Shown: positions 1 to 64,000 of the stretch, piece by piece
How the letters are laid out: each line of letters starts with the position of its first letter
Numbering within the stretch: the first letter of the stretch is position 1
Origin: Macrostomum lignano
Taxonomy: Eukaryota
NCBI GenBank assembly: GCA_002269645.1
Contig: NIVC01000650.1
Location: 186,001 to 250,000, forward strand
Length of the DNA stretch: 64,000 nucleotides
Direction: 5' to 3'
Notes under the pieces: generated by a model
The model's database searches: none
The model's input: only the letters and a program-made list of their open reading frames with translations
What the model was told of the DNA's origin: nothing
Position numbers and translations under genes: made by a program

Positions 1-570
1 GCCAAATGAAGTGTCACAGGAGGCGCCAAATGAAGTGTCACAGAAGGCGCCAAATGAAGTGTCACAGAAGGCGCCAAATGAATTGTTACAGGAGGCGCCA
101 AACAAAGCGCTACAGAAGGCGCCAAATGAAGTGTCACAGGAGGCGCCAAATGAAGTGTCACAGAAGGCGCCAAATGAAGTGTCACAGAAGGCGCCAAATG
201 AAGTGTCACAGGAGGCGCCAAATGAATTGTTACAGGAGGCGCCAAACAAAGCGCTACAGAAGGCGCCAAATGAAGTGTCACAGAAGGCGCCAAATGAAGT
301 GTCACAGAAGGCGCCAAACAAAGTGTCACAGGAGGCGCCAAATGAAGTGTCACAGGAGGCGCCAAATGAAGTGTCACAGAAGGCGCCAAATGAAGTGTCA
401 CAGGAGGCGCCAAATGAAGTGTCACAGGAGGCGCCAAATGAAGTGTCACAGAAGGCGCCAAATGAAGTGTCACAGAAGGCGCCAAATGAAGTGTCACAGG
501 AGGCGCCAAATGAAGTGTCACAGGAGGCGCCAAATGAATTGTCACAGAAGGCGCCAAATGAAGTGTCACC
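1..570. repeat. 24-bp minisatellite (GCCAAATGAAGTGTCACAG(G/A)AGGC), cut by the window start
   Basis: About 23 tandem copies read directly; explains the SQEAPNEV and KCHRRRQM repeat ORFs. Confidence 0.97.
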
Positions 571-1149
571 TGGGTTAATTTTTACCCAGCTCTAGAAGTG
601 AATTATTAGACTGTTTCTACAGACATGCCTAGCATGGCGATAGAAACTTCAAAAATTAAAAGAAATTCAAACATGAACAGCATCAAGATTTTGAAGTATT
701 TTGAACTGAATAAATAGCAAAAGGCTGGCACCGAATTAACAAAACTGTATTATCGCAATTATTCCGACAGGCTGGATAAAGAGTGGATTGAGAATTTAGG
801 AAAGAGAAAAAATAGGCAAAGCCTTCTTGTGATAAACTTTGTAATTACAAGCAATACCCATTCGCAGCAACAAAATAGAAAGAAGCATTAGGAAAGAGGG
901 GTGAGACCAATTAGCCAGATTTGCACTTTCTCTCAATGACAGACGCGCTCTAGAATACATTGAGACTGAAGCTGAGCCAAGCATAACGCTGTCTGTGCTG
1001 TTCAGATTGAAAAGCAAACACAGTTGCCTGCTTTTTTACAGATAGGTCTGTTCCATTGCTGCTCTTGTTCCTTTGATGTTGCCTTTTGTCAACAGCTCAG
1101 TCCCTGTTATTATGAGCCTCTCAATATCCTCCTCTGTTTAATATGATAT

Positions 1150-2225
1150 CCTTTCTTCTCGCTCTTCCTTCTCGCCCCTCTCCCTTCTTCTCGCCCCTCT
1201 CCCTTCTTCTCTCCTCTCCCCCTTTTCTCTCCTCAATCTATTCTTCTCTCCCCAGCTCCCTTCTTCTCTCCCCAGCTCCCTTCTTCTCTCCCCAGCTCCC
1301 TTCTTCTCTCCCCTCTCCCTTCTTCTCTCCCCTCTCCCTTCTTCTCTCCCCAGCTCCCTTCTTCTCTCCCCAGCTCCCTTCTTCTCTCCCCAGCTCCCTT
1401 CTTCTCTCCCCAGCTCCCTTCTTCTCTCCCCAGCTCCCTTCTTCTCTCCCCTCTCCCTTCTTCTCTCCCCAGCTCCCTTCTTCTCTCCCCTCTCCCTTTT
1501 TCTCTCCCCTCTCCCTTCTTCTCTCCCCTCTCCCTTCTTCTCTCCCCTCTTCCTTCTTCTCGCCCCTCTCCCTTCTTCTCGCTCCTCTCCCTTTTTCTCT
1601 CCTCTCCCCCTTTTCTCTCCTCAATCTATTCTTCTCTCCCCAGCTCCCTTCTTCTCTCCCCAGCTCCCTTCTTCTCTCCCCAGCTCCCTTCTTCTCTCCC
1701 CAGCTCCCTTCTTCTCTCCCCAGCTCCCTTCTTCTCTCCCCAGCTCCCTTCTTCTCTCCCCTCTCCCTTTTTCTCTCCCCTCTCCCTTCTTCTCTCCCCT
1801 CTCCCTTCTTCTCTCCCCTCTTCCTTCTTCTCGCCCCTCTCCCTTCTTCTCGCCCCTCTCCCTTTTTCTCTCCTCTCCCCCTTTTCTCTCCTCAATCTAT
1901 TCTTCTCTCCCCAGCTCCCTTCTTCTCTCCCCTCTCCCTTCTCTGCCCCGCTCCCTTCTTCTCTGCCCCGCTCCCTTCTTCTCTGCCCCGCTCCCTTCTT
2001 CTCTGCCCCGCTCCCTTCTTCTCTGCCCCGCTCCCTTCTTCTCTCCCCTCTCCCTTCTTCTCTCCCCTCTCCCTTCTTCTCTCCCCTCTCCCTTCTTCTC
2101 TCCCCCTCCCTTCCTCTCTCCCTTCTTCTCTCCCCCTCCCTTCCTCTCTCCCTTCTTCTCTACCCCCTTACCCTTCCTTGCTCCCTTTTATCTCCTCTTT
2201 GTCTTCTCCCCTCTTACCCCTCTAA
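1150..2225. repeat. CT-rich 19/20-bp minisatellite and polypyrimidine tract
   Basis: Units CCCCAGCTCCCTTCTTCTCT and CCCCTCTCCCTTCTTCTCT; the marker TCAATCTAT recurs at 1233, 1621 and 1892. Confidence 0.95.
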
Positions 2226-2715
2226 TCCCAATTCATACTCGTTTTCCTTTCTCTTCCAGTGGAATAGATAAATACTGAGAAATAACACAACTTTTACGGA
2301 AAGCTCATAACGCATGAAGGGAATGACAGTGAATGACAATAGAATCAAGAATAAAAATCAAGGACTTAAAAAATCATTTTAAGAGGTACAATGCCCATAC
2401 ACCATTTATAATGTACATTTGAAGAACTTCTAATTTACACAGCCATACACAAGGCTATCCACCCGTGCCGGAGAAAAAAATTTTAATTAGAAAAATACTA
2501 CTCAAAGTAGATCACAAGCGAGTCTCTGAAATCAGAAATAGTGACAGTGACACGAAATGCGGGCATGCGGTTGTTTTACAGATCGACACGATGTTGATAA
2601 TTAAAAGTACACAGATCAAATTCTTGTACTTTAAATGGTAGCGGAACTAATTGCATCTTAAGTGCAATTAGGCAGAGTAGTTTTGAACGCGGTTTAAATC
2701 TTAGTTTAAGGAAGA

Positions 2716-3385
2716 TTTGAAGCGATTCTCAGGGTAGATTTGAGGTGATTCTCAGGGTAGATTCGAGGTGATTCTCAGGGTAGATTTGAGACAATTTTCA
2801 GGGTAGATTTGAGACAATTTTCAGGGTAGATTTGAGGTGATTCTCAGGGTAGATTTGAGACAATTTTCAGGGTAGATTTGAGGTGATTCTCAGGGTAGAT
2901 TTGAGGTGATTCTCAGGGTAGATTTGAGGTGATTCTCAGGGTAGATTTGATGTGATTCTCAGGGTAGATTTGAGGTGATTCTCAGGGTAGATTTGAGGTG
3001 ATTCTCAGGGTAGATTTGAGGTGATTCTCAGGGTAGATTTGAGGTGATTCTCAGGGTAGATTCGAGGTGATTCTCAGGGCAGATTTGAGACAATTCTCAG
3101 GGTAGATTTGAGGTGATTCTCAGGGTAGATTTGAGGCAATTCTCAGAGTAGATTTGAGGTGATTCTTAGGGTAGATTTGAGGCAATTTTCATAGGAGATT
3201 CGAGACGATTCTCAAGGTAGATTTGAGGCGATTATCAGGGTAGATTTGAAATGATTCTCAGGGTAGATTTGAGGCGATTCTCAGAGTAGATTCGAAGTAA
3301 TTTTCAGCGTAGAATTGAGGTGATTCTCACAGTAGATTTGAAGTGATTCTCAGGGCAGATTTGAGGCAATTCTCAGAGTAGAATT
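2716..3385. repeat. 23-bp minisatellite (AGATTTGAGGTGATTCTCAGGGT)
   Basis: About 29 tandem copies, degenerating at the 3' end. Confidence 0.95.
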
Positions 3386-3582
3386 GATAAGTTAGTGCTT
3401 CCAAATTGTATAAATAAAAATTTTTAATTTTTTTAATGATTCAGGAATATCAGTCAGTACTTCTAAAAACGAAAAAAATACATGTTTAGTTCTTTGTGAA
3501 TTAAGACAAAAAAGCAGAATAACAAAGCTTGTTTAAAACCATCCTCAAAAACACTTTTTATATTGAAAAGTAAAAGTATTGT

Positions 3583-4336
3583 TTAAATTCTAGCATAGGT
3601 GCCCAGATACTGGCCGCAGTGCGGGCAAAAGTGCCTGGCATCCTGGCAGTCGTTGATGCAGCAGGGGATGCAGGCGCAGGGCCACAGGCCGAACAGGCAC
3701 AGCAGGGAGCCGCTGAGCCAGGCCAGACAGCCGGGGGTGTAGCTCACGCTAGTGAGCACGTGACAGCGGCAGAACGGGCACTCGATGCTGGACGGGTAGG
3801 GCCCGAACTCGCGGATTATGATGGTGGTGGTGCCGGCGGACGGGCCTGGGCCTCCGGTGGCCTGCGGGTGAGAAGTATTAACTGGTAGTGTACAGCTGGG
3901 GATCTGGGAGGCTGGCCCAGCAACTGGGGATCTGGGAGGCTAGCCCAGCAACTGGGGGGGGATCTGGGAGGCTGGCCCAGCAACTGAGGATCTGGGAGGC
4001 TGGCTCAGCAACTGAGGATCTGGGAGGCTGGCCAAGCAACTGAGGATCTGGGAGGCTGGCCAAGCAACTGAGGATCTGGGAGGCTGACCCAGCAACTGAG
4101 GATCTGGGAGGCTGGCCAAGCAACTGAAGATCCGGGCTCTTGTTGACCCAATGCGAAACATAAACATAATTTAAGCAACAGACTGTAAGCATTACCTGAT
4201 AATAGCCCCTGCCACCAGCGACTCCAGTATTCAATAGATCGCTTTCATACTTTGGCGGCTGTGTAGTGTGAGGCGGCTGACCACCAGGTGGAGGGTAGTA
4301 AGGCGGCGGTGGCGGTGGTGGCTGCTGGTAAGACAT
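3583..4336 (-). CDS. LITAF: LITAF/SIMPLE-family membrane-associated zinc-binding protein, 139 aa; exons 4336-4196 and 3861-3583
   Basis: Exon 1 [17 protein letters not shown]...PPKY...GYYQ ends at CAG|GTAATG; exon 2 follows CCCGCAG| in phase 0 and encodes CPFC, a hydrophobic core, HFCPHC and GTYARI*. The split CxxC/HxCxxC LITAF domain and N-terminal PPxY motifs are typical. Confidence 0.93.
3895..4135. repeat. 28-31-bp minisatellite in the LITAF intron (GATCTGGGAGGCTGGCCAAGCAACTGAG)
   Basis: About 8 tandem copies inside intron 3862-4195. Confidence 0.93.
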
Positions 4337-4858
4337 TCTGCCTTAATTTTGCAAAGTTGAAGAAACCAGTGATTTCTGTTATTAGGTTTGCTTTTTAAGC
4401 TGAAATTTTTCAAAACAGTTGGTGTAAAGTTAATAGTGTTTAATTTTTTCCTACATAAATTAGAACTTTTTTTATCTTTCTTGACATAAACAACAACAAC
4501 TTATCAAGCACAATATAAAGTTCAATAATCAGGAGCTGTAATAAATAACAAGATAATTTGCTTTGTTAAAAGCAGAGTGAAAGCTTGTCTTTATAGTTTT
4601 TCATATCACTCTATCGATCTTATAATGCTTGTTTGCAAAACTAGTTAATGAAGACAAAGTCTTTTCGCCCCAGTGAGCTTTGGGGTTGGAATTTTATAAT
4701 ACCTAGTGTTGTATCGATTATTTAAAGACTTTCAAGGCATTATTAACGCTGATGCTCCTAATATTTTGCGTCGTGTCATACATAAAGTTAGCCTAATAGA
4801 TAAAGTAGGGCGAGAGTTGTAAAATGTCTCTAACGTCAAATGATTTATAGGAAGGGAA

Positions 4859-5638
4859 TTAGGGATGTCGATTCCCCAGGGAATTATCTTATCGGGGACC
4901 CCGGTGAAAAGAAAAAATAAGTAAAAACGGCGGATCACTTAGATTGTAAGTGGAATTTTTTAAACTTTGATTTAAGCTTTGTACTACATGTTCAAGGCGC
5001 AGGGGTAAAAATTTTAAACAATGTTTTTTTAAACTGTATTTGACAATGTGGCATCACGAAATCGTGCGCGCACCTTTATCGGAAAAGTGCATTTGTTGGA
5101 ATGCATGCTAAACAGCTACGCTCGTGAGAGGATAATTAATGAATGAGACTGTTTTTATAATCGGAATTTTATTTCTTGCATATATATGTAAATCACCATT
5201 TTGTCCTTGTCTAATAGGGAGTATATGTATGACACCCCCCTATGCGTCAGTGCCTGACGCATGACGCAGCGCTGCGCCTGCGTCAAGCCGTCAACGCAGA
5301 CCAACACAGCAGTCACTAGTCAGTAAGGCTTCTTTTTCCTGACGGGTTTCTTTTCTACGTGCAATTTGCTTGATTGAATGACTTATTAGTGAAAAAACAA
5401 TCAAACGTGTGTTGTGTTTCAAATACATGTAATGCATTGAAATAAGCAATTATGCGGTAAAAGAGCATAGACAGAGTTTCAATCAGCTTTCTGTGAATCA
5501 GTTTCTTATTTTAATGGCAAAAATTAAGTTACAAATGCATTTTTTCATATTTTTTCTCCCCAGGGTCCCCGGTTAAATTCCCCGGAGAGTATTCCCCGAC
5601 AAGCTCCCCGGGGAGCACTCCCGGGGTCAACATCCCTA
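4859..5638. mobile_element. Non-autonomous hAT-type element, about 780 bp
   Basis: Ends TAGGGATG (4860) and CATCCCTA (5638), inverted subterminal CCGGGGACCC-like motifs, and 8-bp direct repeat GAAGGGAA at 4851-4858 and 5639-5646 (one extra T on the left). Confidence 0.75.
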
Positions 5639-7907
5639 GAAGGGAAACTACGAGCATAAGTTCTGCAACACATATACAAGTAGCTAAGCATTAATAGACG
5701 CACTGCACCGATAAAATGTAATGGAATTGCTCGAATCACCGACACCAAGACCCATAAAACTGGAGAAACTGGCAGGATATAGTAGATACATGTAGGTCAG
5801 AATCAGAAGTGATCATGGGTGGGTGGGTCAAGTGATCATGGGTTCGACCTCGATTGTATTATTCCTTCTTAATCTTATGCAATTAATTGTAAATTTGGTA
5901 TGAAGTAACAGTAATTATCCTTGACCATGCTAGAGTAAAGACAAGTCAAAGTCAAGTTAATAAAAATAGACACACAGTGTAACAATAACAATGGTTTTTA
6001 GAGCCATTTTTCTTGTCTGTGTTTGTCTTTGTACATACATGTACATTTGGGAAGACTTATCTGGACCCAATCCCTTCTTATTCTACATGTACGCTGTTTT
6101 GGGTATGGGGGTTAGAGTTGGGCCGTCTGACACCCCCCTCCCCCCCCCTACCATAGTGGACTGGAGAGAAAGAAGCACATGCTATCGCTATTGGCTAGCC
6201 TGTCGTTCTCTTTCTCTTTACCTTCTGTCTTGTGTAGCGTACACTATCCAATGCACAAGGCCTAACTTTCCACTAAAGGAAGGTTCATATAGTCCGCCCA
6301 TGGGCTTCCTCTTGCTTTCGCGTACACTCAAGGCCACTCACTCTCAACACCAGCCACTAGAGGCTTGTTTTAAATAATCGATCGATAATATTAAATGTAC
6401 ACTTGAAAGCTTGCTTTGGATCCTAGCAGAAGGGGGAGAAAGTGGCCAAGGCCACCACACCCCACAAGGCAGGCAGGCCGGCCCGAGTGCGATAACGAAT
6501 GACAAAAAAATAGAAAAGTACAATTTACACATCAACTTTCAATACAATAAATACAATAATAGGTACGGTATTAATGACAGTGTATTTTCGCACAAAGTAG
6601 CTACGTTCAAACCACCAGCACGTAAACAGCTAAAATTTCACTGTTTATGAAATTTTATAAAATTTAACACATCATTTTAGATATTGAAAACTTTTAAAGG
6701 AGGGTATTACTGTTGCATGTGACTATAAAATCGTGGTAGGTATAGCTGATGATGAAACTGGTGATTGGTATCTAGCTTTTTTGATAACTTAGCCGGTTAG
6801 ACCCCGAAATAGCTATTGTAATTTGTAACGCTGGAGCCAAATACAAATACAATGGAGCAATTAGTTTCTCTCAAATCTGTCTCTGCCAGTGCCAGTTTAG
6901 TCCATAGTAAGTAACCAAAGTAAAATACCCATTAGTGGTCCCGTTTCTAATGTTTATAAATATTAAGCTTCAGTTTACTTTTGGCACAGTATGCAATTTT
7001 GAAAATTCACCCTAATAACGGTTTGCACCAGCAGGAAAGCAACTATTTTGTTGTTGGAAATCGGATTAAGCAGTCAAAAGAGTGTATTTCTATGAAAAAA
7101 GGTACTTTTTTTCCATTTTTTCAAATATTTAAACAGGTTTCGCTCTTTCAATAAAAAAATCATCGCAGTACCTTAAAGTACAGTTAGTTTGGAATTAGAT
7201 GACGGCGTTGAATTGTTTCTTCCATATTCCAAAAATTATAATGAGCACTTTTCCTCAAATCAGTTTGAGATCATGATTTTTAGTCTTTCGTTGATAACTT
7301 TCTGATTTCAAATGTTTAAGAATTGAAAACTTCCACACTTGTGTATCTTTGAATTGCGCATCAATTGGTGCATAGTATGTATGCTTAACTATTAGCAGTA
7401 TAGAAAAAAATGCAAAAAACTGTAAAAGTACATTTTCAATTTTTGCATTTTTTGCAACCAAAGTGCCAACTTTTTGATACAATTGAAAAAAACAACCCAA
7501 TAATGTTATGCATCTTAGTAAGGCGCACCTATAACCCTCGAACATTTTTAGCTCGAGTTTTAATGTGCATGAGGAAATGCACTTTTGTAAAGACATAATC
7601 TTAAGACAAACATTTCAACTGAAGCCTGTTCCTTTTCTCCGCAGTGAATCCATACAAAACTATACTCGTTAAATAGATCAGATTCTTCTCTTTAAAATGA
7701 CACCTCACTTGTGAAATTCGCACTTGTAGTTTTGAAGTTACAGCAGTTTTTGTGAGATTTTTCTTGTCATTTTTTCGATGCACACGTCTCATATTATTAT
7801 ATTCGTCACAAGCCAGACCACCCAATGGATTGGCAATGGATTCGCATTGGCTGGCTGTTTGTTCCTCATGCTCGGCACTTTGTGCCTCGCGCGTTCGCTC
7901 CGCTCAC

Positions 7908-7981
7908 CCCACAAACCCAAGGACACGCGCTTCGCGCGTGTCCTTGGGTTTGTGGGTTTCGCGGAGCTCACTGGGAACTAG
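7908..7981 (+). other. Perfect 23-bp-stem hairpin followed by CTAG; candidate Helitron-type 3' terminus
   Basis: CCCACAAACCCAAGGACACGCGC-TTC-GCGCGTGTCCTTGGGTTTGTGGG at 7908-7956; CTAG at 7978-7981. The hairpin is certain, the element assignment is inference. Confidence 0.55.
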
Positions 7982-9226
7982 AATAAATTTATTTTATACC
8001 TTAATTGCTTTCAAACTTCTAAAAATTAATTTTCAAAAAACTTTCCCCTAATTTTTGGATTTTGTCATATATACTATACTTTGTGTATAGTTTAGCTACT
8101 ATTAGTAAGCCATTTTTATAAATAAGCTCATTTATTTATTTCAATAATCTTTGATAAATATTATTATATATTATTAGATGCTTAAATAGGCCCTATTATA
8201 TATTGCATAGGGTTATCAATTTTTTAGAAATATTGTGATTGTCATAAACAAAATTATATACACATACAAAAATGACACCTTAGGCTTTAACATAATTTTT
8301 TTACATCTTACCATACAAAACATTATAATAGGCCCTAGCCTAGTTATCTAATTTGAAAAAAAAAACTTTATAATAAATGTACCTTTTCTTTATTTCCTAT
8401 TTTGAAATCATTTTTTCTGGTAGCAAATGAAATGACTACTAACCTGGCTATATGAATAATATAGGCCTAGGCCTATGGTAAAAAACTTCAAGGCTTTATT
8501 CCAAACTCTAAACCTAGCCTAATAAGAAAGGCAGAAAGGCCTAACAAAATAAAAGCTTCATTGATAAAAGCATTCCAAAAATCATTTCAATTAAAAAAAT
8601 AATCCTATAAGCATTAAAATTGCAACTAATTTATTGATACATGACTAAGATGGCCACACACCAGGATGGCTGCAGCTTTAAATATCTAAATAGATGATAA
8701 GCCTAGGTAGGACCTAGGTCTATATATTTCATGCATTTTTTTCTATTGGTAATAATTTATATTAGATATAGATCTTTAAGTGTTAGGGAGATAAATGCTA
8801 TAATAGAATTATATTATATTAAAAACATTCCCTTTGGCTTTAGCTTTTATTCTAGCCTAACCTATATAGATATTTATCTACTAAATAAAGCAAATAGCCT
8901 ACTCCAAAATAAATATCTTGTTGCATATTTATCCCAATTTTTGAATAGGCCCCTAGCAATACTACAACAAGTAGCAATGGCTTTTTGGTAAACTGATAAG
9001 CCTAGTATTATAGTAATGGATTTGATAAATAGATATAATGATAAGAAAATTAGTACAAACACTGAAAAAGATTAAAGCTTTTGTATTATGCCTTCTGGAT
9101 AGGCCTAAGTAATTAGTTTCAATTATATTATTGCATTCAGTATTTATAAATATGACTGATTCAACATAATAATTAGGCTAATTCGCTAATATAACAATAG
9201 CTAGGCCTAATTAATTAATGGTTATA

Positions 9227-9523
9227 CATGCGCAACCTCCAAAATTCGGTTGGCCATGCGACTTAGTTTTAACAAAAATGCGACATCATTTTATTTTTTG
9301 GCCAAAAATGCGACTTGCATGTAAAAAACTGTAAAGCAAAATAAACGCAACTTTGGGTAAACGGCAGGAGTAACTATGACTCTCTTATTAAGCCAACATG
9401 CCTTGTTGGCTACTTAGTACAATAATTCTATTTGAGTGTTTTGTTGGGTTGGGTGTGCATTTTTGGCAACTTCCTTGGTTGGTCGCCAAATCGGTCGGCC
9501 AGATCGGCCGACTGTTGCACATG
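9227..9523. mobile_element. Possible MITE with TA target duplication
   Basis: Imperfect TIRs CATGCGCAAC...GTTGCACATG flanked by TA on both sides; internal ATGCGAC repeats. Confidence 0.4.
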
Positions 9524-11068
9524 TATGTTAATGGTAGAAAAAGAATAGATATTGGCCTACAATGCTGGGGCCATCCGCCATGGCCATCTTGGTCTTACTC
9601 TTACACCAATTTATCCTACTAGGTCTAGGTAGGCTAAACTTTAGGAAGCCCCAAATCTGAAACTTTGTCTTTTTTGAATTTATTAGGGGCCTAGGGCCGC
9701 TATGATTATAATTGTATAAAATGTGCTTTGTGAGTGATGTTGTTTCACACCTACCTGACTGGCTGATAAATTATAATATATTATAAGCCTCGAGTCTAGC
9801 TAGGCAAACTACTCATACTCTGGGACTGATCTGATAGGCCCTAGGCCTACTTCTCGAATCTCGTAGGCCCAACTGAAAATGAAATACAAAGTTAAAAAAG
9901 AAAACAATGCAGATTGCAGAATGCAAAGTAGGGTTGTCAAGTCTAATAGATTCGTGAATTGTGAGGAAGACATTATCGTTTGGGGTACTAACGGAACTGA
10001 GGCTGTGTTGTCGACACGACACTGACTGTCCACCAGACCACCACCGCCAGGTGAGGTGACTGGACTGTGAGCTGTGACAGGTGTCACTTAAAGATTTATT
10101 GGCGATCGTCGATCGATCTCGAGTAAAGTAGTAGAGTAGTAGTAGGCCTAAGTTGGCTCAGGCAAGAAGCCTGTTTGGCCAGTATATTTCTGTGTATTTA
10201 AGATATTTTAGCATTAGTTGTTTAATTACGATTAAGTTAAAAAGGTTAATTTTGTTCAAAAGGTTAAATTTTTACACGAGTTACGATGCGAGTTACGATA
10301 TTTGTAAAATTATAAAGGTATTTGAAAGAGCGTTTTTTTGTAAAAAGATGTAGTATTTTGCAAGCGCGCGATATTTCAAAGCGTGAAAAACGAACGTGAA
10401 CTTCGAAAGAACTTTACGTTTAACGAATAACGACGATTTAAATAGGTATTAGATAGGAAACTAATTAAATACTAATTAAATGCTGATAAATAATGAATAA
10501 CGACGGTTTAAATAGGTAATAGATGGGAAAATAATTAAATACTAATTAAATGCTAATTAAATAGGAAATTAAAAAGACAGTAAATGAATAAACAAATGAA
10601 AAGCGGATTTATTACACTGCTGATATATCTGTTTCAGTTTGCATAACTGTTTTAGCTATTCATGACTTCATATATTTTAGCTACACCAGTGAGCTCTTGA
10701 GTAAATTGGTGATTATCGTGAGTTTGAATTTGCCGCCGAATTTCTGCAAAAGCATACACTGGTTTAAACAAAATAAAGTGGACCTCTGCCTGCCAAAAGT
10801 CTGAGGGTTGCTGTTTTGATAACTAAGCAATCTAAAAATGCATGTATTATCGAAACCATTGGATGGTCTACCAAAGTAAAATAGCTGGAAGCTGCTAAAG
10901 TAGAATAGATGGTGCATGTAGTTTTTATAGCGCAGATTTTTCCAGCGAATATTTTTACGAAGGAATTATTCAATATGTTTGAAAGTTGGGTTATTTCCTA
11001 TGCAACAAATTAACGCTTTTGATTGAACTCTGATGATTGTAGCTGAGTATAGCTACATAATCCCCGTT

Positions 11069-11628
11069 TGTAGTCGTTATAAATGTACTGTACAATACAA
11101 AACAACGTGTATCTCGCAAACCCCTGCATGCATTAGGCACTCTTGTCCCCTAGGACTTTGTCCGTCTCTGGATGCTGCATGGTGGTATTAAGCTGACGTT
11201 GCGGCCAAGACCATACAGTTATATGACAGCGGCCCGCGCGGTGTTATGTTTGAAGGTACACGCCAAGAGGGGGATCTTTTAGCGGTCAGCGGTTTTAGAC
11301 TATAATTCCCTCCTAAGCCCCAAGATTCCAAGAGTGGATAATAATATCTTAATCAATCTTAATGCAATTTCCTTCCTACAGTATTCGTAGATTAGGTTCG
11401 ATGCAGCGCAGGGGGATGGGGATCAGTGCTGGTCCCAGAGCTCTCTCGTGGTTCGTATCGTACGGGGACTAATTTAGAAGTTACTGCTATTGATTTGGTT
11501 AAGTTTGGCTCAATACTTTGGTGATCTTACCCTCTGCGATCCTCATGCAGCGTCTATCCAATATTCTGCGACTGTAGGCGCACTCACATTTCATACCACG
11601 TCTCATGGTAGTATAAATAATAGACTAC
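11069..11628. mobile_element. Candidate solo LTR abutting the gypsy element
   Basis: Starts TGTAGTCG and ends GACTAC(C), an LTR-like terminal inverted motif; no convincing TSD. Confidence 0.3.
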
Positions 11629-11633
11629 CCCCA

Positions 11634-11771
11634 AGTAGTCTGGCTTGTTGGTGCGTGAGCACTTAGATGTGCACGTCTGGCTTGTTTGGGGGTTGGGGTT
11701 TAGCGCTGCGGCGTGTGTGTGCATCCTCACGTTATTTTGTTATTCACTGCAACTCAACCCACGGTCTTACA
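11634..11771 (+). repeat. 5' LTR (138 bp), lacking about 60 bp present in the 3' LTR
   Basis: (A)GTAGTCTGGCTTG...CCCACGGTCTTACA, followed by CTTG-TGGCAGCAG (possible PBS). Confidence 0.85.
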
Positions 11772-11791
11772 CTTGTGGCAGCAGTCTCAGT

Positions 11792-14700
11792 ATGGCCAAA
11801 TCAGAGCAAGCCAGTTTATTGCCTCCAAAGTTTAGCGTCGACTCCAACGTGAGAATGAGGCTAAGCACCTTTGAAGACTTCGTCGACGACTGCGAATGGG
11901 ACGAAAAGAAGAAGGCAAAGAAGCTGAGACTGCTGGTGACAGGAGAAGCGCAAATCTTCGTCTGGGAGCAGCCGGCAGACGTGTCAGCCAGCTATGAAAA
12001 GCTGAAGGAGAAGCTGATCGAGTGCTTCGGCAATAGTCTGAGCTGCTACAGAGCAAATGGAGGAGTTTGAAGGGCGAAAGTGAAGGCCCAACGAGTCGCT
12101 GAGGGAGCTCGCCTACAGCCTGAAGCTTCTCCACCTTCGGGCCCGCCCAGACGACTCCGTGGCGGCTCGGGAAAAGGATGTGAAGTTTCGCCTGATGCGC
12201 CTCCTGCCATCTGCCGAGAGAGATGCGCTGTTGAAGGACCAGGACGCGGACTCGTGTTCGCTGGCCGCCATCGTCAACAGAGCTGCAAGCTTGAGCTGGT
12301 GAGCCACGCAACTATAGCCTCATCAGCTGCGGTGTCGGTGGAAGACAGACGACTGAGCCAGCTGGAGCAGCAGATGCAGCAGCTGACAGCCAGCGTGCAA
12401 ACGGGACCACCCGGAAGAGACAGGCGTCAGAAGGGACCCATTAAGTGCTTCAGCTGTGGCAAGCCGGGTCACATCACTAGGCGGTGCCCAAAAAGCGATC
12501 GGCAGCCGCTGCAGCCGGTGCTCAGGCAAGAGTCACTCCGCCGCGGTGTGCCCGACACCAACTGGTCAGCCGCATGGAAACTTCTGAGGGTCGGCAGCCT
12601 GGGGCCAGCACCGACCCGCTCAAAAGGGGCCCTCAGATCAGCGCCTTCAGTCTTCGTGAAGGTGCACTTTGGCAGCGTGTCAGCGCCTGCTCTGCTCGAC
12701 ACCGGCGCGCAAGTTTCGTTTCATGGACAAGTCGCTGTTCGACAGATTGCCGTGCAAGATCAACTTCACCGATATCGGTGCGCTGCCGACGGCTGTCGAC
12801 AGATCCCGACTGCGCTGCCCTGGCCTGTCAGCAGCGGATGTTTCGATCGGCCAGACCATCCGCGTGCGCCATCGCTTCAAAGTCGTGGACGGCATCCAGC
12901 CCAGCCTGATCATCGGCATGGACTTCATCGGCGAGGTGTCGCGGGCGATGACCATCGACATTAAAGAAGGCTTCGTCAAGTTCGACAGCACAGCTGTGCC
13001 TTTTAGCAGCGAGCCGGCTCGGGCAGACTGTCGCCTGGTGCCGAGTGTCCTGGTGGCTACGGAGCTGCCCGCCCGCTGCGAGAAGCTGGTGTGGCTCAAG
13101 GTGGATTCCAGCGGCGAGCAGGGAGTCTTTGAGCCGGCTGAGAACTTCGTGAAGTCCACTGCCGTCCTGCCGGCCCGCGTGCTGGCGGTCTCGGACGACT
13201 GCCGCATCCCGGTGAAAATGTGCAACCTGGCAGAGGAGCCCGTGCTGCTGTACGCCAACAAGGCGGTCGGCACGTTCGAAGGCGCCATGACAGACGGGAC
13301 GGTCGCTAGGAGGAGACCTAGGAGACCCCGGTCGGTTGGAAGATAGGTTTCGGGATGTGCAACGCCCCGGCGACGTTCCAGCGGCTCATGGAGCTGGTGA
13401 TGTCCGGCCTGTACTGGGAGTCCGTGCTGACTTACATCGACGACATCATTGTGTTCAGCAGGACGTTCGACGGGCACTTGGAGAGGCTGGCGGAAGTTTT
13501 TAGCGGTTGCGAGACGCGGGACTCAAGCTGCACAAGGCCAAGAGCACGTTCGGCCATCGCCGGGTGCTGTACCTGGGACACCTGATCAGCGAGCAGGGCA
13601 TTGCACCGGATCCCGGCAAGGTTGAGGCCATTCGCAGCATGCCCAGCCCACCGACGACCGAGGAGGTGAAGCGGTTTCTCGAAATGCTGGGGTTCTACCG
13701 CTGGTTCATCCCAGGCTTCAGCCAGACGGCGAGGGTCCTGCACGACGTCAGCGTGAAATCGAGGGACTTCGCGTTGAGCAGCGACTGCGAGCGAGCGTTC
13801 CACGAGTTGAAGGACCGGCTGACGACGGCTCTGGTGCTGAGGCTGCCGTATTTCACCAAGCAGTTCGTGCTCATCTGCGACAGCAGTCAGTTCGCCGTCG
13901 GCGCGGTGCTCAGCCAGCTGCACGGAGACGCCAAGCTGCCTGTGGCGTTCGCCTCGCGCACCCTCAACAAGGCCGAGCGCAACTACTCGGCGACCGACCG
14001 CGAGCTGCTGGCGCTGGTCTGGAGTCTAAATCACTTCAGGACGTACCTGCTGAGTGTCCCGAGCTTCAGGGTCTACTCAGACCACCGGCCACTGCAAAGG
14101 TCTGCTGGCAACGAAGGACCCCGAAGGTCGGCTGGCGCGATGGCTTTCGACGCTGCAGCAGTTTTCGTTCAAACTGCTGTACCGGCCTGGCAGGGACAAC
14201 GTCGTGCCGGATGCGCTGAGCCGGGTGGCCGGCACGCGCCTGCAGCCTCGGTGGGACGACAGCAGCCTGCACGAGGAGCAACTGCAAGAGCCACTGCTAA
14301 GCAGGACGTTCCAGGCGCTGACCGAAGGGATTGACATCCTGTCCGATTCATGGGCGGCGCAGGACGAGGCCTTGGTGAGCTCGGCGGGTGTCCTGCTGGT
14401 GCGTGGCCAGCCAGTCATTCCCGGTCATCTGCGGCCATATTTCCTGCAGCAGGGGCACCCGTGCGACCAGAGCGGACACCTCGGCATCGACAGGACCGGA
14501 GCGAAGTTGTCTGAGCGCTGCTGGTGGCCTGGTCTGCGACGAGACGTTGAGAACTGGGTGGCCAGCTGCGCGGTCTGCCTGGCCAAGATGAGTCCAACCA
14601 AGCCGCAGAAGGCGCCGCTGCAGTCGACGTGCCAGCCGACGGCTCCGTGGCAGCTGGTGCAGATCGACATCAAAGGGCCGCTTCGGCGTACGATGAATGG

Positions 14701-15757
14701 CAAGGCGTACATCCTGAGCATGTGTGACGCCTTCTCCAAGTGGATGGAGACGGCAGCCCTGGCGGTGATCGACGCGGTGACGGTGGCGGATGCGCTGCTC
14801 AAGTCGGTGGTTCTGCATCACGGCGCTCCTCAGATGCTGCACTGCAGTGACCAGCTGCGACAATTCGAGAGCGAGGAGTTCGGCCGGCTCTGTGAGCAGC
14901 TGGGCGTCGAGAAGACGCGCACGTCGTCGTTTAATCCGAGCGGCAAAGGAATCGTCGAGCGAGGCAACCGGACGCTCGGCGACATGCTGGCGACGACGGT
15001 TGGCCAAGAACCAGCAGGACTGGGACAGCAAGCTGCTGTATGTGACCTGGGCCTACAGCACCTCCGTGCACAGCACCACCGGCCTCAGTCCGTACCAGGT
15101 CCTCCACGGCTGGCCACCGAGGCTGGCTCTCGACAGCTGGCTGATAAGCGGCGACCGGCCGGCAGCCGACGGTGGACATCACGGCTTCCTGCGGCGGACT
15201 CAGGAGAACCTGCAGAGCGCCTTCGACACGGTGCACAAGGCCGACTGCGGAGCGCCCAGGTCGAGCGCAACCGGCTGGCCAACCAGGACTCTCGGTTTGT
15301 GCCGTTCGAAGAGGGCCAGCTCGTGATGATGCGCAACTCCGTCATCAAACGCGGTCAGACGCAGTGTTTGAGCGCCAAGTGGAAGGGGCCGTACCGAGTC
15401 CTGAGGCGCCTGGGCGAGGTCAATTACCGCATCCAGGACGAGATCGGCCGCAGGCGCCGGCTGGTGGTGCACCACGACCGCCTCAAGCGCTTCGTGCAGC
15501 GGCGGGCGTCACTGGAGCTTCCGGCCGCAGCAGACCGCTGGCCGCTGGCCGCCGACTTCGACAACAACGGAACCGCCGCAGAGCCGCCCGGGCAGGCGGC
15601 CGATCCTAGCGGCGACGCAGTGACCTTCTGGCCCGAGCTGCAGGCAGACAAGGCACCCGAGGAGCCGCCGGCGGCACCGGCCGAGCCGGTCACGGTTCCG
15701 CGGCGGTCGGCAAGAGAGCGGCGGCCACCTGACTTGTACATGGCGGGATTTGCTTGA
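11792..15757 (+). pseudogene. Frameshifted gag-pol with N-terminal half of RT missing
   Basis: Gag MAKSEQ...; zinc knuckle CFSCGKPGHITRRC; protease LLDTGA; RT remnant GMCNAPATFQRLM...YIDD; RNase H CDSS...RELLA...SDH; integrase H-H-C-C zinc finger and IDIKGP...DAFSKW core; pieces lie in different frames. Confidence 0.92.
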
Positions 15758-15793
15758 CTCGGGAAATGTCTTTTGCTTCTAGGGGGAAATTAG

Positions 15794-15991
15794 TGTAGTC
15801 TGGCTTGTGGGTGCGCGTGCACTTAGATGTGCACGTCTGGCTGTTTTTGGGGTTGGGGTTTAGCGCTGCGGCGTGTGTGTGCTTAGGGTGATTACACCCA
15901 CCCCAACTTTGGCATTAAATATATTGGCGTGAGCCAGTGAGGTCTCCTCACGTTTTTGTTATTTCACTGCAACTCAACCCACGGTCTTATA
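15794..15991 (+). repeat. 3' LTR (198 bp)
   Basis: TGTAGTCTGG...CGGTCTTATA directly after the PPT; matches the 5' LTR apart from an indel and several substitutions. Confidence 0.9.
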
Positions 15992-17690
15992 AAGTAAACA
16001 GACAGAAGCAAACGATAGTTGAATAGCTAATGTCCTGAATTACTGGCCCTAAACTTGGACTAATATTAATAAGTTAAGATTGAAAAAGTAGGAGCTATAT
16101 AGATGATTGAGCTACACCGGGCTGACTATACCAAGGGCAGCGCACCAAAGAAAGAAATACATGTACCTTACAGATGCGGCCGACGGCGGGGCTGCTTGGC
16201 ACGGTGGTCGTCGGATAGTCTCGGCGGCGGCTACAGTCACGGACGATCAGTCCAGACGAGACGCGTCAGGAGGTTATAAAGCCAAGGGAAGTTACAGCTC
16301 AGCACGGTGGTTGCAGCTCAGCACCGAAAAGGGAGAAAGGGCTCCGAACGGTTGTTACGGCTCCGAAAGGTCCGTTTAAGGAAACAGTAGGGGAAGGGGA
16401 AGGAAACGCGGAAAGTGGAAAGGGGGGAGCAAAATGACATGGAAATGGAAAGTGCCGCTCAGGCCTCAAAACAGTCTCTTATTTTACTGCCCTGAGATCA
16501 CGTGTCACGCGATCACGAGAGCGTGATGCGTGATATTAATTGAAGGCCGTGACTTAATTGTACTTGACCAAACAACCCTGATGACGTCATCCGTCAGCCG
16601 CGCTGCGATTGGACGAGAAATTGGGGTGGGGCGCAGCGAATAAAAATGATTTATAATGGGGGATTACGTGTAACGTACAGACAGGAAGAAGCTTAGGAAG
16701 ATAAGGGATCATAAAACTGTCACACGCATGAATGATTTTAAACAATAGAAAGGTGAGGATTGGTGCGCGGAGGAGTGGGGTGTGGGATAAGCGTGAATTG
16801 GTGCGTGAGTCATCATGAACCTAATAAGTCATCACTGGGCGCAGGAATCACAGGCGAAGGAGGGAAGGGTGCGCAAAAAATAGTAGGGGGGGGGGGGCAG
16901 AACGTGCCTAACATTAATACTTTTTATAAAAAAAGTTAATTTTATCTATAACACGTAAACATTTACACATTAGTTTTAACAACTTTAAGCTTCTGACTGT
17001 ATGAAAGGTCAACCATAGTGTGTTGACCCTCATTGTATTGTTAACTAGCTGTGATTATAAGAAAATAACGCTGGGTTATTTTCAAATGGCACGGGTTTAA
17101 GATACAAAACGAACAATAAAAGACGCTCAATATGACGTCCACGAATCAGTTCTATAATTGTTCTCTAGGGAGGCTGAAGATTGCTTCATAATTTGCCAGG
17201 TGTGGTTCGAAAGCACTAATTTATTTCTAGGGCTGTGTATCCAGCTGCCTTGAATAATCATTATAATTGGCTGTTGAAATCTGCAATTTTATCGAAATTA
17301 TTCTGTCATTCATTTTTTGATGCATATCGACTCGTGGAGAACAGTGTAAAATTCCTTTATAGGCTCGTAATATACTCGACGTATCTGCTGAAGGCCAGGA
17401 AATGCTACACATGTAGTTACCCTGTATACAGCAGCTATTCTCAAAACGTTTTTTGCAAAAAGCATGCTGCAGCATGTAGCATTAAATAAGCCGTTTTATC
17501 ACAAGCAATCTATACAGATTCTTACATACTGTACATTTCACAACTGAAGTATATCGAAGACGCGTGTTCTACGTTAGTAACGAATGTTTACATCCACAAC
17601 GGGTGTGAGTTGCTTACATTAGCAAGCGTTCAAACTAGTAACAGTAGCTTACACTAGCAACTAGTTAAAGCTTATAAGCAACGGGTGTTT

Positions 17691-17875
17691 ACATTAGCAA
17701 CTAAAGCTTGCATGAGCAACGGTTGTTTACATTAGCAACTAAAGCTTGCATGAACAACGGTTGTCTACATTAGCAACTAAAGCTTGCATGAGCAACGGTT
17801 GTCTACATTAGCAACTAAAGCTTGCATGAGCAACGGTTGTCTACATTAGCAACTAAAGCTTGCATCAGCAACGGT
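17691..17875. repeat. 38-bp tandem repeat (ACATTAGCAACTAAAGCTTGCATGAGCAACGGTTGT(T/C)T)
   Basis: About 5 copies; the last is interrupted by a MITE. Confidence 0.92.
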
Positions 17876-18188
17876 CAGGGACGTCGCCACCGGGGGACAA
17901 GGCGGGACAATCCCCCCCCCAGTAAAAGCTATGGGGGGACATGCCAATTTTTTGTCCCCCCACTCAACCTCTGACCCGTTATGGAAATCAATAATTTTGC
18001 TTCAGGGCTACAAAATATAGCGCCTGCAGCGCCAAAATAAGTACCTGCGGCGCTAAAATGAGTGCCTGCGGCGCCAAAATGAGTGCCTATGACCGCTGAC
18101 AACACTGATTCTGAAAATAGTGTACACGGTACATGTAGAATTCTTGATGGCTTTGTCCCCAACCATAAAATCCATGGCGACGCCGCTG
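17876..18188. mobile_element. hAT-type MITE, 313 bp
   Basis: TIRs CAGGGACGTCGCCA / TGGCGACGCCGCTG (2 mismatches); flanks GCAACGGT and GCAACGAC (6/8); the host repeat resumes afterwards. Confidence 0.7.
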
Positions 18189-18773
18189 GCAACGACGGGT
18201 GTTTACAGAACGGGCCACTTTAGATGTTTTGTGCTCACCATTCTCAGTATTGGTTATCCTGTGTGGATTTCTTTTTTAAAAGAAGAAACAGGTACAACTT
18301 ATTTGAAAATTTTAGAGGTCTCGGTATCAACTTGATGAATATAGAAAAAAAACGCGTAGTTTAAAAAAATCTCGTATGAAAAAGAAAGAGCGGTTTTCAG
18401 CAGTTTTGCTGTTGCTTTTTGCTAAATATGTGTAGCTTAAACTACCAAAAACTCTTTCTGTTGGCAAAGAAAGGCATCTTTTGGTTTCTAACCGGCCGTG
18501 ACGCAGAGGCTGTTGGGCTGAATCAATTTTGGGGTAGGAAAATTTTATCCACGTGTGCCAGGCACAAAGCTTTACCAATTGGTCCCTTTGGTGAAATAAT
18601 TTCAGTATCTCTAGACACCTGAGCAAGTTAGTATCAAACAGAATTAAAGCCTGGGAGGTTCTTCAAAGTCAAAGAGATTCGTCTAGCTCCGCCGCGTGGT
18701 CGCAGGTGCCAATACCAGCTGTTTTTTCTGGTTTTTCGAATCAATGCGGGAGGTAGCAGGCGCGGCAGAAGTC

Positions 18774-18781
18774 TATATAAG
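18774..18781 (+). promoter_or_regulatory. TATA box of the peptide-precursor gene
   Basis: TATATAAG 88 bp upstream of the ATG at 18862. Confidence 0.65.
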
Positions 18782-18861
18782 AGAGGCAGGCATCGACTAA
18801 GGAGAATTCTATTCCAAAATCGACTGTTGAAACGCAGACAAACTGACAGACAAGAAGAGAC

Positions 18862-19266
18862 ATGCGCGATTGTAGTTGGACTCTCTGGACTCTGCTCTGC
18901 CTTCTGCTGGCTCTGCTGCACCGTGAGTCTAATTAGGTCTAGTCAGCGAACAACATTTCATGCAATTGAATATCATTGATAAAAAATATAGTGGCATTTG
19001 TTATATTTTCAGAGTGCCATTCTGTTCTAGCTGATCCGCAATTGATGGAAGAAGAGCTGCCTAAACAACCGAACACGAAGCTCAGGGGCGAACCGGTGGA
19101 AGAGCGCTTTCCATCTGTATCTGCTGCGGCTACTTCAGGAGAAGGACTGAAAAACAGCGCTGGTTACGCCGACAATGAGCTCAACCAGTTGCAGAAGCAG
19201 GTTCTGAGGCACGCTGTACTAGTTTCCAAGCGTTGGAGAACTTGGTTTCCTAGACTGCGCATTTGA
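18862..19266 (+). CDS. Unrecognised secreted peptide precursor, 104 aa; exons 18862-18922 and 19013-19266
   Basis: Exon 1 MRDCSWTLWTLLCLLLALLH ends C|GTGAGT; a 90-bp intron ends TTTTCAG|AG; the phase-1 join gives Q. Product: signal peptide (likely cut after VLA), acidic spacer, KR, then WRTWFPRLRI*. Confidence 0.8.
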
Positions 19267-20240
19267 CCGGGAACTGAAAGCAGGCGTCTGAGCAGCAGAT
19301 GGAGCGCGAGACAGCGATTAACGGAAGAAGAAAATTTCAGTTTTGATTATTTACTTTCTAAATTTCGTTATTTTCTGTTGTGAAAATATTACAGAGAGTA
19401 CTCGTAGAAGTGAAATAGATTCTGAAGCAAAATAATTGCTAACTTTACGCAGAGAAGCTTTACACTCCCAATTCTGCTAAGGATCAATCGTGTAATCTTT
19501 TAAGTCCTTCAATGCACTGTGTGCTCTCGTAGCCGGCAGTGTTTCAAACCATTAAAGGTAGAAAAAATACCGTCGCAAACTTCGTACATTCGGGAGTCTC
19601 CGTCGCGTTTGGGCAAGACAAAATTTGACAACGATACGAGATACTCCTGACCCAGACAGCACAATCAGTAACAATTACGCTGCATTATTACGCAAAGGCG
19701 TACGCAAAATGATTCTTTTTGCGGGCAGCCTGGTAGACTGCAGAGAGCATCATCGAACTGATGCGTACCGTTTAGTCTAATGAGAGACAATAACAAGAAT
19801 AAGAGAGACGAGCTAATAATCATCCTCTTTTAGGAGAATCAGTCCGCTCACCAAGAATCAGACTCTAACTCAAACTCGGCTCAAACTCGATGTTTGCAAA
19901 AAATGCAGGAGTTAGAAAGGCCTCTTCTGCGTTTACATAAAAATGTTGCAAGCTCCAGTGCTATTTACAAGCAGAATTTTACACATATGTACGCACATAC
20001 ACTGTATAACTCGCAATTTGTCGGTGAGATTTAATAAAAGTTTTAATTCTGGACTACGAGTAATTTTACCGCCATTATCATTGCTTCTCATTACGAATAT
20101 TTCTCTGGAGACCGGCTGTACAAAACTTCCAAATGAAAGCAGATTGTGTCTTTGAAGTTTGAGAGCGCTACGGGGAGTGCACGAGTACATATTTAGGATG
20201 CAATTTAACTGTGTACAGAAACAAAGAGAGCGGGACAGCT

Positions 20241-20300
20241 GAGCAGCTCAGCGGTAGTCGCGTCTGACTCTTGCGCCACGACCCCTGGTTTGATTCCGTG
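20241..20300 (+). mobile_element. tRNA-derived SINE head (degenerate)
   Basis: A-box-like AGCTCAGCGGTAG and B-box-like GGTTTGATTCC; shares CGTCTGACT with a similar head at 58877-58935. Confidence 0.45.
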
Positions 20301-20989
20301 CACCTCGGCTCGTACAGTCTCCGCGCGCTTGTATGTGCGCTGGAATGGGCAGAATGGCCTCAGTGCTGGTTTGAGCACTGCACGATGTCACCAAACGTTC
20401 TATGCGCCATGTAGAGTGCAAAATATTTACATATATAGGCGTATATACATATTTATCGTACGAAAACTTCCAGACCAATTTGCCGAAACAAATTATTGTT
20501 TGCTTAGAATCGACGCCAATCACAAGGGTCTTCAGTGCGAGAGCCAGACGCTTTTAACGATGAGTTGCTTTGCCCCCCCACTATCCAACATATGTGATTT
20601 AAAAACTTTTCCATCAGTTCTAGTCCCAAACTCATATGAAATTGATGGCTGCACGCAAGCAGAGATTAATTGCGCTGCCTCAATGACATGCCTCAAGCAG
20701 ATGCCGCCGCGGCGACAGGAAAATTTCAAATCGGCTGGAAAAATGTTGATAATATGTTTCATAGCTACATACGCTCGTACCACGGTGCGTATAAAGAGAA
20801 ATAAATGCAAAAAACGCGAAAAATGATAGACTGTTGTTTCAAAAGTTCTTTGCTTGCAGTTATGTTTCTGATGCATCGTTGATTAAACAATATATTTATG
20901 TTGTATTTTCCGCTTCCGTCCGTGTCGACCGATTATTGGGATTTCCCAGAGCTTGCCGGGTATAATAGGTGGGAGAGCGGCCACCCCTG

Positions 20990-21575
20990 AGGAGCTTACG
21001 GACACTTCAGGGCGGAAGTGGAGGGGCGCGGAGCTTACGGACACTTCAGGGCGGAAGTGGAGGGGCGCGGAGCTTACGGACACTTCAGGGCGGAAGTGGA
21101 GGGGCGCGGAGCGTACGGACACTTCATGGCGGAAGTGGAGGGGCGCGGAGCTTACGGACAATTCAGGGCGGAAGTGGAGGGGCGGGGAGCTTACGGACAC
21201 TTCAGGGCGGAAGTGGAGGGGCGCGGAGCTTACGGACACTTCAGGGCGGAAGTGGAGGGGCGCGGAGCTTACGGACACTTCAGGGCGGAAGTGGAGGGGC
21301 GCGGAGCTTACGGACACTTCAGGGCGGAAGTGGAGGGACGGGGAGCTTACGGACACTTCAGGGCGGAAGTGGAGGGGCGCGGAGCTTACGGACACTTCAG
21401 GGCGGAAGTGGAGGGGCGCGGAGCTTACGGACACTTCAGGGCGGAAGTGGAGGGACGGGGAGCTTACGGACACTTCAGGGCGGAAGTGGAGGGACGGGGA
21501 GCTTACGGACACTTCAGGGCGGAAGTGGAGGGGAGCAGAGCTTACGGACACTTCAGGGCGGAAGTGGAGGGGCGG
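20990..21575. repeat. 39-bp GC-rich minisatellite (GAGCTTACGGACACTTCAGGGCGGAAGTGGAGGGGCGCG)
   Basis: About 15 copies; 13-codon period explains four overlapping repeat ORFs. Confidence 0.97.
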
Positions 21576-21943
21576 GGAGCGTACGAACAGACGGACAGTC
21601 GCCCAGCCCTACGACAAGAAGGATCGGTTCGGATGAGGAGACTCAGCAGCACCAGAGAGGTGGACACGGGTCTGTAGAGGCGTACGGACACTTCACAGAC
21701 CCGAGCGAATCACTCAAAATAAGTAGTGGTAGAGAGAGCAGTGAGGGCGAAAGCCGGGCAAGGACCGCGCGCACACAAATACTGCATGAGTGGAGAGCAG
21801 GGGGCTAGGTGGGACTAAGCCACGCAGGGCTGGGGGTGCGGGGGGGGGGCAAAACTCACAGAGTTGAAGGGCGAGGGAGAAAGAAGGGGGAAGGCCAGCC
21901 AATCAGGTGCCTCCGCGGCGAGAGACATGATTGGACTAGCCCA

Positions 21944-21946
<3 letters not shown>

Positions 21947-22016
<70 letters not shown>

Positions 22017-22050
22017 GAGAGAGAGAGAGAGGGGGGGAGGGAGAGAGAGA
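21947..22050. repeat. (GA)n microsatellite
   Basis: Direct reading. Confidence 0.95.
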
Positions 22051-22522
22051 GGCGAAAAGACGCCAGCCAATAAAAATGAAAACGAGACAAATAAAGTGAA
22101 GAATGGCAGCTTAAGACGGAGGGGGGGAGATCAGAATGAACCAGCGATAGGGAGAGGAGAGGTGGAGAGCGCAGGGGTCAGTGCAAGGGCATTGAGGCGC
22201 AGCTCACAAAATTTATTCGGTAATCTGACTCGATTGCTTACATTCCTTGAATATGGACACCAGGACCTAAATAGCCTTTGCTTGCATCTAGACACAGTGT
22301 GACTAAGGTCTGCGTTCACCTGCATGGCGTTTGCGTATATTTCGTGCGATAAATAACGACAAGACTGTATGTCGAATGAATACAGCGAGTCAACTCGCTC
22401 GTAGCCATCAAGCATCCATGCCCGAACCACTCAGATGAAACCAGACCAGAAGAAATGGTCACTATTTCAACAAGCTTCTCGTAAATCTTCTCACAAACTT
22501 TAAACGGAAGATAACCTCCTGC

Positions 22523-23689
22523 TCATAATTCGCACACTCTGTCGGAGCCAGCAATTGGAGTCGTCGCAGCATCATAGGCATTTGGCATGTTACATGTAGC
22601 TGCTCTAGAAGATCCAGACTGCCAGTGCTTGAAATTCTCACCATCGCAGCAGCGACAGCAGCGTCCAGCTCGGGTCAGCATGGCTCGATAGTGACGTCGA
22701 AACTTCGTCGCAACTAGATAGGGCAGCCAATTCAGTGCGGGATTCAGATACATCACATGATTGAGCAGGACAGCTAGCCGGTGAGTAACCCGAGTACAGT
22801 CCACCGCGCCCAGGTGGTGCAGCAGCTTTAGAACGCAGTACGGCGCTTCACAGGCAATGAAGATCAGGCTGGTAAAGGCGAAGATCCGCGTCTGCGCGGA
22901 GGCTGCGGTAGCTGCCAGATGGCTGACGTTGCTGCTAACGCCAGGGCAAGACGTTAAGGAGCCGTTGAAATTCTGCTGGCTGCGTCTCAGACTGACCAGG
23001 ATAACGGCCAGGGACGTCAGGAGAGCCACGAACACCAGCAGGCGAGAGGCGAATACTGTGTACAGCCGGTACACTACTTCAATCCAGTCGTTTTGCCGGA
23101 ACAGACAGCGCGACTGTTGTCTGCTCCAGAAGGCGCTGGCCACCCGGACGCAGGGCAGGAGGCTGAGCAGTAGCAGCAGCGCCTGCCAGGCGACAATGTT
23201 CCGCCGACGCAGCAGACTGCGCTGCCGCATGGGCGCCAGAGTGACGACAAGCGAGTGCAGACAGAAGCCCAGGCGTAAGAAGGGGCTGCCGTGCAGCAGC
23301 CACAGGGTGGCCAGGTAGTAGGCCACGCACACCGGGAAGTTGGACTCGGTTCGGAAGATCGGCACGCCCAGAGTCAGTCCGAGGACGCTGGGCGCCAGGT
23401 AGTGCGTGACCGACTTTCCTCCTACCAGCAGGAGGTCCACGCAGCAGGTGGTGAGCATGCAGAGCCGCACGGAGAACGGGAAGCACTTCGGGTGCCGCAG
23501 CAGCACCAGCAGGCAGCTGGCGTTGCCCCAGACTCCCAGCGACATCAGCAGCGGGAAGAGCCACGAGAAGACGTGGACATGAAACTGACGATAGTCGAGC
23601 TGCCAGCTCGGTTTTTGCGTTGATGAGTTCCGAGAGACGTTGAAGCTCGGCAAATCGTCATCGAACCATTCGGGTTCGAGTTTCGACAT
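22523..23689 (-). CDS. Intronless divergent class A GPCR, 388 aa, resembling FMRFamide/myosuppressin/sex-peptide-receptor-like peptide receptors
   Basis: N-glycosylation sites NVS and NSS; seven hydrophobic segments; TM1 GN, TM2 D, Cys at top of TM3 and in ECL2, TM6 CEAP, TM7 NPALNWLPY, helix-8 FR. The DRY position reads HSL. Confidence 0.88.
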   Translation of the reverse strand: MSKLEPEWFDDDLPSFNVSRNSSTQKPSWQLDYRQFHVHVFSWLFPLLMSLGVWGNASCLLVLLRHPKCFPFSVRLCMLTTCCVDLLLVGGKSVTHYLAPSVLGLTLGVPIFRTESNFPVCVAYYLATLWLLHGSPFLRLGFCLHSLVVTLAPMRQRSLLRRRNIVAWQALLLLLSLLPCVRVASAFWSRQQSRCLFRQNDWIEVVYRLYTVFASRLLVFVALLTSLAVILVSLRRSQQNFNGSLTSCPGVSSNVSHLAATAASAQTRIFAFTSLIFIACEAPYCVLKLLHHLGAVDCTRVTHRLAVLLNHVMYLNPALNWLPYLVATKFRRHYRAMLTRAGRCCRCCDGENFKHWQSGSSRAATCNMPNAYDAATTPIAGSDRVCEL

Positions 23690-25088
23690 GCTTGTCTACA
23701 GAATTTTGCAGTGAGTTTTGTTTTTAAACTAAAGTTTCAGCTAAATTTTATTGTACTCGTAGAGAGTTTGCATTTATACCGATGTCAGTAGGTACGAGCG
23801 TAAGTCCTGATTGGTCCGTTTGATGAATGGGTGCATCGTAAATTTGATCCTTCAGCCTATTAGTCCTGTGTTATCTCAGATAAAATCTCGTGATATAGCT
23901 GTCCCTTGATTAAATTAGGTATAGGCAATCAGAAAGTGTATTCAAAACATTTGATGCGATAAAATTGTCAACTGAAGTGATACGAAATATCAGCATAAAA
24001 CCCGTCCATAATATTCTGGTATGTCGGCCGAACTTCGCTGCAATTTAGCGACGCGACGACGTCGGTAGACGCCTTAAACGTCGGCTTGGGTCGCTGACGT
24101 CGGATTTTTGAATAAGAAAGAATTACAGTGTACGAAAAGGATGCTTTGGCGCTACTAAATCAGGAATCGCATGCATTCGAGAGCATATGCAGTTAATAAA
24201 AAACAGCATATATGTACCGGCAATGAAGGCACTTCCAATGCTAACCCCGATTAATTCTGGCACAGGCTAAAATATGCTTTAAAATCTGTTTAATCCGTAA
24301 CTACTGCCTTTAGATAAGTGAATTATAATCATACAGAACGAGAATGAATGCTTTCTTTCTCTCCATCTATCGTCTCTATCAGTCGAACAGTAACTCAATT
24401 TGATTGCGTACTTATTACGAGCGTACTGCATGCAAATGACGAACTTTCTGAAATGAATTTCACCTAGAAATTTAATTCTACTTTTACTTTTGGGATTAGA
24501 TAGATCTCAAATCTCTCTCTAGGTGATATAACACGCCTTAAATAAAGTAAATTGCCGCACAGGTTTCATCACTCCCTCTTTGAATACAACTGAAAATGGA
24601 CTCGATATTACACAAGAGTTAAATAATCAGCATGCCACCAATACTTTCCACTCCCTTTGAGTGCAACCTAGAAAAAAGTTGCTAGGAAAAATTATACCAA
24701 TGGCTCGTTACCAAAGGCTGATTGAGTTTATTTAGTAGCTCGTAAAAGATACATAAAATCCCTCACAAATCTTTGGGGCTGGCAGATTACAGGTTTTACA
24801 AGCGACGCTAAACTGCGCATGTAACGCGGGGCTCATTACAATTCATAGTTAGCTATTTCAGCACAGTGAGCTGTGAAGTCACAAAATTTAGTCAGCACTT
24901 GAAATGCAAATGTCTGGCTGGAGACGTGGACTCACGTGACACATCTTGCATACGAGCTAAAAAGGGAGAGCGCACATACAGCTACACAATATAAACTCCA
25001 GCAACCATAGCTACAGCTGCTAACTTTATCTTAACTGACTGCTGATAAAAGACTGACAAGGAGAACTCCTGACACAACAATAATAAGC

Positions 25089-26951
25089 ATGGTTGGCGCA
25101 TCACTTGCTTCTAGTGATAAGCAGAAAACTGACTGGAAAATCTGGACTTCGTTCAAAAGCAACCCAAACATTATGCAGCTGAAACGGCACTGGCGAGTCC
25201 TGCCGCTGCTGCTGGCGCCGGTGCTGCTGTCGCCACTGCTGACGATGGGCTCCGAGAAGGCCCGCTGCGCCTACCTACTGCTGCTGATGGCCACCTACTG
25301 GGTGCTTGAGCTGCTGCCGCTGAGCCTCACCGCCGTGCTGCCCTTCTTCCTCGGTCCGCTGCTGCGCATCGGCACCTGTCATGAGCTCGCCAAGTCCTAC
25401 TTCACCGACATCCACTTCCTCATGATTGGCGGCGTCATGCTGTCCGTGGCCATGGAGGACACAGGACTCAGCCGTCGGTTCGCCCTTCGAACTGTGGCGC
25501 TGCTGGGAACGCGGCCGCGCTGGCTGCTGCTCGGCTTCATGCTGCCCTCCTGGCTCATGTCCATGTGGATGAGCAACACCGGCACCACCATCCTCATGTT
25601 CCCCTTCGTGATGGCGGCAATCGCCGAGACAGAGAAGGCTACCGAGCAGCTGCAGGACGCCCCTGATCGAGAGTCGCTCGCGCTCGACCAGCGAGAAAAG
25701 CACCCTACAGCGACTGACTGCGAAGGCGCCGCTGCAGAGCCTCCGCGGCCGTGCGAGGACGGCCTGGACTCCAACACTGTCGGCAAGACGCGTCACAAAA
25801 CACACACTCGAAGCCACGCAGTCTGCTACTGTCTCTCCGTGGCCTACGCCTGCAACGTAGGCGGAGTGGCCACTCTGATCGGCACCGGAACCAACCTCGT
25901 GCTCGTTGGACAACTCCAGCAGATCTACCGCGTCTCCAATGTGGTCACCTTCTCCAACTGGATGGCCTTCAGCTTGCCGTTGTCGCTGTTCAGCCTGTTG
26001 CTCATCTGGTTGCTGCTCCAGCTTGTTTTTGTTGGTCCGCGTGACACCTTTAACTGGCGCTCGCAGTCGGCCGAACAGAAGCGACAGGAGGCTCGGGTGA
26101 AGCTCTACTTCCACCAGCAGCTGGAGGCTCTCGGGTCAGTTTCGTTCGCCGAGTGGGCCACCATGGCCGCTTTTCCTTGCGTGCTGCTGCTCCTGCTGAC
26201 AGGCAAGCTGACCTCCAGCTTCGGCTGGCACTACCTGTTCGGCTCCGTCAACGACAAGCCGGTCGTGTCCGACGCCACCGGAATGCTGCTGGTCGCTTTG
26301 CTGCTCACTCTGATCCCCAACCCCGACCTGACCGAGGAGCACGGACCGACCAACAGTCTGGGATATCGAGCCGTCGCTCGGTGGGATCGAGTCCTGCTCA
26401 AGATCCCGCTCGACATCATGCTGCTCATCGGAGGAGGCCTCGCTCTAGCCAAGCTCACTAAGGACACCAAGCTGTCAGAGACCATCGGGTCCGCCCTAAC
26501 TCCCACACTGCAGGCGCTGCCCACCGAGCTGACGCTGCTGCTGCTCAGCTTCTGCGTCATCTGGCTCACGGAAGTCACCTCCAACATGGCCACCGCCTCC
26601 GTCCTGCTGCCCATAGTAGCCCAGATCGCCGCCTGTCTCGGACACAATCCGCTGCTGTTCATGGTCTCGCTCACCGTCACCTGCTCGTTCGCGTTCTGCC
26701 TACCGACCGCCACACCGCCAAATGCCATCGTGTTCGGCAGCGGCCGGGTCAGCATTCCCAGCATGGCCAAGGCCGGGCTCGTGCTCAATCTGGTTTTCTC
26801 GGTTTTTATTCCTCTGTACGCTTTGTTAGTCGGTCGTTGGGTATACAGCGTGCACGAATTGCCCAAGTGGGCGGAGTCTTCGTCGACTTCCTGCTCCGGC
26901 AGCAATCAAACGTCGAGTAACTACATGAACTCTACAAAGCTGGCTGGTTAG
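25089..26951 (+). CDS. SLC13: SLC13 Na+/dicarboxylate-citrate cotransporter (NaDC/NaCT/Indy-like), copy A, 620 aa
   Basis: Motifs SMWMSNTGT, AYACNVGGVATLIGT, TEVTSNMAT and LPTATPPNAIVF; TATA-like AATATAAA near 24989. Alternative ATG at 25173. Confidence 0.95.
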   Translation: MVGASLASSDKQKTDWKIWTSFKSNPNIMQLKRHWRVLPLLLAPVLLSPLLTMGSEKARCAYLLLLMATYWVLELLPLSLTAVLPFFLGPLLRIGTCHELAKSYFTDIHFLMIGGVMLSVAMEDTGLSRRFALRTVALLGTRPRWLLLGFMLPSWLMSMWMSNTGTTILMFPFVMAAIAETEKATEQLQDAPDRESLALDQREKHPTATDCEGAAAEPPRPCEDGLDSNTVGKTRHKTHTRSHAVCYCLSVAYACNVGGVATLIGTGTNLVLVGQLQQIYRVSNVVTFSNWMAFSLPLSLFSLLLIWLLLQLVFVGPRDTFNWRSQSAEQKRQEARVKLYFHQQLEALGSVSFAEWATMAAFPCVLLLLLTGKLTSSFGWHYLFGSVNDKPVVSDATGMLLVALLLTLIPNPDLTEEHGPTNSLGYRAVARWDRVLLKIPLDIMLLIGGGLALAKLTKDTKLSETIGSALTPTLQALPTELTLLLLSFCVIWLTEVTSNMATASVLLPIVAQIAACLGHNPLLFMVSLTVTCSFAFCLPTATPPNAIVFGSGRVSIPSMAKAGLVLNLVFSVFIPLYALLVGRWVYSVHELPKWAESSSTSCSGSNQTSSNYMNSTKLAG

Positions 26952-27339
26952 TACGCCGTATTATTGAGTTTAGGGCTTCGTAGCTCAAACTTTAAACTCG
27001 AATTTCTTTAATTTGCAGCTTAAAGCGGTTAGATAAATTTCTATTATCTTAAAGTATACTGATTTTGCCAGAGTAGTTTTTTCCGTCTGGCTATTTGTCA
27101 CACAGCTAAGTTGCTTGAAGCAGGTGTGACTTAGAAGTCCTATAAGTAACTTCTATTTATCTTTAGTTTTTACTAAATGAAAAGCAAAACTACAAAAAAG
27201 TACGAATAATATTCCTTTTAAAAAATCATTTGTGCCTGACACAGACTAAAGCATAGACCGCCAGAAATAACTGTTCTATCCAATAGTTTCTCTGCATTAG
27301 TCGGCAATAAAGTAGGATGTATGGGGTACTCAAAATTGA

Positions 27340-27672
27340 GTAATAATAATTTTTTTAATAATTGATTCCACCTGCCCTAATGGGCAGCTTTGTGCAACCG
27401 ACAGCTCAGCCGCAGCTATTGCGCTGCGCATCTGAAGACTGCGTACATAGCTGTTCAGTCCAAGGACTGTTGGGTGTCGCCACACACCCTTAATTATCTT
27501 AGCTAATGCTGGTACCCATTCTTCAGCTGAGTGAACTGAAGCAATGAAAAGTTTTGCAAAGTCAATGCAAAGTGTCTTGTTGAAGGACACAAACTGTTTC
27601 GAGTGGTTCGAGAATCAAACCGGCCTTTGAGTCCTGAGTCCGAAGCTCTTCTAACGACTAAGCCACAACCCC
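27340..27672 (-). mobile_element. tRNA-derived SINE with conserved central domain and (ATT)n tail
   Basis: Minus strand: A-box TGGCTTAGTCG, B-box GGTTTGATTC, then GTGTCCTTCAACAAGACACTT and CACTCAGCTGAAGAATGGGTACC (resembling conserved SINE body domains), ending ATTATTATTAC. Confidence 0.7.
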
Positions 27673-27769
27673 TACTGAGACTGAACATTTAATTACAGGG
27701 TTCTTAATGGCCTACATGTACATGTACATGCATGGGATGTCTTGGCGTGCGAATCTTCAAAGTCTCAGG

Positions 27770-28766
27770 TGTCAGGGATAAACTCCCAAGACCGGTGCCG
27801 GCGTAGAGCAATAGGACACGAGTAGACGAGGCGACAACACAAGGAATGACTGGCTGTCAATTAGCAGAGGCAGGGGCTCTCTTTCACAGGGACCTAAATC
27901 CGTGGTGTATTGCGTATCAGAACTACACTGCGAGATACGCATCGTTCAGTCTTTCGAGCTTATCAAAACCGTAGTCGATCGATAATGCAACACAAAAACA
28001 TTTTGTTTAAATGAGCTAGGCGGATGAAGATACATTTATGCGCTAGCCTATTTTTGTATCCTCAGAAAATACCATCGTTTAAAATATAGTTTAGTTGTCT
28101 TTTTTCCTTCATCCCTTTTGTCGTCACGAGGCGTAAGACCTTTATAGCCGTTGTAGTATCGTGACTCGCACATTCTCCTCCGTCGTGCTATACGAGCGTA
28201 TTTGTTGCCGCTAGCTAGTTCCCGGCCGCAAAGTACGAACGTCTTTCTCTTGGCTTGATACTTTCGGGCTTTTGTTGTGTTCTGCTGGTTGATATTGTGC
28301 GTTGGCATTGCTTGTCCTTTCGCATGCCCTACGATGTCGACCTGTGTTCGTCTCGTTGATAATTTGCTACGTGTTGCATTTGATTGTTTTTGTACTTTTC
28401 TGTTTCTCTCCCAGGTGTATTTTGTTATTGATTGTTGACTTCTTTCCGGAAGGTCTTATCGGAATTTCTCACAGAGAAAGACTATCTGTTTGCTCGCCTT
28501 TCTGTGCATTATCTTCTGTTTGAGAGCCAGTCTGACTTTGCTAAGACATATCTTGCCGCAGCCTTCACAGTCACACTAATATCTTAGTCTATTCTCGTCG
28601 TCTCTTGGAGTTAACCATCTTGTCTCTCCTTTCATTTGTGAGTTGTATTTGTTGTAGTTGTTATTTGTTGCTGCGGTCGTCCTCATCGTTGTCGTCGTTG
28701 TTGTTGCTCGTCCACTGTATCTACTTGTAGCTGAACACTAAACTGATCTCACTACTTGCCGTGTCA
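27770..28766 (-). mobile_element. Candidate solo LTR, about 1 kb, between the SLC13 copies
   Basis: Minus strand TGACACGG...CCCTGACA (one change from TGTCA...TGACA) with internal CTATAAAG; no matching TSD. Confidence 0.35.
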
Positions 28767-29229
28767 TGGACGTTTTCACGTTGCAAGGATGCCGTCAAAC
28801 AACAATGACATTTTCGGTCCTATGAAAATCGACTGCCGCAATTTAACTGCCGGCTACATTTGACCTCTGGAATTTTGCTGCTAATTTAGCCCTAGCCCCA
28901 AACCTTTTCAACATTAAACCGAACTGAACTATAACTCTAATCTGAACCCTAATTCCAAACTTTAACCAATGAACACAAGTTTCTGTATCTTCTAAAGAAA
29001 AGTTATTTTAGAGCCGCAGAATTCTATACTGTAGCTATAGTATATGAAACAATAACAAATACTGACAAGGTACATAGGTAAAGGCATGATGCTCTATATA
29101 TCTGTTTAAGTGCATAATTAAAGATGATGGCGTGTATAAATCAGTGCAAACTCGTATCTTGCTGAAACATTGGAACAGTAAAGATATCTACTTGCTATGC
29201 AGCAACCAACAATAATAAAAGATTAAAGA

Positions 29230-31002
29230 TTATCCCGAAAACGTCTCGTTGGCACACAAGCTCGACGAGGTCTCAGCCCACTCAGGGAGTTCGTGTACGT
29301 TGTACACCCAACGACCCACTAGCATCGTGTAGAACGGCACAATAGTTGAGAAAACCAGATTGAGCACGAGCCCGGCCTTGGCCATGCTGGGAATGCTGAC
29401 CCGGCCGCTGCCGAACACGATGGCATTTGGCGGTGTGGCGGTCGGTAGGCAGAACGCGAACGAGCAGGTGACGGTGAGCGAGACCATGAACAGCAGCGGA
29501 TTGTGTCCGAGACAGGCGGCGATCTGGGCTACTATGGGCAGCAGGACGGAGGCGGTGGCCATGTTGGAGGTGACTTCCGTGAGCCAGATGACGCAGAAGC
29601 TGAGCAGCAGCAGCGTCAGCTCGGTGGGCAGCGCCTGCAGTGTGGGAGTTAGGGCGGACCCGATGGTCTCTGACAGCTTGGTGTCCTTAGTGAGCTTGGC
29701 TAGAGCGAGGCCTCCTCCGATGAGCAGCATGATGTCGAGCGGGATCTTGAGCAGGACTCGATCCCACCGAGCGACGGCTCGATATCCCAGACTGTTGGTC
29801 GGTCCGTGCTCCTCGGTCAGGTCGGGGTTGGGGATCAGAGTGAGCAGCAAAGCGACCAGCAGCATTCCGGTGGCGTCGGACACGACCGGCTTGTCGTTGA
29901 CGGAGCCGAACAGGTAGTGCCAGCCGAAGCTGGAGGTCAGCTTGCCTGTCAGCAGGAGCAGCAGCACGCAAGGAAAAGCGGCCATGGTGGCCCACTCGGC
30001 GAACGAAACTGACCCGAGAGCCTCCAGCTGCTGGTGGAAGTAGAGCTTCACCCGAGCCTCCTGTCGCTTCTGTTCGGCCGACTGCGAGCGCCAGTTAAAG
30101 GTGTCACGCGGACCAACAAAAACAAGCTGGAGCAGCAACCAGATGAGCAACAGGCTGAACAGCGACAACGGCAAGCTGAAGGCCATCCAGTTGGAGAAGG
30201 TGACCACATTGGAGACGCGGTAGATCTGCTGGAGTTGTCCAACGAGCACGAGGTTGGTTCCGGTGCCGATCAGAGTGGCCACTCCGCCTACGTTGCAGGC
30301 GTAGGCCACGGAGAGACAGTAGCAGACTGCGTGGCTTCGAGTGTGTGTTTTGTGACGCGTCTTGCCGACAGTGTTGGAGTCCAGGCCGTCCTCGCACGGC
30401 CGCGGAGGCTCTGCAGCGGCGCCTTCGCAGTCAGTCGCTGTAGGGTGCTTTTCTCGCTGGTCGAGCGCGAGCGACTCTCGATCAGGGGCGTCCTGCAGCT
30501 GCTCGGTAGCCTTCTCTGTCTCGGCGATTGCCGCCATCACGAAGGGGAACATGAGGATGGTGGTGCCGGTGTTGCTCATCCACATGGACATGAGCCAGGA
30601 GGGCAGCATGAAGCCGAGCAGCAGCCAGCGCGGCCGCGTTCCCAGCAGCGCCACAGTTCGAAGGGCGAACCGACGGCTGAGTCCTGTGTCCTCCATGGCC
30701 ACGGACAGCATGACGCCGCCAATCATGAGGAAGTGGATGTCGGTGAAGTAGGACTTGGCGAGCTCATGACAGGTGCCGATGCGCAGCAGCGGACCGAGGA
30801 AGAAGGGCAGCACGGCGGTGAGGCTCAGCGGCAGCAGCTCAAGCACCCAGTAGGTGGCCATCAGCAGCAGTAGGTAGGCGCAGCGGGCCTTCTCGGAGCC
30901 TATCGTCAGCAGTGGCGACAGCAGCACCGGCGCCAGCAGCAGCGGCAGGACTCGCCAGTGCCGTTTGATGGGCTCAGGCAGTTTTCTGCATGCAAAAGCC
31001 AT
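29230..31002 (-). CDS. SLC13: SLC13 cotransporter, copy B, about 590 aa; the true start may be ATG 31082 with intron 31047-30986
   Basis: Same motifs as copy A; the core is essentially identical to copy A in inverted orientation, with its own N- and C-termini. Confidence 0.95.
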   Translation of the reverse strand: MAFACRKLPEPIKRHWRVLPLLLAPVLLSPLLTIGSEKARCAYLLLLMATYWVLELLPLSLTAVLPFFLGPLLRIGTCHELAKSYFTDIHFLMIGGVMLSVAMEDTGLSRRFALRTVALLGTRPRWLLLGFMLPSWLMSMWMSNTGTTILMFPFVMAAIAETEKATEQLQDAPDRESLALDQREKHPTATDCEGAAAEPPRPCEDGLDSNTVGKTRHKTHTRSHAVCYCLSVAYACNVGGVATLIGTGTNLVLVGQLQQIYRVSNVVTFSNWMAFSLPLSLFSLLLIWLLLQLVFVGPRDTFNWRSQSAEQKRQEARVKLYFHQQLEALGSVSFAEWATMAAFPCVLLLLLTGKLTSSFGWHYLFGSVNDKPVVSDATGMLLVALLLTLIPNPDLTEEHGPTNSLGYRAVARWDRVLLKIPLDIMLLIGGGLALAKLTKDTKLSETIGSALTPTLQALPTELTLLLLSFCVIWLTEVTSNMATASVLLPIVAQIAACLGHNPLLFMVSLTVTCSFAFCLPTATPPNAIVFGSGRVSIPSMAKAGLVLNLVFSTIVPFYTMLVGRWVYNVHELPEWAETSSSLCANETFSG

Positions 31003-32200
31003 TGCAGTTACTTTTTGCTAGTAAGTTGTTTACGGCTTTAGACTTACATGTAGTTCTGTTTTTTTGACTGTCTTTGAATCATGCTTTTACAAATGCAAGG
31101 GCTCGATCCATGCATTTTTTAGGAAATCCCTTATCAGAGTTGTACTGTTTGACTGTCAGACATTTTTTGACTGCATTCATTATCATTTTGTTGGTGTGGC
31201 TTAATTGCATGTATCTACGAGCACACTGTACGCAAGGCGGTGAGGAACTCAATACTTGGCTCTATTTTTTACGCGTATCTGTTGTGTGTGTTGCACTCTA
31301 GTAGCCTGCTTATATGTAGGAGTGCAGTCGGGCTTTTTAGCAGAACTGTGTTTATCTGCCTACAGGCTGCAGGTACGTACATGCAGATAAATAAAGAGCT
31401 TGTAAAAAATGACCGAAATCTGTCATTCAATCTGGGTGCCATTCTGATTTTTAGAATCTATAAAAAGCTCGTATATTGAACTAATGTATACGTACATGTA
31501 ATAACTCGTTGGTGTGGTTCTAATTAATACATAATACCAACATGACTGTACTACATTTATAATACTTTTGCAACGTGCGAGTATATTAATACGAGTAGCT
31601 AGATCTTCATGTATGAGCGTGCATATATATGTATCTGTTGGCACCAACCGTAGCTTTAACTAGATCATGATCGAATTTCGATCACTACTGCAGCATTGGC
31701 GTCGTCTTTCTATCATGTTCTTAGCTACGTTTTTAATTATCACGAGGAATAAGTTAGAGAAATTTCTGTCATTTCTGACTCCCTATCCGCTGCCGACAAG
31801 TTGTGAAAATCGATACCTTTATTCCTTTATCTGATAAGCCATTTCTTAGAATATTTATTGATCGACCTATTAGAGTTCTGCTGAATATCCCGAACCGCCC
31901 ATGTAATGTTTGCGCACGCCCATGGATAGCTTTTGTTCCAAGTTCAACTAATATATTTCTGAAAGCACATTGCAGAAACGACAGCTTAATTGTTGTTAGA
32001 AACAACTGCGTCAGTGAGTCTTACTGCGAGAATTTGACGCTAGGTTCAAGGAATGTAGCTGCGTGGATGTGAACTTAAGCAGCACATTCAGTTCTGAAAA
32101 TGGATGAACAGTGATGAACAGGATGAACGGATGAACAGGATGAACAGCTCTTCTGATGAAAAGCAAAATTAAGAACGTGAGCGCTATCATTTTTTTCTAT

Positions 32201-32237
32201 GCGACATGTTTCGCCTCGCGACAGGCATCGTCAGGCT
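32201..32237 (-). ncRNA. Minimal hammerhead-ribozyme-like motif of the Penelope-associated type, probably degenerate
   Basis: Minus strand GC-CTGACGA-T-GCC-TGTCGCGA-GGC-GAAA-CATG-TC-GC: core boxes, 3-bp stem II, palindromic CATG stem III, GUC triplet; stem I only 2 bp. Confidence 0.55.
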
Positions 32238-33682
32238 CTTAAAAATTTAGTTACGATTTATTTGTTTATTTATTTATATTTACCAATTTAGACAAAAACG
32301 CGTTGATAAAAGTCAGAAAATGTATATAAATTAACAGTAGATTGCACAGTCCGATAATAAACAGAAATTTTTCTCCGGGTATACGTATAGCATATTCTAT
32401 GCAAGATTTTTTTAATTTGTAACCGAAACCCAACCTATAACCGAAACTTCCAGTTTTTCTATGAAATACTAATAAACGAAGCTTCCGCTCAAAGAAACGC
32501 CCAGTTTCCGTAAAACGTGTTGGGAGCGATTAGGCTAATCGAAAACAGTTTACCGCTTTCACAATCGCATTTGAGCCTAATGTGCACCAAGCTTTATTTG
32601 ATAAAATAATCAATTTGCATCAAAATTAGGATTGTCGGTAAGAAACAGCAGCGGGTAGCGAAAGCATCTAAATGATTCAAAGTTTTTGTTTTAACCAGAT
32701 TAAGTTCTTAGAAATACAGCGGTGCGTGATTTAATTTCAATGTCTTTTCATTTCCATTTCGATCCAATTCCAATTCCATGTGTTATTTTCTTTCTCGCTG
32801 AATTAGGACTCCCTGACACTGACCTCACACCAGGAGCTTATTTTAATTTTTCTAATTCCAGGCGTAGCCGAAGTAGAATAGAATTTTGTGAATACTATTC
32901 ATCACAGGTTCACGTTCACAGGACCAATACAATACCATACCAATAGGGCATAGGCTTACTAAAAAATCAGAAGCTTTTGAAATTTTCTGTCTAGATTTGT
33001 GAGGCCTGTTTTGATTGCCACTTACTGTTTTATTTAAAAAAAGTGTATGTGTATATAACATAGCTATTTCATATTTTTACAATCAATTTTCTGCTAAAAG
33101 ATAGACCTAGCGCCCTAGCCTAAGGCCTAAGCCCTAGGCCTAAGCTAAGGTCTAATATTAGATATATTAGGCCTAGCAAAATGGCATTTAGGGGCCTGCT
33201 ATTGATGATTTATGGCCTTGTCATTTGGCTCACTTATTTAAAATAAATACTTTTTTACTTTGGAATAAAGATTTTAAGAAGTTGACTTAAATCTTAGAGA
33301 AATGATAAAGTCCATTTTGGCAAGTTTAATATTCTTGATTTGAAGTTGAAATCCATAGCCTAGGGGCCTAGTCTAGACTCTAGATCATGCTGAGTGCATG
33401 TCAGAATGCCTCTAACCAGATTTACTAATGCATTCCAATGCCAAGCAGATGCATACCACTATCAAGGGGACAGGGTCCAATAGGCCTATAGGCCTATACT
33501 AGTTTTTTAGGCAAAATTTTAGGTGTACTCCAAGACATATGACTATCATGTAGATGTATATTGTATATCAAAATTTCAAGATTATCTTAATTATATGAAC
33601 TTACTTTTTCATTAGGACAATAATTAAAGACCTTTTTGCATTGCTAAATTTGATATTTATATGTATATTATAATATAATAAG

Positions 33683-34188
33683 CAGTGTTCCCACTCTGGC
33701 ACAAATTCGCGCCATGCCCAAAAATGAGGCTGTAGGCCCTATGGCGCAAATGTAGGATTAATAAGATTTGGTGCAAGTCTAAAAATATGGAAAATTTGCA
33801 TCTAAATTGTAACCCTTTTCCACATTTTTAGATGCTTTTTTGTATGCTTTTGATGTTAGGAGTTGTTTGTAACAAAATAGACCACTTTTTATATACCAAT
33901 AGAATAACAGAAAGAAAGTGTTAGAAATAAACTATAATGTTTTATAATTGCAGTACTTATTTAGAGAAATTAATAGTCTACTGCCCATGCTATTATTGCC
34001 ATTTTTTGACCCATTTTTTGCCAAGTTGTAGTGTTTTATGTTGTCCAAAATTTGAGCTTTTTAATATTCAAATGGGCATCACACTGCATTAGAGCCTTTG
34101 AGGTAAAGTGATAATGGTGCAAAAAAATCCATGGCGCAAAAATGAACAGCTTGGTGCAAAAAATGAAGGTTGCTGAGTAGGAACACAG
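33683..34188. mobile_element. hAT-type MITE, 506 bp
   Basis: TIRs CAGTGTTCCCACTC / GAGTAGGAACACAG (12/14); perfect 8-bp TSD ATAATAAG. Confidence 0.88.
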
Positions 34189-34521
34189 ATAATAAGTGTT
34201 GCATCTATTTCTCCTTTTGAAACAATTTGTAGTTACTAAAAGTTATGATATCAAATATAAATTCTTTTAAATAGGGCCTAGTATCATCATATTCATAACT
34301 CCCATCATCTCTTGACTTAACTACTATCTTTTTCTATAAAATGTAAATGTTCTATCTTTTATTAGGTCTATAGTAACTGGAAGATACTTGTACCTAAAAT
34401 CTATTTTCAAATAGCTTTGTATTTTTAGTATGCCGAAGACAAATTTCTAAGATTTAAGCATGCCAAATATGCATGCCAAAAATAAAAGGCTAATATATAC
34501 TAGAAAATTCTGGCATAAAAG

Positions 34522-37500
34522 CAGTGTTGCCACAGACTTTCATAAAAAATTAGCACAGGCTTAAAAAATAGTGCAGCACATATACTTCATTAAAATACAC
34601 TGAAAAAAATTAAGCTGACAAATAATGTCAGAAGTAGTACACTATATTTTCCAATTTACTAGTTTTGTTTATTTTCTTTGCTTAAAATTTTTTAAAACTA
34701 CAAGTACCTCACAACTCACAAAGTGCAAAAAGATGAAAGATATATACGATTCCATATTTAAAGTAGTTTCAATGAATATTGACTTGCATCATTCATCAAT
34801 TGACATATGACACATCCTCAAAACTTTACAAGGCACAAAAGATAAAAAAATTGCCCCATTGAATCATTTATCAATAAAGAATAATTAATAGTCAGTCACA
34901 AAAGTCAAAGCACTTTGCTAATTTACTTTCTAGTTCCTACGCTGCTTCTTCTGATTAACAGCATTACTAGAACTACGACTGGCGCTCTTTCTCAAAATGC
35001 CCTCTTGCTGGTCCACTTGCGCAAGCATCTCCTATGCCTGCTTTCGTATCTCATTGATGTTTTGCTGCTGCCGCACCATATCTTCTTGCTCTAGCCAATC
35101 CCTTTCTGCTGTCTTCTCCCGCTTTGCCACGTCATGCCAGTGCTTATCTAGCTCAGCTTGCAACTTGGCCATTTTCTCATCGTTCTTCTTTGCACAAGCC
35201 GCAAATCCAGCTTCAAGTAGTGTCGGAGTGATCACAACTTCCGACACCTAGCTGACACCAACTGAGAGCTTGAGCCACATCTTGACAGTCAGCAGCAAAT
35301 CTAGGGTGACATCGCTGAGCTTGTTGCGCTCTTTAGTCAGGTTGCTTGACACCCACTTCAGAACATGCTCGCTGTTGGCATTGCCATGTGGAATACAGCA
35401 AGCACTCTGGGCAAGCTTATACAAGTCACTAGCGGATATTTCTCAGAAGACAACTGAGACCAGAAATGCTCGGGAATCAAACCATCATCAAAATCAGCTT
35501 CAGATGAGCTGACCCAAAGGCTTGTTGTCTCAATTTGCAAATTGTCCAGCTGTTCTGGTGGAATGATAGTAGGCATTGCTTTAGCAGCACACAAAACTGT
35601 TTTATCAAAATCAAACTCAACCCCCGTGATTACTTTGGGGTTGAGAAAATACATTGCATGCAGAAGGTGGTTATTGAGTAGCAAGTAGGAAAACAGCCAA
35701 TTGATGATCTCTCCGTAAAAGTCTTGGACACTCTTGTAGAATCCCCTTTGTTCTATTGCGGACAACTTTTTGACCGTCTCTCAAGTAGCACTTCCGATTG
35801 CTAACTTCGTGTTCTGCACCTGGGAGCCATGCTCTTTGGCCTTGTTTACCAGGTCAGTTAGGGACCTGGTATCGCAAACAACGTCTTCGGAGACAAAGCT
35901 CATAAGAATTTTGCTACAGAGACTGTCTAGAGTGCTCACCAGCTAATTAACTTGCGTAGCTTTGCACTGAAAGACTTTCTTGAAAGCTTTGCAGTGCGGA
36001 AGAACTTGCTCCAGAAATTGGAGCTGGGCCTTGACCGAGTCATTCAATGCTGACTTAATCCTCTGGGCATGCGCCCGGGACTTAAGCTTGATTGCCTCAG
36101 TGTTCAAGTTGGAGAAGAATTGCAGTAGCACAGGCCACTGCTCCAACAGACGTCGTACAACAGGTAGCACCTGCAGCCAACGAGTCTCCATGCATCAGAG
36201 AAAAATGTGTTGGGCAATGTCCATAGCATCTTGCAGCTAAAATGATAAAAAATATTAAAGTACGTTATCGCTTATCATTCCAGATATTGTCTGCCAGCAA
36301 CAGGCCCACAGCCAGCCCTCTAGTCTAGCCCTCTAAAAAGAAAACTTTTAACGTACCTCCTTTAACTCAGCTTGCTTTTCAGAAAAGTGAAACAAATGTA
36401 CACATCATCTATCAGATCTTCCGCTTCACCTTCGCTGTCAAGTGCATGCACAGCATATTGGACAGTGTTGTGGACGTGGTGTAGGCTACACCCGCCAGTA
36501 TTAATGAGATGCGTCAGATGATGACTCTTCAGCTTTGCAAGAAGCCCATTTTGAGCACCTGAAAGAAAAGTGTGATAGAGTTACTGTACTGCTGTGCGCA
36601 TTACGTCAGTAGTATTAAAGCATTTAATTATTTATGCTCGTATATTAGCCTACCTCGCATGGCATTGCAGGAATCTGTCATTATTGACAGTACATTTGGC
36701 AGCGGCAGTTTTGCAGTTTTAAGCAGTGACAAAAGCAGCGTCTTTAGTCCTTCAGCTGATGCATCTCTCAGCTCCTCCAGGCCAACGAAAGTGAGCAACA
36801 CCTTATGCTCAATAGAAAAAACCCTGGCCAAAACAACAAGCCAAGATCGATCGCGCACTGTGCCTTCATCCACCAGTATAGAAAAGGAATTCTGCCGCAG
36901 AGTCTGCAGCATAGACTCCTTGGCATATGGAGCAAGCGCCTCATTGATAAGGTAGGTTGCCTTTGTTCACCCACATGTCATTGACTTTGCTATGCCACTG
37001 TCGGGAAAACTTGTGGGCATCGCAGGCACCAATTTGTCCATTACGCTGATTGACAGATTCTTCTTGACAACTACAAAAAGCAACCAAAGACAAGCAGCCA
37101 GTGTCAAATCACCAGCCTGTGGAGCTGCTGTTGCTATAATAGTTGATGTGACTGGCGGCTGGCTTGCAAAAAATGATATGATAGCTGCCTGTGCCTGGCT
37201 CCCAGTGGCACTTCCTGGACACAATTTAGAGAGTGAAACATGTTTTGCTATGATTGAGTACTGGTACAGAGCCAAAATGCCTTTTTGTGTAAATAAAAAG
37301 CTTGTCCGGCACAGGTTACAATCTGCTTCTCCAGTGAGCTTCCCCAGAGAGCACCAGCTTTCAATCACTCAACCATTCTTGTTGAGCTTCTTTAACCACT
37401 CAGCATTCCACTGAGTTTCACGCATTTAGTAGGCTTTACAGCTGAAATTATTTAGGTTTTACTTTAATAAAGCAATTGAGCCCCACTTATGACCTATCCA

Positions 37501-37823
37501 AAACCACTTTAACTACTACTAATAAAGGTAACGAAAAAAGAAAATTATTTAAAATGAGACTGAAAACTAACAGAAAGTTGCAAAACACATTGTTTCGTTA
37601 ACCAGTGAGCAAAGTAAACTGTCGATTCCTCCATTGTCATATATTCTCTTAACAAAACTTTGCAAGTATATAATTTTGATGAGAAAATTGTCAGTTACAG
37701 TCATACAAAGGAAGAAAAAAATTTTAGCACAGAAGAGACAGAAAAAGTGCAGAAATAGCGCAATAGCGCAGGTACTGTAAAAAAGCGCAGATCCGCTAAA
37801 AAGGTGCAGGTGTGGCAACACTG
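34522..37823 (-). mobile_element. hAT DNA transposon, 3,302 bp
   Basis: Perfect 13-bp TIRs CAGTGTTGCCACA / TGTGGCAACACTG; TSD CATAAAAG / CATATAAG (7/8); internal transposase remnants. Confidence 0.92.
34930..37370 (-). pseudogene. Disrupted hAT transposase with spliceosomal introns
   Basis: BED-like CNLC...H; FSILVDEG; SIMTDSCNAMRG; ETRWL; C-terminal PHGNANSE-like dimerisation region. GT-AG introns at 36653-36559 and 36356-36237; in-frame TGA stops and frameshifts. Confidence 0.85.
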
Positions 37824-39701
37824 CATATAAGATACCTTCCTAACTATAAGATGCATACCAGTATTAAACAAATCAATCACATTTACACCAATGGACTAGG
37901 TAGGATTGTAATAAAAATCAGTGTATAAAAGGCCAAGAGAGGTCTGATATAATTTATTCAGTTAGAATAAACAAAAATATAGATCTATATCTAAAAAAAT
38001 CTATAAGCAATCATGTATGCCATCATATACCATGTATATACACTTGCATGCCAAATTGTGTATGCTAACAATTATATATTTTTTATTTATATACCATGCA
38101 TGCTACGGTTTTAGAATTCACCCTAAAAGTTCTAATGTGCACAGTGTAGTATGTATTCTAGAATCATGTGTTAAAATAAAATTTTTTAACTAATTTACTA
38201 TTTCATATCTTAATAAAATAATAATCATAATCATAGTGTCAAATTTAGTATATTGTATATCAATAATATTTTAAGCAAAGATGTCTAGTGTGCATCACAT
38301 GGGAACAATTTTGGCCAAAGAAAGTCTACATTGAATTTTTTTATAGTAATAGAAATGAACTTTGTTTAAATAGAATTTTTGTAAGTGCTAAGATTTATTT
38401 AGGTGTTTAAATTGAAATTTTGCTAGTTTCTTTTGTAATATCACAAAGAATAAAATAAAATACTTCAAAATAAAAGGTAAAATGGTTTAGCAAAAGTAAC
38501 TTTTGATTAAGTGTACATAGACTTCTTTATTAGGAAGTAAAGACAAGTAAAAGTGCTGAGACAAGGAGACATCTATAGAAAAACTTGGAGAAACATATTT
38601 TATTAAGTAGTAAAACATTTCCCAGTGGGCTTTAGCTTCATTGCTTTTTGTTCCCCTTTTTGCCAAAAAACATAGATGTGCATTCAAGTGTTGCTCAGAG
38701 GAATATGATTTTTACCCTTTGGAAAATAAGGCACAATGCATCTAGGATTTATGCACAACTCTCATTGGCTCATGGGTCTAGTGCAGTCATTTACTGCAAC
38801 CAGTTACCCATTTATCAACTATCACTTCAAAATTTTGCTAACTTGTTGACTTACTATAAATCTATTGTTAAACTGCTATATTTTTGTTCATAACTTTAGT
38901 TTTCATCATCTGTTTTTAAAATTATTGAAATTAATATGAAGAAATGAGTTGCTATTATAAATTTGTGCAAAATGCATTATTTGTATCATCAGAATGAGAG
39001 ATATAATGAAAAGTAACACTATTTTTAGGATAGCCTTTGTAAATGGTTAATTGTTTAAATCAATAAAAAAGTACAATTGTTAAGTCATTAATAGTTTTGG
39101 TTGGCATTAATAAATAAAATAAGAAGGAATAGGACTAAGGCTATTGAAAACTTTATGCCATCCAAAGCAACCTAAAAATCATTAAAAATTTATTTAATGA
39201 AACAATATATTATACATATTAAATATATTAGATTTTTTTGTATATATATGATGATAAATAGAAACAATAAATGATAATACACAATGAGAGATATCTGATT
39301 TCAATTAGAAGTTGTTGGTAGGCCAAATATCAAAAGGGAGAGTGGGGGTTAAGCAATGGTTCTAAGGAAAGCTTTGATGCCAAAGCTCACAGGGATGCTG
39401 ATTTATAGGCTGGACAGCTGACTTTCAGGCCTGTTGCTTTTTGCTTTAAACATTTTTACTTAAGATACTACTAACCTAGTGATTGTACAAGGTCAAAACC
39501 TTCGTGTAGGTTATTCAAAAAAGTTATCACCTTATTTATTGCCTCTCCAATAGGATGTAGATTGCTAGTTAATTAGCTAATAAAATTTTAATCATGAATG
39601 TACAATTATGTGCATGACCTAGACGTCTACAAACTGAACCAAAATTTCTGATTGCTAGAAATCAGCTTTGCTCATTAATTTATAAAGAATAATCCTGTAT
39701 C

Positions 39702-41994
39702 ATGTCTGACCAGGCCTACCTAGGCAGTCGGATTAGCCTAGTCTCCAAGGCCGGCATTCGCTACGAGGGTGTCTTATCCTCAATTGACACCAACGAGAGC
39801 ACAGTAACGCTGACTAAAGTCCGCTCGTTTGGCACCGAGAACCGGGCATCGGAGCGCAGCATACCGCCTAGCAACGATGTGTTCGAGTCCATAGTGTTCC
39901 GCGGTAGCGATATCAGCGATTTGCACGTGTGCGAGCCGCCCCAGGCTGAGCAGGAGGAGCAGCAGCCTGATCAATATACTGATCCAGCCATTGTGAGCAT
40001 GCAGCAGGCGGCTCCTGCTGGGCCGCCGCCACCTCCGCCCTTGGACCCTGTCATTTCTGCTGCTGTTTCGCCTGGCATGGTAAGTCAAAATATTCTCTTA
40101 GGGTGAGACTTCGGGTCTGATTTCGGGGTCTAGGGGTGAGATTTTGGGTTTACGGGAGAGATTTCAGAGTCTAGGGGTGAGATTTCGGGGTCTAGTGGTC
40201 AGATTTTGGGTCTAGGGTTGAGATTTTTGGGGTCTAGGGTGAGATTTCGGGTCTGGTACAGTCTAATGGGGAGATTTCAGGTATCTTATTGTCTTAGTAA
40301 GAGGTTTCCAGTTTTGTATAGTCTAGGTGTGAGATTTCCAGTTTAGTGTAGTCTAGGGGTGAGATTTCCAGTTTAACATAGTCTAGGGGGTGAGATTTCC
40401 AGTTTAATATAGTCTAGGGGTGAGATTTCGCGTGATTGAATTCTAGGGGGTAAGATTTCGCGTGATTGAATTCTAGGGGGTAAGATTTCGCGTGATTTAA
40501 TTCTAGGGGGTGAGATTTCGCGTGATTGAATTCTAGGGGGTAAGATTTCGCGTGATTTAATTCTAGGGGGTAAGATTTCGCGTGATTGAATTCTAGGGGG
40601 TGAGATTTCGCGTGATTGAATTCTAGGGGGTGAGATTTCGCGTGATTGAATTCTAGGGGGTAAGATTTCGCGTGATTGAATTCTAGGGGGTGAGATTTCG
40701 CGTGATTGAATTCTAGGGGGTGAGATTTCGCGTGATTGAATTCTAGGGGGTAAGATTTCGTGTCTCGTGAGAGTTTTTTATCGTATCAGCAGTTGCTAAC
40801 GTTATTATTTTACTGTTTTTCTCCAGCCGCAGCACCTCATGAGCGGGCCGCCCATTGTGCCGCCACAGCAGCAGCCGCAGCAGCAGATGCGCCTTCCGCC
40901 ACGCCAGCAGCAGCAGCAGCAGCAGGGACCCCCAGTTCCGCTGAACGACTGCCCGCCAAACCGGTTCGATGTTGACTACGATTTCGATTCGGCTAATGCT
41001 GTCCTCGAACAGGAGCTGCGACTCCTGGACGTGTCCTCTGACTCCGGCAAGCCGGCAGATGACCAGCAGCAGCAGCAGCCTGCTGCCGCCGCCGTTGCTT
41101 CCGCCTTGGATCCTGACGAACTGAAAAAAACCGACGAACCAACTGGGAGCGGCGGAGACGGCGGGACCGGACCTGATGCCGAACTTGCGCCAGCGTACGA
41201 CAAGGTGAATTAAATCATATCGATAATATATAAATCCTCCTCGCTACATATGTATAGCGCTTGGCAGTCAGTTTCAGATTATCAATCAGCTGGTTTAGCA
41301 CTTCGGCTAGCTTATAACAATTATTAAAATTCGAGAAACCATGATCCAACTGAAAAGATCCCAGAAATCATGATCCCGCTGAAGATATCTCAGAAATCAT
41401 GACCCCACTGAAGATATCTCAGAAATCATGACCCCACTGAAGATATCTCAGAAATCATGATCCCACTTAAAGTATCCCAGAAATCATGATCCCACTTAAA
41501 GTATCCCAGAAATCATGATCCCACTGAAAAAATCCCAGAAATCATGATCCCACTTGAAAATCTCACAAATCATCATCCCACAGAAAAAATCCTTCTTCGA
41601 CACCATTGGCGCTGGCGGCCCCGGCGGCCCGAGCGGCGGCCTCAGCGGCCGGCAACAGCGGCGACGCATTGACGTCGAGACTTTCGGCTCCGTCGCTGGC
41701 GGCGGTGGCGGCGGCTATCGCGGCGGCCAGCAGCAGCAACGCGGCGGCAACCGTGGTTACTATGGCAACAACAATAGCTACAATAATAGCTACGGTAACA
41801 ACAACTATAGGCAGCGGGGTTATAATTATAATCAGGGCGGCGGCTACGGTGGTCATCGAGGCGGCTGGGGCGGCCGCGGTGGAGGCTGGGGCGGCGGCGA
41901 TGGAGGCTGGGGCGGCGGCGGAGGAGGCTGGGGCGGCGGCGGCGGCGGCGGCTGGAGGTCCTTCAGCGGTCCAGATAGCGACAACTGGCGTTAA
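39702..41994 (+). CDS. LSM14: LSM14 (RAP55/Trailer hitch/CAR-1/Scd6) mRNA granule protein, 388 aa; exons 39702-40079, 40827-41204, 41584-41994
   Basis: LSm domain [20 protein letters not shown]; FDF-type motif [11 protein letters not shown]; FFD box YDK|KKSFFDTI; TFG box IDVETFG; RGG tail. Both introns are GT-AG in phase 0. Confidence 0.96.
40100..40760. repeat. 30-bp minisatellite in LSM14 intron 1 (AGATTTCGCGTGATTGAATTCTAGGGGGT(A/G))
   Basis: Degenerate at the 5' side, homogeneous from about 40420. Confidence 0.95.
41330..41575. repeat. 29-bp minisatellite in LSM14 intron 2 (CAGAAATCATGATCCCACTGAAGATATCT)
   Basis: About 8 copies ending at the acceptor. Confidence 0.92.
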
Positions 41995-42694
41995 AAGTAG
42001 TTATTCAAAATGGCGTGGAAGATTGGTAAAGATCGAGAAGTGACGTGCCTATTAAGTTGATGACGAAGTTTTACCAGTTCTGGCGAGTATTGTTTTTTTT
42101 TCTTCTTCTAAAAGATTGTTAAGCAAAAAGACTCCATATTTGATCTACTAAAATATCCCAACTCCTCTTTGGTTTTGAAACACATCCATTTTGCATGTCT
42201 GAAAATGTCATTAATGTTCTGTTATTGATACTATTGAAAATGTGTTCATCCGTGTACAGATAAAAGTACATAGATCTGTAGCTACCAGTGAAGTATAGCA
42301 TGTAATGTGTGTTGCATTTCAGTCTGTCTGATCTCTCCGTCTGCGTGTCTTCTCCCCGCTTTGGTTTAATGTTGTGGCATCTGTAACCTGTGTTGTTTCT
42401 CTAATATTAATATAATTACAATACATCATAAGTACATTCGCAGCAGTGTGTAAAGTGTGGAAAATGTCTTCAATGATATATCTTTGTCTTACATGCTGCA
42501 AGAATAAATTAGCAAAATCATATAAACGATGGATACTTTCTATTGAAATATGCTCTTTTGTTTCTGTATCTCTCTAACTGCTGTTATTGTTGGATAACTA
42601 ACGTATTCGTGTACTTTTATTTTTCTATGCACTTTTACTTTATTAGTTTAAAGGGATATTCAAGCTTAAGTAGTGAAAGATACTACCATATATA

Positions 42695-43700
42695 GAATCG
42701 CCCCAAAATACCCCATAAGAGAGAGAACCGCCCCAAAATACCCCATAGAGAATCACCCCAAAATACCCCATAGAAATAGAATTGCTTCAAAAATATCCCA
42801 TAGAGAATCGCCCCTAAATACCCCATAGAAAGACGATCGCCCCAAAATTATCCTTACAGAATCGCCCAAAAATACCCCATAAAGAGATACCGCCCCAAAA
42901 TACCCCATAGCGATAGAATTGCCCAAAAATTGCCCAAGAATGGGCAATGGACTCCAAATGGACTCCATAGAGAATCGTCTCAAAATACCCCATAAAGAAT
43001 CGCCCCAAAATACTCCACAGAGTAAGAGAATCGACCCAAAATACCCCAATGCAAGAGAGAATTGCCTCAAAAAACCCCATAGAGAGACAATCGGCCCAAA
43101 ATACCCCATAGAGTAAGAGAATCGCCCTAAAATACCAAATTGAGTAAGAGAATCGCCCTAAAATACCCTATAGAGTAAGAGAATCGCCCCAAAATACCCC
43201 ATAGAGTAAGAGAATCGCCCTAAAATACCCCATAGAGTAAGAGAATCGCCCTAAAATACCAAATTGAGTAAGAGAATCGCCCTAAAATACCCTATAGAGT
43301 AAGAGAATCGCCCCAAAATACCCCATAGCGATAGAATCGCCCCAAAATACCCCATAAGAGAGAGAACCGCCCCAAAATACCCCATAGAGAATCACCCCAA
43401 AATACCCCATAGAAATAGAATTGCTTCAAAAATATCCCATAGAGAATCGCCCCAAAATACCCCATATAGTAAGAGAATCGCCCCAAAATACCCAAAATAG
43501 TAAGATAATCGCCCCAAAATACCCCATATAGTAAGATAATCGCCCCAAAATACCCCATATACTAAGATAATCGCCCCAAAATACCCCATATAGTAAGAGA
43601 ATCGCCCCAAAATACCCCAATGCGAGAGAGAATCGCCCCAAAATACCCCATAGAGAGACAATCGCCCCAAAATACCCCATAGCGAGACAATCGCTCCAAG
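42695..43700. repeat. 28-31-bp minisatellite (GAGAATCGCCCCAAAATACCCCATAGAGTAA-like) between LSM14 and the DMAC2-like gene
   Basis: More than 30 variant copies; explains the YGVFWGD/WGILGR ORFs. Confidence 0.95.
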
Positions 43701-43728
43701 CACAACCTTAACTTTGCAGTTGCACTCC

Positions 43729-46700
43729 ATGCTACTGTCAGTACTCAGACGCGTCGCCAGTCGCCGCTGCTACTCAAGCAGCCGACTTCGCTTAGAGGAG
43801 CTGCTGCCCCAGCGGCCGGGCCAGTCGCAGGACAAGCCGCAGGTGCCGGACAAACTGTTCACAGGTCGCATAGCCAAATGGGTTGGGGCTCCCCGCGTCA
43901 CCGAAGGCTGGGACATGACTAAAGAGCATCGAGGCGACCTCATGCGAGCAATGCTGATCGGATTAACTACTAAAAGTAGGCACAGTTACGATGATAAAAT
44001 AATTCGAAAACGATATCAGTGGATTAAGCAGGTGCAAGCGTTTGATACAGTTTTGGTGGAGAAATTTGGTGTGGAAGTGGCGGCAGCTGATCGACTCGTT
44101 CGACTGGGCTGTCGGGTGGCCTTCTCGAACTCGCCTAATGATTGGCTGGGAGTTTCTGGTTAGTGTACTCCCGCTGCTGCTGAGGGCTGTGGCGGTGATA
44201 GCTTGCTTTTAAATTGGTCAGATTATTGCTCATATTGGTAGAGTCTGGTGATATTTCAGATGCTATCAAAAGGTCAGGTAGATGGTCAGGTAGGAAGTCA
44301 GATAAATGGTCAGGTAGGGGGTCAGATGGGTGGTCAGGTAGGAAGTCAGACAGATGGTCAGGTAGGGGGTCAGATAGGTGATCGGGTAGGGTCAGGTAGG
44401 GGGTCAGATAGGTGATCGGGTAGGGTCAGGTAAGGGTCAGATGGTGACGTCAGGTAGGGGGTCAGGTAGGAAGTCAGGTAGGGATTCAAATAGACGGTCA
44501 GAGGGGGGTCAGATGGGTGGTCAGGTAGGGAGTCAGACAGATGGTCAGGTAGAAGCCTAGGAGGTCAGGTAGGGAGTCAGACAGGCTCCTAGGCTCCTAC
44601 CTGACCATTTATCTGACTATCTAGATGACTACCTACCTGACCTCCTACCTGACCATCTGTTTGACTCCCTACCTGACCCCATACCTGACCATCTGTCTGA
44701 CTCCCTACCTGACCTCCTACCTACCATCTGTCTGACTCCCTACCTAACCCCCTACCTGACCATCTGTCTGACTCCCTACCTGACCATCTGATGGTCAGGT
44801 TGGAGGTCAGGTAGGTAGTCATATAGATATATAGATAGTCAGATAAATGGTCAGGTAGGAGCCTAGGAGATCAGGTAGGGAATCAGACAGATGTTCAGGT
44901 AGGAGGTCAGGTAGGGAGTCAGACAGATAGTCAGGTAGGGAGTCAGACAGATGGTCAGGTAGGAGGTCAGGTAGGTAGTCATATAGATAGTCAGATAAAT
45001 GGTCAGGTAGGAGGTCAGGTAGGGAGTCATATAGATAGTCAGATAAATGGTCAGGTAGGACCCTAGGAGGTCAGGTAGGGAGTCAGACAGATAGTCAGGT
45101 AGGAGGTCAGGTAGGGAGTCAGACAGATGGTCAGGTAGGGAGTCAGACAGATGGTCAGGTAGGAGGTCAGGTAGGGAGTCAGACAGATGGTCAGGTAAGG
45201 GGTTAGTTAGGGAGTCAAACAGATGGTCAGGTATGGGGTTAGGTAGGGAGTCAGACAGATGGTCAGGTAGGGAGTCAGACAGATGGTCAGGTAGGAGGTC
45301 AGGTAGGGAGTCATATAGATAGTCAGATAAATGGTCAGGTAGGACCCTAGGAGGTCAGGTAGGGAGTCAGACAGATAGTCAGGTAGGAGGTCAGGTAGGG
45401 AGTCAGACAGATGGTCAGGTAGGGAGTCAGACAGATGGTCAGGTAGGAGGTCAGGTAGGGAGTCAGACAGATGGTCAGGTAAGGGGTTAGTTAGGGAGTC
45501 AAACAGATGGTCAGGTATGGGGTTAGGTAGGGAGTCATATAGATAGTCAGATAAATGGTCAGGTAGGACCCTAGGAGGTCAGGTAGGGAGTCAGACAGAT
45601 AGTCAGGTAGGAGGTCAGGTAGGGAGTCAGACAGATGGTCAGGTAGGGAGTCAGACAGATAGTCAGGTAGGAGGTCAGGTAGGGAGTCAGACAGATGGTC
45701 CGGTAGGGAGTCAGACAGATGGTCAGGTAGGAGGTCAGGTAGGGAGTCAGACAGATTGTCAGCTAAGGGGTTAGTTAGGGAGTCAAACAGATGGTCAGGT
45801 ATGGGGTTAGGTAGGGAGTCAGACAGATGGTCAGGTAGGGGGTCAGGTAGGGAGTCAGACAGATGGTCAGGTAGGAGGTCAGGTAGGGAGTCAGACAGAT
45901 AGTCAGGTAGGAGGTCAGGTAGGGAGTCAGACAGATGGTCAGGTAGGAGGTCAGGTAGGGAGTCAGACAGATGGTCAGGTAGGAGGTCAGGTAGGGAGTC
46001 ATCTAGATAGTCAGATAAATGGTCTGGTAGGAGCCTAGGAGGTCAGGTAGGGAGTCAGACAGATGGTCAGATATGAATGCTAAGCACAATATGGAAGAAT
46101 CCTTAAAACCGATTGCACTGTTCAGAGACTGGCGCCCTACCGGCCCTGCCAAGTCGGTCGCTGCCATCTCTGGCCATCGAGGCAATTGACGCTCGCGACG
46201 CCCTGCTGATGTCCGACTCCGTTGATTGGCTGGAGCGGCTGCGCAGTCTGCAGTTCCTGCGGCTTCGCCGATGCCCCTTTGTTGACGATCATCTGCTTGC
46301 TAGACTGGCGGCTCGCTGCAAAACGTTGAAGGTTTGTGTCATGGTTAAACTTTAATTTGAGGCATTAGCTTATAAGTGTTTCTCAGCTGGTATATTCCCG
46401 AGTTCTTGGAGTATTCTCGAGTTCCTGAAGTGCTCCCAAGCTCCTGAAGTATTTCCTAGTTCCTGAAGTATTTCCTAGTTCCTGAAGTATTCCCTAGTTC
46501 CTGAACTATAGTTCCTGAAGTATTTCCTAGTTCCTGAAGTATTCCCTAGTTCCTGAAGTATTCCCTAGTTCCTGAAGTATTCCCTAGTTCCTGAAGTACT
46601 CGCTAGTTCCTGAAGTATTCCCTAGTTCCTGAAGTACTCGCTAGTTCCTGAAGTATTCCCTAGTTCCTGAAGTATTCCCTAGTTCCTGAAGTATTCCCTA

Positions 46701-47806
46701 GTTCCTGAAGTACTCGCTAGTTCCTGAAGTACTCGCTAGTTCCTGAAGTATTCCCTAGTTCCTGAAGTACTCGCTAGTTCCTGAAGTATTCCCTAGTTCC
46801 TGAAGTATTCCCTAGTTCCTGAAGTATTCCCTAGTTCCTGAAGTATTCCCTAGTTCCTGAAGTATTCCCTAGTTCCTGAAGTATTCCCTAGTTCCTGAAG
46901 TATTTTCTAGTTCCTGAAGTACTCGCTAGTTCCTGAAGTATTCCCTAGTTCCTGAAGTACTCGCTAGTTCCTGAAGTATTCCCTAGTTCCTGAATTATTC
47001 TCTAGTTCCTAAAGTATTCCCTAGTTCCTGAAGTACTCGCTAGTTCCTGAAGTATTCCCTAGTTCCTGAAGTATTCCCTAGTTCCTGAAGCATTCCCTAG
47101 TTCCTGAAGTATTCCCTAGTTCCTGAAGTATTCCCTAGTTCCTGAACTATAGTTCCTGAAGTATTCCCTAGTTCCTGAACTATTCCCTAGTTCCTGAACT
47201 ATTCCCTAGTTCCTGAACTATTCCCTAGTTCCTGAACTATTCCCTAGTTCCTGAAGTATTCCCTAGTTCCTGAAGTATTCCCTAGTTCCTGAACTATAGT
47301 TCCTGAAGTATTCCGTAGTTCCTGAACTATTCCCTAGTTCCTGAACTATTCCCAAGCTCCTGAAGTATTCCTGAATTACTGAGTCGCTGTAACAAATTAC
47401 TCTGGCTGCACCTGGAATCGAGCCTGGGCCGCTGGCACATCATAGCGCCGCGCCAGACCGCTAGGCTGCGGCCCCCGCAAGCAGCTGTTGCTCACTGATC
47501 ATTATTAAATCAGCTTCACCCCCAACCCGGCAACCCCAGCTGCTGGAGATATCCGACTGCCCCGGCATCACCTGGGAGGGCGTCGCCAGCCTGTGGCGTT
47601 TGAAAAATCTTCGCCGATTGGTCCTGTCAGAGAATTGCCACCTGCTGTCCCAGCCCGAGGGCCTGGCCCTGGTGCCGACCCAGCTGGAGTCCCTCGTGCC
47701 CGGCCTGTTCGTTGAAGGTGTCGACGACTTATTAGCGCTGTCGGTTCCGCGTGCCGCCCCAGAAGCCGACTCAGAGAGCGTCTACAGCGCCGAATTGGCG
47801 CCGTGA
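43729..47806 (+). CDS. DMAC2: Mitochondrial DMAC2/ATP5SL (factor B-like, LRR-type) protein, 300 aa; exons 43729-44158, 46126-46331, 47540-47806
   Basis: Arg-rich presequence MLLSVLRRVASRRCYSS; FGVEVAAADRLVRLGCRVAF; IEAIDARD; LRLRRCPFVDD; LEISDCPGIT..GV..L..LKNLRRL. Splice phases 1 and 0 match. DMAC2 versus ATP5S/DMAC2L is not fully resolved. Confidence 0.82.
44270..46070. repeat. Compound 12/24-bp minisatellite in intron 1 (GGTCAGGTAGGGAGTCAGACAGAT), with an inverted block at 44586-44790
   Basis: Direct reading; the block reads CTACCTGACCATCTGTCTGACTCC. Confidence 0.95.
46420..47370. repeat. 19-bp minisatellite in intron 2 (TTCCTGAAGTATTCCCTAG)
   Basis: About 48 copies. Confidence 0.96.
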
Positions 47807-48219
47807 CCTTTATTGACCTCTAGTGTCCTTAGATGACCCTACTGTAACCTTGGGCTGCCATTGGCTTTTGATTATTGCAAAAATACAATTTTTTATTCTG
47901 TTTTGCCTGATATCATTGTTTAAAAATTCACTTAACTGTTTACTTACAGTAGTAGCACTTTGCTTGTTTGCGCGTATAAAATTACATATTGACGAAAACC
48001 CGTCTATGAATTTTTTCAAGCATTTTTGGAATTTCGTCAACTGATGAAAACAAATGCAAATTTGCAAATTCTAACAGTTTTTTAACATAAGCAAATGACA
48101 GACGGCTGTGCTTTGCTTTTGGCTTCAAAGCTTTTCTGTTTGCTAGGCCCCGAGGACATTTAAATCAGTATCAGAGGTCAAACTGGCGCTTACTGAAGGA
48201 TCTGGAGTAGAAATTTCTG

Positions 48220-49618
48220 CTTACTGAAAAACTATAGGGTAGAAATGGCGCTTAATGAATAACTATAGGGTAGAAATAGCGCTTGTTCTTCAGGTAGAAA
48301 TAGCGCTTGCTGAAGAACTTTAGGGTAGAAATAGCGCTTGCTGAAGAACTTTAGGGTAGAAATAGCGCTTGCTGAAGAACTTTAGGGTAGAAATAGCGCT
48401 TGCTGAAGAACTTTAGGGTAGAAATAGCGCTTGCTGAAGAACTTTAGGGTAGAAATGGCGCTTGCTGAAGAACTTTAGGGTAGAAATGGCGCTTGCTGAA
48501 GAACTTTAGGGTAGAAATGGCGCTTAGTGAAGAACTTTAGGGTAGAAATAGCGCTTGCTGAAGAGCTTTAGGGTAGAAATAGCGCTTGCTGAAGAACTTT
48601 AGGGTAGAAATAGCGCTTGCTGAAGAACTTTAGGGTAGAAATAGCGCTTGCTGAAGAACTTTAGGGTAGAAATAGCGCTTGCTGAAGAGCTTTAGGGTAG
48701 AAACAGCGCTTGCTGAAGAACTTTAGGGTAGAAACAGCGCTTGCTGAAGAACTTTAGGGTAGAAATAGCGCTTGCTGAAGAGCTTTAGGGTAGAAACAGC
48801 GCTTGCTAAAGAGCTTTAGGGTAGAAAAATAGCGCTTGCTGAAGAACTTTGGGGTAGAAAAATAGCGCTTGCTGAAGAACTTTGGGGTAGAAAAATAGCG
48901 CTTGCTGAAGAACTTTAGGGTAGAAACAGCGCTTGCTGAAGAACTTTAGGGTAGAAACAGCGCTTGCTAAAGAGCTTTAGGGTAGAAAAATAGCGCTCGC
49001 TGAAGAACTTTGGGGTAGAAAAATAGCGCTTGCTGAAGAACTTTGGGGTAGAAAAATAGCGCTTGCTGAAGAACTTTGGGGTAGAAAAATAGCGCTTGCT
49101 GAAGAACTTTGGGGTAGAAAAATAGCGCTTGCTGAAGAACTTTAGGGTAGAAAAATAGCGCTTGCTGAAGAACTTTGGGGTAGAAAAATAGCGCTTGCTG
49201 AAGAACTTTGGGGTAGAAAAATAGCGCTTGCTGAAGAACTTTAGGGTAGAAAAATAGCGCTTGCTGAAGAACTTTAGGGTAGAAAAATAGCGCTTGCTGA
49301 AGAACTTTGGGGTAGAAAAATAGCGCTTGCTGAAGAACTTTGGGGTAGAAAAATAGCGCTTGCTGAAGAACTTTGGGGTAGAAAAATAGCGCTTGCTGAA
49401 GAACTTTGGGGTAGAAAAATAGCGCTTGCTGAAGAACTTTAGGGTAGAAAAATAGCGCTTGCTGAAGAACTTTGGGGTAGAAAAATAGCGCTTGCTGAAG
49501 AACTTTGGGGTAGAAAAATAGCGCTTGCTGAAGAACTTTAGGGTAGAAAAATAGCGCTTGCTGAAGAACTTTGGGGTAGAAAAATAGCGCTTGCTGAAGA
49601 ACTTTGGGGTAGAAATAG
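48220..49618. repeat. 31/33-bp minisatellite (TAGCGCTTGCTGAAGAACTTT(A/G)GGGTAGAAA(AA))
   Basis: 31-bp units on the left, 33-bp units on the right; explains the STPKFFSKRYF ORFs. Confidence 0.96.
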
Positions 49619-50225
49619 CACTCGCTGGACGATCTGAGAGTGAAAAAGTCGCAGTGAGTGGCACCATCCAGAGTTGCTATATACAAGTGCTGTTTTGCTC
49701 TCACTGAATTCTAGTTTTCGTTGCTGACGTCATTCTCTCAGTGCCATCCTTCGTCAAGAAATCGACTAATTTACTTTAACTGAGAAAGTACCCAACACTA
49801 TAGATAGGGTTTCTAATAGACGGCAGGAAAACTTTCTAGTTTGCTAATTAAAAGCTTGAATTTCTCGAGCTCGGATTGCTTTGTTTAAATGGAAACTTTT
49901 CCTCTTCCCGGCGAGTCAGGGGAGTTCTAGTTCTGGTCGAACCGGATCAAAGGGACATCTGTAGCTCTTAATTAGCTTTCTTCGTTTGAAATCCGCAGAT
50001 TTTCTTTGATTAGCAGCTAATCTGGACTAACTTGATTTAACTGAGCAAATAGCACGATAAAAGTTAATTTTTTTAATTAGATAGCACTTCACTGTGCAGT
50101 TAAATGAAGACTTGCTGGCTGTGTTGTTGGCGCCTGAACTGCTAACAGCTAGAAAGCTGTTGAAATAAAACTACAATTTGAATACGTGTAGCAAAGTCAG
50201 AGACATGGGGGAAGCGGGCTTGCAT

Positions 50226-50233
50226 TATCTATC

Positions 50234-50328
<95 letters not shown>

Positions 50329-50333
50329 TTATC

Positions 50334-50384
<51 letters not shown>

Positions 50385-50424
50385 TTATCTATCTCTCTAT
50401 CTATCTATCTAGCTATCTATCTAT

Positions 50425-50487
<63 letters not shown>

Positions 50488-50500
50488 GCTATCTATCTAT

Positions 50501-50548
<48 letters not shown>

Positions 50549-50549
50549 A

Positions 50550-50592
<43 letters not shown>

Positions 50593-50597
50593 TTATC

Positions 50598-50664
<67 letters not shown>

Positions 50665-50680
50665 CTATCTATTTATCTAT

Positions 50681-50748
<68 letters not shown>

Positions 50749-50779
50749 CTATCTATTTATCTATTTATCTATCTATCTA
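50226..50779. repeat. (TATC)n microsatellite, target of the Tc1 insertion
   Basis: Continues for a few units after the element (52436-52449). Confidence 0.97.
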
Positions 50780-52435
50780 CAGTCATGCACAAAAGTAAGT
50801 ACACCCCAAGCAAAAATTGAGAAAAACGGTTATAATTTCTGAACCGTCAGCTCTATTACGACAAAACTGCATCACAATGATCCTTATTGACTGGCGCTTA
50901 TTTTGACACATCAAGCTTTGAAAAACTCTTTGTGGCTAAGGAGCTGTGGCCAAAAATGCTCAAACACACCTGTGCAAAAGTAAGTACACCCTGCCCTTCA
51001 CTACCAGTATAACCTCCTCTGTGCAAATGCGAGCCACCACAAGTACATTGCCAGCCGCCTCACTGCCTGTTACGTCACCAGCGACTTTAGTCCTGCTCGC
51101 CCCTGCCCTCAATCGGCTCAGCTACTGGTTTTCATGCTACTATAAAGCTCATGTGCACTGCAGCCGCTTCGTCATTGACTTGATACACGCCAGGACAATG
51201 CCAAGAGGCCAGGAGCTGTCAGTTCAGTTAAGAAATCGCATTGTAGCAGCTCACGATAGTGGCGATGGCTACAAGCGGATATCTGCTGCCTTCAATGTGC
51301 ATGTATCAACGGTTAGGCGCATCATCGCAAAGTACAAACAGCACGGCACCACAGCATCTCTGCCTCGCAGTGGCCGGCCGAGCAAAATTTCAGCTCGCGC
51401 GCTGCGCAAACTCATGCAAGAGGTCAGCCAAAACCCGAATGCAACATCAGGCGAGCTGCAGCAGATGCTGAATGCAGCTGGCTTATTGCCGCACAGGACT
51501 ACTGTTCGCCAAGCCCTGAACCGCGCGGGCCTCCGCAGCTGCATTCCAAGAAAAAAGCCTCTGCTGCAGCAGCGACATCGCGATGCCAGGCTGCAGTTCG
51601 CTAATGCGATGCTGAGCAAGCCAGACAGCTACTGGCAGTCAGTGCTTTGGACTGATGAAACCAAGATTGAGCTGTTCGGCAGGAATGAGAAGCAGCGCGT
51701 GTGGCGCAAGCCGAACACTGCATTTGAGCAGAAACACCTGAAGCCGACAGTCAAGCACGGAGGCGGCAGCATCATGCTGTGGGGCTGCTTTGCAGCTGCT
51801 GGCACCGGCAGGCTGATGCACATCACCGAGAAGATGAATTCGGCCGTGTATCTGCAGATCCTTGACGAAAACCTGCAGTCATCAGTGCATGACCTCGGTC
51901 TTGGACGAGCTTGGACACTGCAGCAGGACAATGACCCAAGCACACGAGTGCTGCAACTCGGCGATGGCTGCAGCAGAGGCGCATCAAGGTTATGGAGTGG
52001 CCAAGCCAGAGCCCTGACCTGAACCCGATCGAGATGCTGTGGACGGATCTCAAGAAGATGGTTCACGCGAGGAAGCCGAAGAATCTGCGGGAATTGGCCG
52101 AATTCTGCATCGAGGAGTGGCGGAAAGTGCCCGCTGAGAGGTGCGCTGCCCTGGTGAATGGCTACCGCAAGCGGCTCTTGGCTGTGGTGGCTGCACGAGG
52201 CGGAGCTACAAAGTATTAAGACAGGGTGTACTTACTTTTGCACATGTGTGTTTGAGCATTTTTGGCCACAGCTCCTTAGCCACAAAGAGTTTTTCAAAGC
52301 TTGATGTGTCAAAATAAGCGCCAGTCAATAAGGATCATTGTGATGCAGTTTTGTTGTAATAGAGCTGACGATTCAGAAATTATAACCGTTTTTCTCAATT
52401 TTTGCTTGGGGTGTACTTACTTTTGTGCATGACTG
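50780..52435 (+). mobile_element. Tc1-family IR/DR transposon, 1,656 bp
   Basis: 214-bp TIRs (50780-50993 and 52222-52435; 3 mismatches by eye), each with two copies of CAAAAGTAAGTACACCC; TA TSD. Confidence 0.97.
51198..52219 (+). pseudogene. DD34E Tc1 transposase with a single 1-bp frameshift near 51938
   Basis: MPRGQELS...RSGRP paired-like DNA-binding domain; WTDE; QQDNDP then (after the shift) KHTS...EWPSQSPDLNPIE; 34 residues between the second D and E. Confidence 0.93.
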
Positions 52436-52690
52436 TATCTATCTATTTATCCGTCAGTCTGGTTAATTAGTACGAGCTCATAGTCATCATATTGACTTTT
52501 ATTTGAAAGAAAACAGAGCAACTCTTACTTATTGCTGTTAAATTAAATCATCCTCAGAATCCTAAACTGGGTACTTGGCGAGCCAGTGCTAAAAAGGGGC
52601 TACATAAATTTCTTGTCGGCATTATTTGTATTCACAATAAAGTTTACCGGTCAACACTAGTCACTACTTGTACATGTACATGCATGCGAG

Positions 52691-54118
52691 TCATTGTCCA
52701 ACCAGGGCTATCGTTCGAATTTCGTAGGTGAGCACGTTCAGCTGGTCAGGCGACGTGGTGAACAGCCGGCTAGCTGGGATGTCCACCATGGAGTTGACGG
52801 CCTCGCTGCGGTAGAACATCGCGCCGATGTTGTAGTGGCCCGGGGTCCGGCCGAACGGAGTGGCCGACTCAACCCGACTGAGCAGCTCCAGGGTGCTGCA
52901 GTTGTTGTCAACGGTCAGGAATACCGACTTCTCTGGGGTGCGGCATCGGGCAGGGTGTACAGGGGCTTTAGCACCAGGGGCGCCAGTACCAGGGGTGCCA
53001 GCACCAGGGGCGCCAGCACCAGTGGCGCCAGTACCAGGGGACGCCAGTACCAGGGGTTTTAGCACCAGGGGCGCCAGCACCAGGGGCTACATGTACATGT
53101 AAAAGTGCCAGAGTCTTGTCGTGCACTACATGAGAAATTAGGCTCTACTATGCAGGGCACTCTGGTGCAATGCCTTTGGCGAGATCGTCCCACAATCGGT
53201 GCTGACATCAATTCTGCCCCGTCCCGCTGACTCCTGATCACAGACAAGCGCGCCAATACCTTACGCACTCACACACAGGGGCGTAGCCAGAGGGGGGGGC
53301 AAGGGGGGCCCCCCCCCCCCCCCCAATCACCAACTCTGGCCTTGGCGCCCCCCCAGAACTGCGCTTTACCGCCCCTTTGAAAATGCTGCCGCTTTCCTGG
53401 CGCCCCCCATAAATAAACTGCCCCCCCCTAAAAAACTGCCCCGCCCTATAAAGAAACTGGCGCCCCCCCCCTATAAGAAACTGGCGCCCCCCCCCCCCTA
53501 AAAGAAACTGGCGCCCCCCTATAAGAAACTGGCGCCCCCTATAAGGAACTGGCGCCCCTATAAGAAACTGGCGCCCCCCCTATAAGAAACTGGCGCCCCC
53601 CTCTATAAGAAACTGGCGCCCCCTAACTCACGCCCCCCCCAATCAATATTCCTGGCTACGCCCCTGCTCACACACACGCTCACACAGGGTGTACAAACGG
53701 CCCTGACTTTCTAATCGTCAGTCATGTAGCTCGTACACTCTCAGTTTCCTGGGGCTGGCTCTCATGAGCTGTGAATCTTACGACAACCCCCCTGGCTAAT
53801 TTTCTCTCACAAGCCCCAAATGAATTTCGCGCAGGGAATCGAACCTGGGATCGAGGCGCGAGAGTGGGGCGAAGTATAACAATATATAGCTCATTTTAAT
53901 ATTAAAAACTTCAAAGATCCCAAACTTCCTAATGCGTCATCACTCAAGCATGCGCAGCCACTGTGACATGTAAAAGACACACAAAATTAAGGGCCCTGCA
54001 ACACAAGTGAAAAGCATTGAAGCGTTCAAGTAGGTTAGCCAGGCTCACGTTGCATGTTTCACTCACTTTCCAGTTCAAAGCTCGGAGTCCAGAAGTGGTA
54101 GTTGATCAGGAATCGCAT
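52691..54118 (-). CDS. Unrecognised 97-aa protein with a ubiquitin-like (beta-grasp) pattern; exons 54118-54067 and 52932-52691
   Basis: Exon 1 MRFLINYHFWTPSFELE ends A|GTGAGT; exon 2 follows CCCCAG|AG in matching phase 1 with GC3-rich codons; AATAAA on the minus strand near 52500. The fold call is inference. Confidence 0.72.
52968..53090. repeat. 15-bp minisatellite (CCAGGGGCGCCAG(T/C)A) in the intron of the ubiquitin-like gene
   Basis: About 8 copies. Confidence 0.9.
53276..53666. mobile_element. hAT-type MITE, 391 bp
   Basis: Perfect 15-bp TIRs CAGGGGCGTAGCCAG / CTGGCTACGCCCCTG; perfect TSD CTCACACA; internal AAGAAACTGGCGCCCCC repeats. Confidence 0.93.
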
Positions 54119-54279
54119 CCTTGTCGTTGTCGATATTAATTCAACCGAAAATTTCTAATAAGAAAAAGAGAATCGAAGGTCGCATGTCTCGAGTTCGCTC
54201 ATACTAAAAAAATTGCTTTGCTCCTGCCATAGACGCATTCAAGTTTGGGAACTTTCTGAGTCACTTTAATTTTTGAGTC

Positions 54280-54321
54280 AATCAGTCAATCAATCAGTCA
54301 ATCAATCAGTCAATCAATCAG

Positions 54322-54364
<43 letters not shown>

Positions 54365-54500
54365 GTCAATCAATCAATCAATCAATGAATCAGTCAATCA
54401 ATCAATCAATTAATCAGTCAATCAATCAATCAGTCAAACGATCAATCAATCAATCAATCAATCAACCAATCAATCAGGCAATCAATCAATCAATCAATGA
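54280..54500. repeat. (TCAA)n microsatellite
   Basis: Direct reading. Confidence 0.95.
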
Positions 54501-54860
54501 ATCACTGAACTTATTCAGTCTAATGAACAATAAGAAATTTACGGATATAATTAAATACTAAAAAATCTATAATTTTTCTCGTCAAAATCAATCCATTTAT
54601 CTATCAGTTTATCTGCTTTAATAATTTAAAAAAGCTTAGATAAACTGAATCATGGCAATCATTGAAACAATTTTCCAGTAAAAGTTACATTATTTGAAAC
54701 AATGGCCTAAATGTAAAGTAAAAGAAGTACATATATAAGGTAGAATTCAAGTAGCCAACAGCAAAGTTGAGCTGCTCTAGGGCAGTACAGATCTGCCCAG
54801 CTCAGCAAACACTGTTGAACTTTGATCGCAGCTTTCCTGAGTTTGATAAACAACATTGAC

Positions 54861-55830
54861 CTTCAGGGTCTCCCTTCAGGGTCTCCCTTCAGGGTCTCCC
54901 TTTAGGGTCTCCCTTCAGGGTCTCCCTTCAGGGTCTCCCTTCAGGGTCTCCCTTCAGGGTCTCCCTTCAGGGTCTCCCTTCAGGGTCTCCCTTCAGGGTC
55001 TCCCTTCAGGGTCTCCCTTCAGGGTCTCCCTTCAGGGTCTCCCTTCAGGGTCTCCCTTCAGGGTCTCCCTTCAGGGTCTCCCTTCAGGGTCTCCCTTCAG
55101 GGTCTCCCTTCAGGGTCTCCCTTCAGGGTCTCCCTTCAGGGTCTCCCTTCAGGGTCTCCCTTCAGGGTCTCCCTTCAGGGTCTCCCTTCAGGGTCTCCCT
55201 TCAGGGTCTCCCTTCAGGGTCTCCCTTCAGGGTCTCCCTTCAGGGTCTCCCTTCAGGGTCTCCCTTCAGGGTCTCCCTTCAGGGTCTCCCTTCAGGGTCT
55301 CCCTTCAGGGTCTCCCTTCAGGGTCTCCCTTCAGGGTCTCCCTTCAGGGTCTCCCTTCAGGGTCTCCCTTCAGGGTCTCCCTTCAGGGTCTCCCTTCAGG
55401 GTCTCCCTTCAGGGTCTCCCTTCAGGGTCTCCCTTCAGGGTCTCCCTTCAGGGTCTCCCTTCAGGGTCTCCCTTCAGGGTCTCCCTTCAGGGTCTCCCTT
55501 CAGGGTCTCCCTTCAGGGTCTCCCTTCAGGGTCTCCCTTCAGGGTCTCCCTTCAGGGTCTCCCTTCAGGGTCTCCCTTCAGGGTCTCCCTTCAGGGTCTC
55601 CCTTCAGGGTCTCCCTTCAGGGTCTCCCTTCAGGGTCTCCCTTCAGGGTCTCCCTTCAGGGTCTCCCTTCAGGGTCTCCCTTCAGGGTCTCCCTTCAGGG
55701 TCTCCCTTCAGGGTCTCCCTTCAGGGTCTCCCTTCAGGGTCTCCCTTCAGGGTCTCCCTTCAGGGTCTCCCTTCAGGGTCTCCCTTCAGGGTCTCCCTTC
55801 AGGGTCTCCCTTCAGGGTCTCCCTTCAGGG
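54861..55830. repeat. Highly homogeneous 13-bp minisatellite (CTTCAGGGTCTCC)
   Basis: About 75 copies; one visible variant at 54901. Confidence 0.97.
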
Positions 55831-56379
55831 ATTGTTGATTTTCTGTCGCTTCCCCGCACTCCTAGCAAGCCTAATCCCGACAGCTATAATGCAGCCAATC
55901 CTTCATTAACGCTGTCTCCATTACTGTATTTTCATTCCCAAATCCCCACTGGGATCTAGGATTTCATAATTGAGCCACATTTTATCCCATCACGAAAACC
56001 AAAAATATGATTATTGAATCGAACATTATGTTTGCGTGCCTTTTTACAGTTTCCTTGTATGGCATTGATTTGTTGATTGTATAATTCGGTCCATAGAGCC
56101 GCGCTGCCATCAGAGATGAAGTACTCAGCTTCTCATTCGAGCTCTCCCTGCGAAGCTAATGGAAAAGCACTGTATATGTGTGTAGCTACCGTTGTATCGT
56201 CCATCTGGTCCCGAACCCTAAGTGAGCACTTGGACTGCACTGAGCTTTTAGGCTGCTCAGAGCATTTCAGATCCCATTATCAGATCCTGTTTCTAACGCT
56301 TGGGTAGATTTCTATCCCCAAAAGCCGCTGCGGGTTCTGTTTATCTGTGCTTGCCTGGCTCCGGATTTCGACATCTTTG

Positions 56380-56950
56380 AAATTCCACATCCACAATATT
56401 CCACATCCATTTAATATCACATCCATGAAATTCCACATCCATGAAATTCCACATCCATGAAATTCCACATCCATGAAATTCCACATCCATGAAATTCCAC
56501 ATCCATGATATTCCACATCCATGATATTCCACATCCATGATATTCCACATCCATGATATTCCACATCCATGAAATTCCACATCCATGATATTCCACATCC
56601 ATGATATTCCACATCCATGATATTCCACATCCATGAAATTCCACATCCATGAAATTCCACATCCTGAAATTCCACATCCATGATTTTCCACATCCATGAT
56701 TTTCCACATCCATGATATTCCACATCCTGAAATTCCACATCCAGAAATTCCACATCCAGAAATTCCACATCCATGATATTCCACATCCTGAAATTCCACA
56801 TCCAGAAATTCCACATCCATGACATTCCACATCCATGAATTTCCAGATCCACGAAATTCCACATCCGTGAAATTCCACATCCAGAAATTCCACATCCAGA
56901 AATTCCACATCTATGGATTTCCAAATCTACAAAATTCCACATCCGTGAAA
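56380..56950. repeat. 15-17-bp minisatellite (TTCCACATCCATGA(A/T)A)
   Basis: About 35 copies. Confidence 0.95.
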
Positions 56951-57394
56951 TTTACTTTCCTCAAATTCTCAGCACCTGCCAGCTATAGTTCCTCGTCCCT
57001 CTGAGCCAAATGTACTTTTATGTAACGAACCAATGAGAGACCTTGGGAAAGAGAGCCACCTAACGAATTGTCATCATTGGCTGAGTGTATAAAGTAAAGA
57101 AGGGCCTGCAAAGGATACTTACATATCTCAAATTCAGCGTTTTTTTACTTCCAGCAGCTCAGCAGTGACTCCAACCAAATAATTTTTTTGAGTTCGACAA
57201 AAATAATTTTTGATTTTTACTGGGCCTAGGCTGCCTTCGCAACCCAGCTAATATCAGGTGGAATAGGTGAGTTTCTAATCTTCATTCACGTGGAATAGAT
57301 AGCATGATAGTTTAACACATCCTTCTTAGCCAGCAGTATCCCATGCCAATCTAACTAGTGCTTAGCGACCTCCTACTAGTCACCCACTCTTGGC

Positions 57395-57680
57395 ACCTCT
57401 GTTGGCTCTTTTTCTTTGCGCCACTCTTGGCGCCTCTTTTGGCGCTTTTTCTTAGCGCCACTCTTGGCGCCTCTTTTGGCGCTTTTTCTTAGAGCTACTC
57501 TTGGCGCCTCGTTTAGCGCATTTTCTTAGCGCCACTCTTGGCGCCTCGTTTGGCGCTTTTTATTCGCGTCACTCTTTGAAGCCTCTTTTGGCGCTTTTTC
57601 TTAGCGCCACTCTTGGCGCCTCTTTTGGCGCTTTTTATTCGCGTGACTCTTTGGCGCCTCTTTTGGAGCTTTTTTTCACG
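57395..57680. repeat. 37-bp tandem repeat (GCGCCACTCTTGGCGCCTCTTTTGGCGCTTTTTCTTA)
   Basis: About 7 diverged copies. Confidence 0.9.
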
Positions 57681-60600
57681 TTTTCTTGCCTTTTTTCAAT
57701 TCCTTTTGCCCTATTTTCTGTCTTCTAAAAGCAATATTTGTTAGCACATCGAGTTACATTGTTTGCACAGTTGAACAATGAGACTGGAATTTAACTGACT
57801 GCCATCTCTACAGCATATCTTCAAATCAGTTTTTTATTTATTCAAACAGCCAACTTAGGCAATTTTTAAGAAACAACTTTAAGAATTTATAAGTGTGTCC
57901 TGCAGAAGCCAGGTTCTGATTTAGTGCATAGGCTCAAGCTATATGCATACGAGTATAAACCATGCATACTTAACAGCTGTGATCGATCCGCGCAAATCCC
58001 CTGAGAAACAGGAGACTGCATGCCACTCGGCAGCTCTCGCCTCTCTCTCTCGCTCCACCTTTCCCAGCCTCTGGTGCCTGCTGCAGCACTGGTTTAACCA
58101 ATAGCAGTTGTTGAAGATTCAACTTGCAAAAATCTTTAGTCATGCGCGACAGTCCACGTGGATGTGTAGCTGCTACACATGCATATACGCATATATATAC
58201 AAGCAGTATGTAAATACGCGGGATCTGCAGCAGGCAGGTGCAGAGGCCGCTTCCCCCGCCTGGCTTCAGCTCCCCAATCTTCCCAATTGCCCCTTTTCTG
58301 CTGCTATAAGCAAGATGAAGCACAGAGAGAAGAGGCAGCCCAGGAGACGGTTTATACAGCAGGCAATTGTCAGCAGGCGTTCAGACACGGGCAAGGGCGA
58401 AAGAATTGACACGGAATTTGGAAAAGTGCTTTTTAGGGCAGCAGGAAAATAGATTGGAGTGTGCGGTAGCAAAGTGCCGGAGACTGCGTGGTCCTTGTGC
58501 ACCCGCTTGAAATGCCTGCTCATTCAATATTCTGCGCGCTCTTCTGCCAGACGGCTTGAGAATTGCAATTTAGCCGGCTGCTGGCAACAATGGGAACTTC
58601 TTCCCAGGCGCGGGTAATGGGCCATGGCTGCGTGAGCTGAGCTCTGATACTTGATGAAGTTGGCGGCTTGGATGTCACGCCAGAAAGAAGAAGTTTGCGA
58701 TGGCAAGCCCCACTGTAATATCCGCTGGAGAGGGGAGGTGAGGGTACAGCTAAAGCAGCCGGTCGTTATAAGATGTGTGCTTTCACTGGAGACTGGAGCT
58801 TTCTATGCTAAACGCTTTTTTGTCTGAGAAGTTGCACAAAAATCGGACAAAACTCTGTCGAGAAAGACTCGCCTACAGGGTCAAGCGGCAATCACGTCTG
58901 ACTGTCGCGGCTGGACATCTGGTTCGATTCAAACATTAGTATGGGGACTTGGGCACGAGAATATTGGAGGAGAGGTTTTTCGTGCGATTCACACCAATCA
59001 TGCAGGGCCGATTTCCAAGGCACAGAGAGAGAGAGTGTACATGCCTGATGATTAAAAAGTCAGGACAGCTGTGAGTGCATGAGTGCCGTCTGCGTACAGT
59101 ATGGGCGCGCTTGTATGCGCTTGTATGTTGAGACCATGTCGTCGAAGGCCTTGGGCCAGGGTGACCACAGACCTATCACATAATCAACCACCAGGTACGA
59201 AACACATGTTCGTTTAATTTACCGTAAAATTCAGACGTTTATAACAAAACTACAATGTTAAGGCCTAAAAAGACCGAAAGTTGAACGAATTGCAAATGAA
59301 GTGTCCCTTCTAGTTTAGTTGTCCATGAGGCGGGTGGGAAAGGGAGATAGATGGGAGAATTCTCCCAGGGCCTCCATCTGAGCAAGGCGACCGAAGACCG
59401 AAGTCGCATGAAGTATGTGAAGGCAGTTTGCAGTTGCCGGATATTCAATCAGCCAATGCTCGAAATTTGCCTGTTGCTACGACCGCGCCTGCGTCTCGGC
59501 TGGGAGGAAACCAATTTTCGGGCGAAGGTGGCTGAGCACCAACTCGCGTTTGTCCCCGTTAATGAAGAGAGATGAAGGCGGGGGGCTCTATGGGGTGAGA
59601 GAAGTAACCAGAACGTATACACGCATTGGTGAGTATGGCCTTGAGAGACCCGAGAGAGAGTTAGAGAGGCCTGTGTTGCAACAACGGCAAGAGTGCGTGT
59701 GCATAGTTTGCCAAATATTTACTCAACGAATTTGAGTAAGCGCCGCGCAAGTTTGAAAGGCTTTGATTGGCCTTACGGGAACACGACGCGTGGTTCCGGT
59801 GCCAATTTAATGCATCAGTGGCTGAGATTCAACGCACAGTTTCATTTCTTTTCATATGCTGACCAACTCCATTTGCCAATTGATTTTCAGCCTTTTGACT
59901 GTGACTTTCAGTTACCTAGTAGTATTGGTCACTGCCCCAAATCGAGGCGGGGCGCTTCGCAAGCTCGAATTTTCAATAGGTCGAAACTTCACATCATCGA
60001 AAGGTCTTGCTGGCCACTTCATGAGCTTGAAACTTCACAAGCTCTCAAGACTGAACATCCTCGAAGAAATCCTAGTCCTAGGATAGACTCCGATGATTCA
60101 TTGTGAATCCCTTCATCGATTCCAACAATATCTATATTCATTGTCGTATAGTTTCTCATTGAAAAGTACAGCTGGTGATTTTACGTGAGAAAAAGTCTGC
60201 CGATACCTTCACATTGTATAGCGATGGCCCTGTCACACAGGAAGTCAGCGGCAGAGGCAAACAGACCGAACAGGGAGGAGGGGTAAGCCAGAAAAAGAGA
60301 GATCAAGACAAAAGGCACTGGGTGGTGGGCGTCTCTGCTCTGGCACGATATTGTTTATGGTATCATATAAGTCGTAAATATGGACTGTGAATGTGAGCCA
60401 GATTCTGGGACTCAACCGTCAGCGGCCGGGAAAATCGCCCTCCCCTAACTCCCCGCAGCGACAGAAATCGACAGGGGGAGGCGCGAGCGCATGGGTGGCT
60501 GAAGCGGCGTGAGGGCTGGGGAGATGCTGGAGGGGATAAAAAATCAAATTTGCTGGCTTGGGAGAGTCGTGCAGCCTAAGCTTCTCGCATCCCCTGTCAT

Positions 60601-60683
60601 ATTTGGTCTCCGGCAGCAATTTTTCTCACATTGTTCAGTCTGGCATGGCAACTGCAGTGAGCCGAGCTTATCTTAACTCTGCA

Positions 60684-61430
<747 letters not shown>

Positions 61431-62984
61431 GCTAGCTAGGCATTGGCACAGTTATTTAAATTTCTGGCACTGTTTTTCCTAAAATTATTCAACAATTGTG
61501 ACCTTTTTCTATCGTAGTTGCACTTTTCAAATCTAATCCATTTAACTTCAGCCCCTAAGGGAAACTAAATCCCCTTCAGAATCGCCTGTCAATTTCAATT
61601 GTCCACTGCAGACTTTACTACAGGGTCGCATTGTGGGTTGCAGGTCAACGCTTCCATTCTCTACTTAATGTTCTTACTATTGACTGGAAACGTGAACGAC
61701 GAAATCCCCAGACTTAAGCCGGCGCAGAGTTCAGTCCAGATTGACGGCCGAATTATTTGCAGAGAACTTTCTTTTGAACAGCTTGGCCACAACACGGAGG
61801 CAACTTTCCTGATGCTGTTTCTAAAGAATAGGATTGGTTATTTTGGTGCATAAGCTGGGCTTGCGCATTGTGCTGCTCTATCGCAGATTGCAATCGTTAG
61901 ACATAGGGACAAAGCCATTAATTTCCTCAGTCTCTTTGTCTGTCTGTCTCTATGCTACCTCTCGGGCACAGCCTTCATCCCCAGCTTCGTTGGGAATTGG
62001 GACTGAGTCGGGGCCGACCACGCCCCCACCCCCTCATCCGGGAGGCAGCGCGCGTATCGTTTGACGCGAGATAGCTATAGGCGAGCTGTCATTATTTTAG
62101 CTCGCGCACAAGCCATAAAATATCTGTCAGATCGGTAACTCTAGCCCAGCTTAGCTAATGATATACATGTGCAGAACAATTGCGATTATGTAAAAGTGGA
62201 AGGCGTACTCTTCGTTAAGCTGTTACATTTTTTTATACATTTTCATTTATGTCCTGAAGTGTAATGGAAATTTAATGCTTCGCTCAATAATTGTGGCGTG
62301 GAAAATTAATGAGAACATAATGGCAACATTCAGGGTGTACAAGGTTAGTACAATGGGATAACGGGGCAGGTGAACAGAAATATGCTGTAAATATGCCTCA
62401 ATAGCATGTAAATTGGTTAATATTACTTTGTATACTTCCGAATCTAATAAATTAGGGTACAACAATAACCCCAGTCTAAGCTTGTACACATAGTAGCAAC
62501 CCTTAATAATATTAATTGTGGGGGCATAATGACGCTATATAATCAGAGGCACTTATTGCACAGCTTTCGGCATCAATCAGGATAAATAAATACTCCGAAG
62601 GATAGGCTTACCCAAGCGGTAGAACGAGTCCTCTGTCATACTATAGAACTCAATGAGGCGATTCCTATAGCTTATCCCAAACAGCTGGCGTGACTGCGCC
62701 TGACCCGGCCTCTGCTATTCGACCTGGCTTAGGCCACGAGCCACGAGCGTGCTAGCTATAGCTGAAGGCCTATGTAGCCTAGCAACTAAGCTCATGAATA
62801 TTTAATTAGGCATACGCGACGGGAAGTTTGCAGGAAGATGGAGGCAGCTAAATGACAGCCCACTTCAGAATGAGTAGCTTGAATTAACGTAATACTTATT
62901 ACTGTAGAAGCTACCTATAATAACATGTATCCGCGATCATTGGCGCCTAAAAATCGATAGCACAAGTGATTGAAAATCGATAGT

Positions 62985-64000
62985 AATTGTGTCTGAAATC
63001 GATAATATTAGTGATTGAAATCGATAATATTAGTGATTGAAATCGATAATATTAGTGATTGAAATCGATAATATTAGTGATTGAAATCGATAATATTAGT
63101 GATTGAAAGCGATAATATTAGTGATTGAAATCGATAATATTAGTGATTGAAATCGATAATATTAGTGATTGAAATCGATAATATTAGTGATTGAAATCGA
63201 TAATATTAGTGATTGAAATCGATAATATTAGTGATTGAAAGCGATAATATTAGTGATTGAAAGCGATAATATTAGTGATTGAAATCGATAATATTAGTGA
63301 TTGAAATCGATAATATTAGTGATTGAAATCGATAATATTAGTGATTGAAATCGATAATATTAGTGATTGAAATCGATAATATTAGTGATTGAAATCGATA
63401 ATATTAGTGATTGAAATCGATAATATTAGTGATTGAAATCGATAATATTAGTGATTGAAATCGATAATATTAGTGATTGAAATCGATAATATTAGTGATT
63501 GAAAGCGATAATATTAGTGATTGAAATCGATAATATTAGTGATTGAAATCGATAATATTAGTGATTGAAAGCGATAATATTAGTGATTGAAAGCGATAAT
63601 ATTAGTGATTGAAATCGATAATATTAGTGATTGAAATCGATAATATTAGTGATTGAAATCGATAATATTAGTGATTGAAATCGATAATATTAGTGATTGA
63701 AATCGATAGTAATTGTGTCTGAAATCGATAATATTAGTGATTGAAAGCGATAATATTAGTGATTGAAATCGATAATATTAGTGATTGAAATCGATAATAT
63801 TAGTGATTGAAATCGATAATATTAGTGATTGAAAGCGATAATATTAGTGATTGAAATCGATAATATTAGTGATTGAAATCGATAATATTAGTGATTGAAA
63901 TCGATAATATTAGTGATTGAAATCGATAATATTAGTGATTGAAAGCGATAATATTAGTGATTGAAAGCGATAATATTAGTGATTGAAAGCGATAATATTA
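62985..64000. repeat. 22-bp satellite (GATTGAAATCGATAATATTAGT), running off the window end
   Basis: More than 45 copies. Confidence 0.97.

What the first reader, a model, noticed from the sequence alone, without database searches (positions are those of the whole stretch)
18774..19266. Hidden two-exon gene for an orphan secreted peptide: signal + acidic spacer + KR + WRTWFPRLRI
The ORF track misses this gene. TATA box, ATG, hydrophobic signal, GTGAGT donor and TTTTCAG acceptor join in phase to give MRDCSWTLWTLLCLLLALLHQCHSVLA-DPQLMEEELP...QVLRHAVLVSKR-WRTWFPRLRI*. A dibasic site releasing one C-terminal peptide is standard prohormone logic (established). The decapeptide contains FPRL, recalling PRXamide/pyrokinin ends, but has no amidation glycine. 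It is also Trp/Arg-rich and cationic behind an acidic pro-piece, as in many antimicrobial peptide precursors. I recognise no family: it could be a new neuropeptide, gland or seminal peptide, or antimicrobial peptide.
Basis: partly seen in the sequence, partly recalled or inferred. Interest (0 to 1): 0.78.

Follow-up and report, generated by a model that had tools for sequence, protein, structure and literature searches.

The report
Unannotated small secreted-protein gene, Macrostomum
The two-exon reading frame is really there and looks like a small, species-restricted secreted-protein gene of the flatworm Macrostomum lignano, but nothing available here shows that it is expressed or that its tail is cut off as a hormone-like peptide.

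Summary
The window is Macrostomum lignano contig NIVC01000650.1, positions 186001-250000. The described anatomy is exact. A TATATAAG box lies at 18774 and the first ATG at 18862. A 61-nt exon 1 is followed by a GTGAGT donor, a 90-nt AT-rich phase-1 intron and a TTTTCAG acceptor. Exon 2 runs to the TGA at 19264-19266, giving a 104-aa product.

The whole combination is rare by chance: 0.13 per shuffled 64 kb, and 0.0017 when the TATA box is also required. Splice motifs, GC contrast and codon-position GC all fit a real gene.

The product has a plausible signal peptide, an acidic disordered middle, and a basic Trp/Arg-rich C-terminus predicted to be helical.

No homologue was found in 5.8 billion or 1.8 billion proteins, Pfam or PDB. 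The gene is absent from the GenBank annotation.

The prohormone reading is only compatible, not supported. A dibasic site leaving a 5-25 aa tail arises in 36% of composition-matched shuffles. The pyrokinin resemblance fails because there is no amidation glycine.

A homeologous contig exists. Only the last 27 nt of the gene (TWFPRLRI plus stop, identical) could be retrieved, so conservation remains untested.

Verdict: a probable orphan secreted-protein gene, of ordinary kind and modest interest.

The parts
18774..18781 (+). TATA box TATATAAG, 88 nt upstream of the ATG
   Evidence: This octamer occurs only twice on the + strand of the window and never on the - strand.
18809..18815 (+). Initiator-like CTATTCC (matches YYANWYY). 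Its A at 18811 lies 37 nt after the first T of the TATA box. This is an inferred transcription start.
   Evidence: Read from the sequence. The motif is frequent by chance, so this is inference only.
18862..18922 (+). Exon 1 coding part (61 nt, GC 57%): MRDCSWTLWTLLCLLLALLH plus the first base of codon 21.
18923..19012 (+). Phase-1 intron of 90 nt, GC 30%, GTGAGT...TTTTCAG.
   Evidence: The motifs match the M. lignano cis-splice consensus GT[G/A]AG and CAG (PMC8629364). Only 5% of 90-nt windows nearby are this AT-rich.
19013..19032 (+). Rest of the predicted signal peptide (QCHSVLA). Candidate cleavage sites are CHS|V and VLA|D.
   Evidence: Judged by the -3/-1 rule by eye; SignalP was not available.
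19025..19030 (+). Alternative in-phase acceptor TTCTAG. It would give a 98-aa isoform.
19033..19227 (+). Acidic spacer, aa 28-92 (pI 4.97, net charge -3). The N-terminal roughly 40 residues are modelled as disordered. A helix begins near aa 67.
19228..19233 (+). AAG CGT, encoding Lys93-Arg94. This is the only dibasic site in the protein.
19234..19263 (+). C-terminal WRTWFPRLRI (net charge +3, average mass 1430.7 Da).
   Evidence: The last 8 codons are identical in the homeologous contig.
19264..19266 (+). TGA stop codon.
   Evidence: It is conserved in the homeologue.
19267..19570 (+). Putative 3' UTR. There is no AATAAA; the nearest variant signals are AATAGA at 19414 and ATTAAA at 19551.
   Evidence: It is about 95% identical to the homeologue.

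Best explanation
This is most likely a real but unannotated, lineage-restricted gene of Macrostomum lignano.

**Gene and transcript**
- A TATA-box promoter drives a short transcript with one 90-nt phase-1 intron.
- That intron splits the signal-peptide coding region.

**Protein**
- The 104-aa product enters the ER through an N-terminal signal peptide: h-region WTLWTLLCLLLALL, with cleavage after Ser24 or Ala27.
- It is secreted as a protein of about 77-80 aa.
- The N-terminal part is acidic and disordered. The C-terminal roughly 30 residues (NELNQLQKQVLRHAVLVSKRWRTWFPRLRI, net charge +6) form a basic amphipathic helix ending in a Trp/Arg-rich tail.

**Function**
- The active part is most probably this cationic C-terminus.
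- It would act outside the cell either intact or after convertase cleavage at Lys93-Arg94, which would free WRTWFPRLRI.

**What is shown and what is inferred**
- Shown: the sequence anatomy, its rarity by chance, its orphan status, and the existence of a homeologous locus.
- Inferred: transcription, splicing, secretion, processing and any activity.

**My split, given that it is a real gene**
- Secreted effector of gland, epidermal, host-defence or reproductive type: about 0.5.
- Neuropeptide-type prohormone: about 0.3.
- Other: about 0.2.
For: **Exactness of the model**
- The in-phase two-exon model reproduces exactly.
- The first ATG after the perfect TATA box has a purine at -3 and no upstream ATG.

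**Rarity**
- The architecture is unique in the window and absent from three further M. lignano loci (62.8 kb; L004 overlaps the window).
- Its expectation is 0.13 per shuffled window, and 0.0017 with the TATA box required.

**Species-specific signals**
- Donor and acceptor match the species' own consensus motifs.
- If the SL (spliced-leader) sequence, which ends in ATG, were trans-spliced onto exon 2, the frame would hit a stop after 6 codons. The cis join is therefore the productive one (sequence read).

**Composition**
- GC is 57% and 51% in the exons, against 30% in the intron and 37-41% in the flanks.
- GC by codon position is 0.61/0.44/0.52.
- The codon log-odds score (-0.08) sits in the top 2% of 49 non-genic ORFs and matches a control exon (-0.13).

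**Protein features**
- The best 12-mer hydropathy is 2.76. Shuffles reach this together with the rest of the architecture 0.007 times per window.
- The charge split is -3 for the spacer and +3 for the tail.
- A helix is predicted at precursor residues 67-98.

**Homeologue**
- Contig NIVC01004268.1 is collinear on both sides. It leaves a 2649-bp gap against 2566 bp in the window.
- Its retrieved edge carries TWFPRLRI plus TGA unchanged.
Against: **No expression evidence**
- No transcript evidence was accessible.
- The gene is missing from the GenBank annotation, which was built from RNA-seq plus TransDecoder.
- It is apparently also missing from the UniProt/UniRef set. My inference is that this set includes proteins from a second annotated assembly.

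**No relatives**
- No homologue or paralogue was found anywhere.

**Weak points in the supporting tests**
- The codon test was trained on only 710 codons and does not separate the frames: the +1 frame scores higher.
- There is no canonical AATAAA downstream.
- The ORF length alone is unremarkable.
- About 20 such loci are expected by chance genome-wide (extrapolated).
- The 27 identical bases in the homeologue are uninformative at about 5% divergence.
- The structure model is single-sequence, with mean pLDDT 64.
Confidence: 0.55

Rival explanations
1. Neuropeptide-type prohormone. After signal-peptide removal, a PC2-type convertase cuts after Lys93-Arg94 in dense-core vesicles. This releases the non-amidated decapeptide WRTWFPRLRI as a signalling peptide. 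A further trim to WRTWFPRL is possible.
For: - The layout of signal peptide, acidic spacer, KR and terminal peptide is there.
- Planarian 'spp' prohormones are similarly short.
- MS has confirmed non-amidated peptides that end at the precursor C-terminus after a single dibasic site, and non-amidated ...FRL peptides such as KR.GYHFFRL.KK.
- M. lignano has a nervous-system PC2 homologue whose knock-down is lethal.
- KR followed by an aromatic residue is a favoured convertase context (established knowledge).
Against: - The KR plus tail arrangement arises in 36% of composition-matched shuffles.
- There is one copy only, no amidation glycine, and no similarity to any flatworm npp/spp/ppl precursor or any other protein.
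- The predicted helix runs through the cleavage site (low confidence).
- The 65-aa spacer is long for such precursors.
Confidence: 0.18
2. Host-defence-type secreted protein. An anionic pro-region masks a cationic, Trp/Arg-rich, membrane-active C-terminus. This would work like cathelicidin/LL-37, the trematode helminth defence molecules, or indolicidin/tritrpticin-type peptides.
For: - The charges are balanced at -3 and +3. The C-terminal 30-mer carries +6 and has hydrophobic moments up to 0.67.
- A C-terminal helix follows a disordered N-terminus.
- Helminth defence molecules are about 90-aa precursors with a signal peptide and an approximately 35-residue C-terminal amphipathic helix released by proteolysis (PMC3093369).
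- Orphan status and fast turnover are typical of immune and reproductive secreted proteins (general knowledge).
- The W/R/P-rich tail resembles tritrpticin and indolicidin in composition (from memory, not tested).
Against: - There is no cathelin domain and no Pfam hit.
- The HDM signature EKI[X9]R[X2]D[X]L is absent (sequence read).
- No sequence homology to any such protein was found.
- Activity is purely conjectural. HDMs themselves lack antimicrobial activity (title of PMC3708846).
Confidence: 0.2
3. Not a functional gene. It could be a chance alignment of a TATA-like box, an ATG, a hydrophobic run, splice-like motifs and a 97-codon open frame. Alternatively it is an untranslated or young 'proto-gene' locus.
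For: - It is absent from the RNA-seq-based GenBank annotation and from UniProt-derived sets.
- No homologue was found anywhere.
- ORFs of 80-99 aa are common in this stretch.
- About 20 chance loci of this architecture are expected per genome.
- The codon test is not frame-specific.
- There is no AATAAA.
Against: - The expectation is only 0.0017 per window for the looser architecture with TATA.
- The exon/intron GC contrast and the codon-position GC pattern are those of coding sequence.
- The splice motifs match the species consensus.
- Short secreted-peptide genes are routinely missed by pipelines using TransDecoder-type length and score filters (general knowledge).
Confidence: 0.3

Closest known systems
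Planarian 'secreted peptide prohormones' (Smed-spp-1 to -19; Collins et al. 2010, PMC2953531)
   Same: - Short precursor with an N-terminal signal peptide, an acidic spacer and a KR site.
- Some release non-amidated peptides that end at the precursor C-terminus (SPP-3, SPP-17).
- Many have no homologues outside flatworms.
   Different: - No sequence similarity.
- The spacer here is long (65 aa) and there is only one candidate peptide.
- The planarian genes were validated by MS and in situ hybridisation. This one has no expression evidence.
Pyrokinin / PRXamide peptides, including planarian ppl-1 (YFSPRMGKR repeats, YFSPRLGK)
   Same: The tail contains W-F-P-R-L, which fits aromatic-X-P-R-L if Trp stands in for Phe.
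   Different: - There is no Gly amidation donor and no dibasic site after it. Leu is followed by Arg-Ile-stop.
- It is single copy, against 5 tandem copies in ppl-1.
- No precursor similarity.
Flatworm 'FRL-containing' non-amidated peptides (Smed spp-18/-19 GYHFFRL; Schistosoma npp-28 AYHFFRL)
   Same: A non-amidated short peptide preceded by KR, with aromatic residues followed by R-L.
   Different: - YHFFRL is flanked by dibasic sites on both sides and sits near the N-terminus of its precursor, followed by a Cys-containing region.
- Here the motif is FPRL followed by R-I-stop.
- There is no alignment beyond 'RL'.
Helminth defence molecules (FhHDM-1, Sm16 clade) and cathelicidin CAP18/LL-37
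   Same: A small secreted flatworm protein of about 90-104 aa, with a signal peptide and a C-terminal amphipathic helix that could be released proteolytically.
   Different: - HDMs are trematode-specific, helical throughout, and carry the EKI[X9]R[X2]D[X]L signature. They are cut by cathepsin L rather than at a KR site.
- The signature and any homology are absent here.
- There is no cathelin domain.

Membership tests
Pyrokinin / PRXamide (FXPRLamide) | C-terminal pentapeptide F-X-P-R-L/M | tested here: inconclusive
   W98-F99-P100-R101-L102 fits only if Trp replaces the Phe. Read as F-P-R-L, the X residue is missing. Planarian ppl-1 has Y-F-S-P-R-M/L.
Pyrokinin / PRXamide (FXPRLamide) | Gly amidation donor directly after the Leu, followed by a basic cleavage site | tested here: not met
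   Leu102 is followed by Arg-Ile-stop, with no Gly.
Pyrokinin / PRXamide (FXPRLamide) | Precursor homology, or multiple tandem copies of the peptide | tested here: not met
   There is a single occurrence. No hit to any pyrokinin, PBAN or ppl precursor in 5.8e9 or 1.8e9 proteins or in Pfam.
Neuropeptide prohormone (operational class; flatworm npp/spp) | Cleavable N-terminal signal peptide | tested here: inconclusive
   The n, h and c regions and two sites obeying the -3/-1 rule are present. The h-region of 14-15 residues is too short for a membrane anchor. No trained predictor such as SignalP was available.
Neuropeptide prohormone (operational class; flatworm npp/spp) | Peptide delimited by convertase sites, at a frequency beyond chance | tested here: inconclusive
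   One KR is present at residues 93-94, and the C-terminus of the peptide is the stop codon. The arrangement arises in 36% of shuffles.
Neuropeptide prohormone (operational class; flatworm npp/spp) | Neuronal or endocrine expression, PC2-dependent processing, and detection of the peptide by MS | not testable with these tools
   No RNA-seq, in situ or peptidomic data were reachable. A PC2 homologue exists in the species.
Neuropeptide prohormone (operational class; flatworm npp/spp) | Peptide conserved more strongly than the spacer in relatives | not testable with these tools
   The homeologous copy lies in an unretrievable 2649-bp gap of NIVC01004268.1. Only the last 27 nt were seen, and they are identical.
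Helminth defence molecules (HDM) | Signal peptide plus a conserved C-terminal amphipathic helix of about 35 residues | tested here: inconclusive
   A helix is predicted at residues 67-98, with hydrophobic moment up to 0.67. The model is single-sequence with pLDDT 64.
Helminth defence molecules (HDM) | Signature EKI[X9]R[X2]D[X]L, or sequence homology to FhHDM-1/Sm16 | tested here: not met
   The motif is absent from the 104-aa sequence, and no homologues were found.
Cathelicidin | Cathelin-like pro-domain | tested here: not met
   No Pfam family matches, even at E <= 10.

The most novel reading that the evidence does not exclude
The locus encodes the founding member of a Macrostomum-specific bioactive peptide. 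One possibility is a non-amidated neuropeptide ending in ...WFPRL(RI). That would be a divergent offshoot of the flatworm RL/FRL-type or pyrokinin-like peptides that has lost amidation. The other is the first Trp/Arg-rich antimicrobial peptide with an anionic pro-piece described from a free-living flatworm.
Probability: 0.15. Interest if true: 0.5.

Novelty: new member of a known kind. Interest (0 to 1): 0.27.

Why it matters
**If real**
- It would add one gene to the M. lignano catalogue.
- It would illustrate that short, TATA-driven, two-exon secreted-peptide genes escape RNA-seq/TransDecoder-based annotation in this model flatworm.
- M. lignano is transgenic-tractable, so a strong compact promoter with a short signal-peptide exon could also be a useful secretory-cell reporter.

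**If the peptide proved bioactive**
- It would be a new lineage-specific peptide.
- That would matter for flatworm neurobiology, reproduction or innate immunity.

**Why interest is limited**
- Orphan small secreted proteins are very common in flatworm genomes.
- One more unvalidated prediction does not open a long-standing question.

Tried and rejected
1. **Word-indexed homology search.** The 104-aa product gave no hit at E <= 10.
2. **Exhaustive phmmer search.** The exon-2 product was searched against 1.84e9 representative proteins. Six hits came back, all long tandem-repeat translations whose E-values come from summing up to 13 copies of one weak match of about 25 bits (11/31 identities). 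I rejected them as artefacts.
3. **Family, structure and RNA libraries.** Pfam, PDB sequence search and Rfam gave nothing.
4. **Paralogue in the window.** tblastn and blastn found none.
5. **JGI metagenome scan.** There was one hit, L006, on a compact prokaryote-like contig. It shares the seeded 9-mer DNELNQLQK and little else, so I rejected it as a chance match.
6. **Fetching the homeologous gene.**
   - I used flanking annotated genes as anchors: the SLC13 paralogue P0127 gave L002, and the LITAF paralogue P0129 gave L003.
   - Both loci are collinear with the window, but they stop 27 nt inside the gene's 3' end and about 2.2 kb upstream of its ATG.
   - No annotated gene lies in between.
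   - A third LITAF copy, L005, is flanked by satellite DNA and lacks the candidate.
8. **Literature.** A search for the peptide string gave 0 papers. McVeigh 2009 (PMC2749192) is not held.
9. **SL trans-splicing onto exon 2.** I rejected this: the ATG of the SL would read MSAILF-stop.
10. **Codon-usage test.** It is only weakly informative and not frame-specific.

Full report
**Source**

A look-up of the neighbouring transporter protein places the window on NCBI assembly GCA_002269645.1, contig NIVC01000650.1 (404,995 bp). Window position n corresponds to record position n + 186,000. The literature identifies this accession (NIVC00000000, Mlig_3_7) as the genome of the free-living flatworm Macrostomum lignano.

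**The observation**

Everything described is at the stated coordinates:
- TATATAAG at 18774.
- The first downstream ATG at 18862, with a purine at -3, no intervening ATG, and an in-frame stop 5 codons upstream.
- 61 coding bases, then GTGAGT at 18923.
- A 90-nt intron ending in TTTTCAG at 19012.
- A 254-nt second exon ending in TGA at 19264-19266.

Read unspliced, the frame terminates 4 codons into the intron.

A second in-phase acceptor (TTCTAG, ending at 19030) would give a 98-aa isoform without QCHSVLA.

**Is it more than chance?**

Taken one at a time, the features are weak.
- ORFs of 80-99 codons are common in this stretch.
- TATAWAWR occurs 44 times in the window.

Taken together, they are rare. 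I scanned for a deliberately looser architecture: an ATG, a hydrophobic 12-mer in the first 35 aa, a GTRAGT donor within exon 1, a 40-500 nt intron, a Y-rich YAG acceptor, and an in-phase ORF of at least 90 aa.
- The scan finds only this locus on both strands of the window.
- It finds none in three further M. lignano loci (62.8 kb; L004 overlaps the window).
- In 1,200 block-wise Markov shuffles it occurs 0.13 times per 64 kb.
- Requiring hydrophobicity as strong as observed lowers this to 0.007.
- Requiring a TATA box at -130 to -40 lowers it to 0.0017.

Independent signals agree.
- The donor and acceptor are the species' own top cis-splice motifs: GT[G/A]AG in about 65% of donors and CAG in about 60% of acceptors (PMC8629364).
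- GC is 57% and 51% in the exons, against 30% in the intron and 37-41% in the flanks.
- GC by codon position is 0.61/0.44/0.52.
- Only 5% of neighbouring 90-nt windows are as AT-rich as the intron.
- A crude codon log-odds score puts the CDS in the top 2% of 49 non-genic ORFs, level with a control exon. The score was trained on just 710 M. lignano codons from the window. It does not separate the reading frames, so I count it as weak support.
- The M. lignano spliced leader ends in ATG. Trans-splicing it to the exon-2 acceptor would read MSAILF-stop, so only the cis join is productive.

Caveat: extrapolating 0.0017 per window to a 764-Mb genome still predicts about 20 chance loci.

**The product**

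- *Signal peptide.* Residues 1-27 have a short n-region (MRDCS), a 14-15-residue h-region (best 12-mer Kyte-Doolittle mean 2.76) and a c-region. The c-region holds two sites that obey the -3/-1 rule, CHS|V and VLA|D. The h-region is too short for a membrane anchor. No trained signal-peptide predictor was available.
- *Spacer.* Residues 28-92 are acidic (pI 4.97, net charge -3).
- *Tail.* WRTWFPRLRI carries +3, and the last 30 residues carry about +6 with hydrophobic moments up to 0.67.
- *Structure.* A single-sequence AlphaFold model has low confidence (mean pLDDT 64). It leaves the first roughly 45 residues after the signal peptide unstructured. It predicts one helix over precursor residues 67-98, running straight through Lys93-Arg94 into WRTW.

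**The prohormone claim**

KR at 93-94 is the only dibasic site. With 15.6% Lys plus Arg in the mature protein, however, such sites are expected.
- 87% of composition-matched shuffles have at least one dibasic site.
- 36% have one that leaves a 5-25-residue C-terminal piece.

The layout is therefore compatible with convertase processing but is not evidence for it.

Context from planarian peptidomics (PMC2953531) helps on both sides.
- *For the claim.* Short precursors with a signal peptide, an acidic spacer and KR are the rule. Non-amidated peptides that end at the precursor C-terminus after a single dibasic site have been sequenced by MS (SPP-3 KR.FQIKDIENLD.#; SPP-17 KK.IIDPMTYGTGFSNL.#). A class of non-amidated '...FRL' peptides also exists (KR.GYHFFRL.KK).
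- *Against the claim.* The genuine flatworm pyrokinin-like precursor ppl-1 has five tandem YFSPR[M/L]-G-K(R) units. The candidate has none of the defining Gly or following dibasic site, and is single copy.

M. lignano does possess a nervous-system PC2 homologue (PMC4490696).

**Relatives**

None were found.
- The word-indexed search of 5.8e9 proteins returned nothing at E <= 10.
- The exhaustive phmmer search of 1.84e9 representatives returned six long tandem-repeat translations. Their significance comes from summing up to 13 copies of one match of about 25 bits.
- Pfam and PDB gave nothing, and Rfam found nothing in the window.
- There is no paralogue in the window.
- One JGI metagenome hit shares only the seeded 9-mer DNELNQLQK, in a prokaryote-like contig.

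**Annotation status**

The window's other annotated proteins are in the protein collection: SLC13 (P0001) and LITAF (P0128 = PAA79149.1). The candidate is not. No called gene overlaps window 19230-29230.

The GenBank annotation derives from genome-guided RNA-seq assembly, with coding potential estimated by TransDecoder. Non-coding and repeat-overlapping transcripts were removed (PMC5730564). Absence is therefore mild evidence against robust expression, or it reflects filters that disfavour a 104-codon ORF.

**The homeologue**

M. lignano is a neopolyploid. Cluster look-ups revealed paralogues of both flanking genes on contig NIVC01004268.1 (52,324 bp).
- The two retrievable loci are collinear with the window at about 91-98% identity.
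- L002 (record 4759-26531) matches window 19240-31517.
- L003 (record 29181-49459) matches window 1-16673. It includes the same LTR retrotransposon, carrying a 1.1-kb deletion.
- The candidate's homeologue must lie in the 2649-bp gap between them (2566 bp in the window).
- L002 ends 27 nt inside the gene. ACT TGG TTT CCT AGA CTG CGC ATT TGA is identical there, while the following roughly 560 nt of 3' flank are about 95% identical.
- At that divergence, 27 identical bases mean little.
- No annotated gene lies within 10 kb of the gap, so the decisive comparison could not be made.

**Conclusion**

The best reading is a genuine, unannotated, lineage-restricted gene for a small secreted protein whose business end is a cationic Trp/Arg-rich C-terminus. 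I put this at about 0.55. The probabilities below are rough and are not an exact partition.
- Release of that end as a decapeptide neuropeptide is about 0.18 overall.
- A host-defence or gland effector role is about 0.2 for the specific AMP-like version.
- About 0.3 remains for 'no functional gene'.

It is not a pyrokinin/PRXamide, HDM or cathelicidin family member. It is one more candidate of a common kind, the orphan secreted peptides of flatworms, so interest is modest.

**Neighbourhood**

These features are not part of the finding.
- A LITAF-domain gene at 3583-4336 (-).
- A Ty3/gypsy-type LTR element at about 11.6-16.1 kb.
- An inverted pair of intronless SLC13/DASS symporter genes at 25.1-27.0 and 29.2-31.0 kb.
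- A Tc1/mariner transposase ORF at 50.9-52.0 kb.
- Several tandem arrays.

Noticed in passing
window 25089-26951 (+) and 29230-31002 (-): An inverted pair of intronless SLC13/DASS sodium-coupled anion symporter genes, about 97% identical at the protein level. Only the second is in the GenBank annotation. The nearest non-Macrostomum relatives are only about 34% identical (ticks, Ciona), followed by many bacterial DASS proteins.
   Followed up: partly
window 11635-16100: A GC-rich (62%) LTR retrotransposon. It has 88-nt-plus LTR matches at 11635 and 15795, a gag zinc knuckle and Ty3-type integrase domains. The same insertion, with a 1.1-kb internal deletion, is present in the homeologous contig, so it predates the duplication.
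   Followed up: partly
window 3583-4336 (-): A two-exon LITAF-domain gene (PAA79149.1, BOX15_Mlig009274g1) with a PPxY-rich N-terminus. It is separated from its LITAF exon by a repetitive 'LPDPQLLGQPPRSS' stretch. A third copy lies at record 340158-341027 of the same contig, in inverted orientation and preceded by a satellite array (L005 1-1500).
   Followed up: partly
window 20883-21640: A 39-bp tandem array that is open in at least four reading frames (for example ELTDTSGRKWRGA repeats). It produces long spurious ORFs 1.6 kb downstream of the candidate.
   Followed up: no
window 1-595, 1143-2225 and 17636-17913: Further tandem or low-complexity arrays: a 24-bp satellite at the window start, a Ser/Pro/Leu-rich 360-codon open frame, and a 19/38-bp repeat 0.9 kb upstream of the candidate's TATA box.
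   Followed up: no
window 50946-52022 (+) and 54856-55959 (+): A Tc1/mariner (Sleeping Beauty-type HTH) transposase ORF, and an ORF with a weak GTF2I-like repeat match.
   Followed up: no
window 19025-19030: An alternative in-phase 3' splice site (TTCTAG) 18 nt downstream of the TTTTCAG acceptor. Using it would delete QCHSVLA and change the predicted signal-peptide cleavage region.
   Followed up: partly
L006 989-1075 (JGI contig Ga0209777_10167277): A membrane-anchored Cys-rich ORF in a compact prokaryote-like contig. It shares DNELNQLQK and a loosely similar S-x-x-W-x-x-aromatic-aromatic-P-x-L stretch with the candidate's C-terminus. I judged it a chance match seeded by the exact-word search.
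   Followed up: partly
window 22523-23689 (-): A 388-codon ATG-initiated ORF with no Pfam match. It is not in the GenBank annotation, and its nature is unknown.
   Followed up: no

What the first reader, a model, noticed from the sequence alone, without database searches (positions are those of the whole stretch)
25182..30966. Old inverted SLC13 paralogs homogenised over a sharply bounded 1,619-bp tract
25182-26800 is the reverse complement of 29348-30966. I see one difference (ATG vs ATA, LTMG/LTIG), and the alternative-frame ORFs of both copies are also identical. Right after CTGGTTTTCTC the copies stay alignable but differ at many synonymous and amino-acid sites (VFIPLYALLVGRWVYSVHELPKW vs TIVPFYTMLVGRWVYNVHELPEW), and the 5' ends are unrelated. 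This is the pattern of an ancient duplicate under recent gene conversion across a 2.5-kb-spacer palindrome: identical transport cores with private termini and promoters. The converted tract looks more GC3-rich than the tails, compatible with GC-biased conversion. The arms could also invert the spacer.
Basis: partly seen in the sequence, partly recalled or inferred. Interest (0 to 1): 0.72.

Follow-up and report, generated by a model that had tools for sequence, protein, structure and literature searches.

The report
Flatworm transporter gene pair homogenised by conversion
Two old, tail-to-tail copies of an SLC13 (sodium/dicarboxylate-sulfate type) transporter gene in the flatworm Macrostomum lignano have had almost their whole coding sequence recently overwritten one by the other, a clean but ordinary example of gene conversion between inverted duplicates.

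Summary
Window 25182-26800 is the reverse complement of 29348-30966, with one mismatch (25247/30901). Beyond 26800 the copies stay alignable in frame (61/86 nt, then fading near the stop codons). Upstream of 25182 they are unrelated.

The window is Macrostomum lignano assembly Mlig_3_7, scaffold NIVC01000650.1. The two arms are convergent, intronless, full-length SLC13 genes.

A second scaffold (NIVC01004268.1, a homeologous copy) carries the same palindrome with the same block boundaries. There the arms differ at 28 core sites. Four-sequence site patterns:
- Core: 10 sites group the two window copies against the two homeolog copies, and none group orthologs.
- 3' tail: 33 sites group orthologs, and none group the arms.
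- Tail dS between copies is about 1.1-1.4. Homeolog dS is 0.03-0.07. Window-arm dS is 0.

So this is an old duplicate pair with a conversion after the subgenome split, most probably copy 2 into copy 1.

GC3 is higher in the core (0.82 against 0.50-0.69), but polarised recent substitutions run 12 GC>AT to 1 AT>GC, which gives no support for GC-biased conversion. The spacer is collinear in both loci, so no inversion is seen. An assembly or polishing artefact is unlikely but cannot be excluded without reads. This is a known kind of event (Drosophila Amy and Hsp70 palindromes) and of modest interest.

The parts
25173..26951 (+). SLC13 copy 1 coding sequence. The probable start is ATG 25173 (592 aa). 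The longest ORF starts at 25089 (620 aa), but that ATG is GTG in the homeolog. No introns.
   Evidence: ORF listing. Pfam PF00939 Na_sulph_symp, E=1.8e-57. Best solved-structure match is human SLC13A2/NaDC1, E=2.7e-98, aligned over residues 38-601. Start-codon conservation.
29230..31002 (-). SLC13 copy 2 coding sequence (590 aa), convergent with copy 1. An annotated protein on scaffold NIVC01000650.1.
   Evidence: ORF listing. Pfam PF00939, E=1.5e-57. Exact product on record in GCA_002269645.1.
25182..26800 (+). Left arm of the homogenised block (1,619 nt): copy 1 from codon 4 (counted from ATG 25173) to the middle of the last transmembrane helix. Probably the recipient of the latest conversion.
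   Evidence: One mismatch to the right arm. At 24 sites where homeolog copy 1 is unique, this arm carries the copy-2 state.
29348..30966 (-). Right arm of the homogenised block (copy 2). Probably the donor.
   Evidence: Copy 2 differs from its homeolog ortholog at 15 core sites; copy 1 differs from its ortholog at 34.
25247..25247 (+). The only arm-to-arm difference. Copy 1 has G (ATG, Met). Copy 2 at 30901 gives ATA (Ile), and the A is unique to window copy 2.
   Evidence: site pattern G G A G.
26801..26903 (+). Unconverted but homologous 3' coding tail of copy 1 (rest of the last helix plus the C-terminus, which carries the NQT/NST sequons). It is orthologous to the homeolog copy-1 tail, not to the copy-2 tail.
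   Evidence: Codon alignment. dS 1.1-1.4 and dN about 0.3 between copies, against 1 difference in 105 nt to its ortholog. 33 of 36 variable sites group orthologs. Sequons.
29245..29347 (-). Unconverted homologous 3' coding tail of copy 2 (C-terminus with the NET sequon).
26952..29229 (.). AT-rich unique spacer between the two stop codons (41% GC), holding the two 3' UTRs. No internal palindromy. Collinear with the homeolog spacer, which is about 590 nt longer.

Best explanation
The locus is an old inverted (tail-to-tail) duplication of an intronless SLC13/DASS anion transporter gene in Macrostomum lignano, and its coding cores evolve in concert by intrachromosomal arm-to-arm gene conversion. 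The convertible block has fixed edges. The 5' edge is at 25181/25182, just inside the coding sequence. The 3' edge is at 26800-26801, inside the last transmembrane helix. Beyond these edges the copies are too diverged to pair (71% identity, then none), so heteroduplex cannot extend and the boundary sustains itself. The same edges occur in the homeologous locus, so the block is older than the subgenome split. After that split the window's locus had a conversion covering at least 25320-26648 and at most the whole block. Copy 2 (minus strand) most probably served as template for repair of copy 1. [quoted passage not shown] The result is two genes with the same transport core, different C-terminal helix ends and glycosylated tails, and different flanking regulatory DNA. 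Shown here: the structure, the phylogenetic incongruence between core and tail, and the relative ages. Inferred: the donor direction, the repair pathway, and why the boundary sits where it does.
For: Arms are identical except for 1 of 1,619 nt. The homeologous scaffold NIVC01004268.1 has the same convergent gene pair and the same block edges, but 28 arm differences. Site patterns in the core: W1W2|H1H2 10, W1H1|W2H2 0, H1-unique 24, H2-unique 4, W2-unique 1. In the 3' tail: W1H1|W2H2 33, none for the alternative. Core dS: W1-W2 0, W2-H2 0.031, W1-H1 0.069, H1-H2 0.056. Tail dS between copies is 1.1-1.4, against 0-0.04 between orthologs. The window copy-1 core is closer to homeolog copy 2 (14 differences) than to its own ortholog (34), while its tail is 1/105 from its ortholog and 33/105 from copy 2. 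If the window arms had the homeolog's level of divergence, the chance of 1 or fewer differences is 2e-11. Non-coding divergence between the two loci is 3.5-5.6% in the flanks, of the order of published subgenome SNP divergence of 1.9-2.4% (PMC10733133). Both genes are under purifying selection: core dN/dS is about 0.03-0.08 and tail dN/dS about 0.25.
Against: The assembly was built from noisy PacBio reads with Canu and polished with Pilon using short DNA and RNA-seq reads (PMC5730564). Either step could in principle flatten small differences between arms, and I could not look at reads. The donor direction rests on parsimony with only two loci and no outgroup. An unusually fast homeolog copy 1 would give the same pattern (24 against 4 unique sites, binomial p=0.0002 against equal rates). 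No population data or second species were available.
Confidence: 0.8

Rival explanations
1. Assembly or polishing artefact. The real arms in this locus differ by about 1-2%, as in the homeolog. Read correction across the palindrome, or short-read/RNA-seq polishing, then collapsed them to one sequence wherever reads could cross-map, which would also produce sharp edges where similarity drops to 71%.
For: Mlig_3_7 was assembled with Canu 1.4 and polished with Pilon using Illumina and RNA-seq reads. Later authors say the assembly contains errors in copy representation. The identical block coincides with the part of the arms where reads could cross-map.
Against: The same pipeline left 28 arm differences in the homeologous palindrome. 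A read mixture should give a mosaic of copy-1 and copy-2 states, but the window arms carry the copy-2 state at 24 sites and a possible copy-1 state at 4 at most. One true arm difference survives at 25247. The palindrome is 5.8 kb with no gaps, which is short enough to be spanned by long reads. Even if this were true, the older conversion would still stand, because the homeolog arms are 98.3% identical against 67-71% in the tail.
Confidence: 0.1
2. A recent inverted duplication of a 1.6-kb gene segment rather than conversion between old paralogs. On this view the identical block is simply young.
For: The 5' edge passes abruptly from identity to unrelated sequence, as at a duplication breakpoint.
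Against: The 3' edge passes into in-frame homologous sequence with dS about 1.2. Each tail type has its own ortholog in the homeolog. The homeolog has the same two genes and the same edges, so the pair predates the subgenome split while the identity postdates it. Pasting a young segment into an old paralog is gene conversion by another name.
Confidence: 0.02
3. No conversion: extreme constraint on the core, including synonymous sites (codon bias, GC3 0.82), keeps old paralogs identical.
For: The core has high GC3 and very low dN.
Against: The same synonymous sites differ freely between the homeologous loci (dS 0.03-0.07, with 13-28 synonymous differences), and yet not one differs between the window arms.
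Confidence: 0.01
4. The conversion is real, but the history differs from the one proposed. Either copy 1 was the donor and homeolog copy 1 later evolved fast, or there were several partial conversions in both loci rather than one long tract.
For: Arm differences in the homeolog are denser in the 5' 1,020 nt (24) than in the 3' 599 nt (4), which hints at a partial, more recent tract there. There is no outgroup.
Against: That heterogeneity is not significant after permutation (p=0.19). Equal-rate expectations fit copy 2 as donor (10 against 4 post-split changes, p=0.18) and reject a star tree (24 against 4, p=0.0002).
Confidence: 0.07

Closest known systems
Drosophila Amy-p/Amy-d palindromic amylase genes (concerted evolution confined to the coding region)
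   Same: Both are linked inverted duplicates whose coding sequences are more alike within a genome than orthologs are between genomes, while the flanks evolve independently. Ectopic gene conversion is inferred (review PMC3924832).
   Different: This is a different gene family and phylum. Here the comparison is between homeologous subgenomes of one neopolyploid genome rather than between species. The tract also stops inside the coding sequence, leaving about 35-50 C-terminal codons unconverted.
Drosophila Hsp70Aa/Hsp70Ab inverted pair
   Same: Both are palindromic gene pairs in which a break in one paralog can be repaired from the other, giving rapid concerted evolution (PMC3924832).
   Different: The Hsp70 pairs are divergent or convergent heat-shock genes backed by population evidence of shared polymorphisms. 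No polymorphism data exist here.
Arm-to-arm gene conversion in sex-chromosome palindromes of primates (from my own knowledge: Rozen et al. 2003 and later X-palindrome work)
   Same: Both have inverted arms around a unique spacer that are kept near-identical by intrachromosomal conversion.
   Different: Those arms are tens of kb to Mb long and include non-coding DNA. Here the arm is 1.6 kb, it is almost exactly a coding sequence, and it is autosomal or unassigned.
SLC13/DASS transporters (human NaDC1/SLC13A2, NaDC3, NaCT, NaS1, Drosophila INDY, bacterial VcINDY)
   Same: Full-length alignment to NaDC1 (E=2.7e-98). Both hairpin-tip Ser-Asn motifs are present, and the C-terminal tail carries N-glycosylation sequons.
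   Different: Only about 34% identical to the nearest database relatives, which are ticks and Ciona. The gene is intronless, the second motif reads SNM instead of SNV, and the substrate (di/tricarboxylate or sulfate) is unknown.

Membership tests
Concerted evolution by non-allelic (arm-to-arm) gene conversion | Within the tract, paralogs in one genome or locus are more similar to each other than each is to its ortholog or homeolog. | tested here: met
   Core differences are W1-W2 1, W1-H1 34 and W2-H2 15. Ten informative sites support W1W2|H1H2 and none support the orthology split.
Concerted evolution by non-allelic (arm-to-arm) gene conversion | Homologous sequence adjoining the tract shows the much older true divergence and the orthology tree. 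| tested here: met
   3' tail: 33 sites W1H1|W2H2 and 0 for the alternative, dS 1.1-1.4 between copies. Tail similarity z=26 against shuffles.
Concerted evolution by non-allelic (arm-to-arm) gene conversion | The identity is not explained by constraint on the sequence. | tested here: met
   Synonymous sites in the same core differ between loci (dS 0.031-0.069) but not between the window arms (0 of 428 synonymous sites).
Concerted evolution by non-allelic (arm-to-arm) gene conversion | The identity is real in the DNA (reads) and polymorphisms are shared between paralogs in populations. | not testable with these tools
   No read or population data were available. The assembly method (Canu plus Pilon) leaves a small risk of artefact.
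GC-biased gene conversion | GC content at silent sites is higher in the tract than in unconverted homologous sequence. | tested here: met
   GC3 is 0.82 in the core against 0.62-0.69 in the 3' tails and about 0.5 in the 5' ends. However, a neighbouring single-copy ORF has GC3 of 0.73, and the tails are only 12-50 codons long.
GC-biased gene conversion | Excess of AT>GC over GC>AT among changes fixed in the tract. | tested here: not met
   Polarised post-split changes are 12 GC>AT and 1 AT>GC. The inferred copy 2 to copy 1 overwrite changed 12 sites AT>GC and 8 GC>AT, which is not significant.
Inverted-repeat-mediated inversion of the spacer | Alternative spacer orientations, or swapped pairing of 5' end and 3' tail, between copies of the locus. 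| tested here: not met
   The window and homeolog loci are collinear throughout. In both, the copy-1 5' end goes with the VFIPLY tail and the copy-2 5' end with the TIVPFY tail. Only two loci were compared.
SLC13 / DASS sodium-coupled anion transporters | Na_sulph_symp domain over the full length. | tested here: met
   PF00939, E=1.8e-57, profile positions 14-470 of 472. Aligned to human SLC13A2 residues 28-591.
SLC13 / DASS sodium-coupled anion transporters | Two hairpin-tip Ser-Asn-Thr/Val motifs that bind sodium and substrate (feature recalled from the VcINDY/NaCT literature). | tested here: met
   WMSNTGTT aligns with WISNTATS, and TEVTSNMATAS aligns with TECTSNVATTT, in the NaDC1 alignment. 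The second motif has Met in place of Val.
SLC13 / DASS sodium-coupled anion transporters | Transport activity and substrate class. | not testable with these tools
   Scores against NaDC1, NaDC3, NaCT and NaS1 are close (E from 1e-98 to 1e-83), so no assignment is made.

The most novel reading that the evidence does not exclude
The block edges are identical in two subgenomes, and the 3' edge sits in the middle of a conserved transmembrane helix. One reading is that selection actively keeps conversion out of the last 35-50 codons, because the two genes have diverged in function through their C-terminal helix end and glycosylated tail (for example in sorting or partner binding). On that reading, the difference between subgenomes (one homogenised, one not) would show that arm-to-arm conversion is reshaping duplicated genes differently in the young polyploid subgenomes of M. 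lignano.
Probability: 0.15. Interest if true: 0.45.

Novelty: new member of a known kind. Interest (0 to 1): 0.3.

Why it matters
The locus is a compact, well-controlled example of concerted evolution. The same genome supplies both the converted locus and an unconverted homeologous control, so the event can be dated relative to the recent genome duplication of M. lignano. The papers read here on that genome do not discuss gene conversion: PMC10733133 contains no occurrence of the term. There are two practical consequences. Short reads and RNA-seq cannot tell the two genes apart except through the last 100-150 coding nt and the UTRs. Divergence-based dating of such duplicates in this species will also be misleading. 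It does not reveal a new mechanism.

Tried and rejected
- **Closer relatives of the transporter.** The large protein search found only the two M. lignano loci above 34% identity, so no sister-species test was possible.
- **A third subgenome copy.** The 90% cluster has two members only. The 620-aa product and the neighbouring 388-aa ORF are not on record. The other annotated neighbour lies too far away for a 10-kb flank to reach both arms, so I ran no further search on it.
- **Residual homology in the 5' flanks and the spacer halves.** None was found at 1 kb (z=1.9 and 0.4). There is a weak 13-15-nt match (GCAGAAAACTG) in the 100 nt upstream of the tract (z=4.1), in different frames, which I regard as marginal.
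- **A partial-tract signal in the homeolog.** The maximum chi-square test was not significant (p=0.19).
- **RNA genes and tRNAs in the window.** None were found.
- **Literature on the gene id Mlig006849.** Nothing was found.
- **A missed-adapter fold-back read as the source of the palindrome.** Rejected, because the arms are separated by 2.3 kb of unique sequence, have diverged tails, and the structure recurs on a second scaffold.
Full report
**What is in the sequence**

The repeat finder returns a single long inverted repeat in the region: arms 25182-26886 and 29262-30966, with 2375 nt between them. A base-by-base comparison shows three zones.
- From 25182 to 26800 there is one mismatch in 1,619 nt. 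At 25247 the left arm has G and the right arm gives A, i.e. ATG/ATA, Met/Ile.
- From 26801 to 26886 there are 25 mismatches in 86 nt.
- Further in, and anywhere outward of 25182, mismatches occur at the random rate.

The 86-nt similarity is highly significant (z=26 against shuffles). The 1-kb outer flanks and the two halves of the spacer are not significantly similar (z=1.9 and 0.4). The window has no N runs.

**What the arms are**

The arms are two convergent open reading frames:
- copy 1 on the plus strand, 25089 or 25173 to 26951;
- copy 2 on the minus strand, 31002 to 29230.

Both match Pfam Na_sulph_symp over the whole profile (E about 1e-57). Both align end to end with the solved human SLC13 transporters, best with NaDC1/SLC13A2 (E=2.7e-98), and both Ser-Asn hairpin motifs are present. 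The genes are uninterrupted, although this species averages about five introns per gene (PMC5730564). The 3' edge of the identical block falls inside the last hydrophobic helix (…GLVLNLVFS | VFIPLYALLVGRWVY…). The only N-glycosylation sequons of each protein lie in the private C-terminal tails.

**Where the window comes from**

The exact 590-aa product is recorded once, on NIVC01000650.1 (405 kb) of assembly GCA_002269645.1. That assembly is Macrostomum lignano Mlig_3_7. The surroundings fit a repeat-rich animal genome: a Ty3/gypsy-type element, a Tc1/mariner element and many minisatellites. The nearest relatives of the protein outside this genome are only about 34% identical.

**The decisive comparison**

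The 90% protein cluster has one more member, PAA47993.1, on a second scaffold, NIVC01004268.1. That scaffold (locus L002) carries the same arrangement. It has a 590-aa copy-2-type gene and a 620-aa-frame copy-1-type gene, convergent, with 2927 nt between the arms. The two loci are collinear over more than 12 kb. Their flanks differ by 3.5-5.6% in aligned non-coding DNA. That is of the order of the 1.9-2.4% SNP divergence published for the three subgenomes of this neopolyploid, highly inbred line (PMC10733133). I therefore treat the second scaffold as a homeolog. W denotes the window and H the homeolog.

Aligning the four coding sequences and classifying the variable sites gives:

| Region | W1W2 \| H1H2 | W1H1 \| W2H2 | H1-unique | H2-unique | W2-unique |
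|---|---|---|---|---|---|
| Core | 10 | 0 | 24 | 4 | 1 |
| 3' tail | 0 | 33 | 1 | 0 | 2 |

In the 32 alignment columns just 5' of the block, 18 sites support W1H1|W2H2. Core and tails therefore have incompatible histories, which is the signature of gene conversion.

Nei-Gojobori estimates give the time order.

| Comparison | dS |
|---|---|
| Tail, copy 1 against copy 2 | 1.1-1.4 (dN about 0.3) |
| Core, W1-H1 | 0.069 |
| Core, W2-H2 | 0.031 |
| Core, H1-H2 | 0.056 |
| Core, W1-W2 | 0 (0 of 428 synonymous sites) |

The duplication is thus some 20-40 times older than the subgenome split. The arms had already been homogenised before or around that split. The window's locus was homogenised again very recently. 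If the window arms had the homeolog's divergence, seeing 1 or fewer differences has probability 2e-11.

**Direction and extent**

The window's copy-1 core is 14 differences from homeolog copy 2 but 34 from its own ortholog. Its tail is 1/105 from its ortholog and 33/105 from copy 2. At all 24 sites where homeolog copy 1 stands alone, window copy 1 carries the copy-2 state.

Under a rough clock, the simplest history is that copy 2 templated the repair of copy 1. Post-split changes are then 10 (W2 lineage) against 4 (H2 lineage), p=0.18. The alternative star tree needs 24 against 4, p=0.0002. The diagnostic sites show that the tract covers at least 25320-26648; at most it fills the whole block.

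The block edges are the same in both loci (25181/25182, and 26800-26801/26802), so the edges predate the split. My inference is that once the tails fell to about 70% identity, heteroduplex could no longer pass, and the edge became self-sustaining. Selection for different tails is possible but has not been shown: tail dN/dS is about 0.25, which indicates purifying selection.

**Side claims**

- GC3 is indeed higher in the core (0.82) than in the 3' tails (0.62-0.69) or the 5' ends (about 0.5), with Fisher p between 0.0002 and 0.07.
- Direct evidence does not favour GC-biased conversion. Changes that can be polarised since the split are 12 GC>AT to 1 AT>GC. The inferred overwrite changed 12 sites AT>GC and 8 GC>AT. 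A neighbouring unduplicated ORF already has GC3 of 0.73. GC-biased conversion stays 'compatible, unsupported'.
- The spacer has the same orientation in both loci, and each 5' end is paired with the same tail type. No inversion is seen in this sample of two.
- Copy 1 has almost no 'private N-terminus'. Its upstream ATG (25089) is GTG in the homeolog, and the conserved ATG is 25173, three codons before the block.

**Artefact risk**

Mlig_3_7 was assembled with Canu from early PacBio reads and polished with Pilon using Illumina and RNA-seq reads. Cross-arm read correction or ambiguous short-read mapping could erase small differences. Four points argue against this:
- the same pipeline preserved 28 differences in the homeologous palindrome;
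- the window arms are not a mosaic of copy-1 and copy-2 states (24 against at most 4);
- one difference survives at 25247;
- the 5.8-kb structure contains no gaps.

I put this rival at about 10%. Even then the older conversion stands, since the homeolog arms are 98.3% identical against about 70% in the tail.

**Comparison with what is known**

Linked palindromic gene pairs whose coding regions evolve in concert while the flanks diverge are classic: Drosophila Amy-p/Amy-d and Hsp70Aa/Ab (review PMC3924832). From my own knowledge, arm-to-arm conversion in primate sex-chromosome palindromes is a further case. This locus works in the same way. It is new only in its gene family, its organism, and the convenient internal control that a young polyploid provides.

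**Verdict**

The main interpretation is supported. GC bias and inversion are not supported. This is a new member of a known kind, of modest interest.

Noticed in passing
window 12080-15757 (+): GC-rich (about 63%) Ty3/gypsy-type LTR retroelement coding region with zinc knuckle, RT-RNase H and integrase domains, split over several frames or ORFs.
   Followed up: partly
window 50778-52437: Tc1/mariner element. The transposase ORF 50946-52022 has Sleeping-Beauty-type HTH domains and is flanked by 216-nt inverted repeats (50778-50993 / 52222-52437, 99% complementary).
   Followed up: partly
window 1-3490, 20870-21700, 40300-40820, 43000-50800, 54700-56920, 62820-64000: More than a dozen long minisatellite arrays (units of 8-39 nt, tens to about 100 copies each). 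Several create spurious long ORFs.
   Followed up: no
window 22523-23689 (-); L002 17748-18662: A 388-aa multi-pass membrane-like ORF with no Pfam match lies 1.4 kb upstream of copy 1. It is intact here but truncated to 304 aa in the homeologous scaffold, and it is not among the called genes of the record.
   Followed up: partly
window 25089 and 25173; L002 14604-16466: The upstream ATG of the 620-aa ORF is GTG in the homeolog. The conserved start is 25173, which gives a 592-aa protein. Copy-1-type proteins are not on record in the protein collection (look-up of the window's 620-aa product; only two 590-aa cluster members).
   Followed up: yes
window 25089-26951 and 29230-31002: Both SLC13 genes are intronless in a genome that averages about five introns per gene. 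This suggests that the ancestor of the pair may have been a retrocopy.
   Followed up: no
window 27700-27910 versus L002 (reverse-complement coordinates 7909-8727): The homeolog spacer carries about 590 nt more than the window spacer, in four blocks. The nature of the extra sequence was not examined.
   Followed up: no
window 21809-22099: A GA-rich microsatellite produces mirror-image RERERE/SLSLSL pseudo-ORFs on both strands.
   Followed up: no
window about 39702-41002 and beyond (+): The record has a called gene with a 388-residue product here, apparently with several exons. It was not examined.
   Followed up: no
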